Assembly (NCBI GenBank): GCA_965261545.1
Contig: CBDHDF010000011.1
Location: 416,001 to 480,000 of the forward strand
Direction: 5' to 3'
Source of the DNA: Bdellovibrionales bacterium
GTDB taxonomy: Bacteria; Bdellovibrionota; Bdellovibrionia; Bdellovibrionales; UBA1609
DNA length: 64,000 bases
Shown here: positions 1 through 64,000 of the stretch, piece by piece
How the letters are laid out: each line of letters opens with the position of its first letter
Numbering within the stretch: the first letter of the stretch is position 1
Position numbers and translations under genes: made by a program
The notes under the pieces: generated by a model
Databases searched by the model: none
Told to the model about the DNA's origin: nothing
What the model saw: the letters and a program-made list of their open reading frames with translations, nothing else

Positions 1-1056
1 AAAGATATCCGCAAAGAGGTGGAACAAGCAAAGCTTCGACAACAGATGAGCCAGGTTAAAACGGTCCTGTTTGTCGATGAAGTTCACCGTTTCAACAAAG
101 CACAACAGGATGCCTTCCTTCCCCATATTGAAGACGGCACTATCATTTTTGTAGGCGCCACCACAGAGAACCCCTCATTTGAATTAAATAATGCATTGTT
201 ATCCCGACTCCGGGTTTATGTGCTTAAATCGCTTTCGGCGGAAGAAATCGTGATTGTTATCGAACGGGCGCTGGCGGATGTTGAAAAAGGGCTGGGGTCA
301 GCAAGACTGTCCATGGCTCGGAAAGATATTGAGCACTTGGCTCAAATGGCGGATGGCGATGCACGTCGGGCTTTGACTTGGCTCGAAATCTCAGCCGACC
401 TTGCAGAAGATGGAAAAATCACCGGCGATCTTTTGTCCGAGGTTTTGGCAGGGGGCGCATTGCGCCGATTCGACAAAGGCGGAGACGCATTCTACGACCA
501 AATATCAGCATTACACAAATCGGTGCGTGGCTCTAATCCGGATGCTGCGTTGTATTGGTTTTGCAGGATGATCGACGGAGGATGCGATCCTGCATACATT
601 GCCCGACGGATAGTCCGCATGGCATCCGAAGACATTGGCAATGCGGATCCGAGAGCGCTCGAAATCGCATTGAATGCATGGTGTACCCAAGAACGGCTCG
701 GAAGCCCTGAAGGAGAACTGACCTTGGCCCAGGCTATTATTTACCTGAGCGTTGCAGCAAAAAGCAACGCTGTTTACAAGGCTTACAATCAGGCCATGTC
801 GGAAGCCCGGCAATCCGGGTCACTGGATGTGCCGCTGCACTTGAGAAACGCTCCGACCAGACTGATGAAAGAACTGGATTATGGAAAGGATTATCGATAT
901 GTCCATGATGAACCTGATGGCTATGCGGCTGGAGAAAATTATTTCCCGGACGGGCTACCGCCGATCAATTTTTATCAACCGGTTGATCGGGGCCTGGAAA
1001 TCAGAATAAAACAGAAACTGGCTGAGCTTCGCAAACGGGACAACACGGCAGACTGA
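1..1056 (+). CDS. rarA: Replication-associated recombination protein A (RarA/MgsA), 5'-partial
   Basis: LFVDEVHRFNKAQQDAFLP, GATTENPSFELN, FDKGGDAFYDQISALHKSVRGS, ASEDIGNADP and VPLHLRNAPT motifs; frame is open to position 1. Confidence 0.97.
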   Translation, partial: KDIRKEVEQAKLRQQMSQVKTVLFVDEVHRFNKAQQDAFLPHIEDGTIIFVGATTENPSFELNNALLSRLRVYVLKSLSAEEIVIVIERALADVEKGLGSARLSMARKDIEHLAQMADGDARRALTWLEISADLAEDGKITGDLLSEVLAGGALRRFDKGGDAFYDQISALHKSVRGSNPDAALYWFCRMIDGGCDPAYIARRIVRMASEDIGNADPRALEIALNAWCTQERLGSPEGELTLAQAIIYLSVAAKSNAVYKAYNQAMSEARQSGSLDVPLHLRNAPTRLMKELDYGKDYRYVHDEPDGYAAGENYFPDGLPPINFYQPVDRGLEIRIKQKLAELRKRDNTAD

Positions 1057-1076
1057 CTCCTCCAGACGCCTTAGAT

Positions 1077-1658
1077 TCACCTTTTGACCGACATGAGCTT
1101 TACTGAATTTGAAATGTCACCTCTTTTGATTTCAGAGTGTTCTTCACAGTCCAAATATTTTGTTTCTACTGTAGCGAAAGGTCTTGTTACAGATGAGACT
1201 GAAATGCCCGCTTGAATTGCCTGCATAACACCAACGGCTTCAAGGTAATTTTTTGCTCTAAAAAACTTTCCTTTCTGCCATGGCAAAATTGAGAGATTGT
1301 TTTTCATAAGGTTAGCGTTTTCTTCAACTACAATGACAGGAATACCTTGTTCAAAAGCTGCTAAAGTAGGTAATCCTAAGCAACCATCAGGAATAACAAG
1401 GCAAGAAATATCTTTTGAGCTAAGCACATCGTTTGATTCGATACATGATCTTTCAATGAGTATCTTGGGGCTTCTATGAAGCCCTTTTAAAACACATTGA
1501 AAAAAGGATAAGGAAATTGCTTCAGCAGCCATTCGTGGATCAACTACACCTACATCCATATTTGCAATAGACTCAGATTCAAACATTGGTGAATGTACTG
1601 ATGGAACTCCATATTTTAATGAATAACAATGAAGTTCCATTGATAACTGATGAAGCAA
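1077..1658 (-). pseudogene. DUF3326-family protein, C-terminal fragment
   Basis: GVPSVHSP, GVVDPRMAAEAIS, CVLKGL, PDGCLGLP and VIVVEEN match the family's C-terminal half; the N-terminal half is absent upstream. Confidence 0.7.
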
Positions 1659-1806
1659 AGTTTTATATTAATCCGTGCTATCATAGTGCTATACAAGTAA
1701 AGTTTCACTCCCAAAGAGACACGACAATTTAATTTTATAAATTTCTAACCTGGTTTCGACGGAAGGATCAAAATCCGTCCGTGTTCAGCATAAAGATGGG
1801 ATGCTA

Positions 1807-3705
1807 CCTGAAATCCCTAAAAGTTGTAACTAGGTTTAATGTATTGCGTTAACTTTCCTCTCTTCCTATGGAATTGGCTGCTGTCAACGGTTTGAGAGGT
1901 TTAATAGTATTAATATATTTAATATGATTCATAAGAATTTGCTGCGAAAGGTCCTCTTCGTCTCCATTGGATAGATGAGGCATAGTGGTAGCCACAGCCA
2001 CCGTCACATTTGAAACAGATAAAAAACATCATTTTGTCTTGGGAAGCCCATCTATTTGGAAGGCTGAAAAAATATCCTTTTGTTTTTTAGACAGCTCTCC
2101 AAGCATCAGATCACCTGTAGCTAATTCATAAAATTTTAATCGGTCCATCATTTTGTAAATTTCTATTTTAGACATTTTTTTATATAACTTCTTATCTTTC
2201 ATAACAGTATCAATATGTGAAATTAAAATTAAAGAGAGAAAATTAATAAAGATGCTTCCCCTCATATTCATGAGAGAATGAACTCGACTTCTCCTTCCAT
2301 TAATATCATGCTTGAATGAGAAAAATACTTTCTCAATGATATCTTTGTTTCGATATAAACTCAATATATCTGTTTTCTTTAAATCATGACTATTTGTAAT
2401 TAATATCATAATACCCAGCGTAGAAGATTCTTCATTAATATTTTCTTCATTTAAAGAAATCTTAAATGGAGTGCAATCAGAGATATTGAGAAACCTTTTT
2501 TTATTTCCTAAAGTTTCTTTCATATAGGAACTAGCTTGTTCTTCTGATTTCAAATCTTTCTCAAGAAAGAGTTTCATAAAATCAAGCAACTCTTTCATTA
2601 ACACAGATTCCTCATAAACCCTTCTTTCTTTGTCTAAGAAAATATGAGCCGTACAATCAAATCCTCCGATTTTTATTGATTCTTTGCAATGCGAATAAAT
2701 TTCCTCATTAAAAGTAAAAGAGCATGATGGAGATTTTATTTTCTCATTTAAAGCCACAGAAAGCTCTCTTGAGAGTTTTGTTCTAAAACTCATGGGTATC
2801 AAATACTTCAATTCCTTACGATGCAGTCCCTTAATATTTTCTACACTAGAAAAACCCTTATCCATAACTAAACAATCTAAATCTAATTTATAACTTGTTA
2901 TGATCTCAATAATCTTCGATAAAGTTTTGACATCCGGTATACTTCCAGGATAGATTCTGTACGCTATAGGCGTATGAGTTTTATTGTCTTCAGATTTCCT
3001 ACTTATCAGACCTAAGTTTATCTGTTCGAGATTCTCTCCATCTCTGTTGTAACCTTTCTCTAAAAATTCATTATTCATAGAGTAGGAAGAAAAGGATGTG
3101 ATGTCAAACATTACCGTACCAGAACCCTTCACTTGACTTATCCATTCGCTAAAGAAAGATTCTATCTTTTTTTGATCTCTCCCAAGATCACATAAGAGAT
3201 TGCTTATTTTTTGTGACGACATAAAATTTTTCTTTGAAACATAAGCTTCTTGACACCACATATCGTAAAGATAAAAGGGCTCTCTTTTGATTATTTTAAA
3301 AAAAGCTAAATGCAAATAATGTTCGTAATTATCTGGATAAATTTTAGACAATGTTTTTAGAAGATTTAGTTGTTCGCATATTTTCTCTAAGAAAAATAAG
3401 GCTCCCACATTATAGGAGCCTATGGGAATCTTTTTTCTTTTGGTCTTAATTTGACCTGTAAACTCATCCTTTCTTCCAAGGTAGATGCGTTTTTGCCTGG
3501 CCTGCTTTTTTTCCTTGTCCCAAAAGCTTTCAACTTTATAGACATAGGTTTTTCCCTTATTTTTTTGCTCAAAAGTGTATGACATCGTTAATATTGTAAC
3601 TATGCTTTTGAAGAGATGACAATCTCTTAATCAAAGTGAAGGCCTTCTCAGACAATAATCAGGACTTAAGTCCTACACCTAGTTACAACTTTTAGGGATT
3701 TCAGG
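1807..3705 (-). mobile_element. IS1634-family insertion sequence, intact
   Basis: Perfect 28-bp terminal inverted repeats CCTGAAATCCCTAAAAGTTGTAACTAGG (1807-1834 and 3678-3705); 6-bp target duplication ATGCTA (1801-1806 and 3706-3711). Confidence 0.93.
2029..3585 (-). CDS. IS1634-family DDE transposase
   Basis: N-terminal YVY..ESFWDKEKKQ..QKRIYLG; FDITSFSSYS, GYNRDGE.L.QINLGL, VMDKGF, Y..KD.IEK.F. Confidence 0.9.
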   Translation of the reverse strand: MSYTFEQKNKGKTYVYKVESFWDKEKKQARQKRIYLGRKDEFTGQIKTKRKKIPIGSYNVGALFFLEKICEQLNLLKTLSKIYPDNYEHYLHLAFFKIIKREPFYLYDMWCQEAYVSKKNFMSSQKISNLLCDLGRDQKKIESFFSEWISQVKGSGTVMFDITSFSSYSMNNEFLEKGYNRDGENLEQINLGLISRKSEDNKTHTPIAYRIYPGSIPDVKTLSKIIEIITSYKLDLDCLVMDKGFSSVENIKGLHRKELKYLIPMSFRTKLSRELSVALNEKIKSPSCSFTFNEEIYSHCKESIKIGGFDCTAHIFLDKERRVYEESVLMKELLDFMKLFLEKDLKSEEQASSYMKETLGNKKRFLNISDCTPFKISLNEENINEESSTLGIMILITNSHDLKKTDILSLYRNKDIIEKVFFSFKHDINGRRSRVHSLMNMRGSIFINFLSLILISHIDTVMKDKKLYKKMSKIEIYKMMDRLKFYELATGDLMLGELSKKQKDIFSAFQIDGLPKTK

Positions 3706-3708
3706 ATG

Positions 3709-4719
3709 CTATTTCAATTGCTCTTCTGGAAACCCATGGAGTGAATGGCTGCATAAACTTGGCAAAGAGTTGAAGTTTTTTTTTGGTAAGAAATTGAAAG
3801 TCTTTTTCGTCTGAGGTCCTCGGACTTTTGGATAGGCAAGACTTTCTTTGTCTGGGTTTCTTTCTCTAAAGAGCCTTAGAAGGGCTTTTGTTTCTTTCTT
3901 GGTCTTTCCTAGAAGGTAGACGTATTTGTGTTTTCTGGGGATTCTACGGCGCAGACAGTAACCTTGTTGGCTTTTAGATGCTTCTTTTAACTGAATTACC
4001 ACATCCTTTGGAATCTGGTCCCAATAAATTGTAGTTCCGTCACTCCAGTGGCTTTTCCAAGAAATTCCCAATTCAAAGGCATATTTTTTATAGCTGCTGG
4101 TACTTCTAAATCTGCGGTCACTGAACCATCCCTTGTCTGGGTGATGGGGGTCATAATATTGAAAGCGAGCCCCTGAGTTTTGTCCAAGGTAGATAAAATT
4201 AGAAGCTTGGTAAATAGTGCCCAATTCTCTGGCTTCGGTGTCGGAGTAGGCTGAGAAATAACGATAGGAAGTATGTTTTACCATCCACCTAATGGAGAAC
4301 ATCACAAGAGAACTTGCTAGATTCTTGGGACTCCAAGAAATGCAAGCACCTCGACTTATGAGTTTCTCCTGGTCACGATAAGCCTTTCCTAAAAGGTGAG
4401 AAAAGGCATTAGGGGTACTCATGACAATGACGCCAGCAAGATGTCCCTTGTAGGTGGCAATAAATCGATGGGTCGGGCGATGGGGCATTTTTCCAAGCCA
4501 CTCGTGGCGAAGGATGAATTGTTTAATTTTTGCACATACCTCCTTATTATCTTTGGAGATGTAGGAAAACTTAAAGTGGGAAACTCGGAGATTAGACATT
4601 TCATCATAAGTCAGTTCGGCTACCTTTAGATCCTTGATGAAGTTCTTTTTTCTCACCTCATATTGCCAACAATGATTTTCATTGAAAGCATTCTTTCCTA
4701 ATATCCTGTCATTAAACAT
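3709..4719 (-). CDS. Mom-family (GNAT-like) adenine-modification protein
   Basis: FI.RHEWLG, ISRGACISWSPKNLAS, AYSD...ELGTIYQASNFIYLG and C-terminal KHKYVY resemble phage Mu Mom-like proteins. Confidence 0.7.
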   Translation of the reverse strand: MFNDRILGKNAFNENHCWQYEVRKKNFIKDLKVAELTYDEMSNLRVSHFKFSYISKDNKEVCAKIKQFILRHEWLGKMPHRPTHRFIATYKGHLAGVIVMSTPNAFSHLLGKAYRDQEKLISRGACISWSPKNLASSLVMFSIRWMVKHTSYRYFSAYSDTEARELGTIYQASNFIYLGQNSGARFQYYDPHHPDKGWFSDRRFRSTSSYKKYAFELGISWKSHWSDGTTIYWDQIPKDVVIQLKEASKSQQGYCLRRRIPRKHKYVYLLGKTKKETKALLRLFRERNPDKESLAYPKVRGPQTKKTFNFLPKKNFNSLPSLCSHSLHGFPEEQLK

Positions 4720-5013
4720 AAACCTCTCTCAAAAAAGATTTTGAAAAGGATATTGAATGAGCCATGAAATACCTCCTTATGGGGATGGGTTGGTTGAGCC
4801 GTAGGGCTCAGATTGGTTTTGGGTGGTTGGGGACGGTCTAAGTGAATACAAAGGGGGTCGTTCAATGATTGCCTTTTGTGCTTTTTGAGCAGTCACTACC
4901 CAGAGGGGCTAAGTGAGGGAGGAGGGGTTCTCAATTTTTGAGGATTTTTTGTTGACGACGGGCAACAAAGTGAAGTTTGGCCCTTTTCAAAAGGGCCAAA
5001 AAAGATGTAGGCC

Positions 5014-5298
5014 ATGGCCGTTAACAACAAAAAATCTAAGAAAAGGAGCTGCGAGATGGCAAAATTTAAACATTTAACAAAAAAGAAGCTTGAAGATGTT
5101 CGCAACCGTCTTTTTGAGGTTTCCAGTGGTCTTAATGGTTTAGGCTCTCTTTTTGAATCCCAATCGGGAGATTTTTGCCCTTCACCAGGCGAATTTTTTG
5201 GTATTGGGCAGTTAGTGAAGCAATATTCCCGTGAGATCGAAATTCAAGAGGATATTCTAAATTGTGGCTATAACAGCCAGGCGGTGAAAAAAGAGTGA
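5014..5298 (+). CDS. Hypothetical protein
   Basis: 94-aa ORF; AAGGAG upstream of internal ATG (MAKFK) suggests a later start. Confidence 0.5.
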   Translation: MAVNNKKSKKRSCEMAKFKHLTKKKLEDVRNRLFEVSSGLNGLGSLFESQSGDFCPSPGEFFGIGQLVKQYSREIEIQEDILNCGYNSQAVKKE

Positions 5299-5545
5299 CG
5301 TGTTTAACATTTCACAAACTTACCTTGAAGAAGAGCCGTACAACCCACCTTGGCTCTTCCTCTATAAGAGAGGAGAGATAGAGTGCTCGATCTTTCTTAT
5401 GAGTCTAGGGAGCAGGGAAGTGAGAAGTGACAAAGAGTTCTGAAGAAGTTGGAAGAAGTCCAACCTTTCGGGAGCCTCAAATGAAGAATAAGAATAAAAA
5501 TAAAAAAATATATCAACCATAACTTTTTCATGAAAAGGAGCAACT

Positions 5546-5752
5546 ATGAAAGGTTTTATTCAAGCTATTATCACTATTATTTTTCTTCTTCTTGGATTTA
5601 ATTTTGGGCTAGAGTTCATCCATAAGGAAGTGAGAGAAGCCACCATTAAAAAGTTGAGTAAAGGTCTTATGCCCTTGAGTCCTGCGACTCAAAAAATGAC
5701 TGGCATGAGGTGGGCTCCTGTGGAACCCAAAAAGAAGACAGGCAATCAATAA
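5546..5752 (+). CDS. Small single-TM membrane protein, homologous to 41855-42031 and 54659-54835
   Basis: AAGGAG RBS; N-terminal TM; REATIKKLSKGL..LS..TQKMTG aligns with ERMALTRIAKGL..SE..AEKLTG. Confidence 0.65.
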   Translation: MKGFIQAIITIIFLLLGFNFGLEFIHKEVREATIKKLSKGLMPLSPATQKMTGMRWAPVEPKKKTGNQ

Positions 5753-6071
5753 CTTTTTTCGTAACTGCTCACACTCCATTAGTTTCATAGGGGAGCGTGT
5801 GGATTCGCATGAGGTTCGCTGTAGGGAAATGGTAAAGCCAGGTCAATAAAAGGCAGTGGTTCAGGGGGCTCTCCCCGTAGTAAAAATTCACGGGGTGCCC
5901 ATAACTGAATTTTTGGAATCAAATAATTAGCCCCAATTGGAGCGAACCAGACACCGACAGATCCAAACAAACCGAAGTGGACCAAGGAGGAGGTGAACGA
6001 GAGAGTCAGGAGAACCAGAAGAGTCAACGCATGAAGAAATGAGTGAGTAAGAGCATACAAGAAGCAAGTTA

Positions 6072-6968
6072 TTATGGTGGAGCTTGGTTGCGGATGAGTT
6101 TCAGGTCCACTTGAAAGGATCTTATGACATTATTGGGGATTTCATGGGAGTCTGTGGCTTCCATGGCGTGAAAGTCCTTCTTGCCCCTGCCTTGGCAGGA
6201 GCCATATTCTAGAAACCCCGTTTTGATGTGTCCATTAAAAGTATGTATAGGTCTGATATACAGTTTATCGGTTTTTTCAACCATGCCCGCAGTGACTTTG
6301 AGGGATACGGTCACGGAGGAACCACCATGAAGCTTGATCTTATCAGAGCGGTAAGAACGACCTCCAAGGATGAAGTATAAGGGAATACTTTCTGGTTGCT
6401 CTTCAAACTCAATGGGTGACTCAACTTTTCCCGTATCATCCCGAAAGGAGGCTGTACACTCCCCACTCTGATAAACTTCAATGCAGTCTCGTATTTTGGA
6501 GTTCTTTCCTTCAAATGGGTGGGAGTTGTCGCATTCAAGCTCAGTCCATACGGAGGTCACATTTTTCTTATAAACCTCTGAAAATCTTCTTGTTATTTTG
6601 ACACCTTGAAGTCGAACAAGAATTTCATCTCCTGCCTTCACATGGCCCACAAAGACTTGTTTATCAACCATTTCCCCTTCAAAAATAATATAAGTTTCTG
6701 GCCCTTCTGAAAACTCGGCCCCCTTGTCATGGGAAGGGGGTTCTTGTGTGCCTTCACCTTCTCCAATTCCTTTGCCAGCCTCTTCTCCACCCCTTTTTCC
6801 GCTCTCTCCATTTGTTTCAGTTTCAACTTCAGAGTTTATATCTGGCTCTTCTGGAGAGGTTTCACTTATGGCCTTTGGTGGTGCCTTTGTTCTTTCAGGC
6901 TCCTCCCATTGACTACAGGAAAATAATATCATGGACATAAAAATAGTGGGTAAGATAAATGGATTCAT
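6072..6968 (-). CDS. Lipoprotein of unknown function (paralog of 7100-8170)
   Basis: Lipobox ILFSC; acidic linker; Cys-containing domain shared with the neighbouring ORF; AAGGAG RBS. Confidence 0.75.
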   Translation of the reverse strand: MNPFILPTIFMSMILFSCSQWEEPERTKAPPKAISETSPEEPDINSEVETETNGESGKRGGEEAGKGIGEGEGTQEPPSHDKGAEFSEGPETYIIFEGEMVDKQVFVGHVKAGDEILVRLQGVKITRRFSEVYKKNVTSVWTELECDNSHPFEGKNSKIRDCIEVYQSGECTASFRDDTGKVESPIEFEEQPESIPLYFILGGRSYRSDKIKLHGGSSVTVSLKVTAGMVEKTDKLYIRPIHTFNGHIKTGFLEYGSCQGRGKKDFHAMEATDSHEIPNNVIRSFQVDLKLIRNQAPP

Positions 6969-7099
6969 ATTGAACTCCTTCTTTAAAATTTGAAATTATT
7001 TAGTTGTTAAGGTGACCAATGAGGCCAATCTGACTAAGAGGACCAGTGATTAAGGTTGAGCAATGCGACGAAGATGACTAAAAAAAGTGTCATAAAGCC

Positions 7100-8170
7100 T
7101 CACTCTGTCTCTTTCATAACTTCCTGACTAAGAATCTTTAGAGTCAACTCAAACTCTCTGGTTATTTTATGAGGTATGGTTGTTGATGAAGTGGTTTTCT
7201 CAAAACGAAAGTCTTTCGCATATTTGTTCGGACAATAAATGTAAGATTGAAAACCAACCTTAACTTCACCCTTGGATTCGTTGAGGGGCTTGAGGTATAG
7301 TTCGTTTATACCTCGAAGCATGTTTCTCGTTATTTTAAGGGAGGCAGAGAGATGTGAGTCATGATTAAGATCTACAAAATGCTGTATTTCCTCAAATTTA
7401 TAGTCCTGATCTCCAATTCTTAGAACTAAGTCGACACTATCTGTGTATTCATCCATATCAATAGATGTTTCACTTTCTCCAAGATAGTCTCGACGAGAGG
7501 TCATACACTGTTCCTCTTCATATATGTATCCACACCTTTCTGAACTGTTAAATTTTGAAGGTCCTTCACAGTAATAGTTTTTCTGGATTGTTTCTATGGC
7601 AACATCATAGAAATCTGAAAATTGAGTTTCTTTTTGGATGCCAGATATTATCTCTACCTTCACAAGGTCACCCTCTTTGACACGACCTACAAAGCGCTCT
7701 TGGTTGATCTTCTCATTTTGAAAGATGATATCAGAGGTCCTCTTAAAGCAAGGTGGAGGTGTCTCTTTCTCAGCTTCAAGAGATGAAGTTTGAGAAGGAT
7801 ATTGAGTGAATGTTTTGTCGGTGTTTTTCATAGAATCTTGGAAGAAATTTTCATCCTCTCGGCCTTCAATGTATTCTGCATTATATATACCTGGATCCTG
7901 GTCAAAGCCTTTCGTCCTTTCATTTTCTATTTCCATGGAAGGGTTGCAGGAGGTAGTTTCTAATTTTTTATTTGCCCCATTACATGCAAATAAAAACATT
8001 GGAAATATCATAGAAATTAAAAAGATTCTTGACCTTTCTGAACTGTTCTTAGAAATGATTAAATCATTATTTTTACACAAATATGGATATATATTTACGT
8101 TATTTATCATTTTAATTCTCCTAAAGGTTGTTCTCTTTAGCCCTTTAGGGTGTAAAGAGAGTGGACTCAT
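7100..8170 (-). CDS. Lipoprotein of unknown function (paralog of 6072-6968); probable start near 8110
   Basis: Lipobox FLFAC; IIF.NE....FVGRVKEGD, C...RDYLG..E and LY.KP..GF..Y..C shared with the paralog. Confidence 0.72.
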   Translation of the reverse strand: MSPLSLHPKGLKRTTFRRIKMINNVNIYPYLCKNNDLIISKNSSERSRIFLISMIFPMFLFACNGANKKLETTSCNPSMEIENERTKGFDQDPGIYNAEYIEGREDENFFQDSMKNTDKTFTQYPSQTSSLEAEKETPPPCFKRTSDIIFQNEKINQERFVGRVKEGDLVKVEIISGIQKETQFSDFYDVAIETIQKNYYCEGPSKFNSSERCGYIYEEEQCMTSRRDYLGESETSIDMDEYTDSVDLVLRIGDQDYKFEEIQHFVDLNHDSHLSASLKITRNMLRGINELYLKPLNESKGEVKVGFQSYIYCPNKYAKDFRFEKTTSSTTIPHKITREFELTLKILSQEVMKETE

Positions 8171-8454
8171 AGGGCTCCCTATGAGATTACAAATTAATGG
8201 TGGCGTTATACCCCTTGGAAATGTGAAATAGTTAAGATATTAAATACTAAAATGATAGAAGTGATGAGGCAGTATCACCTCTTACCTTCGCTTTCTCCGC
8301 TCCATAAACGTCTCTTGCCTCTGTCTCTGGCCCTGTTTCTGATTTGCCCTACCTTCTGCTTATCTACTGTCTAAGCTTCAGCTTCATCTTCAGCCTCAAC
8401 CTCAGCTTCCTTATCGGCCTCTGTTCCTACCTTCACACCGGCCCCTGCTTCTAT

Positions 8455-9021
8455 CTACGTCTCAGTCTCCTTGCTTATGTCTACCTTTGTGTTTGTCTCC
8501 ACACTTTCATCTTCTATTTCTGTCTTTATTCCTATCTTTGTATCTTTCTTTGCTGTCTCTGTACCTCCCATTACTGTCTCTATGCCTAACTTTGTCTTTA
8601 TCTGTGGCCTCATTTGGACTCCTAAAATATCTGGAGTCTTTTCTGAAGCCTTCTTTTTGGGTTTTCGCCCTAGCTTCTTTTTGGAAATATTCACTTTGTC
8701 GAGATAAAGCTTGATGGACTCATCCATATTCTCATTGTTTGAGCTTTGAATGAGTTTTATCAGATAGGATTTCTTATCAAAAAATCCACGGGCGACATTT
8801 TCGTATTCTAAGGATTCATACTTCTGAAAAAATATCTTTAGAGAAGTATTGACGACTTTGGAGACACTCACCTTGCATGAATCTCTTTTCAGTTGAGTCA
8901 CCCATTCATTGACATATGACATAATCTCTTTGTCCAACAAGACTCTTTGAGATACATTTCTTTTCAATGAGTTCTTAGGTGGCAAATCTTTGTTTTTATT
9001 CTTGTGAACTAAGTTGTTCAT
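8455..9021 (-). CDS. Hypothetical protein with low-complexity C-terminus
   Basis: 188-aa ORF with ATGA overlap on the upstream gene. Confidence 0.6.
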   Translation of the reverse strand: MNNLVHKNKNKDLPPKNSLKRNVSQRVLLDKEIMSYVNEWVTQLKRDSCKVSVSKVVNTSLKIFFQKYESLEYENVARGFFDKKSYLIKLIQSSNNENMDESIKLYLDKVNISKKKLGRKPKKKASEKTPDILGVQMRPQIKTKLGIETVMGGTETAKKDTKIGIKTEIEDESVETNTKVDISKETET

Positions 9022-9683
9022 CGGCGATCTCCTTTCGATCTTTTGTTACGACTTCTTTGACGGGGTTTCTTCATTGACCCATGCGGTCCCTGTGGCCCCT
9101 GAAATGAACCTTCTGAAGGGGGAACCCAGGAGGAATCTCTGTCAATGATCCACACACAGTGCCCCTCGACGAGTTTCTTATTTCTGATCTCCCAGTCAAA
9201 ACATTCTTTGCTAATGCCAGGAGGAGCCACCAGGAAATCATGAACTCCATTCTCACTGGGTTCCTTTTCAGTGGAAAGTAAGGATGAAAATTTCTCTAAT
9301 TCAAAGAGAGTTTCTTTCCTCACTGCTTCATCTCTGCTCTTCAGCGAGTTGTGAATAATGTAAGAACTGGTGCCTCCAATTGTGGCTCCTATGAAAAGGC
9401 CATGCAGTATCCATTTTTTCCTATTCCTCTTCGTGGTGGCACCCACCATGGCTCCCGTCGCCGCTCCAAGACCTAATCCCATAAGAAGAGATGAGTTGGT
9501 GAGTTTGTTAGTGGAAGTTTCGGAATTTGTGGATGTGGAAGCGCAGCCTGAAATGAGCATTGTTCCAACAATCATTTTTATCAATATAATTCTTTTAATG
9601 GATTCCTCCTTGTTGTATTTGTTGTCAATTCTTCCAAATTTTTTCTCTTTTTTGTTCTTTTTGCTTCGTTTTTTTCTGTTCAT
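9018..9683 (-). CDS. Glycine-zipper lipoprotein, possibly a TraV/VirB7-like core-complex lipoprotein
   Basis: Lipobox LISGC; GLGLGAATGAMVG and GLFIGATIGG zipper; lies downstream of the transfer genes. Confidence 0.55.
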   Translation of the reverse strand: MNRKKRSKKNKKEKKFGRIDNKYNKEESIKRIILIKMIVGTMLISGCASTSTNSETSTNKLTNSSLLMGLGLGAATGAMVGATTKRNRKKWILHGLFIGATIGGTSSYIIHNSLKSRDEAVRKETLFELEKFSSLLSTEKEPSENGVHDFLVAPPGISKECFDWEIRNKKLVEGHCVWIIDRDSSWVPPSEGSFQGPQGPHGSMKKPRQRSRNKRSKGDRR

Positions 9684-10017
9684 TTATTATTATCTTCCTA
9701 TTATTTTCCTATTCTATTCTTATTTACTTCTTCCTACCTCTTCTACTCTCTTTCTTTTTCTTTTAACTCTTATTTTATTAATCTCCTCTATTGATTTCAT
9801 TTCTCACCAATGATTCGGTTTTTCTCTTGATTTCTGGCCCCCTCTCAGCCTTCAAAAAACACACTATTTTCCATTTTCATGAATCCCCCTTGACTAGATT
9901 TGAGGATTTTTTTGCAGTACCACATGATTTCAATAGGTTACAGATTTTTTCCCCTAGTTCGAAAAAGGGGCATACAAGGGGTCTATACAAAGGGTAGGCC
10001 CATTCAATATTTGGCTT

Positions 10018-10839
10018 TTACTTCAAGGCCCATCGGTTACTTTTGAAATCTGTAACCTCCACATGTTCAGGCGAGGAAAGGATATCATCAAATTGGCAGT
10101 AGAATACTCTGGAAACCTCACTGGTAAAAATTTCCTTTTCTATGCCTCGAATAGATTTTTCAATGGATTTATTCTTGCAAACATAAAGAATCGCTCGAAT
10201 GTCACTTAGTTGCAAATACTCAGATAATTTATCCCGAATCCTCCTTTTAGACTTCACGGTTGATTCATACTCCAGGGCTAATTTAAAGGTCTCATCTTTG
10301 ATCTTAACCTTAAAAGCACCATCAGAATGAATTTGGGTAAAAGACATATAGTCGCTAGAATTTGCCACTTCTTCACAGCATTGAAGAATATTTTCTTGTA
10401 TGAAATCTGTCACCAACTGTCTTCTACTTAGCCATTCCCCAACTTCTAAAAGTTCAATGTCGTGAATGGGATGGTTACTTTTCTTTTGCTTTTGGCATAA
10501 TGTATAGGGTAGCTCTTGTTTGACTTGATGGAGGGCCTTGTTTGTGATTGAGTAATAACAACGCCAATCATCATAATGGTCCATGAAGTATCTGAGTAAA
10601 TACTCTCCCCTGACCAGGCTGGATAAACGTAATCCACAGGCTTGGTAACTGGCACCTTGAAAGGGATATTTTGCCAGTTGCCTGAGGGTCCCCACCTTGT
10701 ATTTAAAGAGAAAGAGAAATAACTCTATATCTCTTTGGGTCAGTCTTATAGCACAGGGTTTTCTTTTTAAAGACCGACGAGTCTTGCTTGTTACTTCATT
10801 GACACCATCGCCATGACCACGATATGGTTTGCTGCTCAC
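10018..10839 (-). CDS. Replication-relaxation (Replic_Relax / MOBC-like) relaxase
   Basis: N-terminal LTQRD wHTH; HDI motif; D-x16-EYE-STVK-SKRR matches the MOBC-type D..ExE..K...R pattern; coupled to the FtsK gene. Confidence 0.8.
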   Translation of the reverse strand: MSSKPYRGHGDGVNEVTSKTRRSLKRKPCAIRLTQRDIELFLFLFKYKVGTLRQLAKYPFQGASYQACGLRLSSLVRGEYLLRYFMDHYDDWRCYYSITNKALHQVKQELPYTLCQKQKKSNHPIHDIELLEVGEWLSRRQLVTDFIQENILQCCEEVANSSDYMSFTQIHSDGAFKVKIKDETFKLALEYESTVKSKRRIRDKLSEYLQLSDIRAILYVCKNKSIEKSIRGIEKEIFTSEVSRVFYCQFDDILSSPEHVEVTDFKSNRWALK

Positions 10840-12335
10840 AGAAGGCTCCCTTCTAAGGACTGCGAAAGGTTATCACTGACTTGATCTTTATCCTCATTCA
10901 CCTCCACCATGGGTTGAAAGTTAAGATTCTTTTGGCCCTCGTATTTTTCCTTAAGAAAAGATATTTTCTCTTTGAGGTCTTCATCGGAAATCAAAGGGGA
11001 CTGAATTTCTATAAATTGATTCCCCGTAGCCCAAATGCCACGGCCCTTAATATCAGGCAAACGAAAGGCCATGTTGTTGCCAATGGCACGCATGGAGTTT
11101 TCAAGGGTGTTGACACGAAAGCACAGACGTCCTCCGATGTTTTCTTGAACCTTGGGGTCCATGGTGTCTTTGTTGATTTTCTGGGTGGCAAAAATCAAAT
11201 GGATGCCAGCCGCACGGGCCAACTTGGCCAGTTCATCGGTCAATTCCCTGGCTTGAAGGATGAGGTCTTTCTTTGAGTTTTGGACAGAAACCTTGGTGTA
11301 AAGCTCACTGGCCTCATCAATACCTATAATAATCTTATCGAGTTTATCCCTTTGGGAGACAATGCTCTTATGCCCTTTCTCTTCTAAAATGGTAAAACGT
11401 CGTTTCATTTCATCCCTCACCTTTTTCAATATACTCACGGCTTCGGATTCACTTTTCACCACCCTGACATTAGGAAGGTCCCCAAACTCCTTCATTTCCA
11501 CCCCACCTTTGAGGTCTAAGAGGTACATTTGAATATAATCTGAGCTATGGAGAAGCCCCAAAAGGGCTTGTTTGAAAAAAACACTCTTCCCACCCCCCGT
11601 GGAACCTGCAATCAACATATGGGGCAAAGTGCTAATATCCACTGTGATAATGCCACCCAAAGATTCTCCAATGACAAGGGAGTAGGGCTTTTTTAAGTGT
11701 CCTATGAGGGGAGCCCACTCCACCTTTTGGGGAAGGATTTTTGTTGTCAGAAGTATTTCCACAAACTGGGGGGAACTTCCCAAGTGGATGGACTCAATGA
11801 TGGAGTTAAAGGATGAGGCAAGTTGATTTTGCTTCTGGGTGTATGTCTCAAGCCCCACTCCCTTGCTCAATAATGTAAGCTTTGTTTTGAAGTGATCCAA
11901 TCTTTCAATGGCTACCACCTTTGGGGCTGTACCATGACCTGATTTGATGTGGACTTCATCCAATTGTTTTTGGAGCTTCTTCTTTTGATAATAAGGACCT
12001 AGACCAAGAAGAATTAGAATAACAAAGCCTGAGAATATAGCCACCAGAACATAATGATGTAGCCAAGAAGGTGTTATCAAAAGAACACATAGTCCCTCAG
12101 TAAAGATATGGGGTGCTATTTTATGGGCCACAAAGATATAGTAGTGTTTGTAAGTAATACCAAAGACGAACCCCAAAAAGGAAGGGGCATAAACCTTAAA
12201 CTCAATGGATCTAAAGTCAATCCTTCTGACCCCATGGAAGGCAATATGGCACAATATCCATGACGCCTTTCCGAGTTCAATAATAACTCTCTCTATGCTC
12301 TCTGCTAATTTTTGATAATTATCGTTTTTACTCAT
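10836..12335 (-). CDS. FtsK/SpoIIIE-family ATPase, probable coupling protein
   Basis: N-terminal TMs; PHMLIAGSTGGGKS, LLDLKGGVE, IGIDEASEL, ARAAGIHLIFATQK. Confidence 0.88.
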   Translation of the reverse strand: MSKNDNYQKLAESIERVIIELGKASWILCHIAFHGVRRIDFRSIEFKVYAPSFLGFVFGITYKHYYIFVAHKIAPHIFTEGLCVLLITPSWLHHYVLVAIFSGFVILILLGLGPYYQKKKLQKQLDEVHIKSGHGTAPKVVAIERLDHFKTKLTLLSKGVGLETYTQKQNQLASSFNSIIESIHLGSSPQFVEILLTTKILPQKVEWAPLIGHLKKPYSLVIGESLGGIITVDISTLPHMLIAGSTGGGKSVFFKQALLGLLHSSDYIQMYLLDLKGGVEMKEFGDLPNVRVVKSESEAVSILKKVRDEMKRRFTILEEKGHKSIVSQRDKLDKIIIGIDEASELYTKVSVQNSKKDLILQARELTDELAKLARAAGIHLIFATQKINKDTMDPKVQENIGGRLCFRVNTLENSMRAIGNNMAFRLPDIKGRGIWATGNQFIEIQSPLISDEDLKEKISFLKEKYEGQKNLNFQPMVEVNEDKDQVSDNLSQSLEGSLL

Positions 12336-13656
12336 GCAAAAAATCTCCTTTCATGGGAGCGGTAAGGCTCACCACAAGATTTGTTTCTATTGGAATAGTG
12401 ACATAAGGAACCAAGTGATTTAGTTCCGATGCCTGACGTTGAGACTCCATATCCGCCACCTTAGAGGCTCCGTGGTAAAAAGCATTTTTTAGGGTGGCTT
12501 TTGGAGTGATGGATACAGAACTAGGACTAGAGCCAGAACCAGAACCAAATTTAGATCTTCCAAGAGCCTCCTTTTGAGTCAAAGTTTCGGTCATGCCCGC
12601 AACCATGCTGAGTCCTAGAATGGAAGCCATTTTCCCACCTCGGCGACTGTGGTATTTTCCAGAAAGGCCCGGTCGATGACTCCTAGGAGCCAGTGCTTCG
12701 GCCTGCAAACCAAACTCATTTCCATTGGGAAGAACACCCTTTGAGAAATGAATAAAAACTTTTTTCCCTTTCCCTGGATAGCGAATGCTGCCTATAAGAA
12801 TCGTCTCTTTGGGAAGTTGCCCCCGATCTCGTTCCTTAAACCTTCCGCCCTTGGGAAGTCTCACCCTCACCCATGCACCCTCTTGTCGGGTATCAATGGC
12901 ACTGAGTAATTGGCCCTCAAAATAAGTGCCTGTGGGTAGTGCCAATGATTCGTGGTCTTCTTCCCGTACAATGACTTGTGGGGCTTTGTACTTAATGGGT
13001 GAAGCCTGGGAAAAAGCCACTCTCTGACTTCTTCCATTTCCTTGATTTTGGTCTCGTTGGTAACTTCGGCGTCTTTGGTTTCTATACCTTTGGTTTTGGT
13101 GTCTTTGACTGTCATGCCCCTCATGTTCTTCATGCCCTTTATATCTATATCTTTCATATTTTTGATTTTCATGACCTTGACTTTCATGCATTTTACCTCC
13201 ATGGTTCCCTTGGAACCCATGGCGTTTATGGGCTTCCTGGGTCTCATCGGAATGACTTGCACTTATGTCAGAAATTCCACCTAACAAAGGGGGCTGCTTT
13301 TTCCTTGTGTGGGAACCTGCTTGCCTTTCTTGGGATATCCCCCATGAGCCTTCGTGAGTTTCATCCCCTTGAGGGAGAAGCCCTAGGGATTGATTGTCTT
13401 GAAGTTGACTTCCTGGCAGTTGACTCCCTTGGAAAGGGCTTCCTCGGAGTTCTCTCCTAATAAAACTGCTGTCGTGAGAATCTAACATAGCTATAAAAAT
13501 AAGAACTATGGCGGATGAGGGAATTAAAACAAAAAAGAATCTATTGGACTTGATGACGTTCTTGCCAGCTTCCTTAATATAGAAAAAACCCATTGTTTTT
13601 CTTAAAAACTTCTTCAACTTCTTCAAATTTTTCAAAGAAAATGATTCATGACTCAT
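12328..13656 (-). CDS. virB10: TrbI/VirB10-like T4SS core protein
   Basis: Single TM, long low-complexity stalk, C-terminal LPTGTYFEGQLLSAIDT...GLSG...VTIP beta domain. Confidence 0.72.
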   Translation of the reverse strand: MSHESFSLKNLKKLKKFLRKTMGFFYIKEAGKNVIKSNRFFFVLIPSSAIVLIFIAMLDSHDSSFIRRELRGSPFQGSQLPGSQLQDNQSLGLLPQGDETHEGSWGISQERQAGSHTRKKQPPLLGGISDISASHSDETQEAHKRHGFQGNHGGKMHESQGHENQKYERYRYKGHEEHEGHDSQRHQNQRYRNQRRRSYQRDQNQGNGRSQRVAFSQASPIKYKAPQVIVREEDHESLALPTGTYFEGQLLSAIDTRQEGAWVRVRLPKGGRFKERDRGQLPKETILIGSIRYPGKGKKVFIHFSKGVLPNGNEFGLQAEALAPRSHRPGLSGKYHSRRGGKMASILGLSMVAGMTETLTQKEALGRSKFGSGSGSSPSSVSITPKATLKNAFYHGASKVADMESQRQASELNHLVPYVTIPIETNLVVSLTAPMKGDFLHE

Positions 13657-14753
13657 AGGAACCTCTTTTTAATGATGATTCTTCTGGTTTCTTGCTGGTA
13701 TCCCAAGTGGAGGCTAAACCCTTTGTTCTCCATAATTTTAAATATAATGCGGCAGACTTGGGTTTGACCCACAGGAATTTCATGGTTTTCAAAAATGGAT
13801 TCAAATTGAGGTAAAGCCTTACCAGACCTTGTCATCCATAATCGAATGTCAGAGGTCTTAAGAGCCTTTTTTGATATATTCCAGAGTTCAATATCTATGA
13901 AATAAAGACCTTCATGGTTTAAGCTCTCAATATTGGAAATCATCCCAACTATCTTGCGCTTGATGCCTATTCTTAGCCCTCGGTCTGGAGTAGGGCGCTG
14001 GAGCAATGGAGCCGAACCATGGGAAGGAGGAATAGTCCGATGAGAATAGGAAGTAGGCTGATGGGCAGATGAAATAGATTGGCGAGGAGAGGAAATAGAT
14101 TGGTGAGAAGATGAACGCTTCTTTCTTTGATGGATTTTGTTGGTCTTGTTGGTGACTTTCCTCTGACCATTTTTTTGACTTCTTCGGCTCTTTCTATAAA
14201 CTGCATTGCTTCGGGAAGACCTCCATCGAACCTTTACTAAATCATCGTATTTACTCCCTGAGCTTAGCACCCTCAAGATAAACCCGTAGGTATGGTATTT
14301 GCCATAAACAAAGAGATTGGTGCTCATGGGTCCCTGGGGCTGTATCGTGACATCATTGCCAATAAATTCTATTTGAAAATAATTCTGATTCCCAATGACA
14401 ACTTTTTTGGGGCGTTCATGGAAGCGTAAAATCGTGGATTGCCCCATCTTCAAATAAATAGATTTCATTTTTTCATCATTCATCTCAAGAGTTCTGATAG
14501 AGCCAGCCCTTAGAGATGTTCCATAAAAGAGGATAGCAGCACACATTATGTTTATGCTAAAATTTATCACCCTTATTATTGTCCTAGCCGCTTTTACTGA
14601 TATCGTCATCCGTATCGCTCTTGTCATCCTTACTGCGTTTACCATTTCTGTCACTCTGGTCGCCCTAGTCGCCTTTATGGCCACCGCCGAGCTAGCCACC
14701 CTTGTCGCCTTTATCGCTTTTGCCGTTCTTACAACCAACAGTTTCTTGCTCAT
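13653..14753 (-). CDS. TrbG/VirB9/TraK-like T4SS secreted protein
   Basis: Signal peptide; IYLKMGQSTILRF...V.IG...VTIQP...TNLFVY; position next to virB10. Confidence 0.65.
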   Translation of the reverse strand: MSKKLLVVRTAKAIKATRVASSAVAIKATRATRVTEMVNAVRMTRAIRMTISVKAARTIIRVINFSINIMCAAILFYGTSLRAGSIRTLEMNDEKMKSIYLKMGQSTILRFHERPKKVVIGNQNYFQIEFIGNDVTIQPQGPMSTNLFVYGKYHTYGFILRVLSSGSKYDDLVKVRWRSSRSNAVYRKSRRSQKNGQRKVTNKTNKIHQRKKRSSSHQSISSPRQSISSAHQPTSYSHRTIPPSHGSAPLLQRPTPDRGLRIGIKRKIVGMISNIESLNHEGLYFIDIELWNISKKALKTSDIRLWMTRSGKALPQFESIFENHEIPVGQTQVCRIIFKIMENKGFSLHLGYQQETRRIIIKKRFL

Positions 14754-15376
14754 TTACTGACCTCATGGATAGTTTCATGAATGGTAATTCCGTCAACATA
14801 TAAGCCCATGGGATTCCACACTGTGGGGTTGTTCCGAATAATACGAAAAGACAAGCGGGTGGGGGCAATGAGGGGGATATTGTTCACTCTTACAATTCTG
14901 TCAAAAGAAGCTAAGGCTTGGCTTTGGGTCACAATGGGTTTTATATTAGCGACTGTTTGCTCAATTTTCTTGTTGAATTCTTTTTGGGTAAAGTCTTTTT
15001 TTATTTGGTGTCTCATCTTTTGAAGAAGCCCCTTTGTCGTGAGGGGAGAAATATTTTCAAGAGCTGAGATGGGGTTGGAATCACTCCATGTATAGCGAAG
15101 CCTGATATATTCTTCAAGGAAACGGGCAATGTCCTTTTCAGAAAGATGAATCTCTCTTTTCTCGGAGGAGTAAAACCTCTTCTCCTCTCCATTTTGAAGA
15201 ACCACCACCGGAGGGTTGGTGGACAAGTAGAATGAGAAAATTGTGAGTGAAAAACATAGGAGTCCCAATAAAACTCCCATGAGCTTGTAGAGGTAGAGCA
15301 CCTTGTTGAGGGCCACCCATTGGTTTGAGGGTTGAGTACGATTTTTTGTCACTGTTTTAATCATGGTCTTTGTCAT
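14750..15376 (-). CDS. VirB8-like inner-membrane T4SS protein
   Basis: Single TM, F...YIRLRY.W, terminal NPMGLYVDGI (VirB8-type NPxG motif). Confidence 0.72.
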   Translation of the reverse strand: MTKTMIKTVTKNRTQPSNQWVALNKVLYLYKLMGVLLGLLCFSLTIFSFYLSTNPPVVVLQNGEEKRFYSSEKREIHLSEKDIARFLEEYIRLRYTWSDSNPISALENISPLTTKGLLQKMRHQIKKDFTQKEFNKKIEQTVANIKPIVTQSQALASFDRIVRVNNIPLIAPTRLSFRIIRNNPTVWNPMGLYVDGITIHETIHEVSK

Positions 15377-16640
15377 GTTTTTCTCCTTCTTCCAAACTTG
15401 AATGGATATCCTTAGACGTTGATTTAAAATCTGATTTAGAATTTGACTCAGAGCTTGGCTTAGAGTCTGATCTAGAGTCTGGCTTAGGAGTTGATTTGGC
15501 AGTATTTTTAGGAGCCACTTTGGAAGTTTCCAGTGAAGTTTGATGCCTCCATATATTTCTTATGGGCGATAGCCATCGACTTTCTCCAAACTTGGCTGGT
15601 TTCCATGGTGAACCCGTGGACAATTCTTCGGATAACTCTTTGGTTGGCCTCAATGAGTCTTTGGAATCTCTTAATTCTGCGCCGATGCCCATATGTGAGC
15701 CGCCGAAACCTGTGACTGCGGTGAAAGTTCTAGCTGCTTTGGTCGATCGAATCGCCCTTGTCGGTCTAGTCAGTTGCCCCATTGAGCCCATGAGTGAGGA
15801 GGAGCCAGCAGGTGGTGGTGTCTCTGTGTTCGTAGATGATCCACCTAGAGTTCTTGCAAGAGCCCCTCGACCTTTTCGACTTAAGATTCCTTTCAGAGTT
15901 CCACTTAAAGCAATGGCTGGAGCCAGTGCTAAGGCGGATGCTGTTTTGGAGAGTCCGTCATTGATAAGAGACCTTGTGGTCAGAGGAGTAAACAACATGG
16001 ACAAACCAATGCAAAGGTTCATCATAATGGTGTATAAGAAGTTTTCCATATCTACCACTTGGGGATTAGTGGCTATTTTTAGAAGTATCACACCGAGGAT
16101 GGACCACATGATTTTCCATAAAACCACATTGATGAGCCCCTTGTAGAGATTCATTGCTATAAATGCAGTGTTTGCTGAAACATACATGAGTATCATTAAG
16201 GGAGAGCAGACATAAAGAACATGCCAAACAAATTGAACAAGGATATTGGCAATAAAAATACCTGCGTAAGCCACAACATAGGAGATCACACACAGGATGA
16301 ATACAATGCTTTCTCGTAGCTTGAGCCAACTCACTTCCATTTTCTGATAATTGGTTTCTAGGTGAACCAATAGATCCTTTAATTGGCCCATGGCATGTAT
16401 TTTCTGAGCAATTCCATCACCCAAGAAAGCAATTGTATTGAGACATTCTTCAAATGAAATAAGCATAATTATGGAGATCACAACCCTTTTTAGAATTTCA
16501 TGGACATTGGGGTTTTGTGATGGAATTTTAAAGAATTCTAAAATAATGGCTAAGAGGGTAAATGGAACCAAGAGAAGCCAGTAAAGCTCTCTTATATTCC
16601 CATGGATTTCTTGGCACACCTCGGATAAACCTTCAAACAC
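15357..16640 (-). CDS. VirB6/TrbL-like polytopic membrane protein
   Basis: Several TM helices, a Ser/Lys-rich tail and T4SS operon position. Confidence 0.7.
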   Translation of the reverse strand: MFEGLSEVCQEIHGNIRELYWLLLVPFTLLAIILEFFKIPSQNPNVHEILKRVVISIIMLISFEECLNTIAFLGDGIAQKIHAMGQLKDLLVHLETNYQKMEVSWLKLRESIVFILCVISYVVAYAGIFIANILVQFVWHVLYVCSPLMILMYVSANTAFIAMNLYKGLINVVLWKIMWSILGVILLKIATNPQVVDMENFLYTIMMNLCIGLSMLFTPLTTRSLINDGLSKTASALALAPAIALSGTLKGILSRKGRGALARTLGGSSTNTETPPPAGSSSLMGSMGQLTRPTRAIRSTKAARTFTAVTGFGGSHMGIGAELRDSKDSLRPTKELSEELSTGSPWKPAKFGESRWLSPIRNIWRHQTSLETSKVAPKNTAKSTPKPDSRSDSKPSSESNSKSDFKSTSKDIHSSLEEGEKHDKDHD

Positions 16641-17368
16641 TATTTAAACCTCCGTAGTGAGAAATCAGGTTTGAGAGACTTCAAACCATTTTTCATATCT
16701 TTGTTAAATCTATTGAAAGCAACAACGCTATCTTTTCCGTACTTATTCGTCATGGCGAGATATTCACCTTGGAGTTTGAGTATCTGATTAAGAGTGTGTA
16801 AAATCTTGGCATTGCTTTCGGCCGTCATGCGCATGGCCCCCTTGGGTGAGGCCCCTCGGCTTTGCATGGAAATAATTTTTGAATTTTCCTCTTGCCTTTG
16901 GGCGTATGGCCCAATAAGCCCCACCATTTTAATGCTTTCGGCGACACTTTGGTCATGGAGCATCTGCATGGTGGATTCCATGCTGCGTGGAACTTCACCA
17001 TAGACCTTTACAATGGACTTATAGGCTCTATTAAAATCTTTCAGTCCACTTAAGATTTTGGCATCTTTGATGGGGAGTGAATGAAGCAGACCCACGGAAT
17101 TCTCTAGCCCCTCATTGATCAGTCTTAAATAGTTGTCCTTATTTTTCTCAGTTTCGAGAATCACTCTTAGTTGCTCATATCTTTTCATATTTTCTGAAAG
17201 AATGTTCGCCAAGTAGGGAACCTGTGCCCATCCAGCACCTGCATCGCCTAAGAAAGCATGGGAGCATGGAACTGCAAAGAGATGAATCCCTATGGAAAGA
17301 AGAATGGCTTTTCGGATAAAGTCTCTTGTTTGTCGGATAAAATGTCTTATTCTATTGAGTGGTTCTAT
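16640..17368 (-). CDS. VirB5/TrbJ-like protein; frame extends upstream of the listed TTG to a probable ATA start
   Basis: Frame is open 52 codons upstream of 17212 and encodes a signal peptide (ILLSIGIHLFAVPCSHA); AAGGAGG precedes ATA at 17368. Confidence 0.6.
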   Translation of the reverse strand: MEPLNRIRHFIRQTRDFIRKAILLSIGIHLFAVPCSHAFLGDAGAGWAQVPYLANILSENMKRYEQLRVILETEKNKDNYLRLINEGLENSVGLLHSLPIKDAKILSGLKDFNRAYKSIVKVYGEVPRSMESTMQMLHDQSVAESIKMVGLIGPYAQRQEENSKIISMQSRGASPKGAMRMTAESNAKILHTLNQILKLQGEYLAMTNKYGKDSVVAFNRFNKDMKNGLKSLKPDFSLRRFK

Positions 17369-20100
17369 GGGGCCTCCTTTTTGCCTTCAAAGGCAATTTT
17401 TTTAAGAATTTCTAACTTTGGTAGTTTTGGATATTTTCTTGCCATGGCTTCAATGGCAGCCTTATCAAAACCATCTGTGGTGCATATCCAGTAGCTCAAA
17501 GGGTCTGGGGTGAGCCGAATGACAGCCTTATTTTCATCTTGCATAAAAAAGAACTCACTGAAACTCCCCTTTTCAAGGGAAAGGCTTTTGATGACTTCCA
17601 CTTCGTCGTTGTTAAAGTCCATGACCTCTTGGAAATCCTTCCAGTCTATTTTCTTTTGGCGGAGAATAAAGACACTTGCTGTATTGGGAAAAATGGCATT
17701 TTTGATTTCTTGGCTAGAGAGAAAATCCTTGTAGTTTTGGCTAATACACCAAATGCCTCCATTGAACTTCCTAAAGGTGCGGTAGGCTTCCATGGCAAAG
17801 CTGAGGCCACTGGGTGTTTCAAAGAGTTTCCATGCCTCGTCGATAATGAGAAGGTAGGGAGTGGAGAGGTCACGGGCAGCTTCACTCTTTATAAAATCTG
17901 TAAAGAGGAGCAAGAAAACGTTTTGTAAATCGGGGTAGGCGTCAAGCCCCTTCGTCTCAATAGTGATAAGGTCTTTAGTGAGCTTCACATTGCTGGGACC
18001 ATCCAGCATTTGACCGTAGGCGGTGTTTCCCGTCCAAGAGTAAAGAGTTTGAGCAAAGTTTCTCATCTCTAAGACTTCATGTTCAGAGAGGACTTTTCTC
18101 AAATCTGATAAAATGGGCATTCGACCCTTGGTTTGTTCATTGTTGGCTTGCTTATGGATTTGCTCACTGGCCTGCCCATGATTTTCTTGTTCATTGTTGG
18201 TTCGCTTATTGGTTTGCTCATTGACCTGCTCACTGTTTGCTTGCTCATAGGTTTTAAAGATAGCCTCTTCGAGAAGGGCTTTTTCTCTCTTGGGAAGCCC
18301 TCTTTTTTCCTCATCCTTCAGGATGGACTCCAGCACAGCCAAGATCAGCTTCACCTTTGATGTTGTGGGCGTGGTTTGAGTCGTAGGGGTGGTCTGGTCT
18401 TCTGACGAAAGATCAAACATATTGAGCCTTATCTTTGAGTCTATGTTGAGGTTGATAAACTCACCCCCGTGGACTTCAAGCAGCCTTTGGGAAGAAGCCC
18501 CGTTGTCCACCCAAATGATTTTGGGTCTTGGAGTTTGGGTGCAAAATTGCAACATCATTTGAGAAATAGTAAAGCTCTTGCCCACGCCAGAGCCGCCAAA
18601 GATGAGGGCGTTCCAGTTGGTAAGCTCTTTGGCAAAGGGGTCCATGGAAAACAAAACTCCATATCTATTTGGAAACAAGCACACGGGTTTGCTGTGCCCC
18701 CTCCAATAGGAATAAAGGGGCATCAAGTGGGCGACATTGGAGCTTTTCATTTTTTTGGGTCTGAGCCCATGAGTGCTTCCGGGAAAAGTCATGGAAAAAG
18801 CTTCAAAACCTGGCAAGGTCTCCACCACCCCCTCAGATTGATTCATTCGCTTAAAGGCACTCAGTACCTCATCTGCTTTTTCTGTTAGCTCCTCTCTTCC
18901 CTTGCCCCAAATAATCACATTGAGATCTGTGGAGACGAGTTTTTCTGAACCCTCAAGCAGCTCTCTCATTAAATCCTCAATCTGATAGAGCTTGGACTCA
19001 GATTCTAGGTCACTGATATTTTGCGGACTTGAGGTCATGGAGTGGGCAAGCCTTCTTTGCACTTTTAACTTCTCAACCTCTGACTTTTGCCTGTGAATCT
19101 GGATATTTTGCAAAAGCCAAAAGTGGAAGGGTAGGCTTGTGAGATGATGGATCATGGCCGCATGGGTTTCTTCTTCGGGAAGGGTCTTCATTGTGATAAC
19201 TTGAAAGAAGTAGTTCCCACACTTTATACAATCCTCATAGATGCCTATATCCGTAAAGAGGATTTGGTGGGCAAGGCTTGGGGCAAAAAGGTCGTAAAAC
19301 TCTGACAAAGGCTCATGGAGGCCAAATTTTGACGAAGGGGGCTCAAGTTCCCCAAGTTCTAGTGAAGGCTCAAATTCCCCAATCCCTGACGAAGGCTCAA
19401 AGTCTTCAAGTTCCTCAATATCTGCTGGGGACTCAGTATCACCAAGATCAGAGAGACCAGAAAAGTCACCAAGGTCAGCAAGTCCGCCATGCTCCTTCCA
19501 ATGGGGAGGGCCAACCTTCTCACTGCGAGAGAGATTGAAGTATTCAAACAACAGGCCGGCCCACTGTGAACTCTCAAGTTCTACAGGGGCAAGTCCTCCA
19601 TCCTTGAGTAAAAAGAAAAGTTGCCTGCGGTTTCTTTCAAAGGTTTTCTTGTGTTCATCGTACTCTTGCTTGGAAGACTGCTGAAATTTCTCTTGAGATT
19701 TCCAAAATCCTTGGCGTTTATACTTAAGGGGCTCTCCCCGAAGAAACAAGTAAGTTTCTGGCAAGAAATACTCGCCTTGGTGCTTGTTCAAGAAATCAAT
19801 TCTTGCCTGCACTATCTCTTGTTGTGCTTTATTTGAGGTCACCGAGATTTTTTCATGCTCTTTGATGGTTTCAGAGACATGGGGAGTTAACCTGTAAAAG
19901 ACCTGGAGAGATAGACCTTCAGGAATGGAAGTCAGAAGGCTCCCCATCCTTCTATTAAAGTTGTTGACGCTCTCGGTGGAAGTGCAACTTATATCCATGC
20001 CATTGAGTTTAAATCCTGCCCCTAGGGAGCCATCGGAAAAAACCATGAGATTTTCATCAAAGTGCCAAATGGGTAGTTTATCTGCGAGAGCGTGAGTCAT
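17365..20100 (-). CDS. virB4: VirB4/TraC conjugative ATPase
   Basis: NALIFGGSGVGKSF Walker A, LIIDEAWKL Walker B, RTFRKFNGGIWCISQ. Confidence 0.92.
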   Translation of the reverse strand: MTHALADKLPIWHFDENLMVFSDGSLGAGFKLNGMDISCTSTESVNNFNRRMGSLLTSIPEGLSLQVFYRLTPHVSETIKEHEKISVTSNKAQQEIVQARIDFLNKHQGEYFLPETYLFLRGEPLKYKRQGFWKSQEKFQQSSKQEYDEHKKTFERNRRQLFFLLKDGGLAPVELESSQWAGLLFEYFNLSRSEKVGPPHWKEHGGLADLGDFSGLSDLGDTESPADIEELEDFEPSSGIGEFEPSLELGELEPPSSKFGLHEPLSEFYDLFAPSLAHQILFTDIGIYEDCIKCGNYFFQVITMKTLPEEETHAAMIHHLTSLPFHFWLLQNIQIHRQKSEVEKLKVQRRLAHSMTSSPQNISDLESESKLYQIEDLMRELLEGSEKLVSTDLNVIIWGKGREELTEKADEVLSAFKRMNQSEGVVETLPGFEAFSMTFPGSTHGLRPKKMKSSNVAHLMPLYSYWRGHSKPVCLFPNRYGVLFSMDPFAKELTNWNALIFGGSGVGKSFTISQMMLQFCTQTPRPKIIWVDNGASSQRLLEVHGGEFINLNIDSKIRLNMFDLSSEDQTTPTTQTTPTTSKVKLILAVLESILKDEEKRGLPKREKALLEEAIFKTYEQANSEQVNEQTNKRTNNEQENHGQASEQIHKQANNEQTKGRMPILSDLRKVLSEHEVLEMRNFAQTLYSWTGNTAYGQMLDGPSNVKLTKDLITIETKGLDAYPDLQNVFLLLFTDFIKSEAARDLSTPYLLIIDEAWKLFETPSGLSFAMEAYRTFRKFNGGIWCISQNYKDFLSSQEIKNAIFPNTASVFILRQKKIDWKDFQEVMDFNNDEVEVIKSLSLEKGSFSEFFFMQDENKAVIRLTPDPLSYWICTTDGFDKAAIEAMARKYPKLPKLEILKKIAFEGKKEAP

Positions 20101-20408
20101 AGAATCCTCTTTTGTCTTTTGGGTTCAAATTTTCCTACATTGCCAGCACTATAAACCCCTGGAGTCATCTTGTAGGTTAGGAGGTGAAGGAAGTAGTTCT
20201 CAGGCTTATTTCTTTTGACGAAATACAAGACCACAGCCATCATCACGGGTAAAATGAAAACAAGGTAGGTGGCCAAGAAGGTGGAGCCAAAAAATAGATT
20301 CATGGTGGCTGCAAATAGGAGAATAAAAAGAAGATCGTGAGCCTCCATGCCCACAATCTTAAGTTTGGCATCTAGTCTTCGATGAATTCTTGAAGTCTCC
20401 AAAGCCAT
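20097..20408 (-). CDS. VirB3-like membrane protein
   Basis: Two TMs, 103 aa, ATGA overlap with virB4. Confidence 0.65.
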   Translation of the reverse strand: MALETSRIHRRLDAKLKIVGMEAHDLLFILLFAATMNLFFGSTFLATYLVFILPVMMAVVLYFVKRNKPENYFLHLLTYKMTPGVYSAGNVGKFEPKRQKRIL

Positions 20409-20867
20409 TTAGTACCCCACCGCAGCTTGGAACCAGCTAATAATATGGGGAGCAAGAAAGCCCACAATACTGCATACAATCACCATGATGATTCTGCCCT
20501 TGGCGGCACCATCTCCTGTAAGGGCGAGAATCACCGCATACACAAGGCCCAAAACACTTATAAGGGGAAGTATCACGGTCATAAGCTGATTTGTGAGCCC
20601 CTTCATGCGGCTTTCAAAGCCACTTCCAAGAAGCTGAGACCACGCTGTTTCTGAGTAGTAAAGGGCCAACATCACCAAGAAAAAAATGGCGACCCACTTC
20701 AAAGAAGCCCTTAAGGTTGTGAATTGATTCATTTTGTCCACTTCGTTCGCCACGTTTGCCTTGTTCGTCTCGTTCACCTTGCTTACTTCGTTCGCCTCGT
20801 TTACTTTGCTCATCTCGCCCGCTTTGTTCATATTGCTCATCTCGTTTACCTTACTCATCTTGCTCAC
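20409..20867 (-). CDS. TrbC/VirB2-like pilin with N-terminal repeat extension
   Basis: Signal sequence plus two hydrophobic helices ending GFLAP.II.W; first gene of the virB2-3-4 order. Confidence 0.7.
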   Translation of the reverse strand: MSKMSKVNEMSNMNKAGEMSKVNEANEVSKVNETNKANVANEVDKMNQFTTLRASLKWVAIFFLVMLALYYSETAWSQLLGSGFESRMKGLTNQLMTVILPLISVLGLVYAVILALTGDGAAKGRIIMVIVCSIVGFLAPHIISWFQAAVGY

Positions 20868-21264
20868 CTTCTGGGCTTCCCATAATAAGAGACCTACTAT
20901 AAGGACCGATATTCATAATCACATCCCCCTGGGTAAGAGCATTTGAGTGGCCTTCACCCACTGACTTGCGTGTCTTAAATTTTCCATTCTTTTTGATGAC
21001 CACCTCCACTCGATAGCGAGTTCGATCTCCCGTGGATAAAATGGGCTTGAGGTAGTATTGATTCTCTGGGTGTATATCAATTTTCAGTCGATATTCCCCA
21101 AAGTTATGCTCATGAAAAGCAACTCCTGCTGGGAAATGACGCTTTTCTTCTTTATCAAACCACCACAATTGAAATACTTTGGATTTCTTATCTCCTTGAT
21201 ATTCTTTAATTTTCTTATTTTTTTGATCTTCATGAGATGATTGAAAGTTCTTTGTTTTTTTCAT
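20851..21264 (-). CDS. Hypothetical ICE protein (possible small DNA-binding protein)
   Basis: GGAGG RBS; two similar beta-rich halves (AGVAF..GEYRLKID / VGEGH..GDVIMNIG). Confidence 0.55.
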   Translation of the reverse strand: MKKTKNFQSSHEDQKNKKIKEYQGDKKSKVFQLWWFDKEEKRHFPAGVAFHEHNFGEYRLKIDIHPENQYYLKPILSTGDRTRYRVEVVIKKNGKFKTRKSVGEGHSNALTQGDVIMNIGPYSRSLIMGSPEGEQDE

Positions 21265-21366
21265 GATTTATCCTCCAGAATTTGTTTTCAGAATCATCGA
21301 TTCTGATTCGGGTTCTTAGTTCTTATAAATCGTTGATATTTTTCCCATTCAACATAAATACATTCC

Positions 21367-21642
21367 CTAATTGTTCAGTTCATCCAGCATAGATTCCTTC
21401 ATTAGCTCTAAAGACTCATTAATAAGGTGATCTGTTTGAGACCAATCCAGATGAAGCACCATAGATATTTCTAAAATAGAAAAGTGATACCAAAATCGAA
21501 GTATAATAGAAATTTTATGTTTCTCTGGTAACCTTGCCACATGTTTCCTTACCCACTTTCTTCCATATTCAATAAGTTTCTTTTCATAAATGAATTGCTT
21601 CAAAAATAAATCCTCGCTTTTATAGGTTTGTAAGTCTTCCAT
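21367..21642 (-). CDS. Sigma-70 region-4-like HTH protein
   Basis: VARLPEKHK..IILRFW..FSILEIS..L pattern. Confidence 0.65.
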   Translation of the reverse strand: MEDLQTYKSEDLFLKQFIYEKKLIEYGRKWVRKHVARLPEKHKISIILRFWYHFSILEISMVLHLDWSQTDHLINESLELMKESMLDELNN

Positions 21643-21645
21643 CCA

Positions 21646-22056
21646 CTAAGAAATGCGACGTAAATCTCCTTTCACGGGGTGTTGATGTTCATAACCACGA
21701 CCACCGCCATCACTATGACTATAGACATGCTGTTTATCCTCATGAATTTGGAGTTTTTGAGCCATATTAGCCTCTTTAGTCTTCTGAGCCTTCTTAAGTC
21801 CTTGAGACTGAGATTTGAGATGCTGACTTTTTGGAGGCTGAGACTTCGCATTCTCGTCATTGAGTACATCGTCAACTTCCTTGAGCATTTTTTCTAAATC
21901 AGCACACATGGGGTAGTAGTAGGATTGGCTTCTCAAAGCTTCCTCCTGGCTATCCCTAGGCTGCCAATTGCATGAATAGCAAATCGTGTAGGATTCTCTT
22001 TCTTCCAAACCTAAGCATTTGCACCTGGGGCATTGATTCAACGTATTCGTCTTCAT
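21646..22056 (-). CDS. Hypothetical zinc-ribbon protein
   Basis: CPRC...CYSC near the N-terminus; first long ORF of the leftward operon. Confidence 0.55.
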   Translation of the reverse strand: MKTNTLNQCPRCKCLGLEERESYTICYSCNWQPRDSQEEALRSQSYYYPMCADLEKMLKEVDDVLNDENAKSQPPKSQHLKSQSQGLKKAQKTKEANMAQKLQIHEDKQHVYSHSDGGGRGYEHQHPVKGDLRRIS

Positions 22057-22366
22057 ATTCGTATCCTTTCTTGATATTGATCTTGTAAATGCTCATATCC
22101 AGAGGATCGGAGCATACGTTTTGTTTATTGTCCTTAATCATTTCTGTTATGTAGTTTCTGACTCACCATCCTCTATCAGTTCAAAGGAAATCACAAAATG
22201 GCCAAATTTATACTTTCCCGTTCCTAAAGAGACAAAAATTGTCAGTCGTTACATTTAATTATTTTCTTTAATTTAAATTCTTTTCTTCAATTTCTTGGGT
22301 CGATAGAAATCAAATTCCAAACCTCCAAAATAATTAATTTAAAATTTCACCCCTCACGTTTATAGT

Positions 22367-22382
22367 TGCGAAATCTATGCCA
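22367..22382 (-). promoter_or_regulatory. Sigma54 (-24/-12) promoter facing the transfer operon
   Basis: Minus strand TGGCATAGATTTCGCA, with GG and GC at consensus spacing; IHF-like TTTCAATGACTTA at 22400-22412. Confidence 0.65.
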
Positions 22383-22553
22383 ACTTTATTTGTGAGATAT
22401 TTCAATGACTTAGAGAGAAATAGAGTCGAATGACGAAAAGGAAAAAACTTTTTTAAGTACGAAATAAAGTACATAAAAAAAGAATTTATATTTATTTAAT
22501 ATCTTATAAATATATAGTAATGATTGATCAGATTATTTTTTAAGAAATTTATC

Positions 22554-22582
22554 TTGAAATAAATCATCTTTTATTGTATAAT
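22554..22582 (+). promoter_or_regulatory. Sigma70-type promoter for the signalling cassette
   Basis: TTGAAA-17 bp-TATAAT upstream of the activator gene; region is AT-rich so a chance match is possible. Confidence 0.5.
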
Positions 22583-22664
22583 AATTTGTACATCATTTGA
22601 AAAATACTCCACAAAGAATTGAGATCAAGTTACGAAAGACATGAAAGAATAACTGGAGAGACAA

Positions 22665-24038
22665 TTGAGTGAAATATTGAAAGATCCATTAAAAAGCAAA
22701 GTCGTCAGTGTGCATGTTATAGAGGACAGCAAATTAGACTCTGAACTCATTCAAGATCTCATCAAAGTAGAACTAAGAAAGTGTGGATTGACCCCCAAGG
22801 TTTCAGCCACATTCAAAGAAAAAAGCTCTTATAGTGCTTTAAATCAAAATAACTATGATATTGTGGTTTTTGATATTGATCTAGATCGAAGAATGGCAGG
22901 GATTGACCTTCTTGGTATGTTTACTAAAAAGGTACAGTTTCCGATCATCTCCTCTTGCCGTGAGTCAGATGATATCGTAAAAAAAGCTTACAGTCTAGGT
23001 TGTGAGCACTTTTTAAACAAGCCTATCAAGCAGTCAAAGATTGCCCATCTGGTCGATCAATATACAAAGCAAATAAACTCCAAGAGCATCTTGCGAGTTA
23101 TAAAATCAAGATACATGACCCAAGATGAAGAGACCCTCAGTGAGCTTAATAAAGTCACTTCATCGAAAAATGCTCATTTATTTGGACCCACAGGGGTAGG
23201 CAAACAAATCGTCGCTGAACTTATTCATCATATACATTATGGCAACTCAAACCCCTTTGTTGAAAAGAACTGTTCATCTATCACAGAGTCTCTTGCGGAG
23301 TCCTTCCTTTTCGGCCATGAAAAGGGAGCCTTCACAGGTGCCAACAACCAAAGAAAGGGTATCTTTGAGCTTGCCAAGGGAGGCACCGTCTTCTTAGATG
23401 AAATCGATAAGACATCAAAGTCTTTTCAAGCCAAGTTATTAAAAGTTATAGAGAAAAAGGAAATTCAAAGGGTTGGATCTGAAAAATCAACACCTGTTGA
23501 CTTCTCGCTGGTCACAGCAAGTAGTACAGACCTTAATTTCCTTGTGGAAAACGATAAATTCTTACCTGATCTTTGGGAAAGGCTTCAGGTGGAGGTCATT
23601 CACTTGAAACCTCTGAAAGAACGTCCCTTGGATATAGAGCTACAAATGCAGAATTTCATTAGGCTTCATGAGTCAGGAAGACTGTTTGTCATCTCTGAAG
23701 AAGCCCATAAGTTTTTGATGAGTTACCACTGGCCAGGAAATACAAGGGAATTAAAAAACGTTGTGGACAGCTTACAAAGGAAGAATATCAAGATTCTTGA
23801 ACTCAAAGACCTTAAATTCTTACAAAAAAAATCCATCAGACAGCAATATGGCCTCGTCAATCAACAAATACTTCAGGCCATGGAACAAAATGGACTCAAA
23901 AATGTCGTCAATCAAATATGCCGGGAAGCAGTTCATCATTTTTTCACTCAAAATGATGGGAAAAGAAGAATCACAATGAGGCAGCTTGAAATTAGCTCAG
24001 ATACTTTATACAGACACTTAAAAGAAAATATGGGGTAA
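22665..24038 (+). CDS. Sigma54-dependent response regulator (NtrC-type: REC-AAA+-HTH)
   Basis: REC (VIED, VVFDIDL, FLNKP); GPTGVGKQ; FGHEKGAFTGA; FLDEI; WPGNTREL; C-terminal HTH (TLYRHLK). Confidence 0.93.
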   Translation: MSEILKDPLKSKVVSVHVIEDSKLDSELIQDLIKVELRKCGLTPKVSATFKEKSSYSALNQNNYDIVVFDIDLDRRMAGIDLLGMFTKKVQFPIISSCRESDDIVKKAYSLGCEHFLNKPIKQSKIAHLVDQYTKQINSKSILRVIKSRYMTQDEETLSELNKVTSSKNAHLFGPTGVGKQIVAELIHHIHYGNSNPFVEKNCSSITESLAESFLFGHEKGAFTGANNQRKGIFELAKGGTVFLDEIDKTSKSFQAKLLKVIEKKEIQRVGSEKSTPVDFSLVTASSTDLNFLVENDKFLPDLWERLQVEVIHLKPLKERPLDIELQMQNFIRLHESGRLFVISEEAHKFLMSYHWPGNTRELKNVVDSLQRKNIKILELKDLKFLQKKSIRQQYGLVNQQILQAMEQNGLKNVVNQICREAVHHFFTQNDGKRRITMRQLEISSDTLYRHLKENMG

Positions 24039-24041
24039 AAA

Positions 24042-24260
24042 ATGAATTTAACAAAAGAAGAAATAAAGCACGATTTGAAAAGAAATATAAGTTCTATTTT
24101 ATCTGGAACAACAATGATAATGAATAAGATTCCTAAGATAGATATTTATATTCGAGAAACAATAGAAGAAATAGAAAAGCAATGTGAACAAACATTTAAA
24201 CTGTTAGACATTTTCACGGAAAGTAAAGATGAAAATAAGAAAAAGCCAAAGGAGGTATAA
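24042..24260 (+). CDS. Stand-alone HisKA/DHp-like small protein
   Basis: IKHDLKRNISSI resembles an H-box, followed by a helical hairpin; no ATPase domain. Confidence 0.55.
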   Translation: MNLTKEEIKHDLKRNISSILSGTTMIMNKIPKIDIYIRETIEEIEKQCEQTFKLLDIFTESKDENKKKPKEV

Positions 24261-24261
24261 A

Positions 24262-24582
24262 ATGAGAAAAATATGGACCATACTTGTTGCTATGCTCGGA
24301 ATGTCGAGTAATGCATCTTCCGCATACTCTGGTTGCTATGATGAAGCCATGGAAGTTTCAACAGAAAGCAACCTTGAAGTGAGTCTAGAACAAAGTGCAG
24401 AAGAAGATTTTGATGAACTTGATAGAATCATGGATTTATACCCACATGCTAGTATTGATGAAAAAGTTGGAATGAGCTTTAAAGCACATAGAATAGCGGA
24501 TCGTCTTGAGCGTCAAGGTTTTGATGTTGCTGATTCTATGTCTCAATCATCAAGAACATGTGACTATTGTGTGAAACCATAA
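24262..24582 (+). CDS. Small secreted protein, candidate YcaO substrate / signal precursor (106 aa)
   Basis: GGAGG RBS before ATG 24262; signal peptide MRKIWTILVAMLGMSSNASSA; acidic body; tail SMSQSSRTCDYCVKP. Confidence 0.6.
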   Translation: MRKIWTILVAMLGMSSNASSAYSGCYDEAMEVSTESNLEVSLEQSAEEDFDELDRIMDLYPHASIDEKVGMSFKAHRIADRLERQGFDVADSMSQSSRTCDYCVKP

Positions 24583-24627
24583 CATTCAATCATTATTGAT
24601 GGCATAAGAAAGGATATAAATTCAAGA

Positions 24628-26184
24628 ATGAAAAATAAATTTATTTATATTATTTTATTTATATTCATTATTGTTATAACTTATAGTTTCATTCGTGAGC
24701 AAAGGAATAAGTCAATGTTGATTCAGACAAATTTAATAAGTTTTGAACCAGAAGACACAATGGACCCCACAAGACTCAGGTTTGTCCAAGAATATTTTGT
24801 GCTTGATAACGTCACGGCAAAGCTCACTCAAGTGGGAGACGATGGTGAATATAAAAATGATCTTGCTGAGCATATTAGTTTCTCTGATGATAAACTCACC
24901 ATAGATGTTCAATTAAAGAATGATGCTAGATTTAGTGATGGAAGCCCTATTTTAGCTCAAGATGTGGCTCAATCATTCAAAAGATCCATATTATGGGGAG
25001 TGCCCCATATTGATCTAAAAAATCTTTGGATAGGAGCCGATCAGCTTAAATCTATAAATGAAGATATACCAGGCATTGAGGTTTTATCCAACAAAGAGTT
25101 GCGACTCAAGCTTATCAAACCCACTAAAGAAGTTCTTTTTTTTCTCACAATAACCGACCTTGCCATACTCCATAAGAGTCAATATACAAAGACTCATTTA
25201 AAAGTTTCTGACTGGGAAAGAGTAACTTCTGGTGCTTATAGAATAGGCTACACCAATGAAGGTAGAGTCATGCTCATTTCTAATAAGAGTTCTCATAATT
25301 TTAAAGAGGCCATGCCTCAGAAAGTCGTTTTCAATGGGTATAAGAACGCCAATGTGATTCGACAAATTGAAGAAAAGAGCTTGGACTTTGGAATGTTGAC
25401 TCTCAGTGAATATTTTCCTAATGTAGAAAAAATTGAATCCTCCAAGGATTTTGATATTGTGAGCAATAAGACAGATGGTGTCGTTCATATTGTTCTCAAT
25501 GCCGCATCAGGGCCATTTGAAAATATTGAGAATCGTCAATGGATCCAGAAAAAAATGATGGAAACCTACAAAATTGATGAAAAAGACTCTTCTGTTTTAA
25601 CCAAAGCTCTTCAGTTTTTTCTCCCAAACTCCAAGGGTCATAAAGATGGTGCTGACGTTCTAAGCATTCTCAAAGACATTAATACTTCAAATATTCCTGA
25701 AGAATTAAAAAAAGGAATCACCATAAAAACTCTAGAAGGAATGAAGTATTTTTTACCGGATAATATGGAAATAAAATTATCTCAAACCTTAGGCATTCCA
25801 GTAAATTTGGAAATCAATATTCCAAAAAAAGAGTATTTTCAATCCATTGACAAAGAAAGAACTTTTGATGCCACTATTATGGCTATCTCCATGGACTATA
25901 AAGTTCTCAATGAGGCTCTCAATCTTCAATATTTATCTGAAAATAGTCCCCTTATCGATCCCACAGGGAAAATAAAAGAACTTCTTAAGTCCTATCAAGG
26001 TGAAGATGATCTTGAGAAAGAAAGTGAAATCATTAATAAGATATTGAATCAAATGATTTACGATTCAGAATCAATTCCCATTTTTTATTTTGCATCCCCA
26101 TTTCTTATAAAAAAAGATACCATTCAAAGCTCAAGTGTGAATTTTCATGAACCCATTAAATTTCACAAAATGGTGATGAAATGA
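24628..26184 (+). CDS. Family-5 (OppA/DppA-like) solute-binding protein, membrane-anchored
   Basis: DLAE...S.D..T....LK..ARFSDGSPILA.DV..SF, SGAYRI, C-terminal IPIFY; no permease or ABC ATPase nearby. Confidence 0.85.
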   Translation: MKNKFIYIILFIFIIVITYSFIREQRNKSMLIQTNLISFEPEDTMDPTRLRFVQEYFVLDNVTAKLTQVGDDGEYKNDLAEHISFSDDKLTIDVQLKNDARFSDGSPILAQDVAQSFKRSILWGVPHIDLKNLWIGADQLKSINEDIPGIEVLSNKELRLKLIKPTKEVLFFLTITDLAILHKSQYTKTHLKVSDWERVTSGAYRIGYTNEGRVMLISNKSSHNFKEAMPQKVVFNGYKNANVIRQIEEKSLDFGMLTLSEYFPNVEKIESSKDFDIVSNKTDGVVHIVLNAASGPFENIENRQWIQKKMMETYKIDEKDSSVLTKALQFFLPNSKGHKDGADVLSILKDINTSNIPEELKKGITIKTLEGMKYFLPDNMEIKLSQTLGIPVNLEINIPKKEYFQSIDKERTFDATIMAISMDYKVLNEALNLQYLSENSPLIDPTGKIKELLKSYQGEDDLEKESEIINKILNQMIYDSESIPIFYFASPFLIKKDTIQSSSVNFHEPIKFHKMVMK

Positions 26185-27191
26185 AGCACGCTCAATCCTT
26201 AAATATTTTAAAGAATGTAATAAATTATTTTCAATCACTACCAGATCATCAATTAAAAGTGAAGGATATTAGTTCCGAGCATTTTACTCTTCCTTGCATG
26301 TTCTCTGTATCTGTTAACCACCGAGGAAATCAAATGCAAGGGTTCGGTCAATCTGAATCTAAAGATAAGGCTATTTTTATTGCTTTTATGGAAATTATTG
26401 AAAGAATCCTAATACCAAAGCCTAAAGACTTGACCTACTCACAGAAATATCTTTTTTTCTCTATCAGAAAAAATTATGAGGATCTTTTAAAGTCATTTCC
26501 TAGATCGAGAAATTGGGTTGAAGGCTCTTCCAATGGTTTTGCCATTCATTCGAGTAGAAAAATGGCTCAAAAATCAGCTCTTGACGAACTTATTGAGCGG
26601 CATGTTGTACTTAAAGCTCTTGTTTCTCAGTTTTCTCCGGCCAAGGTGTTAGCACCTAAAATACTTACCCATGGGAGCTATGTGATTCCCTCCGAGATGA
26701 CCTATGAGTTTTATGCTTGGTTAGGACCTTTGGGCAGACATGTGGTTCTTTTTAAATGCCAGATGAATTCAAAGGTGATCTATGGGTTTGGATGTGAGAA
26801 GAGTCTAGAAAGAGCCAAGGAGAAGGCTTTTTTTGAAGCTAGCTCTAGGATTATCGCACTCCACCGATCTCAGAATCCTTCCTTTGTAGTTCTCAATACG
26901 AGTAAAAATTTCCTTTATCATTGGTATGAGGAGACTGCCTGGACAGGAGGGTTTCTTAAAAAAGCCTCCCATGACATGCCCTCTATAGATCACCACCTTT
27001 CATACAGTGATTTTTGGTTTGGTGAACCTCCAAAAAATGAATTTCTCCACCAACTGGGCCTCCATGTGGTCAAGGCTGTTTCCCCAAAGATTCAGCCTCT
27101 CTTTGCAGGACACTGGAAGGCCAAATATATGAACCCCGAAGCTCTAGGGAATGACTACAGCTTTCCAGAAGACATGCATATGATTGGGTAA
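26181..27191 (+). CDS. YcaO-family protein (stand-alone, short)
   Basis: GFGQS..K..AIFIAFMEIIER, SSNGFAIH....AQKSALDELIERH, GFGCE...RAKEKAFFEA, VVKAVSP; ATGA overlap with the SBP gene. Confidence 0.85.
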   Translation: MKHAQSLNILKNVINYFQSLPDHQLKVKDISSEHFTLPCMFSVSVNHRGNQMQGFGQSESKDKAIFIAFMEIIERILIPKPKDLTYSQKYLFFSIRKNYEDLLKSFPRSRNWVEGSSNGFAIHSSRKMAQKSALDELIERHVVLKALVSQFSPAKVLAPKILTHGSYVIPSEMTYEFYAWLGPLGRHVVLFKCQMNSKVIYGFGCEKSLERAKEKAFFEASSRIIALHRSQNPSFVVLNTSKNFLYHWYEETAWTGGFLKKASHDMPSIDHHLSYSDFWFGEPPKNEFLHQLGLHVVKAVSPKIQPLFAGHWKAKYMNPEALGNDYSFPEDMHMIG

Positions 27192-27197
27192 ATTGAT

Positions 27198-28946
27198 ATG
27201 AAAAATCGATCCATACGAATCTCTATTTTATTGGCAGCCACCATGAGTCTTTTGGCTCTTGCCACTGTGATGCTGATATTCTTATCAAAGCACGAGGTGG
27301 AAAGAATTCAAGCCAATACTCAATCCCTGGTGCGTGAGCAAATAGAACTCACAGTTAAGAAATTAGATATCTATAGAGTGGTCAATCAAATATCATATAT
27401 TCTCAATATCACTTTCAATCTGGATCGTGTGAATGGAGTCAATATCTTTGATTCCAAATGCAACTTAGTGGATAAGCAACCTGTTAATTTTAAAATCCCA
27501 TGGGACTGTAAGAGCCCTCACCCTGATTCTATGGTTCTTTATAAATCTCAAACCTCGATTTCTGACTCTTCAGGAGCCCCCAAATATATATTGGCTCGCC
27601 TCAAAGATGAGCCCCATATTCTCTTGAATCACCATAGCTTGAAGGTTCTCGTCATATCATTAGTTTTGATTCTTATCACTTTACTTTGCTTGAACTTTTT
27701 AATGAAAAAACATATTCTAAGGCCCATTGACGATTTGGTAAGAATCATTAGAAAACCTGGCGCCCTTGAGAGGAATAGTCAGAAACAAAAAAAGCTCCCC
27801 TTGGAACTAAGAGAAATTTATAATGATGTTTTGTCTCGTGACGAAATCATCCAGCAGAATAAAATTGAACTACTCAAAAGAAATGAAATGGAAACACGAA
27901 GCCATTTAAGTGAGCAAGTCGCCCATGATATCAGGTCACCCATTATGATTCTTAGAGACTACCACTTAAATCACTTAAATTTACATAGAAACGAGGATAC
28001 AAAAGAAAGCGTATACCTCAATGCCATTAACGATCTGGACCTCCTCACCAAGCAATTGATTGAAGACTCTAGTGAGTATGCAAAAAATGTCAATCTCGTG
28101 GGCTTAATGGATGCCCTCGTCGACATGAAAGAAGTTGAATTTCAACAAGGGCCTAAATCTAAGATATTGTTGAATCCTCAGTCTAAGAATTTGAAGATTA
28201 AAACCAATCCCACAAAATTAAAATTTGTTCTTTCCAATATTATCAACAATGCAAGGGAGGCTTCTAAGCATGATGATCCTTGTGAGATTCAAATCAAGTT
28301 GACAAGAGGGGGGCCAGACGCCTTCATTGAAATTGAAGATAACGGGAAAGGTATCAAAAAATCAGACCTCAAGAGAGTTTTTTCCCGAGGGGTGAGCATA
28401 GACAAGCCTGGAGGCAACGGCTGGGGACTTAGTGATGCTAAAAAATTTATTGAAAGCCAAGATGGGACCATCGAGATAGATTCAGAACTCGACAAGGGAA
28501 CCACTGTTAGAATAAAGCTCCCCATATTTCTCTCAAATTTTCAATCTCGTGGGCAGGCTCCCTTTGACCATGTTTTGGTGGAAGACTACAAGCTCAGCCA
28601 ACTTCTATGGCTTGGAAAGGCCGATAGCAAGAAGCTCAACTTTGCAGCCTTCTCCTCACCCTCAGAATTTTTAGAGAATATGGAACTGGTGAGTCCCAAT
28701 GCCACCTTGTATATCGACTCTCACTTTCCCGATTTTCCCATGCGTGGCGAAGAATGGGCCAAGGAGCTTTACAATAAGCACGGATTCAAAGAAATATATA
28801 TGTGCTCTACATCCTCCATCGACATCACCGACATGCCATGGGTCAGAGGGTGCGTTGCCAAGCATAAGCCTTTTGAGATTGTCACTACAACCTCTGTTTC
28901 TTTAACATCTCATGTAAAGAAAACGTTCCCGTGGAGTACCCTATGA
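27198..28946 (+). CDS. Membrane sensor histidine kinase with C-terminal receiver-like domain
   Basis: Two TMs; QVAHDIRSP H-box; NIINNA.EA; IEDNGKGI; GNGWGL; SELDKGTTV; REC-like tail (VLVED, LYIDS). Confidence 0.92.
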   Translation: MKNRSIRISILLAATMSLLALATVMLIFLSKHEVERIQANTQSLVREQIELTVKKLDIYRVVNQISYILNITFNLDRVNGVNIFDSKCNLVDKQPVNFKIPWDCKSPHPDSMVLYKSQTSISDSSGAPKYILARLKDEPHILLNHHSLKVLVISLVLILITLLCLNFLMKKHILRPIDDLVRIIRKPGALERNSQKQKKLPLELREIYNDVLSRDEIIQQNKIELLKRNEMETRSHLSEQVAHDIRSPIMILRDYHLNHLNLHRNEDTKESVYLNAINDLDLLTKQLIEDSSEYAKNVNLVGLMDALVDMKEVEFQQGPKSKILLNPQSKNLKIKTNPTKLKFVLSNIINNAREASKHDDPCEIQIKLTRGGPDAFIEIEDNGKGIKKSDLKRVFSRGVSIDKPGGNGWGLSDAKKFIESQDGTIEIDSELDKGTTVRIKLPIFLSNFQSRGQAPFDHVLVEDYKLSQLLWLGKADSKKLNFAAFSSPSEFLENMELVSPNATLYIDSHFPDFPMRGEEWAKELYNKHGFKEIYMCSTSSIDITDMPWVRGCVAKHKPFEIVTTTSVSLTSHVKKTFPWSTL

Positions 28947-30466
28947 AAAAAGTAGGTGCATGTTTATTAATTTTACTTGGAATTGTATCTTTTATCTCTT
29001 TAATTTTACTCATTGCCATATCTTTTGATACATCTTTTGTAAAAAGAATATGGTCAGTTCTTCTATTTGATGAAAGCGCCATGAGTGCTCTAATTTCATG
29101 GTTAATTCTCATATTTTTTATGCATGCTCTTTTTAGTATTCGCTATGGAGAATCTCGAATTAGAAAGGCATTAGATTTTACAAACCATGAATTAAAAAAA
29201 ATTGGAACATCTAGAAATTGGGCACAAACTGAAGAAAATTATCAAAAATTGTGTAATATATTTTATCTTCCTCGTTGCGAAATACTCTTGCATTACTGGG
29301 AAGAATTTTCTGAATCTGTAGTATATGATGCCATAGAGTCAGAAAACAGTGAATACTCCTCTGAGTATGTAAACACCGAGCCTGCATCTAACTTTTTCAA
29401 CGCCCAATCCATTATCGTGGAGTACGACGATTGGGCACTAAACAAAACTGGTTATTTTGAAGGAATACCAACCATATTAACCGGACTAGGAATCCTTGGC
29501 ACATTTATTGGAATCATTCAGGGGTTACCCGAATCATTAAATTTAGAAAAAGATCTTCCAGCATTCTTAATTGGAATGAAAGGTGCTTTTACTACATCGA
29601 TACTTGGACTCTTTACTGCAATTACATTTACACTTATCGAAAGAATGTTATTCAGTCGTTTAGAACAAAAAGTAACAGAACTATCATCTTGCCTTGACTC
29701 TGCACTTCGTCGAAAGACTCAACAGGATTTTTTGGGGCGTATTGAAGAATATTCACGCAAGCAATACAGTGCTACACGTGAGCTCGCAATGGAGATTGGT
29801 CAAGAAGTTGTTAAAGGCATTACTGGTGGTGGAATAAGCACTGTTGAGATCTCTGACTCGGTTAAACAAGGGGTGACTGATGGGTTTGAAAGACTGTCAA
29901 AAATTCTGCAGAATCTAAGTTCTGCTCACGAGGATTTTGTCAAATCTGCAAATGACCTGAATGAGAAATATCGATCGATTGGACTCAGCGTGTCTAACCT
30001 TAATTCTGCATCCACAATCTGCACTAATACATTTGAAGTGAGCGCAAGGGAATTCTCATCGACAGCATCAAGTATTAGTGAGGCAAACAAGAGTTTGATA
30101 AGTACCACACTCGAAACTACCAAAAATATTTCAGAACAAAAATCAGTAGTTGAGTCTCTTGCAGCAGCATCAGTTTCTACAACAGAGAGTCTAAGTCAGC
30201 TTGCCACCACCAGTACACGAGTGGTCCAAGAGTATCAAGTTTTGTATAATGATTTTTCCCAAAAGGTAAACGCATTCAATTCTGAGAACAATAAGTCCCT
30301 TGAAGCTAACTTGAAGCTATTCGACCAAGAACTTGCAGGTGGAATGAATAAATGGAGAGATAACATAAACGCATTAAAGTTCATGCTTGAAGACTTGCAG
30401 CCTACGGTGGAAGAGTTAAATCAAAGCCTAACACAATTCAATAAAAGTCAGCGAGAATCTCAATAA
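28943..30466 (+). CDS. zorA: Zorya ZorA (MotA-like with helical tail)
   Basis: PTILTGLGILGTFIGI and GMKGAFTTSILGL TMs, long coiled tail; ATG 28943 overlaps the kinase TGA. Confidence 0.85.
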   Translation: MKKVGACLLILLGIVSFISLILLIAISFDTSFVKRIWSVLLFDESAMSALISWLILIFFMHALFSIRYGESRIRKALDFTNHELKKIGTSRNWAQTEENYQKLCNIFYLPRCEILLHYWEEFSESVVYDAIESENSEYSSEYVNTEPASNFFNAQSIIVEYDDWALNKTGYFEGIPTILTGLGILGTFIGIIQGLPESLNLEKDLPAFLIGMKGAFTTSILGLFTAITFTLIERMLFSRLEQKVTELSSCLDSALRRKTQQDFLGRIEEYSRKQYSATRELAMEIGQEVVKGITGGGISTVEISDSVKQGVTDGFERLSKILQNLSSAHEDFVKSANDLNEKYRSIGLSVSNLNSASTICTNTFEVSAREFSSTASSISEANKSLISTTLETTKNISEQKSVVESLAAASVSTTESLSQLATTSTRVVQEYQVLYNDFSQKVNAFNSENNKSLEANLKLFDQELAGGMNKWRDNINALKFMLEDLQPTVEELNQSLTQFNKSQRESQ

Positions 30467-31291
30467 ATGAGTAAATATAAAGCATCTTACACAAAGAAGG
30501 GCCAGAGCGACAGATTTGTCTGGGTTGCTTATTCCGACCTTAGTACAGTCTTGATGCTCTGCTTTATTCTCATATTTATAGTTTTGGCCGTTATCAATCA
30601 TCGTAAAACAGAAGAATCTCGTAAATTAAAAGACTTTGTAGATTCGACTACATTTGAACGTGAAAAAATATTAGATAAACTTGAAAATGTCATTAAGGAA
30701 GTTAGAAAAAGCCCTCAGTGTGAAAACACATTATGGAATGTTAACAGAGGACAAAACTCGATTCAAGTCTATTTTAAAAAGAAAGGTGCCAAGAAACTCG
30801 AATGGTTCAAAATGGGTGAAGAGCACTTAACTATTGATGGAAAACGATGCATAATTTTATTCGCAAAGCGGTGGTTATCAACTATTTATCTAGATCCACT
30901 GCGAGAAAAAATTTCACAACTTATTGTTGAAGGACACACAGATAGCAGTCGGTTATACGGATGTGTGGATATGAGGTATCCGGATAGAAGTAACTTTCTT
31001 TGTAATTTAGAATTGAGTCAAAAACGATCTCTCAATGCTGTAAAGGTTATCTTTGCCAATGTAACCAAAGGCAAGTTTATTGGTAATCCTATTGAATATA
31101 ATTGGAACCAATTTGTAAAGTGGCGCAAGGAGCGATTAACTGCTACAGGTAGGAGCTATGCTCTCCCTATATTTACGACACTCCCCGATGGACGGGTGCA
31201 GGAAGATAAAGATCGAAGTCGAAGAGTGGAATTTCGATTTACAATGAAAAGTCTTCTGGACAGGAGGACGACTTCACGTGGCTTTAATTAA
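30467..31291 (+). CDS. zorB: Zorya ZorB (MotB/OmpA-like)
   Basis: WVAYSDL TM motif, VEGHTDS, NLELSQKRS, SRRVEF. Confidence 0.88.
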   Translation: MSKYKASYTKKGQSDRFVWVAYSDLSTVLMLCFILIFIVLAVINHRKTEESRKLKDFVDSTTFEREKILDKLENVIKEVRKSPQCENTLWNVNRGQNSIQVYFKKKGAKKLEWFKMGEEHLTIDGKRCIILFAKRWLSTIYLDPLREKISQLIVEGHTDSSRLYGCVDMRYPDRSNFLCNLELSQKRSLNAVKVIFANVTKGKFIGNPIEYNWNQFVKWRKERLTATGRSYALPIFTTLPDGRVQEDKDRSRRVEFRFTMKSLLDRRTTSRGFN

Positions 31292-32471
31292 TTTTAAAAT
31301 ATTCAATTTGATACAACCATTGGAGATTCGAAGGGAAACTCGTTCAATACCAGTTTTTTTGGAGCAGAGTCTTCATGTAATCAATCCTTTAAAGTGGAGT
31401 AAAATACTTATAAAATTGAAAAAACAAGAGCGATTAACACAAGCTGAGCTATCAATTTGCTTGTTCAATCTCGATAAAATTAACTTGCCTATCTTCTCTT
31501 CGTTTGAGAATCAATTTCAAGAAAGAATGGGCATCAGTACGATTTCAAATTCATGCCGTCGTCTTTCAGAAACTCTTTCGCCAATAGACACGATAAGATT
31601 TATTTTGTCTAAAGAAGATCCACATTGGAGACTTGAAGAATTGTTGCCAGAAGGATTGTTAAAGTATAGAAATGAGCTTGCTACTGGTGATATTGAATCG
31701 CTAGTATCACTGACATTAACTAATGGGTCAGGTATCCGTGAGTTAGTTGAAAGCTTATCTCCGGCAGCTTCCCCTAAATCACTTTCGACCGGTCAGCAAA
31801 CTATTGTGAGGCTTGCATGTCAGTCTCCATATAACTTTGTCATGATCGATCGAGACCAATCTGAGTTGGTCGAATTAGTAGAAGATCTGAGTGACTCAGA
31901 TGTGGAAAAGATCGGATTGATCGACAATTGTGTACAGAAATACATAGAAAAGCACGAGAACTGGCGAACCAAGTTATTAAAGGTCAATAGCCCCTTAGTA
32001 GAGATTTGCAGGCATGTTAAGAAAACGTACACTCCACGCATAAGTAAAGAGTTTCACGAAGTAGCATACTCGATTTCAGTGGTTATTAAAGCAATTCATG
32101 AGCTTGAACGAGTGATCGACAAGCTGGCTGAGATTTCACCTGATCGAGGTGAATATTGGCGAAATAAGATTGTCGAGAGTGACGAGGTGCGTACAAAATC
32201 ACTTTCAAATGGAGTCGTAGGTTTAGCAGTAACATTTGGTGATTATGCGGTTGTTGAATTTGGCCCTACAGGAAACGCCGCTTATATCTACAAAAGGGAT
32301 CAATTCGCAGAATTTATAGCAAAGCGTAGTGATTGGAAAGATAAGGAAATGACTGTATCCTTACCCGGATATACTAGAGATGATGGCACTCTATTCCACA
32401 ATGCTTATGGGTGGGTCAATACTTTCGACGCTCTAGTTCAGCATTTGAAAAAATTAAGGAAAGATAAATAA
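31278..32471 (+). CDS. zorC: Zorya ZorC-like EH-signature protein
   Basis: R.EYW, FG...VVEFGPTGNAAYIY, LFH...W; lies between zorB and the helicase. Confidence 0.75.
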   Translation: MALINFKIFNLIQPLEIRRETRSIPVFLEQSLHVINPLKWSKILIKLKKQERLTQAELSICLFNLDKINLPIFSSFENQFQERMGISTISNSCRRLSETLSPIDTIRFILSKEDPHWRLEELLPEGLLKYRNELATGDIESLVSLTLTNGSGIRELVESLSPAASPKSLSTGQQTIVRLACQSPYNFVMIDRDQSELVELVEDLSDSDVEKIGLIDNCVQKYIEKHENWRTKLLKVNSPLVEICRHVKKTYTPRISKEFHEVAYSISVVIKAIHELERVIDKLAEISPDRGEYWRNKIVESDEVRTKSLSNGVVGLAVTFGDYAVVEFGPTGNAAYIYKRDQFAEFIAKRSDWKDKEMTVSLPGYTRDDGTLFHNAYGWVNTFDALVQHLKKLRKDK

Positions 32472-35400
32472 TGGGAATTTTTGATTTTTTTAAACGAGCA
32501 AATTTAAATGTGACCTGGGAAGCTGGTCAACGTGGAATTAGGGTTTTTCTCAAAGAACAAAATGGTAAATCTCTGCTATTACCAATGTCGCAAGAGAGAG
32601 GATTGGATCTTTCGAAATGGCAACCTGATGTTGCGCGTACTCTATACGATTTTGACATTGCTGTACGTCAGATTGGAAGCATTTCGGTGGAAACTTCCGA
32701 GGAGCAACTGGGTTTTACCCCTGAAGAGTTAGCTGAAAAAAATTGTGGATACGAAAACAGTGGAATTTTCCTTAGTTATAAACTTATTAGTGCCATTCGT
32801 TTTGGTGATGCTGAAGAGATCACTAGCATCTCTGAGTCGGATCTTCATTTTCTCAAGATACCCGAGTATGAGGAATTAAGAATCTCATTGTCTTCAACCG
32901 GACTGTACAAACACAGTGATTTCAAATTCAAGCTGCATATTCAAGATAAAAGTGGTTCTTCAATAATTGTCAGAGAGACTTTAGGTCATTTTGTCATAAG
33001 TACTTCTGGAAAACGTTATTTTGTAAATCCACTTGTGATAGGACTCATCAGGCGTATCGAGTCACATAAAAAGTTGAGGAAAACAAATAAATACAAGAAA
33101 GATTTGGGTGTGCGAGTCAAAGATTTTTCCGAAGTAAGAGACCTTGCAATGCGAGTTCATGTAAATCTGGATGAGTTTATTTCTTCAGAAGATGCAGTTT
33201 ATCTGGACCATCTTCCCTATGAGTTGGGGAGAGATATCGATGGAGAATTAATTGCGTCTCCTCGAATGCCTATTGATCATCAGGATCACGATAGAACTCT
33301 TGAAAAGCAACTAAATTCTACGAGCAATCTATCAGAGGCCAGTTATTTGAACTTGAAAAATAAGCAAGGAAGTAAAGATACTACAAAACGCGTCTTTCTT
33401 AGTGATTCTATAAAAGACGATAATGAAAAACTTCAGAAATTCAATCGCTTGTCACGAATCCGTAAGGAGACCTTGGCAGAGTCTCCTGAAACTTACTTTG
33501 GTTATTCTCCGCGTGAATATATTGGAGAAAGCTTTTCAGATCGTGTCTCTGGATTTATCGTAGGGAAAGCTAAGTCCAATCGGGCAGATATTAGCGACGG
33601 AAAGGAATGGGGGCAAGGTTTTGAAGAAGAATCTACGATGCTTCGTGCGACAGACAACTCCACAGTTCAAATAAATTATAAGCCACTGCCAGAAGAATAT
33701 GCTGCGATCAAACGATTAATCCCAGAGTTGAAGCACGAAGAAGTTGAGAGTGAAATTGAAAAACGCAGGGAATCGGGAGCATCATTGACACCTCTTCCTA
33801 GGAAGGCAACTCCAACCATTTTTGTCCCAGAGCTGGGTGATGAATACAATAGATCTGAGCTAGAAAGATTTCTAAAACAGGTTGAGGATTCATATCAAGT
33901 TAGTATTGAAGACGAGGAAGCTCCCGTAGCCAGGGAAAAGATCGCTGAAGCAGAAAGAACAGACAACCATATTGTAGAGTGGAACATGTCTCTAGATTCT
34001 GAACTTAAATATATTCCTCTAGTTTCTTTAAAACGTGCTTTACCTAAAGAATCAGCACCACAAAAAGACAAAATAAGTCTTGCCGTCGAAGGTGAGACAA
34101 GAAGAATTGGAAGTCCTCCAACTTGGCATTGGCAATCCATTGATCATGAAGGTTTCTCTTTAGCACCTGGATTCAAGAGCAATGTTAAGCTTTGGCCCCA
34201 CCAAAGAGTGGGGTATGCTTGGCTACGATGGATTTACGAGCATCAATCGTATGGTGATAACCCTCAACATCGAGGTGCTTTGATAGCTGATGATATGGGT
34301 CTTGGGAAAACAGTTCAAGTGATTGCACTTATTTCTTACATTAAGTCGTTGAAGTTCAGACAGTCTAAGCCGATATTAATAATTGCTCCTTTGGGATTAA
34401 TTCGCACAAGTTGGTTGCAGGATGGTTTTGCTTCTTTTCTAGAACCTGATTTCCTAGGCATGAGAGACCCTCAATCATTCAACATGGTACTGAACTTTTC
34501 AGATTGTCCGTACAAGCCTGATTTCTTTTTATCTAAAAGTGAGGCAGAGCGAATCAATGACGAAATGCGTAAAGAAGGAAAGAATATTAATGAGTGCTCA
34601 ATTAGTTTCGAGGTTAAAGATTGTTTGGAGCGTGTAAAAGATTGGTGCTCAGACAAAATTGTCATTACGAGTTACGAGACAGCTAGAAATAGAGGAATTG
34701 CCTTGGCATCTGTCGACTTCTCCCTGGTAATTTTAGATGAAGCGCAAAAGATAAAGAATACAGGGACACTACAATCAAATTCTGTGAAAGCACTGAAGGG
34801 TGACATGTATATTGCAATGACCGGAACTCCTATTGAAAATTCTTTAATGGACCTCTGGGGAATCATGGATTTTGTATTGCCAGATCATCTAGGAACTCAG
34901 ACTGATTTCAGAGAAGCATTTGTAGCAAGAATAAAGGGCTCTCATGCTGGTTCAGAGAAACGCATTGAGGCTCGAAAGGAACTAGAGTCAGCTCTTGAAC
35001 CAGTTTGGTTGAGACGGACCAAGAAAGAGGTTTACAAGGATTCAGCAGAGATTCCTGATATAATTCATTACGATTCAACTCGGGATCCTCATGGAAATAT
35101 TTTGAATAAACATGAAATTGAAATGAGTGAAACACAGGAAGAGAGATATAGGCAGTTTGCAAGCCTCTATGGGACTGATTCTGGAGGGGGGCTCCCTGCG
35201 CTTAGAGCTATGCTAGATGCATGCTCCGCTCCTTGGGGGGCAGATAAAGAAGTGATTTGGAAAAACAAGAGCGAATTATTTCACCTGTGTCCAAAGCTAG
35301 AAGTGCTTATTTCAATCCTTGAAAAAATTAGATCAAATTCAGACGAAGAGGGGAGAAAAGTCATCCTTTTTGCGAATATTCGTTCAATTCAGAGTGACCT

Positions 35401-36313
35401 CGCATACTTTATTTTTGACTGGAACCGCAATACTGGAGGAGAGCATGTCGAAGTAGAAGTATACAATGGCAAGGTGCCAGATAAGAAACGAGGCGAAATT
35501 CTTAGTAGATTTAAATCTGCTCCAGGATTTGCGATAATAATAATTTCTCCAAAAGCAGGTGGACTTGGACTTAATTTAACTGAAGCAAACCATGTCATCC
35601 ATTATACAAGAGAGTGGAATCCTGCTCTTGAGCGGCAGGCTACTGATCGAGCATATCGATTGAAACAAAAGCGGACGGTTCATGTTTACTACCCAACTAC
35701 AATTGGACGAAGTTCATCAAGTCCATCTGCAGAACAACATTTAGCTGAACTTTTGAGAGAAAAAAGAGATATTATGGATGATTTTACAATTTCGTCTGAA
35801 GAATCAAGTCTTGACAAGAATCTTAAGGAACATCTTCAACATGAGTCATCAGAGGATTTTCAAATTTCATCCGACAAATTAGATTTGATTAACGATAAAG
35901 AATTTGAGGCATACATAGCGTGCTTGTTTGAGTTAGTAAGAAATATGGAGACCTATGTGGTTGGAAAATCAAGAGATCGTGGTGCAGACGTGGTATGCTT
36001 AGGATTAGGAGGTGACCAGTGTTTACTAATTCAAGTTAAACACACTTGTTCCAAAAATGAAGCTGGAACCAAGGCAATTCAAGAAATTCGTGGTGCTAAG
36101 TCAGTATACGAAAGTAGCTTAAAGAAAGCATTCTCTTTAGTTGCAGCAACAAATTCTAAGTTTAGTATTGATTCAGAAAATTTAGCATCACAAGGTGATA
36201 AAGTACAGTTAATAGATATTGGTGAAATATCAAAAATGAGCAGAGGGATAAAAATTAATAAGAGTGATTTACGGAAGAAATTAAACTCTAAGCCACCGTT
36301 TAATATTCCGTAA
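32471..36313 (+). CDS. zorD: Zorya ZorD: SNF2 helicase with C-terminal Mrr-like nuclease
   Basis: IADDMGLGKT, ILDEAQKIKN, TGTPIEN, GLGLNL, WNPALERQATDRAYR; C-terminal EFE...DRGADVV..IQVKH. Confidence 0.85.
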   Translation: MGIFDFFKRANLNVTWEAGQRGIRVFLKEQNGKSLLLPMSQERGLDLSKWQPDVARTLYDFDIAVRQIGSISVETSEEQLGFTPEELAEKNCGYENSGIFLSYKLISAIRFGDAEEITSISESDLHFLKIPEYEELRISLSSTGLYKHSDFKFKLHIQDKSGSSIIVRETLGHFVISTSGKRYFVNPLVIGLIRRIESHKKLRKTNKYKKDLGVRVKDFSEVRDLAMRVHVNLDEFISSEDAVYLDHLPYELGRDIDGELIASPRMPIDHQDHDRTLEKQLNSTSNLSEASYLNLKNKQGSKDTTKRVFLSDSIKDDNEKLQKFNRLSRIRKETLAESPETYFGYSPREYIGESFSDRVSGFIVGKAKSNRADISDGKEWGQGFEEESTMLRATDNSTVQINYKPLPEEYAAIKRLIPELKHEEVESEIEKRRESGASLTPLPRKATPTIFVPELGDEYNRSELERFLKQVEDSYQVSIEDEEAPVAREKIAEAERTDNHIVEWNMSLDSELKYIPLVSLKRALPKESAPQKDKISLAVEGETRRIGSPPTWHWQSIDHEGFSLAPGFKSNVKLWPHQRVGYAWLRWIYEHQSYGDNPQHRGALIADDMGLGKTVQVIALISYIKSLKFRQSKPILIIAPLGLIRTSWLQDGFASFLEPDFLGMRDPQSFNMVLNFSDCPYKPDFFLSKSEAERINDEMRKEGKNINECSISFEVKDCLERVKDWCSDKIVITSYETARNRGIALASVDFSLVILDEAQKIKNTGTLQSNSVKALKGDMYIAMTGTPIENSLMDLWGIMDFVLPDHLGTQTDFREAFVARIKGSHAGSEKRIEARKELESALEPVWLRRTKKEVYKDSAEIPDIIHYDSTRDPHGNILNKHEIEMSETQEERYRQFASLYGTDSGGGLPALRAMLDACSAPWGADKEVIWKNKSELFHLCPKLEVLISILEKIRSNSDEEGRKVILFANIRSIQSDLAYFIFDWNRNTGGEHVEVEVYNGKVPDKKRGEILSRFKSAPGFAIIIISPKAGGLGLNLTEANHVIHYTREWNPALERQATDRAYRLKQKRTVHVYYPTTIGRSSSSPSAEQHLAELLREKRDIMDDFTISSEESSLDKNLKEHLQHESSEDFQISSDKLDLINDKEFEAYIACLFELVRNMETYVVGKSRDRGADVVCLGLGGDQCLLIQVKHTCSKNEAGTKAIQEIRGAKSVYESSLKKAFSLVAATNSKFSIDSENLASQGDKVQLIDIGEISKMSRGIKINKSDLRKKLNSKPPFNIP

Positions 36314-36337
36314 CATTTTTTAGAAAGATGAGGAAAG

Positions 36338-36547
36338 ATGGAAGATTTAGTGGGTGTGGAAAGAGAAGAAAAGAAAGAAATCTTAATCAAAGCGCATCAA
36401 TGGCAACTTGATATGAATCGTCCAATTGAAAAATTAGAAGACGCTAGTCAAATTGAACCTGACTTTGTTTTAAAAGTAAGAAAGTTGTGGCCTGGAGGAT
36501 TAGGTTCGTTTCTGAATGATTTAGCAAGATTTGGTCTTGAATCGTGA
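36338..36547 (+). CDS. Hypothetical small protein
   Basis: 69-aa ORF with GAGG RBS immediately after zorD. Confidence 0.4.
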   Translation: MEDLVGVEREEKKEILIKAHQWQLDMNRPIEKLEDASQIEPDFVLKVRKLWPGGLGSFLNDLARFGLES

Positions 36548-36719
36548 GGGCTCTAATCTGTCGAAGACAGAACTAAGAATTAAATCTGGAACCTAGTCTT
36601 AACTTATAAACTTATCTCACAACCATGAATAAGGTAGAAAGAAATTATGTTTGTTGTTTGAAAGAATAATTACAAGTAAGGAAATAAAGTCGAAACTATT
36701 TTTTCTAAAAATTATTTAG

Positions 36720-38984
36720 GTGAAAGAAATGATCTTGAAAATTAAAAATATAAAAAATTTTGGTGTGTTTAATAAAGACTTAATAGACCATCCGTCATTA
36801 GAATTTAAAAGATACAATCTAATTTATGGTTGGAATGCTTCAGGAAAGACGACACTTTCTCGTCTTCTCAGGTGCTTTGAGCTAGAAACAATTCATAGTG
36901 ATTTTCCTAATTCTGAATTTCAACTACAAATGGAAGATAAATCATCGCCCAATCATAAGAATTTAGATAAAATTTCAAATATCAGAGTGTTCAATAAAGA
37001 TTTTATAGATGAAAATATTTTTACGGGAGAAGGTAGAGCCAAACCTATATATTATATAGGAGAAGAAGATATAGAGAAGAAGAAAAAATTAGAAAATCTT
37101 AAAAAAATAAGAGAATGTAAAGAAAACAAGAAAGATTCTAAGCAAAAATATCTTCAAGAAAAAGAAAAAGAAGAAGATAATTTTATTAAATCCAAGTCGA
37201 GTGAAATAAAAAACGTATTAAGAACAGGAGAAAATGATGAATATACAAATTATGATAAATCAAATTTTAAATCTAAAATAAAGCAAATTGACAAAGAAAC
37301 ACATAAAATTTTACCTGAAAATGAGCTTGATCAAAAGAAAATAAGAATTAAACAAAATTTAAAAGGTAATATAGATTTTTTTCAAGAAAAAGACTTATTT
37401 GATGAACAAGATATTAAAGATGTAAATGAGATTTTAGAAAAAGAAGTTATTTCAGAAATTATAGAAAAATTAAAACATAACGAGGATCTTAACAAATGGA
37501 TTAAGGAAGGACTGAGTTTATATAATCAATCTGACAAAAGTATATGCCACTTTTGCGAGCAACCTGTGTCAAAACAAAGGATTGAGTCTTTAGAAAAACA
37601 TTTCAATGATGACTATAAAGACCTCATGTCTAAGGTAGACAGCCAGAAAAAGGTCTTGGAATCAAAAAAAAATAAATCTTCAGAATTAAATAAAGATTCT
37701 TTATATGATGATTTATCCTCAGAATTTGAAGTAAGAAAAAATGAACTAGACAAAGAAATAGAGAAATACAATCAGTTTATAGTTGGAATATCGGATCAGA
37801 TAGATAAGAAGAAAAATAATCCATTTCAAAAAATGAAAAGAATAAACTATAAATATTTTGAAATAAATAATTTAATTCAAAGATGCAACGATTTTATAAA
37901 TAAACATAACGAAAAAACTATGAATTTTAATGCTCAACGATTGAAAGAAAAAAAAGATATTGAAAATCATTTTTTATCTAAATCTCAAGAAGAATATGAA
38001 AATTTTGAGAGCACAATTATCGATTTTGAAAATAATATAAAGAATCTTAAAGATGAAGTTTCCAAGATAGATATAGAGATAAATCAATTATTTCACACAG
38101 AAAGAGATTATAAAATAACAGCCCAAGAAATCAATAAAAAATTGAGAAAATTTTTATACAGAGAAGAGTTGATATTTGAGGCCGCAGAAGAACAGGAGGA
38201 CGGATACTATATCAAGAGGTATCCCAATGGTGAATTTGCAAAATCTCTTAGCGAAGGTGAAAAAACAGCAATTGCTTTGATGTACTTTCTCTCAAAGTTA
38301 AAGGAAGAAAATTTTGATTTATGTAATGGAATTATTGTTATAGATGACCCTATTTCTAGTCTTGATTCCAATTCTATTTATCAAGCCTTCGGTTTTATAA
38401 AATCAGAAATAAGTGATGCAAATCAAATATTTATATTAACTCATAATTTTGATTTCTTTAAAAATGTTAAACACTGGTTTAAAAGGGATTATATGAAGGA
38501 TAAAAGTAAAAGAATGGCAGACCTTTTTATGATAAAGAATTTTTATGAAGAGAAGAAAAGAATGGCAACGGTAAGTCCTCTTGATAATTTATTGAAAAAA
38601 TATAATTCAGAGTATCATTACCTTTTTAAATTACTATATGATTCAAGAGATATGGAATCCTTTGTAGAAGTATATCCACTTCCTAATGTCGCAAGAAAAT
38701 TTATGGAAACTTTCTTGCCTTTTAAGTTTCCTTCAGAAACAAACCATGACAAACTCTTCTCTAAAGCAAAGAAGAAGGTTGGTTTTGACCCTGAAAAAAT
38801 AGAAAAAATAAAAAGATTTATAAATGCTCATTCTCATGCAGATATAGATGAGATGACTGGTTGGGATATAAGCCAATGGAGCGAGGGCAAAGACATTATA
38901 AGGGATATTTTAGACCTTGTTAAAAAGTTAGATGAAGAACATTATGAAGGGCTTTGTAAAGCCTTAAATAAAAGTACGCAGTAG
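36720..38984 (+). CDS. rloC: RloC-like anticodon nuclease (ABC ATPase, zinc hook, HEPN)
   Basis: YGWNASGKTT, CHFCEQ hook, LSEGEK, IDDPISSLD, LTHN, HEPN-like RFINAH. Confidence 0.8.
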   Translation: MKEMILKIKNIKNFGVFNKDLIDHPSLEFKRYNLIYGWNASGKTTLSRLLRCFELETIHSDFPNSEFQLQMEDKSSPNHKNLDKISNIRVFNKDFIDENIFTGEGRAKPIYYIGEEDIEKKKKLENLKKIRECKENKKDSKQKYLQEKEKEEDNFIKSKSSEIKNVLRTGENDEYTNYDKSNFKSKIKQIDKETHKILPENELDQKKIRIKQNLKGNIDFFQEKDLFDEQDIKDVNEILEKEVISEIIEKLKHNEDLNKWIKEGLSLYNQSDKSICHFCEQPVSKQRIESLEKHFNDDYKDLMSKVDSQKKVLESKKNKSSELNKDSLYDDLSSEFEVRKNELDKEIEKYNQFIVGISDQIDKKKNNPFQKMKRINYKYFEINNLIQRCNDFINKHNEKTMNFNAQRLKEKKDIENHFLSKSQEEYENFESTIIDFENNIKNLKDEVSKIDIEINQLFHTERDYKITAQEINKKLRKFLYREELIFEAAEEQEDGYYIKRYPNGEFAKSLSEGEKTAIALMYFLSKLKEENFDLCNGIIVIDDPISSLDSNSIYQAFGFIKSEISDANQIFILTHNFDFFKNVKHWFKRDYMKDKSKRMADLFMIKNFYEEKKRMATVSPLDNLLKKYNSEYHYLFKLLYDSRDMESFVEVYPLPNVARKFMETFLPFKFPSETNHDKLFSKAKKKVGFDPEKIEKIKRFINAHSHADIDEMTGWDISQWSEGKDIIRDILDLVKKLDEEHYEGLCKALNKSTQ

Positions 38985-39095
38985 TAGTGATTTTTTGTCT
39001 TTCTTACACATCATTTATAAAATAAACACCCCTTACATTTCTCTAACCAAGGAGGTTCGCGCCCACCGATTTACTATTACACATGGCAATATAGC

Positions 39096-39416
39096 ATGAT
39101 CTTTCACCCATTATCTTCGATAAGGAGGTCATTATTTCTCATGAAAAATCAAAAAAAGGCGGGAGAGATCAAGACATGCTCTAAGTGCTTCAGAGAGTTG
39201 CATTTAGATCAGTTTTATTCTAAAGGAAATCGCATAGATAGCTGTTGCAAGGCGTGTAAAAAAGCGCAAGTTCGGTCTACATATGTAGCCAGAAAACATC
39301 CCATAAATTTAAGAAAACTCCAAGAGTTTGTTACTATGGCCTGTGAGCTTGAAATGAAAAGGCTCGACCAGATTATCAACCAACTCGATGAAATCATCGA
39401 AAGGAGAACAAGATGA
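39096..39416 (+). CDS. Small CxxC zinc-binding protein coupled to the recombinase
   Basis: CSKC...CKAC; ATGA overlap with the recombinase; AAGGAGG suggests a start at 39141. Confidence 0.55.
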   Translation: MIFHPLSSIRRSLFLMKNQKKAGEIKTCSKCFRELHLDQFYSKGNRIDSCCKACKKAQVRSTYVARKHPINLRKLQEFVTMACELEMKRLDQIINQLDEIIERRTR

Positions 39417-41323
39417 CAGCAGCCATTGATTACAATCATTTAAAAGATTTACCCGATCATGAGAAGGCCAAAATTGCAGATATTCTTCTCAAAAGTTCAA
39501 GGGGGAATTTGGGAGGAAGGCGTCTATTTCTAGCCAAGCAAAGCACTCCTGAAAATGTTTGTGTGGAGTTTTGGAGGGTGTCTTCGACCGACCAAAGAGA
39601 TGGATTTTCATTAAAAGCCCAAGAAGAGAAGGCCAAGGAGTACAGTGACCTTAACAGCCTTAAGAGTTCCAAAAATTGGTCGGTGAGTGAGTCTGCCTCC
39701 CAGGAGTTTGACCGAAAGAAATTTTTTGAAATGATTGATTATGTCACTGAAAACGGGATTAAGAATGTTGTCTTTGATAAAGTCGATCGAGCTTGTCGTG
39801 GTCTTAGGGCTGCGGTTGTGATTGAGGACCTTATCGAGTCAGGGGTTTGCTTTCATTTTGTCCGAGATAACCTTGTGGTGAACAAGGAGTCTGCCCCCAG
39901 TGAGAAGCTGCGGTTTTATCTCGGAGTTGTCTTGGCTAAGTGGTATATTGATAACTTGAAGTCTGAGATCAAGAAAGGTCTTCATGGCCGCCTTGAAAAT
40001 GGCTACTTCAATGCCAAAGCCCCTGTGGGCTATCGCAATGTTCGCCCTGAGTTTGGAAAAGCCAACCTTGAAGTACACCCAGAGATCGGCCCTTTTATTG
40101 CCGATTGCTTTGAACTCTACAAAACGGGCAATTATTCCAAAAGGGACTTGGAAAAAATTGGTTTGGAGAGAAAAATCAAGTGGATTGTGAAAAGAAGGGT
40201 CTTTGATAAAAACGGAGAAGCCCAGGTGGTGGCTCAAGAAAAGTTTGTCACCCATAAGGCTTTGGAGAGAGTGTTAAGTAACCCTGTCTATTGCCATTAC
40301 AGACGAGTTTCCAAGAGTTCCCCAAATTATAAGAACTGTGGAGGCTCTAATGGTTTTACGGGGTCTAAGAAGGGGCTTACAGGCTCTGAGGGCTCTACAG
40401 ACTCAAGAGGTAGAGGTTCTAGTGGCTCCAAGAGGAGCTGGAAAAGTCCTGGTGGCTTTGAGTATGTGAAAAATGCCAAGTGGCCAGCTTTGATTAGCTT
40501 TGAGACCTTTATGGCTTGCCAGAAGATCCGTGGGATCAGAGCGCAGTCCACCAAGCTCAATTTGGCCGGAAGAGTCTCCAAGCCCCTCATGCAACTTATG
40601 AAGTGCGGGACCTGCGATCACCACATCACGGGGCAGTCTAAGAAAAAAGCATCAGGCAAGATTTATACCTATTATCATTGTGCCAATAAGAGGTGTGAGC
40701 AATACAGTGTGTACACGGAGCAAAGAAGACTCATTGCGCAGTTCTCGGCGGCCTTTGAGCCCTTTCAGCGTTTTACTCCAAAGGCTACGGCTGCCTTTAT
40801 AAAAATGGTGCAAGGTCGTATCAGCCAACTGAGTGGGCACTCCACAGAAAAGGTCAACCAACTTCGAGAAAAGAAAACCCAGCTTCAAGATCGTATGGCA
40901 CAGATTCATGATCTTTATGAAAAGGGCTTACTGAGCCACGAGGAAGCCTTGGAGTTTCAGGCCATAAAAGAACGGGAGCTTGAAAAAATTGGAAAAGATA
41001 TAATGCTTCACGGTATTTCTGTAACGCAAGGTGGAGAAGGGAGTTGGGGAGGCGTATCAGAAGTTCAAGGGGATTGGCGGATTGCGTTAGATCTCATAGA
41101 ACTTTTGAAAACATCTCATGATTTCATGCAGTTAGATGGCTTTGAGGGCCAAAAAGCACGGATCTATAGATCCATGCTCTCGAACCCGACTTTAAAAGAC
41201 GGAACTATTGAATATCGCTATGCAAAATGGTTTGCGGACCTCCTGTTATTGACAGGGGGTCGCAACTGGTGGACGCTCCCAACCGATATGCAGAATCCGA
41301 CCTCAATTCTGAATTTACAATAG
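39413..41323 (+). CDS. Large serine recombinase (ICE integrase)
   Basis: RVSSTDQ..GFSL.AQ, DKVDRACR, APVGY, LSNPVY, CGTC..YYHC zinc ribbon, coiled coil. Confidence 0.92.
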   Translation: MTAAIDYNHLKDLPDHEKAKIADILLKSSRGNLGGRRLFLAKQSTPENVCVEFWRVSSTDQRDGFSLKAQEEKAKEYSDLNSLKSSKNWSVSESASQEFDRKKFFEMIDYVTENGIKNVVFDKVDRACRGLRAAVVIEDLIESGVCFHFVRDNLVVNKESAPSEKLRFYLGVVLAKWYIDNLKSEIKKGLHGRLENGYFNAKAPVGYRNVRPEFGKANLEVHPEIGPFIADCFELYKTGNYSKRDLEKIGLERKIKWIVKRRVFDKNGEAQVVAQEKFVTHKALERVLSNPVYCHYRRVSKSSPNYKNCGGSNGFTGSKKGLTGSEGSTDSRGRGSSGSKRSWKSPGGFEYVKNAKWPALISFETFMACQKIRGIRAQSTKLNLAGRVSKPLMQLMKCGTCDHHITGQSKKKASGKIYTYYHCANKRCEQYSVYTEQRRLIAQFSAAFEPFQRFTPKATAAFIKMVQGRISQLSGHSTEKVNQLREKKTQLQDRMAQIHDLYEKGLLSHEEALEFQAIKERELEKIGKDIMLHGISVTQGGEGSWGGVSEVQGDWRIALDLIELLKTSHDFMQLDGFEGQKARIYRSMLSNPTLKDGTIEYRYAKWFADLLLLTGGRNWWTLPTDMQNPTSILNLQ

Positions 41324-41874
41324 AATCAACTACTTACATAACTTCCCCCTCCATTTCTAAGGCCGTGCTCAAGGCAAAATATCTTGAAAATCGGCTCTCC
41401 ACGAGGGCCATTTCCCAAGAGTTTGCGTGCTCAAAAACACATATCCGCGACCTACTTATCCGGTACAATATCCCCCTCCGAGAATCATATGCACACCCCC
41501 GCCCCATCTATGGCAACAAGAAAGTCGGCGGAAAGCTCCTTGACCACAAGGCTGAACTAAAGGCAACGGCCACCATCAAAAGCATGTACGAAGAGGAGGG
41601 GCTTCGCCCCACAGCCATTGCAAGACTTCTCGATACCATGAAAGTCCCCACAAGAAAGCAAGGTAAGAGCTGGCACCACGACATGGTCATCACCATTCTC
41701 AAGAGAGAGGGGATTTACAAGCCAACGAGAGCCACACCTCGGACTCCGAGCGGGACACCAAAAATCCAACCAAAAACCAAAGAGAAAATACAAGCAACAA
41801 CTGGCTCCCCCCATGACCCCGATGGGCATGGGGGCTTAACAAAAGGAGAGCAAAATGAATACAGACATCGTTAA
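41227..41874 (+). CDS. HTH plus stand-alone recombinase DNA-binding domain protein (true start uncertain)
   Basis: YG.KKVGG.L.DH..E..T...IKSMY.EEGL...AIARLL....VPTRKQGK.W....V..IL; no catalytic domain. Confidence 0.7.
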   Translation: MVCGPPVIDRGSQLVDAPNRYAESDLNSEFTIESTTYITSPSISKAVLKAKYLENRLSTRAISQEFACSKTHIRDLLIRYNIPLRESYAHPRPIYGNKKVGGKLLDHKAELKATATIKSMYEEEGLRPTAIARLLDTMKVPTRKQGKSWHHDMVITILKREGIYKPTRATPRTPSGTPKIQPKTKEKIQATTGSPHDPDGHGGLTKGEQNEYRHR

Positions 41875-42071
41875 GGTCATTATGACTATCTTACTACTTC
41901 TAGGCTCAGGCTATGCAGCCCCCACCATTTTCTCAAAGATAGAGCGCATGGCTCTCACTCGGATTGCCAAAGGGCTCTCATCATCAGAGCGATTCGCTGA
42001 GAAGCTTACTGGGAAGAAACTGGATTTTTAGTTTGGGAGGTGAGCGTTAAGGGATTCCTGAACTTTATCTC
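41267..42071 (+). repeat. Direct repeat, copy 1 (paired with 54062-54875)
   Basis: Both copies start TGGTGGACGCTCCCAACCGATATGCAGAATCCGACC and end CTGAACTTTATCTC. Confidence 0.95.
41855..42031 (+). CDS. Small membrane protein, 58 aa (not in the ORF track)
   Basis: AAAGGAG RBS; MNTDIVKVIMTILLLLGSGYAAPTIFSKIERMALTRIAKGLSSSERFAEKLTGKKLDF; conserved in the second copy. Confidence 0.75.
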   Translation: MNTDIVKVIMTILLLLGSGYAAPTIFSKIERMALTRIAKGLSSSERFAEKLTGKKLDF

Positions 42072-42240
42072 CTTCCCACAAAGTGCTGTTGCATCACTTA
42101 AAAATCCGGTTTTTTGGTCTGGAAATGAGGTCCATCTTACCTTAGCCCTTGATTTAGTGGGGACCCAGAGGCTATAAACCAACCACAATTCGTTTAAAAA
42201 ACCTCCATTTTTTTTGGAGTTCCAGACATAGGGGACGCAG

Positions 42241-43020
42241 GTGGCTCAGTTCAATGATTGGTGCAAGTCTACAAATACGGTCGTTGGCAATCACAGTCTT
42301 TTTCTTCTTACTGGAGAACCCGGCAAACTGGCGACCGGTATCGAGGCAACCGCGGCAGTCGTGCCGGGTCACTATGCAGCTGAAGAACAGATTTCGCACG
42401 TTTTCGCCCGCCTAGATAAGCCGGCTGCAGCAGCGCTGATCCAAGGAAAACTTCCAACCACTAAGAGGATTCGATCCGGCGATCTGGGAGAAATCTACGC
42501 CACTGAATGGATCGATGCACACAGTGGCGGCTACTTCGCACCGGTCAAACGATTGCGCTGGAAGGATCATCGCAATATGTCGATGCGCGGTGACGATGTG
42601 ATTGCGATACACTTGGATCCAGAGTCTCAACGCCTTCGCTTTCTGAAAACAGAGGCTAAGAGCCGAATCAGGTTGAATAACGATGTTCTTGCAAAGGCTC
42701 GGGCCGGACTGGACAAGGATGACGGTCGCCCATCGGCACACACGCTTACCTTTATTTCGGCCCGGCTCTTCGAATTAGGAAACTTACCGCTTGCTAATGC
42801 CATTGACGAAGCGCAGCTAAAACATGGCATTCCAATCCAAAACGTTCGTCATCTTCTGTTTACCTTTTCCGGTAATGACCCAAACGCACTATTGACCACA
42901 TCGTTGCAAGCCTATCAGGGAAGGATCTCGCAATTGGGCGTCGGCCTTAGAGTTGATAGACATGCACAATTCATCGGCGCCGTTTATGAGCAGGTGATCG
43001 CGAATGCCAACAACGCCTGA
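42241..43020 (+). CDS. hamA: Hachiman HamA (DUF1837 nuclease)
   Basis: RSGDLGEI, RLRWKD.RNMSMRGDD, FLKTEAKSR; overlaps the helicase gene. Confidence 0.85.
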   Translation: MAQFNDWCKSTNTVVGNHSLFLLTGEPGKLATGIEATAAVVPGHYAAEEQISHVFARLDKPAAAALIQGKLPTTKRIRSGDLGEIYATEWIDAHSGGYFAPVKRLRWKDHRNMSMRGDDVIAIHLDPESQRLRFLKTEAKSRIRLNNDVLAKARAGLDKDDGRPSAHTLTFISARLFELGNLPLANAIDEAQLKHGIPIQNVRHLLFTFSGNDPNALLTTSLQAYQGRISQLGVGLRVDRHAQFIGAVYEQVIANANNA

Positions 43021-46000
43021 AGCAATCGTAGCTAATATCAAGGAAGCAGTAGCCGCTGGATTCCGGGGCCGGCTCATCGCACGCGGTCAAGCGCGTGCGA
43101 TGATCTGGCGAGATGGCGTTCTTCCACCAGATGCACCGGACTTTTCTCCGCAGCTCAGCTACGATCTTCATTCTTACGGCTACGCCCTGCTGGGGCTCGG
43201 TCTGCGTCTCCGTGAAATGGACGGCGAAGCCGCACAGGCGCGTGTTGCCTTCGAGCAGGCAGCAACTGCGCTTGAGTCCGTCGTGGCCAAGGGTAATCGT
43301 GAAGAGGCCGACCGGGACTTCCACTTCGTCATGGCCGCGGCGAGCTATCATCTCGCTCATCTATCGGCGCGTGCATATTCGCTCCTTACCATCGTCGATG
43401 CCGACGACAACTTCTCGCCGGTTGAACGGGTACTAGCGCTCTTGATGCGTCGGGACATGAACGCTTTCCACACCACGGTCTTAGAATACAGGGTCTCAGG
43501 AGTCGGTAGTGATGAGCAGATCGCCAGGTCCATCCAGGCGTATCTGGGTGAACTCGAAGGGGTTGCCGATCAAGCTCGCGATGCGGATGGGTTTTTGTTT
43601 GACAACCTAACCATCGCGTTGACGGACGTGTTCTTTGCCGCCATGGCTCTGTTCTTATTGGCGGTGGAACGTGGCGAACGCCAGCTGCTTGATCGGGCTC
43701 TAGTCCGACTTCGGGAGAGTCTGAGCATATGCGGCGAAATGAACTTGGTGCCCCATTGGTGGGTCCATCGTGTCGCAATCCATCTCCTGTCCGACCTCTG
43801 GTCGAACACTTTCCACGAGAGGTTGCCGTCCGGTGGAGAGGCTGCCGGCTGGCCTCGCATGCGGAAACTGTTCATCACTTCCTTGCTGCGCCGGTCGAAA
43901 GCGGAAGTCGATCTGTGGCCATCACAGATTGCAGCTGCAGTGCGTGCCGTTGACCAATCGGACGACTTAGTCGTGTCCCTGCCAACCAGTGCGGGGAAGA
44001 CTCGCATAGCGGAGCTGTGCATCCTGCGTTGCCTCTCCGCCGGCAAACGCGTGGTCTTCATGACGCCATTGCGGGCGCTGTCTGCCCAGAATGAAACTAC
44101 GCTTCAGCGAACTTTCGGTCCGCTCGGAAAGACCGTCTCCGCTCTCTATGGCAGCATCGGGGTGAGCGGCTTCGATGAGGACGCAATTCGTGAGCGCGAC
44201 ATCGTCGTCGCTACACCGGAAAAGCTTGACTTCGCACTGCGAAATGATCCGTCGCTGCTCGACAATGTGGGCCTTCTTGTATTCGATGAAGGCCACATGA
44301 TCGGGATTAACGAGCGCGAGGTCCACTATGAGACGCAGATCCAGAGGCTCCTAAGGCGTGCAGATGCGCACGAGCGACGTATTGTTTGCCTTTCAGCAAT
44401 TCTCCCTGATGGAGATCAGATGGACGATTTCACTGCTTGGCTTCGGCGCGACCATCCGGGGGGTCCCATTAAGAACGACTGGAGGCCAACGCGATTGCGG
44501 TTTGGTGAAGTGGTCTGGAATTCACCCTTTGCTCGGCTCAATCTTCGTGTCGGCGAAGAGCGTCCTTGGGTCCAGAGATTCCTTACAGGGTCGACTCCGC
44601 CCAACTTCGTACCCCCGAAACGGAGGCGCAAATGCCTCTTTCCGAACGATCAGCGCGAGCTGTGTCTTGCGACGGCGTGGCGGCTCGTCGCTGAAGGACA
44701 GACGGTTCTGATCTACTGCCCGATGCGCAAAAGTGTCGAGCCGTTCGCCAACGTTATCGTCGAGCTGCACGAGCGCGGTGCACTTCGATCGCTTCTGGAG
44801 GTTGATGCGAATGTGCTGAACACAGCGATGGTGCTCGGCGAGGAATGGCTTGGACCGAACAGTGCCATCCTGAAATGCCTCAAATGTGGTGTTGCCCTGC
44901 ATCATGGCGCCTTGCCGACTGCCTATCGCAAGGAGGTCGAGCGCCTTCTTCAAGAGGGTATATTGAAGGTCACGATATCTTCTCCGACCCTTTCTCAAGG
45001 GCTCAATCTCTCGGCAACAGCCTTAGTGATGCACTCGCTGCACCGCAATCGCAAGCGCATCGAGATATCAGAGTTCCGAAATGTTACTGGCCGAGCCGGT
45101 CGAGCCTATGTCGACATGGAGGGAATCGTGCTCTTCCCAATGTTCGACAAGATTGAGCAGAAGCGGCGCGATTGGGAAGCGCTCATCACTGATATGGGTG
45201 CTCGGAAAATGGAGAGTGGACTTGTCCTGCTCGTGATGGAGCTGCTTAGGCGTATGCAGGCCCGCATCGGCGGCGACTCCACTCTGCTTATGGAGTATGT
45301 GGTGAACAACGCCAAGGCGTGGACCTTCCCGGAGTTGGCCACGGAGGCTCCCAAGGATCGCGAGCGCGCGTTTGCAGACTGGGAACGACACGTTGCTACG
45401 CTTGATACCGCCATCCTGAGTCTGATCGGCGAAAATGATATTCCGGATGACGGGATCGAGGCCGTGCTGGATGACGTCCTCCAGTCGTCCTTGTGGCAGC
45501 GTCGGCTGCTCCGCCGAAACGAACAGGTCCAGCAGGTTCTGAGGGCAGGCCTGCTCTCGCGCAGTAAGTTGATCTGGTCACAGTCTTCTGCGGCGCAGCG
45601 GAGAGGCTACTTTCTTGCCGGCGTCGGATTGAAAACGGGCCATGCCCTTGATGCGATCGCGGTAGAGGCGAATTCGCTCCTGGTGAACGCCAATTCTACG
45701 CTCCTTGCCGGTGATACCGAGATGGCGATCAATGCGATTACTAGTCTTGCCGAGCGGGTTTTTGCTTTCTATCCATTCACGCCATATCCTATGCCAGAAA
45801 ACTGGCGGGATTTGCTATGTGACTGGCTTCTTGGTAAACCGCTGGCAGAGCTTGCTTTCGGACAGGAATCGAAAACTCTCCAGTTTGTTGAGGGCGGTCT
45901 CGTTTATCGTCTGCCGTGGGCCATGGAAGCCGTGCGTGTGCGGGCGGCGGCAAACGGCGACGTCATTGGTGAAAATAACTTGGCGCTCGATGACTATGAG

Positions 46001-46513
46001 CTTGGACTCGCAGTTCCTGCCGTCGAAACTGGGACTATGAACCGCTCGGCTTCGGTCTTGATTCAGGCTGGATTCACCTCAAGACTGGCCGCCATCAAGG
46101 CTGTGACCGACACGGGGGCTACGTTCACGACTGGGAGAGAGCTAAAGTCATGGCTCAACTCGGACGCAGTCGCCGCATGGAGTGCGCAGCCCAATTGGCC
46201 CACTGCTGAGACGAAGATGATGTGGACGAATCTGGTGCGAAGCTTCATGCTGCATGACAATCGCACCTGGAACGAACGCCAGTACTGGTCCGGCGTTGCT
46301 TGGTTTGAAGTCGCTCCTCAGCCCGGCACTCCTGTTCAGCTCTACCTACGGAATGGCCAATGGCTCGTATTGGCGGCTGACGGACTTCCCCTGGGCACAC
46401 TCCAAAACACGATCAATCCAGATCGCTGCGGGCTTATCCATGCGACAGTTTCGAGAGAGGCAGGGAAAATCGACTTAGTGTATTTTGGCCCGGACGACCT
46501 GTCGTCGGAGTAA
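43004..46513 (+). CDS. hamB: Hachiman HamB (Ski2-like helicase)
   Basis: LPTSAGKTRIAEL, TPEK, FDEGH, HHGALP, TLSQGLNL, GRAGRA. Confidence 0.85.
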   Translation: MPTTPEAIVANIKEAVAAGFRGRLIARGQARAMIWRDGVLPPDAPDFSPQLSYDLHSYGYALLGLGLRLREMDGEAAQARVAFEQAATALESVVAKGNREEADRDFHFVMAAASYHLAHLSARAYSLLTIVDADDNFSPVERVLALLMRRDMNAFHTTVLEYRVSGVGSDEQIARSIQAYLGELEGVADQARDADGFLFDNLTIALTDVFFAAMALFLLAVERGERQLLDRALVRLRESLSICGEMNLVPHWWVHRVAIHLLSDLWSNTFHERLPSGGEAAGWPRMRKLFITSLLRRSKAEVDLWPSQIAAAVRAVDQSDDLVVSLPTSAGKTRIAELCILRCLSAGKRVVFMTPLRALSAQNETTLQRTFGPLGKTVSALYGSIGVSGFDEDAIRERDIVVATPEKLDFALRNDPSLLDNVGLLVFDEGHMIGINEREVHYETQIQRLLRRADAHERRIVCLSAILPDGDQMDDFTAWLRRDHPGGPIKNDWRPTRLRFGEVVWNSPFARLNLRVGEERPWVQRFLTGSTPPNFVPPKRRRKCLFPNDQRELCLATAWRLVAEGQTVLIYCPMRKSVEPFANVIVELHERGALRSLLEVDANVLNTAMVLGEEWLGPNSAILKCLKCGVALHHGALPTAYRKEVERLLQEGILKVTISSPTLSQGLNLSATALVMHSLHRNRKRIEISEFRNVTGRAGRAYVDMEGIVLFPMFDKIEQKRRDWEALITDMGARKMESGLVLLVMELLRRMQARIGGDSTLLMEYVVNNAKAWTFPELATEAPKDRERAFADWERHVATLDTAILSLIGENDIPDDGIEAVLDDVLQSSLWQRRLLRRNEQVQQVLRAGLLSRSKLIWSQSSAAQRRGYFLAGVGLKTGHALDAIAVEANSLLVNANSTLLAGDTEMAINAITSLAERVFAFYPFTPYPMPENWRDLLCDWLLGKPLAELAFGQESKTLQFVEGGLVYRLPWAMEAVRVRAAANGDVIGENNLALDDYELGLAVPAVETGTMNRSASVLIQAGFTSRLAAIKAVTDTGATFTTGRELKSWLNSDAVAAWSAQPNWPTAETKMMWTNLVRSFMLHDNRTWNERQYWSGVAWFEVAPQPGTPVQLYLRNGQWLVLAADGLPLGTLQNTINPDRCGLIHATVSREAGKIDLVYFGPDDLSSE

Positions 46514-46522
46514 TAAGAATTC

Positions 46523-46618
46523 CAGCAATTCCCGCCGAGATTTTTCCGACTTTGCTTTGAGGAAAAATCTGTGAGTGATAGAGGCTTATTTTAAGAATTT
46601 CTAGATTTTAGTCTTTAC
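46523..46618 (-). mobile_element. Partial MITE copy (one end of the 55064-55229 element)
   Basis: Starts CAGCAATTCCCGCCGAGA; reverse complement aligns with about 55135-55229. Confidence 0.85.
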
Positions 46619-46650
46619 CCCCGATGGTGGGTTTGATCCGCACATCGGGG
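46619..46650. terminator. Hairpin between convergent hamB and Avs-like genes
   Basis: CCCCGATG...CATCGGGG stem; no clear U-tract. Confidence 0.4.
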
Positions 46651-46652
46651 AT

Positions 46653-49600
46653 TTACGGAGACTCTTCCTTTGCCATAACTTTAAGGGTATTTTGATACTG
46701 TGATTCAAGCGAGCAGTTCACAGCTTCGGAAGTTGCAAGAATAAGTTTGGCAATAAAACTAGAATCATTTTTTGGTATCATCAGGATTCCCTTAATGGGA
46801 GGCACTGTCTGCTGTGGCTCAGAAAGACGAAATAACTCTTCATCCACTATTCGTTCCCAGCCAGATCTTTGCCAAGCGGCAAGATAGGGTATGAGTAGAG
46901 ACTTAAAAATAGATTTGTTGACCCATTCAAAGAAGCGCAGTCCTGTCATCCAGAAATTACCCGGTGTTATGTGTTCATTTTGAAAAAATTTTTTGATGCG
47001 GTCCAAGATAATTTTCTCTTGTTGTGTGAGTGATTCCGATTCTTCATTCCAATAATCAAATATAAGCTTACCGGGAAGGAACTTTGTAAATTGATCAGTC
47101 AGAGCAGATTCAAGTTTCGTCATTGCATCTGGTTGTTTTGCTAGAACAGATCGAATGCCATAAGCCAGAATAGTATCTTGCGCTAACTGTTCAGCCACAG
47201 GATCAAACGGTACCTTTTTATCTAATGTTGGTATTTGCCCTCTTTTTGGTTTCGATGTGTTGAGAATTGCATGGGATCGATCGGTCTTCTTTAGCATAGA
47301 ATGATAAATAGTAGCTTCGACATACCTTTTTAAGTGGGCTGCAAACCTAATTGCATCAAGTTTGTTGATATCCATTTCCATCGTTCGTGTACGTAAGCCG
47401 GCTTCTAGTACTGGAATAGGGCCTTTAGTCAGTCGATGTTCAAGTGTAGCTGTGATCCCTACATCAAGGTTAGCTGTGACTTCCGTTTCCGCTAACATGT
47501 ACCAAACACAATCAATATGTCCAAGTGGAAGCTTTCCAATTTCAGGTGAAGGGTTGGGGTTGCTGCAAGTCCCAGCTTCCATTATGATTGGTTTCTCATG
47601 AATGAAATTATTTCTCTCAATACGGGGCTTCATCCATAGTACCGTATGTGGAATGACATGATGACAGTATGTTTGCAGTATCGTCTTTGGCTCAATCCCA
47701 TCTAAAGCTTCCATTGCCTCTGCCATGCATGTTAATGCTCGCTTTATCTCCCCTGTCTCAAAAGCAGCGACTCCTGAATCGGCACCAAGACCAATCGCCA
47801 TAATTCTCATATTGTCGGCTTGGGCTAATTTGGCAGCTTTCTGGGCATCGAGGAACCACTCTTCTGCTTGTGACCACTCATTACATTTTGCCGCACTGAT
47901 GGCTGCCTCACGTAATGTAAAAGCACGACTAACAGGACTATTGCTACCAATTTGATTCACGATGCTACGAAAGATTTTAAGAGCAGATTCATGTTCATCA
48001 TTGCGAAAGTAAACTTTGGCTAGGGCACAACTGAGAATTGGATCTTCTCCTTGAGTCTTTACTGCCTCTTCAAGAACGACCAAAGCACCTTCCTTATCGT
48101 TCTGATATTCATTCAACATAACCGCTTGAGCTACAGAACATTGAAGAGAGATGGGGCGGATACTCCAATTTCGTGTTTTCTCAGCCATTCGTTGATAGCT
48201 TATTGTAGCATCCGCTGCATTGAAAGTTTCTCGACGCTGTTCCGTAGACCAAGGACTATTGATGAATTCAAAATAATCGGAGTAATCTTCATTTCTTGGT
48301 TCTAGCAAGAGGGCTCGTTCGCTCTCATTCAGTTTATCAAGTTTGTTGATGATATGTTCAAGCCGACTTACGGATGTAGGGTCGGCACTTCCAGTATTAA
48401 ATAAAAGACTAAAGAAGTTTGATTTAACCACATCAGTAGTATCTTCAGTATTAGTCATAAAATTTTGAGAAAGGTCATCATTAGTCTCAACCATGTTTTT
48501 AAAACGAAGCAGTAGGTCAACCCAATCATCAAAATAGTTCGCAATACCTCTTGTCTTAAGTACAAGAGGTATTGTGATTGACTCAACATTGTATTTTTCC
48601 TTGTTTTCTGGGATGTTACTAATCTCATTAAAAAATGCTGCCAAAATATCGGAAATTTTTTTTCTATCACCCATTGTGGTTTCTAATCGAAATTGTGCAA
48701 GACGAAGCATTGCAGAAACTAAAGAATTTTCAGGGTAGATTGGTTTATCTGTTCGGCGACAACGAAAGATCAAACAATGTTCCGCAAGCATCTCAAGTTT
48801 GATAGGGTCAGCCTGTAATACACTGTGGACGATTGTGATTAGGCTTTGTATTGACTTGCCTGCCATCGCATGGATCATAATTGAGTCCAAATCAATTACA
48901 TTGACCTTACCATCTTTAAGCATCTGGACGGCAATGGTTTCATGGATTTGCTTTTGCTTACTAGATGACAACATCTTACGCCCAAAACTACTTGCAAGTG
49001 GTGAAACCGTGAATATATCTCTACCGACAGCATCGATCCATGACTCAAGCAGCTGATCCATGCATTCACCAGTTTGGTTGACTTGTGGAGGAATCTCGCC
49101 AATGGTTAATGCTAGTGATCGATTGAAATATCCGATTATAAGGCTAAGTCGATAGAGGAGATTTCGCCTTCCTTCGGGAAGCTCAGAAACCAAACTTCGG
49201 CGTGCTGTATCACGTGCTGCATCGGTGTCATCAGATGAAAAACCACGACTGATGATGTTTTCAATTTCTTTAGCTGGCCACCCCCGTTCCGCTATTCCCA
49301 CTACAAAAGCATGTGTAAGTTGAGGATGACCACCATTTCCTACAACATGAGCAAGGTTTCCCCATTTATCATGATCTCCTCTGTAATTACGGACGAGTTC
49401 ATGCACTTCTTTCTTTGAGAAGTATCGGCAATCGACAACACAGTTTTTATTGAGATTAAGATGATTGAGTGCCTTCAAAGAAGGCTTCCGATAACATGTT
49501 ATAAGTACTTGGCGATTACGCCGACGCAAGGCTTCAATGACACCCATTAATGACAAGACAACATTTGTGTCGTCAAGATGGTTCAGGTCTTCTAAAATCA

Positions 49601-50756
49601 GTATCGACGAAGGTAAACCCCCCAAACGGGCAAAAATCTGGTCGAGTCGATGATGAGTTTTGTTCGCCTTAGTGTTCCGCAAGTTCATTATGAAGGACTT
49701 GTCAAACTGTGCTTTGGCGACCGCTCGTGACACGGTGGTTTTACCAAGCCCACTGCCTCCTATTAGTATGCTCACACCAAAATTCTTGAGAGCGTCAGTT
49801 ACTGCAGATTCAACATCACCTCTGGTAATCATCTTCTGTGGAGAAGGAAGTGTGGAGCCATCAATAAAAAGGTTTGTTTCTATTGTAGAAATACTATTGC
49901 TGGGAGTTTGATTTTCAACTAACCTTTTCGTAGAATTTATGAAAAATCGATTCAAAGCCTCCAGATCATTTCGCTTCACTGAAACTCGTGTCGCATTATC
50001 GATTAATTCATAAAGGTCAGCCCGTGTAAGAACACGATCTCTGGGAGTATTAGCAATGCTCTTTTTTAGCACATGGTGAACTAAGCAATCGGAAAGCCGC
50101 CTTGATTCTTTAGATGGTATATCAAATTTGTCGCGACCCACAACAATCAGACGTGCTTCTAGTTCTTGGTGAAGTATTGAGAAATCTGGCTTACCACAAT
50201 CCCAGTGTATTCTCTCAATAAGGTCACGGCGAAGATTTTCATCATTACGATTCTTGGAGAAGGCTCTCACGGATTCTGAGAACTTGTCACTCTCCAATAT
50301 GTTACGCAGAGGTGTAATCTTTGCCTTCCCCGCTGCAACTTTTTTCCAATATTTTAAACCAGCTACCCCTTTTAGGCCAGTAATAGTCTTTTCTGTTCCT
50401 ATCTCTGATGTCGTAAAGAAATGGAGGTTAACTTGAAGGTCAGGATTTTGAGCGACAAGACCAACAAAATTGGCAACCGTATCGCGGATGTTTTTTCTAT
50501 TCAGTGTAACCGATCCAGAGCCTGCTGTGTCTTTAACCTGAACAGCGGAAAGTGCTTGATTTACTAGGACTGCATAGTCTTCAGCAACCTCCAGAAATAT
50601 CTGACCCTTTTCATCAATATCAACCCACGCAAGTGCTGCCGCTAGAATTTGATAGGCATAACCTCGTAAAGAATGGATAGCCTGATGTTTAGCCTCACCC
50701 TTTGGAACGATATCACCACTAATCGTGCCTGCATTAAAAAACTCATCAGCATTCAT
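46653..50756 (-). CDS. Avs/STAND-like defence protein: Cap4/DUF4297-like nuclease, NTPase, TPR-like C-terminus
   Basis: SLRGYAYQ..LEVAED..VQVKDT nuclease motif; GGSGLGKTT, ILEDL, GHPQL; helical repeats. Confidence 0.72.
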   Translation of the reverse strand: MNADEFFNAGTISGDIVPKGEAKHQAIHSLRGYAYQILAAALAWVDIDEKGQIFLEVAEDYAVLVNQALSAVQVKDTAGSGSVTLNRKNIRDTVANFVGLVAQNPDLQVNLHFFTTSEIGTEKTITGLKGVAGLKYWKKVAAGKAKITPLRNILESDKFSESVRAFSKNRNDENLRRDLIERIHWDCGKPDFSILHQELEARLIVVGRDKFDIPSKESRRLSDCLVHHVLKKSIANTPRDRVLTRADLYELIDNATRVSVKRNDLEALNRFFINSTKRLVENQTPSNSISTIETNLFIDGSTLPSPQKMITRGDVESAVTDALKNFGVSILIGGSGLGKTTVSRAVAKAQFDKSFIMNLRNTKANKTHHRLDQIFARLGGLPSSILILEDLNHLDDTNVVLSLMGVIEALRRRNRQVLITCYRKPSLKALNHLNLNKNCVVDCRYFSKKEVHELVRNYRGDHDKWGNLAHVVGNGGHPQLTHAFVVGIAERGWPAKEIENIISRGFSSDDTDAARDTARRSLVSELPEGRRNLLYRLSLIIGYFNRSLALTIGEIPPQVNQTGECMDQLLESWIDAVGRDIFTVSPLASSFGRKMLSSSKQKQIHETIAVQMLKDGKVNVIDLDSIMIHAMAGKSIQSLITIVHSVLQADPIKLEMLAEHCLIFRCRRTDKPIYPENSLVSAMLRLAQFRLETTMGDRKKISDILAAFFNEISNIPENKEKYNVESITIPLVLKTRGIANYFDDWVDLLLRFKNMVETNDDLSQNFMTNTEDTTDVVKSNFFSLLFNTGSADPTSVSRLEHIINKLDKLNESERALLLEPRNEDYSDYFEFINSPWSTEQRRETFNAADATISYQRMAEKTRNWSIRPISLQCSVAQAVMLNEYQNDKEGALVVLEEAVKTQGEDPILSCALAKVYFRNDEHESALKIFRSIVNQIGSNSPVSRAFTLREAAISAAKCNEWSQAEEWFLDAQKAAKLAQADNMRIMAIGLGADSGVAAFETGEIKRALTCMAEAMEALDGIEPKTILQTYCHHVIPHTVLWMKPRIERNNFIHEKPIIMEAGTCSNPNPSPEIGKLPLGHIDCVWYMLAETEVTANLDVGITATLEHRLTKGPIPVLEAGLRTRTMEMDINKLDAIRFAAHLKRYVEATIYHSMLKKTDRSHAILNTSKPKRGQIPTLDKKVPFDPVAEQLAQDTILAYGIRSVLAKQPDAMTKLESALTDQFTKFLPGKLIFDYWNEESESLTQQEKIILDRIKKFFQNEHITPGNFWMTGLRFFEWVNKSIFKSLLIPYLAAWQRSGWERIVDEELFRLSEPQQTVPPIKGILMIPKNDSSFIAKLILATSEAVNCSLESQYQNTLKVMAKEESP

Positions 50757-50771
50757 TCTTAACGAATCTCC

Positions 50772-51104
50772 TCACTTTCGGGTTAGACTAAAGATACTCT
50801 CAATTTCTAATATTTTCTTAAAGAATATCTTTTTTTCTAACTTCTTTTCAATTTGATTTGGGTTAAAAAGAAGATCAACGAATATGATTGGATGAGATTT
50901 TTTCTCAAAGGAATCAATGTCTTTTTCTGGACATAAACCAAATTTAACTAATTTTTTAATGTCTCCCAAATCTCCTTTTTTTCGTGAGGGCTCTAACTGG
51001 AGTTCCCCAAAGAAGGTGGAGGGTTTTTTAAGCGAATTTTGCTTAATTTTGTAGTTGATCTCATGGGGTGGTTGCCCCCTGGTAACGAAAACTATAGGCC
51101 CCAT
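50772..51104 (-). CDS. Hypothetical protein
   Basis: 110-aa ORF between the kinase remnant and the Avs-like gene. Confidence 0.4.
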   Translation of the reverse strand: MGPIVFVTRGQPPHEINYKIKQNSLKKPSTFFGELQLEPSRKKGDLGDIKKLVKFGLCPEKDIDSFEKKSHPIIFVDLLFNPNQIEKKLEKKIFFKKILEIESIFSLTRK

Positions 51105-51116
51105 GCATCATAAACC

Positions 51117-51519
51117 CTAAATCAAAACACAAACCCAAGCTCCAGGGGCATCTTTCTGATTACCAAAAGTCATCTTACCACCCCATGATTCGATGTCCAG
51201 CTTTGCTGTGTAAAGACCTAGGCCGTGGCCACCTTTTTTTCCGTAGGTGAAGCCTTGGGCACCTATGGGGGAGGGCTTGGTCGCTGAAGCCTGGGCCTTC
51301 GTCTGTGATGCATATGGAAATGGAGTTGTCTTGCTTTTTCATATGGATTTTAATCTCGCCTATGTGATTGTTGTGGTCTATCTCACCTATATGGTCTCTG
51401 TGGCCGTGATCTTTGTGGCTGCTATGGTTGTTGTGGCCACTATAACTGCTGTGGCTGTTATGATTTTTGGAGCTTGAGTGGGAGTCCGGATGGGAGGGGC
51501 TCAGGCTCATGGCTTCAAT
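51117..51519 (-). pseudogene. Histidine kinase HATPase remnant, paralog of 60837-61274
   Basis: Nucleotide similarity from IEAMSLSPS to the stop codon; 2-bp deletion near 51270; 5' part missing. Confidence 0.88.
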
Positions 51520-52450
51520 TTTAAAATTTCGTTCTGATAGGTCCCCATTATTACCACTCAGCTGCCAATAACGCATTGGTCAGAAATTATTGATGATGAG
51601 GTACTGGCAGATACTATCATCTTTCGAGTCGCTAAGCAGAGCATCTGTGAATTGGTTGTTGGAGTCAAGCCACGAAGAATTTGCTTCGTGGCTACCTCTT
51701 GAAAGGTCCATCTCCAATAGTGGCAGCAATACGGTTCATGAGTGTTTTTTGGAATAAATCATATTTGCTTTCTTCCCAAATTATATGATTGTACTGACGT
51801 GTATCAAAGTGAATTTTTTCTAATACATCCTTTCGACAAGTAAATATCACGGGCTTATGATGAGGTCGGTCACAGACGGCTGAGTACTGCCAATAGCGTT
51901 GGGTTAAGCAATAGATCAGGACATTGAGATGTAAGTAAAAGGTAACCTACTGCTATTTGGTTGGGTATACAATCCTCCTGGAAGTTTTGGAAATAAGGAT
52001 TTGTAGCAATTATTTCCAAGATTGGACTCCCTTCTTTCAACACATGTGGATTGAGGCTTCTATACCAATTAAAAAATATGTTCATTGCCTTAGTGGTTTC
52101 TTCAAACACTAATTGGTAGGTCCTCATTGTAGTAAGGATACGGATTGCACACTCTTCCCTACTAAATTCACAAGTGTCATTATGGTCCTTATCAGCATGC
52201 TTGGGAATAGGAAGGATAAAAGGTCTTTTTTAGAAATTCGCAAGGCATACCAGTAAAAACTGCAGAGGCCAGCAAAGACTCCAATAGGATTTTTGGACTT
52301 AGTTGGTGGTTTGGAGTGGTGTTGGGCAAAGTTTGAGGAGAAGAATGGGGCCAGAAAAATATGTTGTTTTATGGTGTTGAGACGTACCTCTCCATGGACA
52401 TAGAGGGAGCAGATGATACAGCTCTATGCGTCATTTAGGGTAGTCAGAAG

Positions 52451-53951
52451 TTAAGAAAATGAATCGAAGCTCTCACTTTGTGGTGGGCCTCTAGGAGGCC
52501 ATAGGCTTGGAGGTTGTGAGGTGATGCCGAGATGAGTAAGAATTTTTTCAATGACCTGAGGGTCTTCAATGGAAGAAATGACTTTTATTTTTCCACCACA
52601 CTCATGGCAAGTTTCAATGTCTATATCAAAGACCCTTCTGAGCCTTTGAGCCCAGGTCATTCCTGAAGATTTTTTCTTGTTTGGCCTTGGCTCTGAATCT
52701 TCTAAATCTAAGGTTTCTTCCCTTGAGTTTTCATCGATGGAGGCTTCGATTTGGGGTTGAGGGACGATTGAGGATCGATATTTAAAGTTGGGTGCGAAAA
52801 CTCCGTGGAATCTTGTGAGATTCACTCGTGGTCGAGGGATGAGGGAGGCAAGACGGCTAAGGAAATCAAGGGGGTCCAGAACGATATGAGTGGTTCCATT
52901 GTCATAGGCGGTTTTGAGTTTATAGACGACTTGGCCCCTGGCATTTAATGAAAGCCTTTCTTCACTGAGACTGGGTCTTGAAATATACCGGCATACCCTC
53001 TCTCGCTTTTTTCTCTCATGGGCTCTACATGCGACTCCTCCATGGAGGCTAAAGCTAGAATATTTGGCAAGAAATTCACTGTTAAAATCTTTACCTCTTG
53101 GTGATACAGTGTGAAGAGTCAGTGCTTTTTTCCCTTTGTGGGGACCGAGAGCTATTCTGTAGGTGACTGATGATCCGTGGACTTGGTCCATACTGTCAGA
53201 GGCTTCCATAGCCAGATACTCTTGCCCTGTTTCATCCCTTAAGATGAGTCCCTTTTTTTCTAGGTGCTTGACCACTCTATGAGCTATGCTCACCAAGACG
53301 TGATCCATTTCACTTTGGGTGGGCGAGGTTACGGGATGAAAATGAGGTTTGCCTTCGGGGAATGTGTACACTCCATCCAAATACATCATATGGAAATGAA
53401 TATTGAGGTTGATGCTTCCTCCAAAGCGTTGAATGAAGGTGACAGAGCCTGTCTTGGCTCCTGATTTTTTGGTGAGGCCAGCTTTTGATCAGGTAGGTGG
53501 AAATGGCTCGATGAACGATGGCTAAGACCTCTCCCATGACCTTTGGATTTTTGGCAAAAAGGAATCTTATTTGAAAAGGAAAGCTAAGGACCCATTGTCG
53601 TAGGGGTTTTTGGGGAAAAACTTCATCAACTAAGTGGGCTGCACTTTCAGCCATTCTTCTTGAGCCGCAGCTTGGGCAGAAGCCTCGACGCTTGCAGCTA
53701 AAGGCCACAAGCCTTTCATGGTGGCAAGATTCGCACTGGGTTCTCAAGAAACCATGGGCAAGAATTCCACACTTGAGAAACTCGAATTCTTTTTTAACGA
53801 ACTGGGGAAGACCATTTTCATGCTCATTTTCTATGTGCCGGTAGAAAGTGAGTAGATTTTCTTGAACCAATTTGTAAAGAAGAGTCTTTTCAGGGCGGTG
53901 TCGTTGATATTTGGGAGCGTTGTTAAAGACATGGGGATCAACAAGGGCCAT
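52451..53951 (-). pseudogene. IS91-family (Y2/HUH) transposase, frameshifted near 53485
   Basis: CGILAHGFLR..C..C, SCKRRGFCPSCG, RQWVLSFP; second frame has HFH/LDGVY, CRYISRP, TRFHGVFAPN, WAQRLRRVF. Confidence 0.88.
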
Positions 53952-53966
53952 GGCCTTTGTTGGAAG

Positions 53967-53981
53967 GCAAGTTCAATGCCA
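53967..53981 (-). promoter_or_regulatory. Sigma54 (-24/-12) promoter upstream of the IS91 transposase
   Basis: Minus strand TGGCATTGAACTTGC, near-consensus, 15 bp from the ATG. Confidence 0.6.
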
Positions 53982-54061
53982 ACTGTGGGTGAGTTATCAA
54001 AAAAAACTTCTGGGAGAAGCCTATGAAGCTATGGAAGACACAGTCTGCATATCGGTTGGAT

Positions 54062-54678
54062 TGGTGGACGCTCCCAACCGATATGCAGAATCCGACCTCA
54101 ATTCTGAACTATCAATAGAATCAACCACTTGTATAACTTCTCCCTCCATCTCGGCGACCATGCTCAAGGAAAAATATCTTAAAAATCAGCTCTCCATGAG
54201 GGCCATTTCCAAAGAGCTTGCGTGCTCAAGAACACATATCAGGGACCTACTTGTTAGGTATAATATCCCCCTCAGAAAATCATATGCACACCCCCGTTCC
54301 ATTTATGGCAAGAAGAAAATTGGCGGTAAACTGATTGACCACAAAATTGAGATAAAAACAGCAGCCACCATCAAAAGCATGTATGAAGACGAGGACCTTC
54401 GCCCCACAGCCATTGCAAGACTTCTCAATATCATGAAAGTGCCCACAAGAAAGCAGGGCAAAGGCTGGCACCACGACATGGTCATCACCATCCTCAAGAG
54501 AGAGGGGATTTACAAGCAAACTCGGACGGGAGGACAAACAAGAGGCACATTGAAAACAAAATCAAGAACGAAATCAAAAAACAAAGAGAAAATATCAACA
54601 ACAACTGGCTCCCCCCATAGTCTCGATGGGCATGGGGACCTAACAAAAGGAGAGCAAAATGAATACAGACATCGTTAA
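54062..54678 (+). CDS. HTH plus recombinase-domain protein, copy 2 (start uncertain)
   Basis: Paralog of 41227-41874; the listed upstream extension from 53911 lies in IS91 sequence. Confidence 0.65.
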
Positions 54679-54835
54679 GGTCATTATGACTATTTTATTA
54701 CTCTTGGGCTCAGGCTATGCAGCTCCCACCATTTTTGCAAAAATAGAGCAAATGGCTCTCATTCGAATTGCCAAAGGGCTCTCATCCTCGGAGCGATTCG
54801 CTGAAAAGCTTACTGGGAAGAAACTGAATTTTTAG
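54659..54835 (+). CDS. Small membrane protein, 58 aa, copy 2
   Basis: MNTDIVKVIMTILLLLGSGYAAPTIFAKIEQMALIRIAKGLSSSERFAEKLTGKKLNF. Confidence 0.75.
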   Translation: MNTDIVKVIMTILLLLGSGYAAPTIFAKIEQMALIRIAKGLSSSERFAEKLTGKKLNF

Positions 54836-54943
54836 CTTAGGAGATGGGTGTTAAGGAATTTCTGAACTTTATCTCTGCACCACCTCTTAGGGCTCCTTCC
54901 TTCCATATTAATACAACGACTCATAATTTTTCTTATAGATTGG

Positions 54944-55313
54944 TTAATTTTTCGTCAGCTCTGACTGGATGGAAAGAGCTTGTAATCGCTGATAGGATGG
55001 CTTTCAAGGTGATAAATATAATGCAATACAGCATTTTCTTGGGGGTCATTTTCCCTGTAAGTCCAGCAATTCCCGCCGAAAGATGGTTTTAGCTACTGTA
55101 GCCTGTTTTAACCTATTTGCTAAAAAATGATTTCGTAAAGACTAAAGTCCAGAAATTCCTAAAATAAGCCCCTACCATTCATAGATTTCTCCTCAAAGCA
55201 AAGCCGAAAAATCTCGGCGGGAATTGCTGCTGTAAGTCAGTCCTAATAGCCAATTACAAAATTTACTAGGAGCATTATTTCTTTCCATCCAGTCAGAGCT
55301 CACGAAAAATTAA
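54944..55313. mobile_element. Outer MITE-like element bounded by 34-bp inverted repeats
   Basis: TTAATTTTTCGT(C/G)AGCTCTGACTGGATGGAAAGA at 54944-54977 and inverted at 55280-55313 (one mismatch). Confidence 0.7.
55064..55229. mobile_element. Inner MITE, 166 bp
   Basis: 16-bp TIR CAGCAATTCCCGCCGA; 9-bp duplication CTGTAAGTC at 55055-55063 and 55230-55238. Confidence 0.9.
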
Positions 55314-55377
55314 AGGTAGGGTGAGCCCATTTTGTCAGATCGCCCTAAATGGCCTGGTTTAACCCGCCCATCGGGGC

Positions 55378-56600
55378 ATATTAGACATTGAACTCCCTCA
55401 ACCTAAACCAGTTCGGGCATCCACTATGTGTAGTGCACGGGCTAAAGTAGATGAAAATATATTTAAAGTTTTGCATGATGAAATTCTTAAACAAGACGGT
55501 ATATCCAATTCTAGTACCTTATGGAAGGGCCATAAGGTTTTCGCAGTGGATGGATCGAAAATAAATTTACCACGTCAACTCGTAGATAATGGGTATCAGC
55601 AACCATGGGAAAAAGCATGGTACCCTCAAGGTCTTGTCAGTTGCCTGTACCAACTACAGTCGAAGATTCCTGTGGATTTTGATCTCTTTGCCCATAACAA
55701 TGAGAGAAAGGCTGCACAAACTCATTTCAAAAAATTGTTTGAAAACGATGTTGTGGTTTATGATCGTGGCTATTATTCCTACGAAATGCTTCATGAGCAT
55801 AAGGTGCGAAGTCTGCATGCGGTGTTTAGGATAAGGAGAAATGCCAACACTGTTTTTGATGAATTTATTAATAATGATCAAAAAGACTCAGTGATCCAAG
55901 TCATTCCTAGCAAGCAAATTCTGAAAGAACTACATAAAAAAAAGCCACAAGACGACTTCAAAGCCTACGCTTTGCGTTTGGTCAAATATAAAATTGGACA
56001 AACTACTTTTGTTCTAGGAACAACCTTAATGGATCAAAAAAAATATTCCATTGATGATCTGGCCAATCTCTATCATTGACGCTGGAGTATAGAGGAACTG
56101 TACAAAATATCCAAAGAACTGATGACCATTGAAGAGTTTCATTCTCAAAGTGAAAGGGGAGTCAAACAAGAATTGTTTGCACACTTCACACTTATCACTC
56201 TGACAAGATTATTTTCCAACTACACGGAAGACCGTCTTAATACATCTCAATCCCATAGTAAAAAACAAACCATGCAGACAAACTTTAAAAACAATTTACT
56301 GACAATTGCAAGAAATATTGAAGGTCTTTTTCTTCAACAAAAGGTAGTGCTTAGTAAAACCCTCAATTGCATCATTACAAATATGAAGACCTGCCGACAA
56401 AGGCTACGTCCGAATAGGCATTACGACCGAGTTTCTAGAAAACCCATCGGAGTATGGAGACCCAGTAAAGAGGTTAGGGGGGCTATGGCCAACGGATAAT
56501 CACATGGATCAAAAAAAAAACTTGGGGTTAGCCCACCCCGGAGGAGTTAGAGGTTCAAATCCTTAACCGAATGGGATCTCTCACTAAACGAATGCCATTG
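55378..56600 (+). mobile_element. IS4-family element, left end deleted
   Basis: Right end CTAAACGAATGCCATTG; GCCCATCGGGGC on both flanks (55366-55377 and 56601-56612). Confidence 0.75.
55426..56499 (+). pseudogene. IS4-family transposase, 5'-truncated with an in-frame stop
   Basis: AVDGSKINLP, VYDRGYYS, Y.*RWSIEELYK (TGA at 56077-56079), GVKQELFA; both ORFs are in one frame. Confidence 0.88.
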
Positions 56601-56645
56601 GCCCATCGGGGCGGGTTAAGGTTCATCGAGTTTGAAGAATCTCAG

Positions 56646-59600
56646 TCAAGGAGATTGAGGGTTTGTGGGGTTCGCAGGATTGCTGACATCGATGACGAAG
56701 ACGTCGATATCGGTGCGGCGTGCTTCGGGGAGGCGATCGATCAGCAATTCTTGGAGTCTACCGGGAGTCTTGGGCTGCTCGATGTCATCGGGGTGCCTCT
56801 TCAATTTCTTTTGGGGTAGTACATTTTCTCCAAACCAGAGAACAATATAGACGCCACGGCCTTCTGCACGCCAATCCCGTGTATAGTTTTCGAGTTGGTC
56901 GTTGGCGGCGTTCCATACGTTGGGATGCCACTGCCCCTTGATTTCGGCCGGCAATCCAATGTTATTGCATATCGCAGCGATGTCTACCCGTTTTTGATTG
57001 GGCATATGCATTTCCGGTTCGAATCGGATGGACTCTGGCAATTGCTGCAAAATACATTCGATCATTCTATTGCGGCAGAAGTTTTCGTCCTGCGGTTCGT
57101 CTTTATCTTTCCAGTAAACTTCCCATATATCGGTATTGCTGCCTTGAATTCGTTCTTGGAGTTCTTCCAATCGATCCGCAAAGTAAGATCGCATGTCATC
57201 GATCGTCTCGGGCAAATCGTCCTTCATTACAGCTTGGAGTTCCTTGATCTTGGGCGGAACATAATCGTGGTCTCGCTGGACTCTGTGTTGGAGTGCCAAC
57301 GCATGTTTCAAGCAATTGATGTAGCTTGGAGCGTGGTTATCAATTAACCTTTGTAATGCTTCGGTTGCTTCGGACTGAGGGTGGCCAGCGATGGCGTCGA
57401 TTGCGTCTTGGATGAATTCTGTTGCGTCCCAAGGATTCAGGTTGTCCGGTGTAACTGTAACTGAATTTGACTGGTTGGTTAATGACCACGTTGTACCGAA
57501 GTTCTCGACAATGAAGGCTAATTGGTTTACAGAAAATCTATTGAAGTGGGCATCTCTTCTTTCCGGTGAGACCCGATCACGTATGAACCAAAGAAAGTCT
57601 TGATGGTCTTCTGCCGCTTTTTTAAGTAATGTGCGGTATTTATCGAAGTCAATGTCATAGCCCGCCGACAACCATAGGAGCCTCTCTCTGACTACACCAC
57701 AGCCACTCAATCTAGGGTCGACGGCGCTCGTCGCTAATGGGGAGTTTACCATGATGCGGTCACTTACCAAGTTACGTACTATTTTCAGTTGGGTCTCGTC
57801 GCTCCGGAGGGCACATATAAGTAGGGTCTCCTGGTTGGAGAGGGGCATTGCTTGGTAGCGAGATAGCCAATCGACAGCAAGTCGCCTCGCTAAGTTAGTA
57901 AGGTGAGAGTTATTAGTAAGTCGATATAACTCATTGATATGTTCAGAACCGCATTCAAGTTGAGGTTCAATGCTTGTACAAAAGTGTGTTTCCCAGTCGG
58001 ATTCTTTTTGGAATAGCACCCTTTCAATCTCCTCACTAATATTGTTTCCCATGGTGCTGAAAGTGAACTGTTGCAAAGCCAAAGCCATGTAGGTTGCAAA
58101 AAGCGTGTCTCGATTTACTGCATCAAGTGAATGATTACGGCGAAGCATCTCGGCGACACCGCAGATCATCGGGATTGTGGCATTATCAGACTTGTTATCG
58201 CAGTAAAGTTCAGCAATCTTCGAGGAACTCGGCAGGTCGTCACGTTCAAGCACGCTGATAAAGCCTAACATCACTCGTTCGCCGAGTTCTTCACCGAGAA
58301 AATCATGCATTCGGCTTTCTGGGGATGTGTTAGGGTCAAAAAGTTCATGCCCATTCAAACATGCGTGGTCCAAATAGACGAAGGCCGGTTTAGAAAGAGT
58401 GTAGATATCAACGGTGTCAATATCACTCACCTGCGCTGCAAGATTGTTGCAGTGCTGTTGAAAAACTTGGTCTCGTTTTGCTTTCCTCTCTACTTTTTGC
58501 TCCTTTTGCATGGTTTTCCACTCTGGCTCAGAAACAGGAATATTTATCAATTCATCGAGAATAGTCACTAATTTCTCATTGCCGTTTGCCACCTCTATGG
58601 CAGCTTTGTACACGACAGGCGCAAGGCCATTTTCGGTTTGTCCGAATTGCAAAAGATTGCGCCACATATCCGGGTCAATCGCCCCATTGTCTACACGAGT
58701 TCGCAAGGTTGGTAGAAGATCCGCAATATCTTTGGAATTTGGAAACAAATCCAGACCAGTACTGGGGAGGCGACATACCTTTTTCACAAAATTGTCTGCA
58801 CAGGAAGTCAAACATATATGTTTTTGAAGTGCTTGACGGAGTGCTTTATTGTCGCAGAATATTGAAGCTAACATTTTAACCATGTCACTGCAGTAGTCAA
58901 GGTCTCCGTTCCTCCACACAATCCATGACCATATGCGGCTGGGTTTAATCGTCGAATCAGCTGTGAGAATTTGAGCCATAAGGTAACTCAGAATGTCTAC
59001 GATGAATTGGCGTTTTGATGAATATTTGTTGTCATCGAATAGCGGCTTTGCATGCTTCGCTATGCCGTCAAGCAATGTGGGGAGTTGATTGGTGTTAAAG
59101 TTTTGGAAGACACTGTTAAGTAGGTGCTGAGGTTTGTACGATGCTGATGTGGCATTCGGATTATCCACAAACTTAGCATAATTGATAATAATGTCAATGA
59201 TAATCCTAAGAGACAGTGTGGATGCTTTAATATCAGCGAGGATATCGCCTGCTAACTGTGCAGAATCGGAGTCATTCAGGTTGAGGAGGCTGTTAACTAT
59301 TTCTTCCTGTTTTTTTTGATCAATATTAGTGTGGAGCGCCTTCCAGGCGTACAATCGCGAGTGAAAAGTGCGAGTCTGGTCGAGCATTATATTTTTGAGT
59401 GTCTGCACTAGTTCTTTTTCTTTCGCCAGTTTGGTCCCAGCCATCGCTTCGAGTAGGAGTTCGTTGAACTGCGTGGAGCATTTAGGCGCAATTTCCGAAA
59501 GAATCTCCTCTCGAAGCTCCGACCTCATCAGACCAGAGGCAGAATGCCTACCCCAGCCTTCCAATTTAAAATAGGAGTCTTGCTCGAAAAGTTTTTTGAG

Positions 59601-60761
59601 TCCAAAGAAGAGGGTTCTTGCTTGGCTAAGCTCAAGCCTCTCTGTATCGCCATAGAGTAGAACAGCGTAGGGATCAGCGTCGATGCAACGGCCGGCCAGC
59701 GCACTGCTGAAATGTGCCATCCATGCGTTCAGGCCACGTAGCGAGGTCGGTACACCTTCGTTTTGACGGAAGAGGTTGAATATTCGTTTTTGGGAGAGGC
59801 CATCATCAAAGCAACGTGCAAGCCATTTGGCACCGAGAAACTCTGCGATCACACGGTGAATATGTGAAAATTTGCATTCACTTTGACTTTGAAACAGGCG
59901 AGTTTTAAGCACATCATTTGCCGCTTTGCTGCGCGGAAGTTCTTTGATATCTGATATGTGCAGGAAGCCATCGGGCACATCTGAGTAGGGACCTGTGTAA
60001 ACGCCAGCGCAGTCACATAACAGCTGCATTGCACAGATTGCACCGGTGGCTAAGAGAAGTTCTTCTTTGTTCGTCATTACATGGGGATCTTCGTGATGGT
60101 ACTGATTTTCTTCTTTGAGCATGACACCACAAGCACTATCGAAGAGTTGGGCACGGGTGTTCGGGAGCGGATCTGAATTTTGTGCGACCTCGCCGAGCAT
60201 TCGTAGGGTTAGGGGATTTCCGTAGAGGGCCTCTATCCCACAATGCTCAAGGTGATTCAGGAGAACTTCAGCATCAATCTTCGGAAAATCTAACGACAAG
60301 AAGGAGTACGCATTGTCACGGGTAAAGGGTTGCAGGTGAAGCAGCCTAGGGACTACACCGTAGTCGTCTTTGATCTTGACTCGATCTACAGTCAACCAGT
60401 CGGCCTCACGGCAAGAGAGAACAAATTTGGGGTAGTTCATTGCCGAAAGCTTTTCGAGTACTTTTTCGATCGCGCTGCCGGGCGCAGCAGAAGCAATCTC
60501 GTCAAGCCCATCTATAATAATGACTCTTTGACCTGCGGAGATCAAAGAATCGGGTTTGGGAGTACGGGTGAGTTTGTCAGCGGAGATATACTTCGCACCG
60601 GGTTGTTTACTGAGTGCCTTGGTGAGTACGGTTTTTCCCAGACCTGGGTCACCGAGAATCACAACTGGACAATCAAATTCTCCGATTTTGTCTTGTTCTA
60701 GGGTTGTCCTCTCACACTCAGGGCCATCGTAGGCAAGTGTTCTCATAATTGGGGCGAGCAT
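56646..60761 (-). CDS. NACHT/STAND NTPase with C-terminal PD-(D/E)xK-like domain (probable defence protein)
   Basis: ILGDPGLGKT, IIDGLDE, LSCR, GNPL.L, HRVIAEFLGAKWL; C-terminal EPE...RVDI..AEIKGQWH..DQL. Confidence 0.75.
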   Translation of the reverse strand: MLAPIMRTLAYDGPECERTTLEQDKIGEFDCPVVILGDPGLGKTVLTKALSKQPGAKYISADKLTRTPKPDSLISAGQRVIIIDGLDEIASAAPGSAIEKVLEKLSAMNYPKFVLSCREADWLTVDRVKIKDDYGVVPRLLHLQPFTRDNAYSFLSLDFPKIDAEVLLNHLEHCGIEALYGNPLTLRMLGEVAQNSDPLPNTRAQLFDSACGVMLKEENQYHHEDPHVMTNKEELLLATGAICAMQLLCDCAGVYTGPYSDVPDGFLHISDIKELPRSKAANDVLKTRLFQSQSECKFSHIHRVIAEFLGAKWLARCFDDGLSQKRIFNLFRQNEGVPTSLRGLNAWMAHFSSALAGRCIDADPYAVLLYGDTERLELSQARTLFFGLKKLFEQDSYFKLEGWGRHSASGLMRSELREEILSEIAPKCSTQFNELLLEAMAGTKLAKEKELVQTLKNIMLDQTRTFHSRLYAWKALHTNIDQKKQEEIVNSLLNLNDSDSAQLAGDILADIKASTLSLRIIIDIIINYAKFVDNPNATSASYKPQHLLNSVFQNFNTNQLPTLLDGIAKHAKPLFDDNKYSSKRQFIVDILSYLMAQILTADSTIKPSRIWSWIVWRNGDLDYCSDMVKMLASIFCDNKALRQALQKHICLTSCADNFVKKVCRLPSTGLDLFPNSKDIADLLPTLRTRVDNGAIDPDMWRNLLQFGQTENGLAPVVYKAAIEVANGNEKLVTILDELINIPVSEPEWKTMQKEQKVERKAKRDQVFQQHCNNLAAQVSDIDTVDIYTLSKPAFVYLDHACLNGHELFDPNTSPESRMHDFLGEELGERVMLGFISVLERDDLPSSSKIAELYCDNKSDNATIPMICGVAEMLRRNHSLDAVNRDTLFATYMALALQQFTFSTMGNNISEEIERVLFQKESDWETHFCTSIEPQLECGSEHINELYRLTNNSHLTNLARRLAVDWLSRYQAMPLSNQETLLICALRSDETQLKIVRNLVSDRIMVNSPLATSAVDPRLSGCGVVRERLLWLSAGYDIDFDKYRTLLKKAAEDHQDFLWFIRDRVSPERRDAHFNRFSVNQLAFIVENFGTTWSLTNQSNSVTVTPDNLNPWDATEFIQDAIDAIAGHPQSEATEALQRLIDNHAPSYINCLKHALALQHRVQRDHDYVPPKIKELQAVMKDDLPETIDDMRSYFADRLEELQERIQGSNTDIWEVYWKDKDEPQDENFCRNRMIECILQQLPESIRFEPEMHMPNQKRVDIAAICNNIGLPAEIKGQWHPNVWNAANDQLENYTRDWRAEGRGVYIVLWFGENVLPQKKLKRHPDDIEQPKTPGRLQELLIDRLPEARRTDIDVFVIDVSNPANPTNPQSP

Positions 60762-60836
60762 TGGGGAACTCCATTCTGATGTCCTTTTAGTTTATAGGGT
60801 ATAACCATTTTCCATTCTTCTAAATCTTCTTCAAAA

Positions 60837-62336
60837 TTAAATCACAACACAAACCCAAGCTCCATGGGCACCTTTCTGATTACCAAAAGTTATCTTACCA
60901 CCCCATGATTCAATGTCGAGTCTGGCTGTGTAAAGGCCTAGGCCATGGCCGCCTTTTTTTCCGTAGGTGAAGCCTTGAGTGCCTATGTGAGGGAGGGCTT
61001 TGTCGCTGAAACCTGGGCCTTCATCTGTGATGCATATGGAGATGGAGTTGTCTTGCTCTTTCATATGAATTTTAATCTCGCCTATTTGGTCTACCTCTCC
61101 TTCTTTTAGGCTTTTGTGACCTTTGTGGTGACTATGGTGGTTGGTGTGGTCGCTGTGGTCGTGGTCTTTGAGATTGATGTAGCTGTCATGGTCGCCATCG
61201 CTTCCGGAGCTTGATTGGGAGGGGAAGTTTGGACGAAGATCCGTACGGGAGGGACTCAAGCTCATAGCTTCAATAGCATTGTTTAAGATATTGGTGATGG
61301 CAGCCTTAAAATCTATGGGGTCCACTTCTTTTGTGTATGAAGAGGAGAAGGGGCAGGATTGAACTTCTGAGATGACAAGGTCCTGCTTTTGGGAGTTTTG
61401 AAATCGAATTTCAGAGGCGGCTTGCTCAACAAGATTGTAGAGGTTCACTTTGGCAAGTGGTTTGTTTTTCTTGTATTCAAGAGCCTTGGAAACAGATTCT
61501 TCAATCTCTTGTATGGAACCTCTTAGCATCTCTTCTTTTTCTTTGTCAAAGCTATTTCTTAGGAGAGGGAGGATAGTATTTATATTGCTTAGAGGTGTTT
61601 TAATATTGTGAAGCACCTTTTGGGAGATCTCATGGGAGACTTTTTCTCTTGTGCTTTCAGAAACCATCTTTTTCATCTCATCCAGAGCATGGGAAAGATT
61701 CTTGATGGATTTAAAGGATCCCTTAAACTCTTGAGGAACGTTTTTATCAATCTCTCCTTTTTTCAGGAGGCGATTGAGAAGTAAGATAAATCGGTCAAGG
61801 TATAGATTCATTCCAAGTAGTGTCAATACCGTGAGAGCGATGGCGAAGAGGAAGTTCAATGAGAAGACCATGAGAACCTGAGGTGTTCCTAGGGCTCCAA
61901 AGGAATCTAAGGCGAATGTGATCTGAACGAGAAGCCCTTTGTTGATAAAGATACAATAGGCATGTTGGCCACTACCTGATTTGTAATAGGAAGAGGGCAT
62001 GTTAGGATTGCAAATAAATTTTGTTCCTGTGTTGGAGGTGATTTCTTCTTTTGATATGAGGTCATAAAATAAGATGGATTTTATTTTGACGCCCTCGGAT
62101 AGCTCTTTACTAAGAAGCTGCTCCATGACTCTTCGGTAGTTGCCTTCGCCAACATCTCTGGACAAAAGGCTTAAGGCGAGTTCAGATTGAGAAAGAACTG
62201 ATTCTTTGAGCAAGTTCTTTCTTTGAATATGAATAATAAAAAGTGTAAAGGTCAGGTTCAAAATAATAGCTATAAGAATAATCAGAGCAATAAGTTTTTT
62301 CTTACTTAAAGAACTAGGCCACGGGATGAACTTCAC
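60837..62336 (-). CDS. Membrane sensor histidine kinase with a His-rich insertion
   Basis: Two TMs; KVLHNIKTPL H-box; NILNNAIEA; DEGPGF; GHGLGL; WGGKI. Confidence 0.92.
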   Translation of the reverse strand: MKFIPWPSSLSKKKLIALIILIAIILNLTFTLFIIHIQRKNLLKESVLSQSELALSLLSRDVGEGNYRRVMEQLLSKELSEGVKIKSILFYDLISKEEITSNTGTKFICNPNMPSSYYKSGSGQHAYCIFINKGLLVQITFALDSFGALGTPQVLMVFSLNFLFAIALTVLTLLGMNLYLDRFILLLNRLLKKGEIDKNVPQEFKGSFKSIKNLSHALDEMKKMVSESTREKVSHEISQKVLHNIKTPLSNINTILPLLRNSFDKEKEEMLRGSIQEIEESVSKALEYKKNKPLAKVNLYNLVEQAASEIRFQNSQKQDLVISEVQSCPFSSSYTKEVDPIDFKAAITNILNNAIEAMSLSPSRTDLRPNFPSQSSSGSDGDHDSYINLKDHDHSDHTNHHSHHKGHKSLKEGEVDQIGEIKIHMKEQDNSISICITDEGPGFSDKALPHIGTQGFTYGKKGGHGLGLYTARLDIESWGGKITFGNQKGAHGAWVCVVI

Positions 62337-63336
62337 CTTGCCTCCTTTCCATGATATCTTCTTTTAAAGATCCAGGTTGAAAAGGCCACATATTTTTCTT
62401 AGTCACTTGCACAGAGTAACCAGAAATTCTAAATTCTTTAAGGTGAAATATGTAAATATCGTCTATATGAAAATCACTGATTTTGTAGGTGCTTTTTTTG
62501 AGTTTGGAAAATCCTATTTTTTGAGTGGGAAAATAAGCATTTTGTTGTCTTTCTTCAAAAGCATAAAAATAAAAATGATCCACAAAATGAGTTACATTTT
62601 TAGATTTCCTTTGAGTCCTATCCTTCAATTTGTGAAATTCCCAATAAAATCTCCACGCTTCAAAGAACGCTTTTTCTAAGGATGAATAAATATTCTCATG
62701 ACAACCATATCCAAATATATTGTAAGGCACTTCATTTTGTGATATATGGCAACAAATGACAAAGAGTCCATAATCATTGGGGAGATGATAAAAATGAGAT
62801 TTGAGGTTATTCTTCATTCCTGAAAGAAGATTCAAAAGTCCCCATTTATAGATCCCAGTTATTTCTTGACACTCTTTCTTTCTGAGCCAAAAATCAAGAA
62901 CAACCTGTCTTTCAATGATCTCCCTGTAGGAGTTAAAAATGCCCATCAATGGATCCATGGAGAAACTTAGGCCATTGGAAGACTTTATTTGGTGTGTGTG
63001 GCTCTCAATTTTTTTAGAAAAATCAACCTTCAGCCCATTCATATTTTCATGAGAGATAGGTATTCTTTCAAAAAGTTCCCCAATACATCTCATTTGGGCT
63101 GTTTTTTGATTGTGCCCCTCACCAGTAGATTTGATGGTTTTTTTATTTATAAAAAGTTCACCCATATACCAGAAGAATGGTATAAGTGTTGGGCATCCAT
63201 TTGTATCTTTCATCTTTAATCGATCATCCTGAAGTAGGCAGTCAATGGATTTTTTAACGTCTGTGAAACGATATTTTTCCCCAAGTTTGTCTTTGGCGTC
63301 TGAGAAATGATTCTCTATGAGATGTGACACTCTCAT
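62314..63336 (-). CDS. YcaO-family protein (stand-alone), copy 2
   Basis: GEG...AQMRCIGELFER, SSNGLS...REIIERQ, GYGCH....LEKAFFEA, C-terminal HPVA. Confidence 0.83.
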   Translation of the reverse strand: MRVSHLIENHFSDAKDKLGEKYRFTDVKKSIDCLLQDDRLKMKDTNGCPTLIPFFWYMGELFINKKTIKSTGEGHNQKTAQMRCIGELFERIPISHENMNGLKVDFSKKIESHTHQIKSSNGLSFSMDPLMGIFNSYREIIERQVVLDFWLRKKECQEITGIYKWGLLNLLSGMKNNLKSHFYHLPNDYGLFVICCHISQNEVPYNIFGYGCHENIYSSLEKAFFEAWRFYWEFHKLKDRTQRKSKNVTHFVDHFYFYAFEERQQNAYFPTQKIGFSKLKKSTYKISDFHIDDIYIFHLKEFRISGYSVQVTKKNMWPFQPGSLKEDIMERRQGEVHPVA

Positions 63337-64000
63337 TCCTTATGCCAATCCCATAGGTTGAAGCTGCCATCAAAGTAATTCATCTCTTTGAGTTTATATT
63401 TACCTTTGGCACAGTAAACCATTCTTGTGTGCATGAGAGGCAAGATCATATAATTTTTTAGGAGCCCAAAATGAACCTCTTTAAGGAGGGAGATATATTT
63501 TGATCTATCGATTTCATTTTTTGACTTGTTTAAAAGTTCATTTAACTCTTTGTTGTCAGCGAAGAAGTTAAACAAAGGGTGATTGAATAAATAGATCATT
63601 TCCACAATGGGGTCCAAAGCGCTGACTCCAGAGTATATATACAAAAGGTCATATTCCTTTTTTTGTAAGAGGAGTGAATCACTCTTGGCATCTGAGAAAA
63701 TAATATTTAAATTCACACCAAAATCTTTGAGCTTCTCTTTTATCATAAAAGGTATAGGGCTTTCACCCATAATACTAAGGAGAAGTAAATTTATCTCCAA
63801 TTTCTCTTTTGTGGGCTGTGAATCATATAATTTTTCAATCTTTGATTCTTGAATTCTTGATATATTATTTTTTGTAAAAATTTGATCTGTTCTTTCTGCA
63901 ATTTCTTCATTGATTTTAGTATTTTTAAAGGCTTTCTTGATAAGAGAAAAAATATGTTTTCTTTTATCGTCAGTGTTCATTTTGTCAGAATTAACATTTG
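63333..64000 (-). CDS. Family-5 solute-binding protein, C-terminal part (runs off the window)
   Basis: YDLLY, D...R..LLKEVH..LL....ILPLMH; frame open to 64000; ATGA overlap with YcaO, as in copy 1. Confidence 0.7.
   Translation of the reverse strand, partial: NVNSDKMNTDDKRKHIFSLIKKAFKNTKINEEIAERTDQIFTKNNISRIQESKIEKLYDSQPTKEKLEINLLLLSIMGESPIPFMIKEKLKDFGVNLNIIFSDAKSDSLLLQKKEYDLLYIYSGVSALDPIVEMIYLFNHPLFNFFADNKELNELLNKSKNEIDRSKYISLLKEVHFGLLKNYMILPLMHTRMVYCAKGKYKLKEMNYFDGSFNLWDWHKE

Follow-up and report, generated by a model that had tools for sequence, protein, structure and literature searches.

A YcaO gene within a two-component operon beside conjugation genes of a Bdellovibrionales bacterium and its possible role in peptide signaling

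The closest described systems are Agr (AgrD/AgrB/AgrC/AgrA) and ComQXPA, in which quorum sensing by a modified peptide proceeds through a histidine kinase. A second group comprises sensor kinases that depend on a solute-binding protein (SBP), namely LuxP-LuxQ, TorT-TorS, and ChvE-VirA/VirG, whose ligands are small molecules from elsewhere or from the host. Peptides also control conjugation, via RapI-PhrI of ICEBs1 and PrgZ/cCF10 of pCF10; the Phr and cCF10 peptides carry no modification and, once imported, target receptors in the cytoplasm.

We identified a six-gene operon at positions 22665-28946 of the 64,000-nt stretch of DNA analysed (the window) that combines features of these systems (Table 1). 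As in Agr and ComQXPA, genes for a candidate ribosomal precursor, a tailoring enzyme, a kinase receptor in the membrane, and a response regulator are grouped. Unlike in those systems, tailoring would fall to a YcaO and export to a Sec signal peptide, an OppA-type protein in the periplasm would stand between peptide and kinase, a sigma54 activator would be reached via a phosphorelay, and the hosts are Gram-negative and Bdellovibrio-like. As in LuxP-LuxQ, TorT-TorS, and ChvE-VirA, a periplasmic binding protein without a transporter adjoins a (hybrid) kinase and, as with ChvE-VirA, a type IV secretion system (T4SS) would be under control. Here, however, the operon itself includes the candidate ligand gene and the tailoring enzyme, and the SBP belongs to peptide-binding family 5. 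With ICEBs1 and pCF10 the locus shares an element-borne circuit, a Sec-exported small protein with a putatively active C-terminal part, an OppA-like protein, and transfer genes; unlike for Phr and cCF10, there is no permease, and a kinase would serve as receptor for a YcaO-tailored peptide. Our main reading, to which we assign a rough probability of 0.5, is a joint one: the operon forms a self-contained circuit for peptide signaling, whose SBP and kinase sense a peptide tailored by the YcaO and exported by Sec and here control conjugation, and the module is a general sensory unit of the phylum that has been taken up by several conjugative elements.

Table 1. Features of the operon, its surroundings, and the second module in the window
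Feature	Position	Strand	Basis or remark
Divergent T4SS/conjugation operon	10018..22141	-	VirB4/TraC, TrbC pilin, TrbI, CagX/VirB9, FtsK_SpoIIIE
Sigma54-type -24/-12 element, GG-N10-GC, 9/12 consensus	22367..22382	-	Faces T4SS operon
Best sigma70-like promoter match, 11/12	22554..22582	+	Upstream of regulator gene, consensus match only
Sigma54-dependent response regulator (REC + AAA+)	22665..24038	+	Pfam Sigma54_activat
72-aa protein with H-box-like His motif	24042..24260	+	Motif comparison
Small exported protein, candidate signal precursor	24262..24582	+	Signal-peptide-like N-terminus, C-x-x-C tail
Membrane-anchored periplasmic solute-binding protein, OppA-like	24628..26184	+	Pfam SBP_bac_5
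Short stand-alone YcaO, 336 aa	26181..27191	+	Pfam YcaO
Sensor histidine kinase, hybrid	27198..28946	+	HATPase_c, H-box, 2 TM segments
Kinase of second (type B) module, non-hybrid, 499 aa	60837..62336	-	HATPase_c 49.2 bits
YcaO of second module, 340 aa	62314..63336	-	Pfam YcaO 49.0 bits
SBP gene of second module, 3' part	63333..64000	-	Runs past window end

ORF calls and profile searches recovered all six genes in tight spacing on the + strand, as the original prediction had described, and the SBP stop overlaps the ycaO start by 4 nt. The absence of permease, E1/ThiF, TfuA, dehydrogenase, protease, and exporter genes that it had reported was likewise upheld within the operon (Pfam scan, translations), and Pfam identified no RRE or other leader-binding partner for the YcaO there. 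The regulator matches Sigma54_activat (167.3 bits), Response_reg (42.1 bits), and AAA_lid_14 in Pfam and many NCBIfam bEBP models, all under their cut-offs; a GAFTGA loop is readable in its translation. It is presumed to be the output of the module, with the T4SS operon as its target. The 72-aa protein, previously labelled HisKA-only, has no Pfam or NCBIfam match, and that label is plausible on one basis, a conserved H-box-like His motif. The motif, [KR]-H-D-[ILF]-[KN], is common to genes for 65-77 aa in the same position at three related loci (L049, L052, L086), and the His aligns with that of a 71-aa gene at a metagenome locus, L119 (pairwise E 9e-4). This protein is therefore listed as a candidate His phosphotransfer step from hybrid kinase to regulator. 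The SBP exceeds the SBP_bac_5 cut-off, as had been anticipated (83.4 versus 32.4 bits, Pfam), and has a hydrophobic N-terminal anchor segment. ABC permease and ATPase families gave zero matches among 222 neighbor proteins of related loci, and the SBP, lacking a transporter partner, is a candidate co-receptor. The kinase (HATPase_c, 71.3 bits) has a periplasmic loop of ~115 aa, and NCBIfam kinase models span its residues 190-445. Its receiver-like C-terminal extension, which has no match in Pfam, resembles that of related kinases; one such relative (L063) has a weak Response_reg match of 24.0 bits, under the cut-off.

The YcaO, too, scores above its Pfam cut-off (46.6 versus 25.7 bits), and its PDB sequence matches are MJ1094 (4e-11), McbD (1.5e-7), and E. 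coli YcaO (3.7e-5). Foldseek ranks 1-40 for the AF2 model (pLDDT 95.3) are all YcaO enzymes (TMq about 0.4-0.6), and we are confident in the predicted YcaO fold. Residues E71, E74, G119, E136, E139, and R140 are invariant in 81 aligned YcaO sequences, and they align with the ExxER helices of MJ1094; the catalytically dead enzyme that would have spoken against the original prediction is thus not what these sequences indicate. Fold, sequence family, and acidic motifs are shared with McbD, LynD/TruD, MJ1094, and E. coli YcaO. Unlike these, the protein has only 336 aa, lacks an E1/ThiF-like, RRE, TfuA, or dehydrogenase partner as well as the C-terminal PxPxP motif typical of cyclodehydratases, and belongs to a two-component operon (kinase at most four genes from YcaO in 71/78 loci). 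The lack of the usual azoline-forming partners (E1/ThiF-like, RRE, dehydrogenase) and of PxPxP counts against the main reading. At one related locus (L075) a gene of the Nitroreductase family, that of azoline dehydrogenases, lies inside the module. Because the best PDB match, MJ1094, is a thioamide-forming YcaO, the azoline chemistry is tentative.

Related YcaO proteins (E<=1e-5) occur in 110 of 401 genomes of the phylum. We fetched 80 further loci from other genomes of the phylum, 78 of them with a callable YcaO ORF. The order SBP>YcaO>kinase is found in 39 of the 78, SBP>YcaO with no kinase downstream in 7, and a second order (order-2: YcaO>small>SBP>kinase>sigma54 regulator) in 11; the SBP gene is absent from 21. 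The triad is thus conserved, as the synteny search proposed earlier required, with an SBP gene paired with YcaO in 57 of 78 loci (the 57 come from 50 genomes), although such counts overstate independence because the loci are related by descent. Linkage to integrative and conjugative elements (ICEs) held in part: 10 of the 57 SBP-type loci, from several YcaO clades, have VirB4 nearby, but the stretches fetched for the other 47 contain none, and the cassette is not ICE-specific. Given these counts, and because the module is missing from five further VirB4 loci in this genome, conjugation appears to be one output among several.

The small protein has 106 aa from ATG 24262, or 117 aa from ATG 24229, and no family match in Pfam or NCBIfam. 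It aligns end to end with its counterpart at L119 (E 6e-10), with the Gly-to-Cys spacing and the tail Cys pair kept, at a locus whose YcaO is only 39% identical. Candidate small ORFs, picked with a rough ORF caller and an equally rough signal-peptide score made for this analysis, lie beside the SBP gene in 47 loci of the first order (order-1), three of them from this genome, and 40 have a signal-peptide-like N-terminus. Cys occurs in the last 4 residues of 16/37 small proteins from other genomes versus 2.7 expected from shuffling of the mature part, and in the last 12 residues of 23/37 (8.1 expected). Because of this enrichment at the C-terminus, the small proteins look like precursors. The tail pattern hydrophobic-x(2,3)-Gly-x(12,13)-Cys was found in 14/37 (0.56 expected, maximum 4 in 1000 shuffles), a count that is descriptive because the pattern was derived from the same sequences. 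The small protein of the window fits the pattern, unlike those of the type-B copies in this genome. Of the 11 order-2 loci, 8 have a signal-peptide protein encoded between YcaO and SBP; in six of these a Cys lies at most 6 residues from the end, and four of them have a Gly/Ser-rich tail. The proposed substrate belongs to a recurrent class of Sec-signal proteins with Cys-bearing tails. A Sec signal peptide is unusual on a RiPP precursor, and this counts against the main reading. The predicted YcaO-precursor complex scored 0.58 versus 0.00 for the best of three controls, lending weak support to the pairing: the mark was reached by 116/157 solved complexes and 2/215 mismatches, and at scores <=0.60 by only 18/157 solved complexes and both mismatches. 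Across runs, at least 37% of contacts agreed and partner pLDDT was at least 58.

An alternative we consider unlikely is that SBP and kinase sense an outside ligand, such as prey or cell-wall peptides, while the YcaO modifies the SBP, kinase, regulator, or another protein, and the small exported protein serves in the periplasm as an accessory or decoy. Some YcaOs do modify proteins rather than RiPP precursors (MJ1094-type enzymes act on methyl-coenzyme M reductase, and E. coli YcaO works with RimO), and MJ1094 is the top PDB match here. The SBP/ycaO gene overlap would suit co-production, no leader-binding partner is encoded, and 7 of the 40 signal-peptide small proteins lack Cys in their mature part. 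The C-terminal Cys enrichment and fixed Gly spacing, however, would be hard to explain for a mere accessory, and in both orders the small gene stays next to those for SBP and YcaO; the complex prediction also points, weakly, to the YcaO as its partner.

This genome has four copies of the module, all of them comprising a regulator, a small exported protein, an SBP, a YcaO, and a kinase, and all divergent from a T4SS operon. The recurrence predicted at 60837-64000 was found on the - strand; the 95-aa exported small protein and the sigma54 regulator of that second module (L007:9179-10759, Sigma54_activat 181.4 bits) are encoded beyond the window end, and its full SBP gene (L007:7334-8848, 504 aa) has an SBP_bac_5 match of 72.1 bits. 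It is an old paralogue rather than a recent duplicate because its YcaO and kinase are only 27% and 24% identical to the first copies. The ICE context of the window was borne out by the divergent T4SS operon and a serine recombinase gene (39413-41323); no relaxase was recognised.

The element facing the T4SS operon is the sole sigma54-type site between the two operons (22142-22664); counting it, the whole window has nine sites scoring >=9 on its two strands. The type-A site has C instead of T at one -12 position, and the corresponding type-B elements reach 10/12. All are consensus matches, with genome-wide chance rates per kb per strand of 0.106 at score 9 and 0.024 at score 10. Such elements face the T4SS side in 4/4 elements of the genome, from two independent families, in agreement with the predicted link from activator to conjugation, and rpoN is present. 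In order-2 loci a sigma54-like element lies just upstream of ycaO in 6 of 11 cases and a sigma54 activator ends the operon, which by gene order is an autoinduction layout, as in Agr and ComQXPA.

It is improbable that the module mainly controls downstream anti-phage defence cargo rather than conjugation. The kinase stop does overlap the zorA start (ATGA, 28943-28946), the + strand has no terminator-like site across 23007-31152, and three of the four copies have defence genes behind the kinase (type I Zorya; ankyrin PDC-M72A with type II Zorya; EruA). The cargo, however, varies by copy, with IS elements behind the fourth, whereas neither the T4SS side nor the sigma54-like site changes. No intergenic sigma54-like site scoring >=9 precedes the defence genes, the sole such + strand site in 22-42 kb being inside zorA, and co-transcription would put these genes under the promoter of the operon itself rather than under the output of the regulator. 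Control of defence cargo would in any case be compatible with the main reading and does not exclude it. An ordinary RiPP antibiotic or bacteriocin cluster, with the two-component system as cluster-situated regulator (common in bacteriocin clusters) and the SBP serving immunity or uptake, is very improbable: some Cys/Gly/Ser-rich cores (the L040 or L095 tail) resemble linear azol(in)e peptides, but exporter, immunity, protease, and dehydrogenase genes are absent from the operon and 222 neighbors except for the L075 Nitroreductase-family gene, the SBP is membrane-anchored without a permease, the kinase directly follows YcaO in half of the loci (39/78), most cores have a single Cys, and the product would exit by Sec as a 45-170-aa protein.

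Under the main reading, the small gene would supply a precursor with a Sec signal peptide. Before export, the cytoplasmic YcaO may use ATP to activate the backbone amide beside the tail Cys, most likely yielding a thiazoline, as YcaO family chemistry and the conserved tail suggest. The tailored protein would then be exported by Sec, so that no dedicated exporter is required, and possibly trimmed afterwards. By analogy with LuxP-LuxQ and ChvE-VirA, the anchored OppA-type SBP would bind the tailored C-terminus and dock on the periplasmic loop of the kinase. Within the kinase, phosphate may flow from the His to the receiver-like domain at the C-terminus; the His of the 72-aa protein would then accept it and pass it to the activator's receiver. 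The activator could then open the sigma54 promoter-like site facing the divergent T4SS operon, under control of either sign, and element transfer would therefore track peptide concentration.

Conservation, motifs, and promoter-like sites partly support the original prediction of a chain from YcaO, peptide, SBP, and kinase to activator, but not its view of the cassette as an ICE invention. Our literature searches turned up no description of YcaO-dependent peptide signaling of this kind. If true, the main reading would represent a form of bacterial peptide signaling that has yet to be described.

The module occupying the first locus is a compact operon of six genes, all on the plus strand, in which neighbours lie 3 to 45 nt apart or overlap slightly (see the table for coordinates and family matches). 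The original prediction had described this arrangement from the sequence and had named permease, E1/ThiF, TfuA, dehydrogenase, protease and exporter genes as missing; every gene it listed is present, none of the named partners is encoded within the operon, and profile searches place the YcaO and the solute-binding protein (SBP) above their Pfam cut-offs. Four protein families are represented in the operon: YcaO, SBP_bac_5, histidine kinase and bEBP. The predicted second triad is also real; it lies on the opposite strand, its SBP gene runs off the window edge, and the small gene and sigma54 regulator of this copy lie outside the window. SBPs of the two copies of this second type (type B) match SBP_bac_5 with 72.1 and 65.6 bits. 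NCBIfam gave the YcaOs weak SagD-type matches far under the cut-off and gave the small proteins none, and Pfam had no match for any of eight small proteins. Permease or ATPase genes adjacent to the SBP gene are absent from the operon, and no ABC permease or ATPase family occurs among 222 neighbours of its relatives. Given the lack of such genes, the SBP would work like a sensor co-receptor rather than a transport component.

Features of the window and of related elements of the same genome (window coordinates unless a contig of the source genome G000, or a locus fetched from it, is named; the window corresponds to G000:C11:416001-480000)
Feature	Position	Strand	Match or remark
518-aa DDE transposase adjoining 336-aa Mom-family protein	2029-4719	-	
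Small protein with sigma70 region-4-like HTH	21367-21642	-	
Counterpart of this HTH protein	L007:11200-11856	+	
Sigma54-like site facing the T4SS operon	22382	-	score 9/12
Type A module, first copy	22665-28946	+	six genes
Response regulator, receiver and sigma54-interaction AAA+		+	Sigma54_activat 167.3 bits; Response_reg 42.1 bits; translation shows a GAFTGA loop
72-aa protein	24042-24260	+	no family match
Small protein, 106 aa from ATG 24262	24262-24582	+	Sec-type signal peptide
Family-5 SBP		+	SBP_bac_5 83.4 bits (cut-off 32.4); hydrophobic anchor at N-terminus
YcaO, 336 aa		+	PF02624 46.6 bits (cut-off 25.7)
Membrane kinase		+	HATPase_c 71.3 bits; two TM segments, H-box, ~130-aa C-terminal extension
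Type I Zorya	28943-36313	+	zorA, zorB, short zorC-like gene, zorD with SNF2 and Mrr domains
PDC-S06 AAA_13 ATPase	36720-38984	+	
Serine recombinase	39413-41323		
HamA-like gene and DEAD helicase	42241-46513	+	stretch of 54-57% GC
LmuA/Cap4-like nuclease-STAND-TPR protein, 1367 aa	46653-50756	-	
NACHT protein	56646-60761	-	EruA, 1121.5 bits, above NCBIfam cut-off
Type B module	60837-64000	-	extends past the window
Second type B copy	C11:219-239 kb		
Twin element of type A (L006)	G000:C2:24000-43900		
T4SS locus with split VirB4	G000:C10:117000-137000		
T4SS locus with split VirB4	G000:C11:255000-275000		

A word-indexed protein search found only 18 relatives of the YcaO, and a profile built from them, run over 1.84 billion cluster representatives, scored 68 at E≤1e-30 and 791 at E≤1e-10. 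Named relatives come from Bacteriovoracaceae, Bacteriovoracales and Bdellovibrionales MAGs and are labelled only as 'YcaO-like family protein' or hypothetical. Peptide-pattern scans, limited by their patterns, yielded one locus in genome contigs and four in metagenomes; a whole-genome search across the phylum was used instead and gave a YcaO match at E≤1e-5 in 110 of 401 genomes. We took ~19 kb around the best 80 of ~165 YcaO matches, called genes with a simple ORF routine and labelled them with profiles seeded from the window proteins; in the first 39 loci, the labels of the 222 nearest neighbours were compared with Pfam matches. Two loci in which no YcaO ORF was called (L057 and L090) were excluded from all counts, and 78 remain.

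The order SBP, YcaO, kinase, which the original prediction saw twice in the window, is kept in 39 of these 78 loci. In seven more the SBP gene precedes the YcaO gene but no kinase follows directly (it is elsewhere or absent); 11 show a second order (YcaO, small gene, SBP, kinase, sigma54 regulator), and the SBP gene is missing from 21. Of the 78 loci, 71 have a kinase gene no more than four genes away, and a full-length sigma54 regulator lies equally close in 15 of the 39 loci with the first order and in seven of the 11 with the second. The ICE linkage proposed originally is real in this genome and recurrent elsewhere, but it does not define the module: VirB4 falls inside the fetched stretch at only 10 of the 57 SBP-type loci (0/21 of the others), and in a quick YcaO tree inferred by maximum likelihood, T4SS-linked loci are spread over at least five groups. 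The module is therefore a widespread sensory unit repeatedly carried by conjugative elements, not an ICE-specific invention. Second-order loci stand beside T4SS genes in five of 11 cases. In the same tree, the second order (9/11 rows) and the no-SBP type (20/21 rows) form one well-supported group each.

This last clade corresponds to a second conserved setting of short YcaOs (L050, L051, L054, L058, L059, L061, L062, L070-L072, L074, L076, L080, L081, L087, L089, L093, L097, L101 and L117), which have neither an SBP gene nor VirB4 in their vicinity. Upstream are genes for a GNAT acetyltransferase and an iron enzyme of Haem_oxygenas_2 type, and an OmpR-type regulator and kinase, sometimes with a B12-radical SAM gene, are convergent downstream. 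At seven further loci that are not T4SS-linked (L042, L046, L048, L056, L063, L068 and L078), modules lie beside IS200-type or DDE transposases, BrnA, HI1420-type or AbiE toxin-antitoxin genes, or STAND/SNF2 genes, which places many module copies in variable regions.

The small exported protein resembles a precursor in several respects. Small ORFs of the first gene order terminate at or shortly before the SBP start; a candidate was found in 47 loci, 40 of them with a signal-peptide-like N-terminus by a crude in-house score. The middles of these proteins are acidic, helical-looking and highly divergent. A recurrent tail consists of a small residue (often Thr or Ser), any residue, Cys, one hydrophobic residue and the stop, and other tails are rich in Gly and Ser with one or two Cys. 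Among 37 small proteins of other genomes, 16 have Cys in the last four residues and 23 in the last twelve, against 2.7 and 8.1 expected when the mature part is shuffled. A hydrophobic residue followed by Gly, with Cys 13-14 residues later near the end, occurs in 14 of the 37 versus 0.56 expected, a descriptive count rather than a test, as the pattern was derived from the same sequences.

The window's small protein matches this pattern and aligns over its full length with its counterpart at a metagenome locus, L119 (26% identity, pairwise E 6e-10), where the same six-gene architecture is found and the YcaO is 39% identical to the window's; both the C-x-x-C tail and the Gly-to-Cys spacing are kept between the two. 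Among the 11 second-order loci, eight have a protein with a signal peptide encoded between YcaO and SBP, and six of these proteins carry Cys in the last six residues; four are 45-56 aa long with a Gly/Ser-rich tail and Cys two residues from the end. Against a precursor role, the mature part lacks Cys in 7 of 40 cases, and both type B small proteins of this genome fall outside the Gly-to-Cys pattern. At eight second-order loci (L066, L085, L088, L094, L095, L099, L110 and L113) the small proteins are short, at 45-117 aa.

Sequence and predicted fold both place the enzyme in the YcaO superfamily. A profile from 19 relatives matches MJ1094 (4e-11) and McbD (1.5e-7), and an AF2 model built on an alignment of 81 relatives (pLDDT 95.3, pTM 0.93) accounts for the 336 aa without an extra domain. 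Foldseek ranks 1-40 are all YcaO proteins, including MJ1094, LynD, M. kandleri YcaO, McbD, E. coli YcaO, TruD and MusD, with E of 2.4e-10 to 4.4e-8 for ranks 1-34 and ~2e-6 for TruD and MusD, and TMq mostly 0.49-0.61 (0.39 for TruD). Residues E71, E74, G119, E136, E139 and R140 are invariant across 81 sequences, and R75 and E219 are conserved at ≥90%; the invariant positions match the pair of ExxER helices in MJ1094, and residues of such helices reportedly bind ATP and Mg2+. Conservation of these positions makes a catalytically dead YcaO, an outcome that would have undone the original proposal, unlikely.

The modification that it would install was considered from its gene neighbours and C-terminus. 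The operon encodes no E1/ThiF-like or Ocin-ThiF-like partner and no fused RRE, the 222 genes near relatives gave none either, and the operon is not one of the E1-dependent cyclodehydratase systems. Azoline-forming cyclodehydratases typically end in PxPxP; this motif is absent here, and the family consensus at the C-terminus is P-x-x-M-H-x-I-G. A candidate precursor bearing Cys, Ser or Thr is close at hand, given that small exported Cys-tailed proteins adjoin the SBP or YcaO gene, and a Nitroreductase-family gene inside the module of one relative (L075) fits azoline chemistry. Alternatively, the product may carry a thioamide or another YcaO modification. No TfuA partner was matched in the operon or among the neighbours of relatives, but TfuA-independent thioamide-forming YcaOs exist (MJ1094), so thioamidation may occur without it. 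When the YcaO and the mature small protein were modelled as a complex, the verdict was 'weak support', with a median of 0.58 (runs 0.58, 0.65 and 0.58), contact agreement between runs of at least 37%, partner pLDDT of at least 58 and 0.00 for the best of three controls. Of 157 solved complexes 116 reach the mark used, as do 2 of 215 mismatches; those that reach it with a score of 0.60 or under are only 18 of the 157 and both mismatches.

A Pfam search of the genome found exactly four YcaO genes, each within a module of this kind. The two of type A, of which one is the window's first copy and the other is on contig C2, are nearly identical, and the two of type B are ~80% alike. Each module points away from a T4SS operon on the other strand that encodes VirB4/TraC, pilin, VirB9 and TrbI; the window's conjugation genes include these four and an FtsK-like translocase, and relaxase families had no match in 3709-22056. 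The genes after the kinase differ: type I Zorya, the PDC-S06 ATPase and then the serine recombinase follow the window's type A copy; the C2 copy is followed by a PDC-M72A ankyrin protein, type II Zorya and then a serine recombinase; EruA follows the window's type B copy; and IS elements follow the fourth. Since the T4SS side is constant and the cargo varies, the module is a backbone part of an ICE-like element family, and the position after the kinase is its cargo site.

Both window copies sit directly 5' of defence genes (Zorya or EruA), and we considered whether the triad is part of anti-phage defence. This was rejected on the T4SS anchoring in 4/4 copies, the variable cargo and downstream genes that vary in relatives; PADLOC defence models gave 0 families for the SBP, YcaO and kinase of both triads (six proteins). 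Identities of 27% (YcaO) and 24% (kinase) between A and B rule out that one window triad is a recent duplicate of the other and mark the two types as old paralogues.

Several further features of these elements were observed. The kinase stop and the zorA ATG overlap (ATGA) and no terminator-like site separates the two genes, so that Zorya and the signalling genes may share a transcript. The twin element has T4SS and signalling genes nearly identical to those of the window and departs from it inside the kinase 3' end; its ankyrin protein is 1327 aa long, and its recombinase is of the same kind as the window's. Five further VirB4 loci of the genome lack the module. Two T4SS loci, on C10 and C11, are closely akin to those of the elements, with VirB4 in two ORFs and no signalling module, and are possibly decayed elements. 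The region between the window's two elements is a defence island, to which the PDC-S06, HamA-like and helicase, LmuA/Cap4-like and EruA genes of the table belong.

For signal relay, the kinase H-box and HATPase_c and the regulator REC and sigma54 AAA+ domains with GAFTGA were all found. Most kinases of at least 500 aa in the family share a similar receiver-like C-terminal extension as judged by eye, which Pfam matched weakly in L063 only (24.0 bits) and did not match in the window kinase. At five loci (the window, L049, L052, L086 and L119), a 65-77-aa gene between the regulator and the small gene encodes a shared His motif that is kinase-H-box-like. On the strength of this motif, a His-Asp-His-Asp relay via the extension and the 72-aa protein would fit; type B modules have a plain kinase and no 72-aa-type gene.

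The genome encodes rpoN, and we scored GG-N10-GC sites out of 12 against the sigma54 consensus. Each of the four elements has one sigma54-like site pointing at its T4SS operon, scoring 9/12 in both type A copies and 10/12 in both type B copies; genome-wide rates per kb per strand are 0.106 for scores ≥9 and 0.024 for scores ≥10. The whole window holds nine sites scoring ≥9, and the other eight lie elsewhere, mostly inside ORFs. Among T4SS-linked relatives, a T4SS-facing site is clear in L099 and probable in L052, and was not found in L073, L077, L079 or L066. In the second gene order, a sigma54-like site (TGGCC-type -24 box) lies directly 5' of ycaO in six of 11 loci, and the last gene of the operon is the sigma54 activator; in the first order, strong sites precede the regulator gene in three loci. 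This is the layout of a putative autoinduction loop. Among the first T4SS-side genes of the window and of L007, the fetched stretch that continues the type B module, is one for the small protein with a sigma70 region-4-like HTH, which could be a second-tier regulator of transfer genes.

Modified-peptide signalling through a kinase is already known in other forms. Agr and ComQXPA are alike in combining a tailored peptide, a kinase and a regulator, LuxPQ and ChvE-VirA in having a binding protein that feeds a kinase, and RapI-PhrI and PrgZ in peptide control of transfer. Full-text searches of openly accessible literature gave, among the matches listed, no description of a YcaO working together with a binding protein and a kinase, of a YcaO in signalling, or of a YcaO product acting as a signal. 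Of the titles listed, those on YcaO and Bdellovibrio do not deal with such coupling, and those on YcaO with kinase and precursor peptide all concern RiPP mining or bottromycin.

The original prediction was that the YcaO matures a peptide which the SBP presents to the kinase, and that the sigma54 activator then switches on conjugation from an ICE; sequence analysis favours its core, but the ICE link is not defining. We tentatively propose, at a probability of about 0.35, that Sec-exported pheromones, tailored at the C-terminus by YcaO and read by a transporter-less OppA-type protein that signals to the kinase, constitute a phylum-wide new RiPP class with an adjacent receptor gene. Conjugative elements would have taken up this circuit several times, timing transfer and, via co-transcription, cargo such as Zorya.

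Histidine kinases that read peptide pheromones are a textbook feature of Gram-positives and rare in Gram-negatives. If the proposal is true, it would bring a new tailoring chemistry to cell-cell signalling and a communication system to predatory Bdellovibrio-like bacteria. Candidate precursor, enzyme and receptor of this RiPP family are all given by the operon, so the product could be assayed with its own receptor. The circuit also provides a testable model for when a family of conjugative elements transfers, and because the SBP-type form occurs in at least 50 of the 400 other genomes sampled, any result would generalise.

Follow-up and report, generated by a model that had tools for sequence, protein, structure and literature searches.

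A YcaO, solute-binding protein and kinase cassette on a predicted integrative conjugative element of a Bdellovibrionales bacterium: a candidate modified-peptide signalling system

Introduction

A 64,000-nucleotide stretch of contig CBDHDF010000011.1 (positions 416,001 to 480,000; here called the window) holds two cassettes, A and B, in which a solute-binding protein (SBP), a YcaO protein and a histidine kinase are encoded side by side. The first-pass annotation proposed that the two are alternative alleles, like agr or arbitrium groups, that let co-resident elements signal independently. What does cassette B encode, and is it an allele of cassette A? The genome, that of a Bdellovibrio-type bacterium, holds seven cassette copies in five versions. 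Contig coordinates equal window coordinates plus 416000, and parts of cassette B past 64000 are given in the window frame.

Organization of cassette B

60837..62336, minus strand: membrane histidine kinase B, 499 aa
62314..63336, minus strand: standalone YcaO B, 340 aa
63333..64847, minus strand: SBP B, orphan family-5 solute-binding protein, 504 aa; only the 3' part (63333..64000) inside the window
64844-65131, minus strand: candidate precursor B, 95 aa, with signal peptide, Cys pair and core ..RPVTVCLDEK
65178-66758, minus strand: receiver-AAA+ sigma54 activator B, 526 aa, GAFTGA intact
66990-67004, plus strand: sigma54-type site TGGCAAGAAACATGC, pointing into the divergent T4SS operon
67199-83432, plus strand: two sigma-region-4 ORFs and the T4SS operon (VirB4, FtsK-type ATPase, MobC-like relaxase)

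The gene order is indeed that of 24628-28946 in cassette A, and the SBP/YcaO junction is an ATGA overlap in both cassettes, as had been claimed; a further ATGA overlap joins candidate precursor B to the SBP B gene. From the window alone a small secreted ORF, a sigma54 activator and a divergent T4SS operon had been predicted beyond 64000, and all three are present: the 95-aa signal-peptide ORF, the 526-aa receiver-sigma54 activator, and the operon into which the sigma54-type site points. A lack of precursor-like or regulator genes upstream, named as grounds for abandoning the proposal, is not what was found. Window-frame positions 59000-65562 show zero differences from the assembled contig of one sequencing run, which is not independent confirmation because that run is possibly the source sample.

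The candidate maturase and its proposed substrate

YcaO B scores 49 bits against the Pfam YcaO cut-off of 25.7, and the Foldseek matches of its model, listed to rank 36, are all YcaO-family structures (E to 3.5e-12). Conserved in it are E87/E90/R91, S120-N-G, E139/E142/R143, E226 and H337, residue patterns that we take to mark the three ATP-binding motifs. E87, R91, G122, E139, E142 and R143 are present in 105/105 family sequences, E90 in 102/105 and E226 in 99/105, and the motifs SSNG..EIIER/ELIER and G.GC....EKAFFEA singled out by the first-pass annotation occur in both A and B. Three ATP-binding motifs exist in YcaO proteins (PMC8120280), and a C-terminal PxP is carried by azoline-forming YcaOs (PMC7136475); PxP is absent from YcaO B (ends EVHPVA) and YcaO A (ends DMHMIG) and present in 49/105 family members, with the C-terminal His kept in 101/105. 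The genes of cassette B, all assigned otherwise, include no E1-like/ThiF partner, dehydrogenase, protease or outer-membrane exporter. YcaO B probably uses the precursor core as substrate, and the product is probably azolines. Three further cassettes in the genome have a radical-SAM/SPASM enzyme in place of YcaO, and their cores are Trp-containing and Cys-free.

The solute-binding protein and the kinase

Kinase B has two transmembrane helices, a periplasmic alpha/beta domain of ~115 aa (five strands), H243, N and G boxes, and a disordered His-rich insert at 365-412 that is common to the kinases of B, of its sister cassette B' and of a relic element and is missing in the 6 other B-clade kinases. 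It ends after the ATPase domain and, as first noted, lacks the receiver tail, which is long in kinase A. A fold search with full-length kinase B returned matches occupied entirely by the ATPase domain, and a predicted complex of SBP B (33-504) with the kinase B sensor (38-153) scored 0.65, 0.01 and 0.00 in its runs, values that carry no weight for or against an interaction.

The best, weak, family matches of SBP B are nickel/metallophore binders. A lipobox-like motif occurs in only 9/91 SBPs, and most therefore look inner-membrane anchored or soluble periplasmic. None of the 11 permease matches of the genome lies near any cassette, and a profile built from its own two permeases gave zero matches in the fetched related loci; the two Opp-type operons of the genome carry their own SBPs. 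An Opp transporter, the other circumstance that would have removed the case, does not account for SBP B, as a permease adjoins none of the cassette SBPs. Precedent exists for kinase-stimulating SBPs encoded together with signalling genes (PMC8050422), and the LuxPQ-like trait of an SBP and kinase encoded together without a transporter is found in 74/80 related loci. By analogy, SBP B may bind the modified peptide and then act on the kinase sensor domain.

The element that carries cassette B

Cassette B rides a 38-kb element at tRNA-Ala, of which further features are as follows.

90026-91954, plus strand: serine recombinase, overlapping tRNA-Ala
91917-91992, minus strand: tRNA-Ala, core TGGTGGA at 91917-91923
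54034..54101, no strand: left junction of element B, with an inverted arm on either side of core TGGTGGA (54062-54068)
56646..60761, minus strand: NACHT antiphage protein EruA, above the NCBIfam cut-off, cargo just 3' of kinase B
51120..51387, minus strand: 3' end of a further B-type kinase, left as a remnant (248 bp at 91% nt identity)

Both inverted arms at the left junction match the arm at tRNA-Ala, and the kinase remnant belongs to a relic element that lies between the cores at 41267 and 54062. With a T4SS ATPase, a relaxase, a recombinase and att cores at a tRNA, element B has the parts of an integrative conjugative element, and its excision and transfer are predicted. Defence genes stand directly behind several cassette kinases.

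Related YcaO loci

Among 80 related YcaO loci with sufficient flanking sequence, an SBP is found in 75, a kinase in 77, a small ORF in 75 and an activator in 47; SBP and kinase occur together in 74, which bears out the earlier view that the clustering is not by chance. Small ORFs have a hydrophobic N-terminal segment in 87/90 cases and Cys within the last 15 residues in 77/90 (2/97 for the SBP control), at a frequency of 7.5% in the tail versus 0.9% in the middle. The 13/90 lacking tail Cys include some with Thr/Ser instead, and a few of them are probably mis-picked. Seven B-clade precursors share one invariant Pro, and the residue at P+2 is Thr or Cys in 7/7.

The activator is preceded by a strict sigma54 site in 18/32 loci (expected 0.4 per strand), and T4SS or sigma-like genes accompany 22/30 long loci with activator versus 0/21 without; since 21/51 long loci have neither an activator nor any T4SS, the cassette is not only a conjugation switch. 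The YcaO profile matches in 145/384 and 87/238 genomes of two orders, the cassette having been checked in part of these matches. One metagenome scan found zero relatives, and a plasmid collection gave two weak YcaO matches only.

Are cassettes A and B alleles?

22665..28946, plus strand: cassette A, with activator, 72-aa ORF, precursor (..SQSSRTCDYCVKP), SBP, YcaO and kinase with receiver tail
22382, minus strand: sigma54-type site of cassette A, facing its T4SS; missed by the strict pattern and recovered by a looser one

The proteins of A and B share little beyond motifs, as was first remarked: global identities are 23% for the SBPs, 26% for the YcaOs and 28% for the kinases, and BLASTP finds zero mutual match between the two YcaOs at E<=1e-4. 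The same holds outside the signalling genes, where identity is 29% for the activator, 46% for VirB4, 37% for FtsK and 26% for the relaxase. A variable middle under a conserved regulator is not what this pair displays, and the likening to agr groups fails for A versus B because the activator and T4SS genes have diverged to roughly the same degree as the signal genes. The distance between A and B in the tree is close to the median for the family, the AU test rejects a grouping of A, B and B' in one clade (p=5e-6), and A and B fall in separate starred clades. The elements are distinct and tandemly integrated, the same 7-bp core apparently marks the ends of both, and BLAST gives no mutual match between their recombinases. 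As alleles of one locus, A and B are refuted at the sequence level by the divergence of every gene; they are separate subfamilies on separate elements. That co-resident elements signal independently is plausible.

Allele-like swapping does appear in closer pairs, with a clear pattern in C1/C3 and L079/L081 and a weak one in B/B'. In C1/C3, radical-SAM cassettes of this genome, activator pS is 0.08 versus 0.54-0.76 for peptide, SBP and kinase; in L079/L081 it is 0.13 versus 0.59 for the SBP, and the cores differ. In B/B' the SBP and YcaO have pS 0.65-0.66 versus 0.43-0.48; these higher values fall inside the span of the T4SS genes (0.40-0.66), and several stretches of the SBP are the same or almost the same in both, so that B and B' could cross-react. 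The swapped blocks under a conserved activator may alter signal specificity.

Tree distances correlate (YcaO-SBP r 0.88, YcaO-kinase 0.81, SBP-kinase 0.77), which indicates co-inheritance only, and peptide-tail similarity does not covary significantly with SBP conservation over 23 disjoint pairs (rho 0.23, p 0.30). In a post hoc contrast of non-independent pairs, the SBP exceeds YcaO by 7-24 points in six pairs with the same core and falls short of it by 2-10 points in B/B' and the L079 trio; L045/L050 and L136/L139 run opposite to this contrast.

Proposed mechanism and alternatives

The reading given a little better than an even chance is that a modified-peptide signal, read by the SBP-kinase pair, gates conjugation. 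With ATP, YcaO B would act on Thr, Cys or Ser of the P-x-[T/C]-x-[C/S/T] core at the C terminus of the 95-aa ORF and probably form azolines there, the motifs and fold of the enzyme being evident and its substrate and product conjectural. The modified peptide, which has a signal peptide, would exit via Sec and be trimmed by host proteases, Sec-exported heterocycle RiPPs having precedent (PMC11626156). The permease-less SBP, linked to the kinase gene, would then bind it and act on the small periplasmic domain of the kinase, as LuxP acts on LuxQ and CBP on ChiS. The kinase would set how far the receiver-sigma54 activator is phosphorylated, and the activator may then fire the promoter at 66990 into the two sigma-like genes and the T4SS operon, so wired that the signal could turn transfer on or off. 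The ancient divergence of every part would insulate A from B, and finer types would arise by swapping of peptide and SBP (with maturase or kinase) under a conserved activator, a mosaic seen in some pairs.

Sec reaches only the periplasm, where the SBP also resides (most SBPs looking inner-membrane anchored or soluble, 9/91 with a lipobox-like motif), and the cassette has no exporter or protease; the peptide might stay in the periplasm of its producer as a timer, an element-presence flag or a mating contact cue and, in contrast to a diffusible quorum signal, carry no message between cells. Such a cell-private loop is unlikely, as it gains little from a dedicated maturase, fast-changing cores and module swaps, and a short trimmed core could traverse the outer membrane. 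Rather unlikely too is a sensor built on a bufferin-like periplasmic metal-binding RiPP, whose metal complex, or else a host- or prey-derived ligand, would be detected by the SBP and kinase. Sec-exported Cys-heterocycle metallophores are known (PMC11626156), and both the nickel/metallophore matches of SBP B and the His-rich insert of kinases B, B' and relic fit this; but the cores are short, variable and often have a single Cys, with none in B' or in the radical-SAM cassettes, and the insert is confined as described above.

Antibacterial activity is frequent among YcaO products (PMC7136475), defence genes lie right behind several kinases, and a swapped peptide and SBP pair also suits toxin-immunity logic, so that an antagonistic RiPP with the SBP as sequestering immunity protein and an autoregulating two-component pair may be imagined. 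It is improbable given that there is no dehydrogenase, exporter or known immunity gene, that the sigma54 site of B is directed at the T4SS and not at the cassette, and that the SBP so regularly accompanies the kinase (74/80). Still less probable is a YcaO with a different target (SBP, kinase, T4SS component or host protein), the small ORF then being an accessory periplasmic regulator: some YcaOs modify proteins, judging by the titles of PMC5589413 and PMC13063428, and YcaO is the fastest-changing large gene among unchanged-core pairs, but Cys/Thr/Ser enrichment falls exactly at the small-ORF tail, core chemistry shifts with maturase type, and YcaO divergence tracks the precursor leader region (t=5.0, collinear). 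The strict form, in which A and B would relate to each other as agr groups I-IV do at a single locus, is very improbable despite the shared order, ATGA coupling and 7-bp core: agr groups differ in agrB/D/C only (PMC13610699), and here the activator too is deeply diverged, the clades are separate and the recombinases lack a mutual match.

Comparison with known systems and significance

The signalling reading of the cassette has relatives in several known systems. Staphylococcal agrBDCA unites the genes for a peptide precursor, its own maturase, a membrane-bound kinase and a response regulator, and the variable middle of the locus gives rise to specificity types (PMC13610699). In Bacillus, ComQXPA is likewise a precursor/maturase/kinase/regulator locus with a variable middle. 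The cassette resembles both in its set of genes and, in some close pairs, in such a variable middle. Unlike agr and ComQXPA, the cassette has a YcaO or radical-SAM maturase, a Sec signal peptide, a separate SBP receptor, a sigma54 activator, a Gram-negative host and carriage on a conjugative element; an AgrB-/ComQ-type maturase and LytTR/LuxR-type regulator are absent, Pfam/NCBIfam giving YcaO and a sigma54 activator. Output through a sigma54 activator is presumably shared with LuxO, a likeness drawn from the NCBIfam name.

In Vibrio LuxP-LuxQ-LuxO and CBP-ChiS the SBP gene lies among signalling genes and its product acts on a kinase, and CBP, like SBP B, is of family 5 (PMC8050422); here, in contrast, the locus itself would encode the ligand as a modified peptide, the sensor is a single small domain, and in cassette B the kinase lacks a receiver and LuxU is absent. 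ICEBs1 RapI-PhrI and phage arbitrium AimR-AimP resemble the proposed working of the cassette in that an element-encoded peptide governs horizontal transfer, but there Opp imports the peptides, which are then sensed intracellularly (PMC8055654); the cassette has no permease and would use extracytoplasmic reading of a modified peptide. Rap-Phr and arbitrium peptides are unmodified and have RRNPP receptors, intracellular TPR proteins encoded beside the peptide; such a receptor gene is not among the cassette B genes.

Standalone-YcaO RiPPs such as bottromycin and linear azol(in)e peptides share the YcaO fold, ATP motifs and a Cys/Ser/Thr core (PMC7136475), but cassette B has no E1/ThiF/TfuA partner, dehydrogenase or PxP and does have a Sec signal and coupling to a receptor-kinase pair. 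Bufferins resemble the proposed pathway in their long Sec-signal precursor, cytoplasmic Cys modification and periplasmic export, and differ in the MNIO enzyme, copper binding and the lack of a cognate SBP-kinase or conjugation link (PMC11626156). No description of signalling of the present kind was found in the openly accessible article texts covered.

With seven copies and five versions in one genome, each co-resident mobile element would have a private signal. A tentative, somewhat less than even, extension is that Bdellovibrionota have a widespread modular peptide language, in which interchangeable RiPP enzymes (YcaO or radical SAM) write a Sec-exported precursor and an SBP-kinase pair reads it, stacked elements keep private transfer-timing channels, and dialects arise when the block of peptide and receptor is swapped while the sigma54 activator stays fixed. 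A single genome holds types that are far apart (A, B, C) and types that are close (B/B', C1/C3), a ready cross-activation panel for the evolution of signal specificity in mobile elements that share a cell. If true, the proposal would provide a function and matched substrates for a large set of standalone YcaOs, and would add a Gram-negative pheromone system, based on a modified peptide and read by an SBP and kinase, that controls gene transfer.

Cassette B and the element that carries it

Cassette B holds the three minus-strand ORFs that the first-pass annotation had described within the window (G000:C11:416001-480000), and its SBP continues past the window end (window numbering is retained beyond 64000). 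A sequencing-run contig, possibly from the source sample, covers 59000-65562 with zero differences.

62336-60837 (-), kinase
63336-62314 (-), YcaO
64847-63333 (-), SBP, a family-5 solute-binding protein of 504 aa at full length
upstream of the SBP, 95-aa ORF with signal peptide, ending in RPVTVCLDEK (the precursor, a candidate modified peptide)
upstream of the SBP, receiver-sigma54 activator of 526 aa
divergent from the activator, two sigma-region-4 ORFs, pilin-like and VirB3-like ORFs, VirB4 and VirB9/B10-like genes
divergent from the activator, FtsK ATPase, MobC-like relaxase and a serine recombinase overlapping tRNA-Ala

Thus the small secreted-type ORF, sigma54 activator and divergent T4SS looked for past 64000 were all found. 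Pfam matches are to YcaO (49 bits, cut-off 25.7) and HATPase_c. Cassettes A (22665-28946, +) and B do share the ATGA coupling of SBP and YcaO and the motifs quoted for both, at a global identity of 23% (SBP), 26% (YcaO) and 28% (kinase). Kinase B indeed has no receiver tail; it has H243, N and G boxes and a disordered His-rich insert, and a long tail occurs in 44 of 75 scorable family kinases. The structure model of YcaO B (pLDDT 95) matches solved YcaOs, but the PxP motif of azoline-forming YcaOs, as described in PMC7136475, is absent, and its product is therefore uncertain. No permease was found beside any cassette SBP in this genome, and its two Opp-type operons carry their own SBPs. Cassette A has a 72-aa ORF (24042-24260, +) between activator and precursor, with an H-box-like stretch KHDLKRNI, no family match and no counterpart in cassette B; it might act as a decoy or as a free-standing phosphotransfer domain.

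The last bases of tRNA-Ala, TGGTGGA, occur again at 41267 and, flanked by a pair of inverted arms, at 54062; the region is read as three tandem elements: A, a B-family relic holding a kinase 3' remnant (91% identical), and B (about 54069-91916). Element A would end at the 41267 core because its recombinase runs across that core. The relic (41267-54068), flanked by two cores, contains an IS91-like transposase besides the kinase remnant, and its recombinase-extension ORF is 76% identical to the ORF at 53911-54678. A sigma54-type site at 66990 points toward the sigma-like/T4SS genes, as also in B' (a further YcaO cassette of this genome) and loci L038 and L061; sigma54 itself is encoded in the genome.

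Between kinases A and B (28931-60761) lies a defence island with Zorya-like four genes, an AAA_13 ATPase, HamA plus helicase, a STAND-like 1367-aa protein and EruA. In most of this genome's cassettes, large and often defence-like cargo genes start directly behind the kinase stop codon, which suggests an insertion hotspot there. On the opposite strand within T4SS operon B is a repeat-rich lipoprotein-like ORF (L001:18596-19864, -; 72596-73864 here) with many related copies across the genome.

Cassettes of the genome and family

The genome contains seven cassettes, four with YcaO (A, A', B, B'; A and A' 93-100% identical) and three (C1, C2, C3) with a radical-SAM/SPASM gene in an equivalent activator-precursor-SBP-kinase unit. 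The core is DAWPKKK in C1 and C2 and DFLWP in C3, and insertion sequences interrupt C2 and C3; five versions result: A, B, B', C1/C2 and C3. Three further activator-kinase pairs (G000 C10:77227-84243, C11:982993-990010 and C10:226421-232439; activator 43-46% to B) enclose a 1000-aa ankyrin-like lipoprotein in place of precursor, SBP and maturase, with conjugation-type genes adjoining.

A 60-row YcaO profile, including YcaOs from cassette loci, matches 145/384 genomes of the organism's own order and 87/238 of the order of a Bacteriovoracales record, with a cassette looked for at only some matches. The 105 annotated loci comprise 4 from this genome, 2 and 19 from two further searches (one broken locus of the latter dropped), and 40 each ranking high among 131 (Bacteriovoracales-record order) and about 240 (own order), a few at contig ends being skipped; because the profile held cassette YcaOs and selection was by rank, this set leans to close relatives. 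The 80 loci with enough flank have an SBP in 75, a kinase in 77, both in 74, a small upstream ORF in 75, an activator in 47 and a permease match in none. T4SS or sigma-like genes accompany 22/30 long loci with an activator vs 0/21 without (51 loci; kin are not independent). Of 32 loci, 18 carry a strict sigma54 site in the 700 bp preceding the activator (0.4 expected per strand), oriented toward in 11, away in 9 and both in 2.

The set of 90 small ORFs excludes two that were masked or mis-picked, includes one chosen by hand and retains near-duplicates. A hydrophobic segment is present at the N-terminus of 87, and 77 carry a Cys within the last 15 residues, where Cys frequency is 7.5% vs 0.9% in the middle. 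The seven B-clade precursors share one invariant Pro, with Thr or Cys at P+2 (7/7) and Cys, Ser or Thr at P+4 (5/7), and YcaO motif residues are retained across the family. The B subfamily is rare: at E<=1e-60 its SBP profile matches 6/401 genomes of the phylum, each apparently at a locus already in the model. In the B-clade relatives L061:10491-13447 (-) and L062:6472-9446 (+), a single precursor is followed by a tandem pair of diverged SBPs, which may serve to read a second dialect. The A-clade precursor L042:6936-7250 (-) has two repeated cores, SSDTQPCEVCM and SSFDTQPCVGCV. No SBP adjoins YcaO in L087, L099, L116, L092, L054 and L055; L087 and L099 run activator-YcaO-kinase directly.

Are the cassettes alleles?

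The proposal that A and B are alternative, agr-like alleles was rejected, though independent signalling by co-resident elements is plausible. Their other genes are about as distant as the signal genes (activator 29%, VirB4 46%, FtsK 37%, relaxase 26%), and they fall in different starred YcaO clades; agr groups differ only in agrB/D/C, according to PMC13610699. In the trees of YcaO, SBP and kinase, A and B are separated by close to the median distance for the family, and monophyly of A, B and B' is rejected (AU p 4.7e-6; 30-row subset, quick tree, test run after the tree had been seen). A and B represent old subfamilies carried by separate elements and are likely insulated from each other at every step.

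Allele-like pairs occur elsewhere. In C1/C3 the activator is 98% identical (pS, synonymous divergence, 0.08) and radical SAM 92%, diverging increasingly toward the 3' end, with precursor 45%, SBP 57% and kinase 65% (pS 0.54-0.76); this near-identity beside divergence points to a module swap. L079/L081 have activator 98% (pS 0.13), SBP 77% (pS 0.59) and cores GVICFGV vs GGICIEV; in L045/L048/L050 the activator pS is 0.36-0.38, other genes reaching 0.7 or more. B and B' (cores PVTVC vs PTTFS) grade from activator 86% through kinase 80%, YcaO 74% and SBP 64% to precursor 54%, but the pS contrast falls inside the spread of their T4SS genes (0.40-0.66), and over 23 disjoint pairs the similarity of the peptide tails was no significant predictor of how well the SBP is conserved (rho 0.23, p 0.30). 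Specificity groups are consequently suggested by some pairs, the family-wide case not being made. YcaO has diverged furthest among the large genes of L074/L075, L057/L105 and L088/L098 (about 90%; tied with the kinase in L057/L105), with activator and SBP 97-100% and the same core.

Proposed function

Around gene content, linkage, motifs, a promoter-like site, element ends and mosaics, all directly observed, we infer substrate, chemistry, export, binding, phosphotransfer and sign of control. The peptide from the small ORF would be modified, exported, bound by the SBP and relayed by the kinase to the sigma54 activator, which would gate the conjugation genes; this signalling role is somewhat favoured. 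Each piece has separate precedent: SBP-stimulated kinases, including family-5 CBP with ChiS (PMC8050422), heterocycle RiPPs exported by Sec (PMC11626156), and peptide control of transfer, with a repressing signal, in ICEBs1 and arbitrium (PMC8055654). Competing explanations are chiefly a loop private to the periplasm of one cell, a unit that senses metal or the environment, and one that pairs a bacteriocin with its immunity.

The system resembles agr or Rap-Phr in its working but adds a LuxPQ-type receiver, and does not belong to agr/ComQXPA, Rap-Phr/arbitrium, Opp or LAP clusters. A targeted literature search, incomplete in coverage, found no published description; the available parts of PMC8939145 and PMC8120280 do not cover it. 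What is gained here is the full anatomy of cassette B, the rejection of A and B as alleles, and the location of real allele-like pairs.
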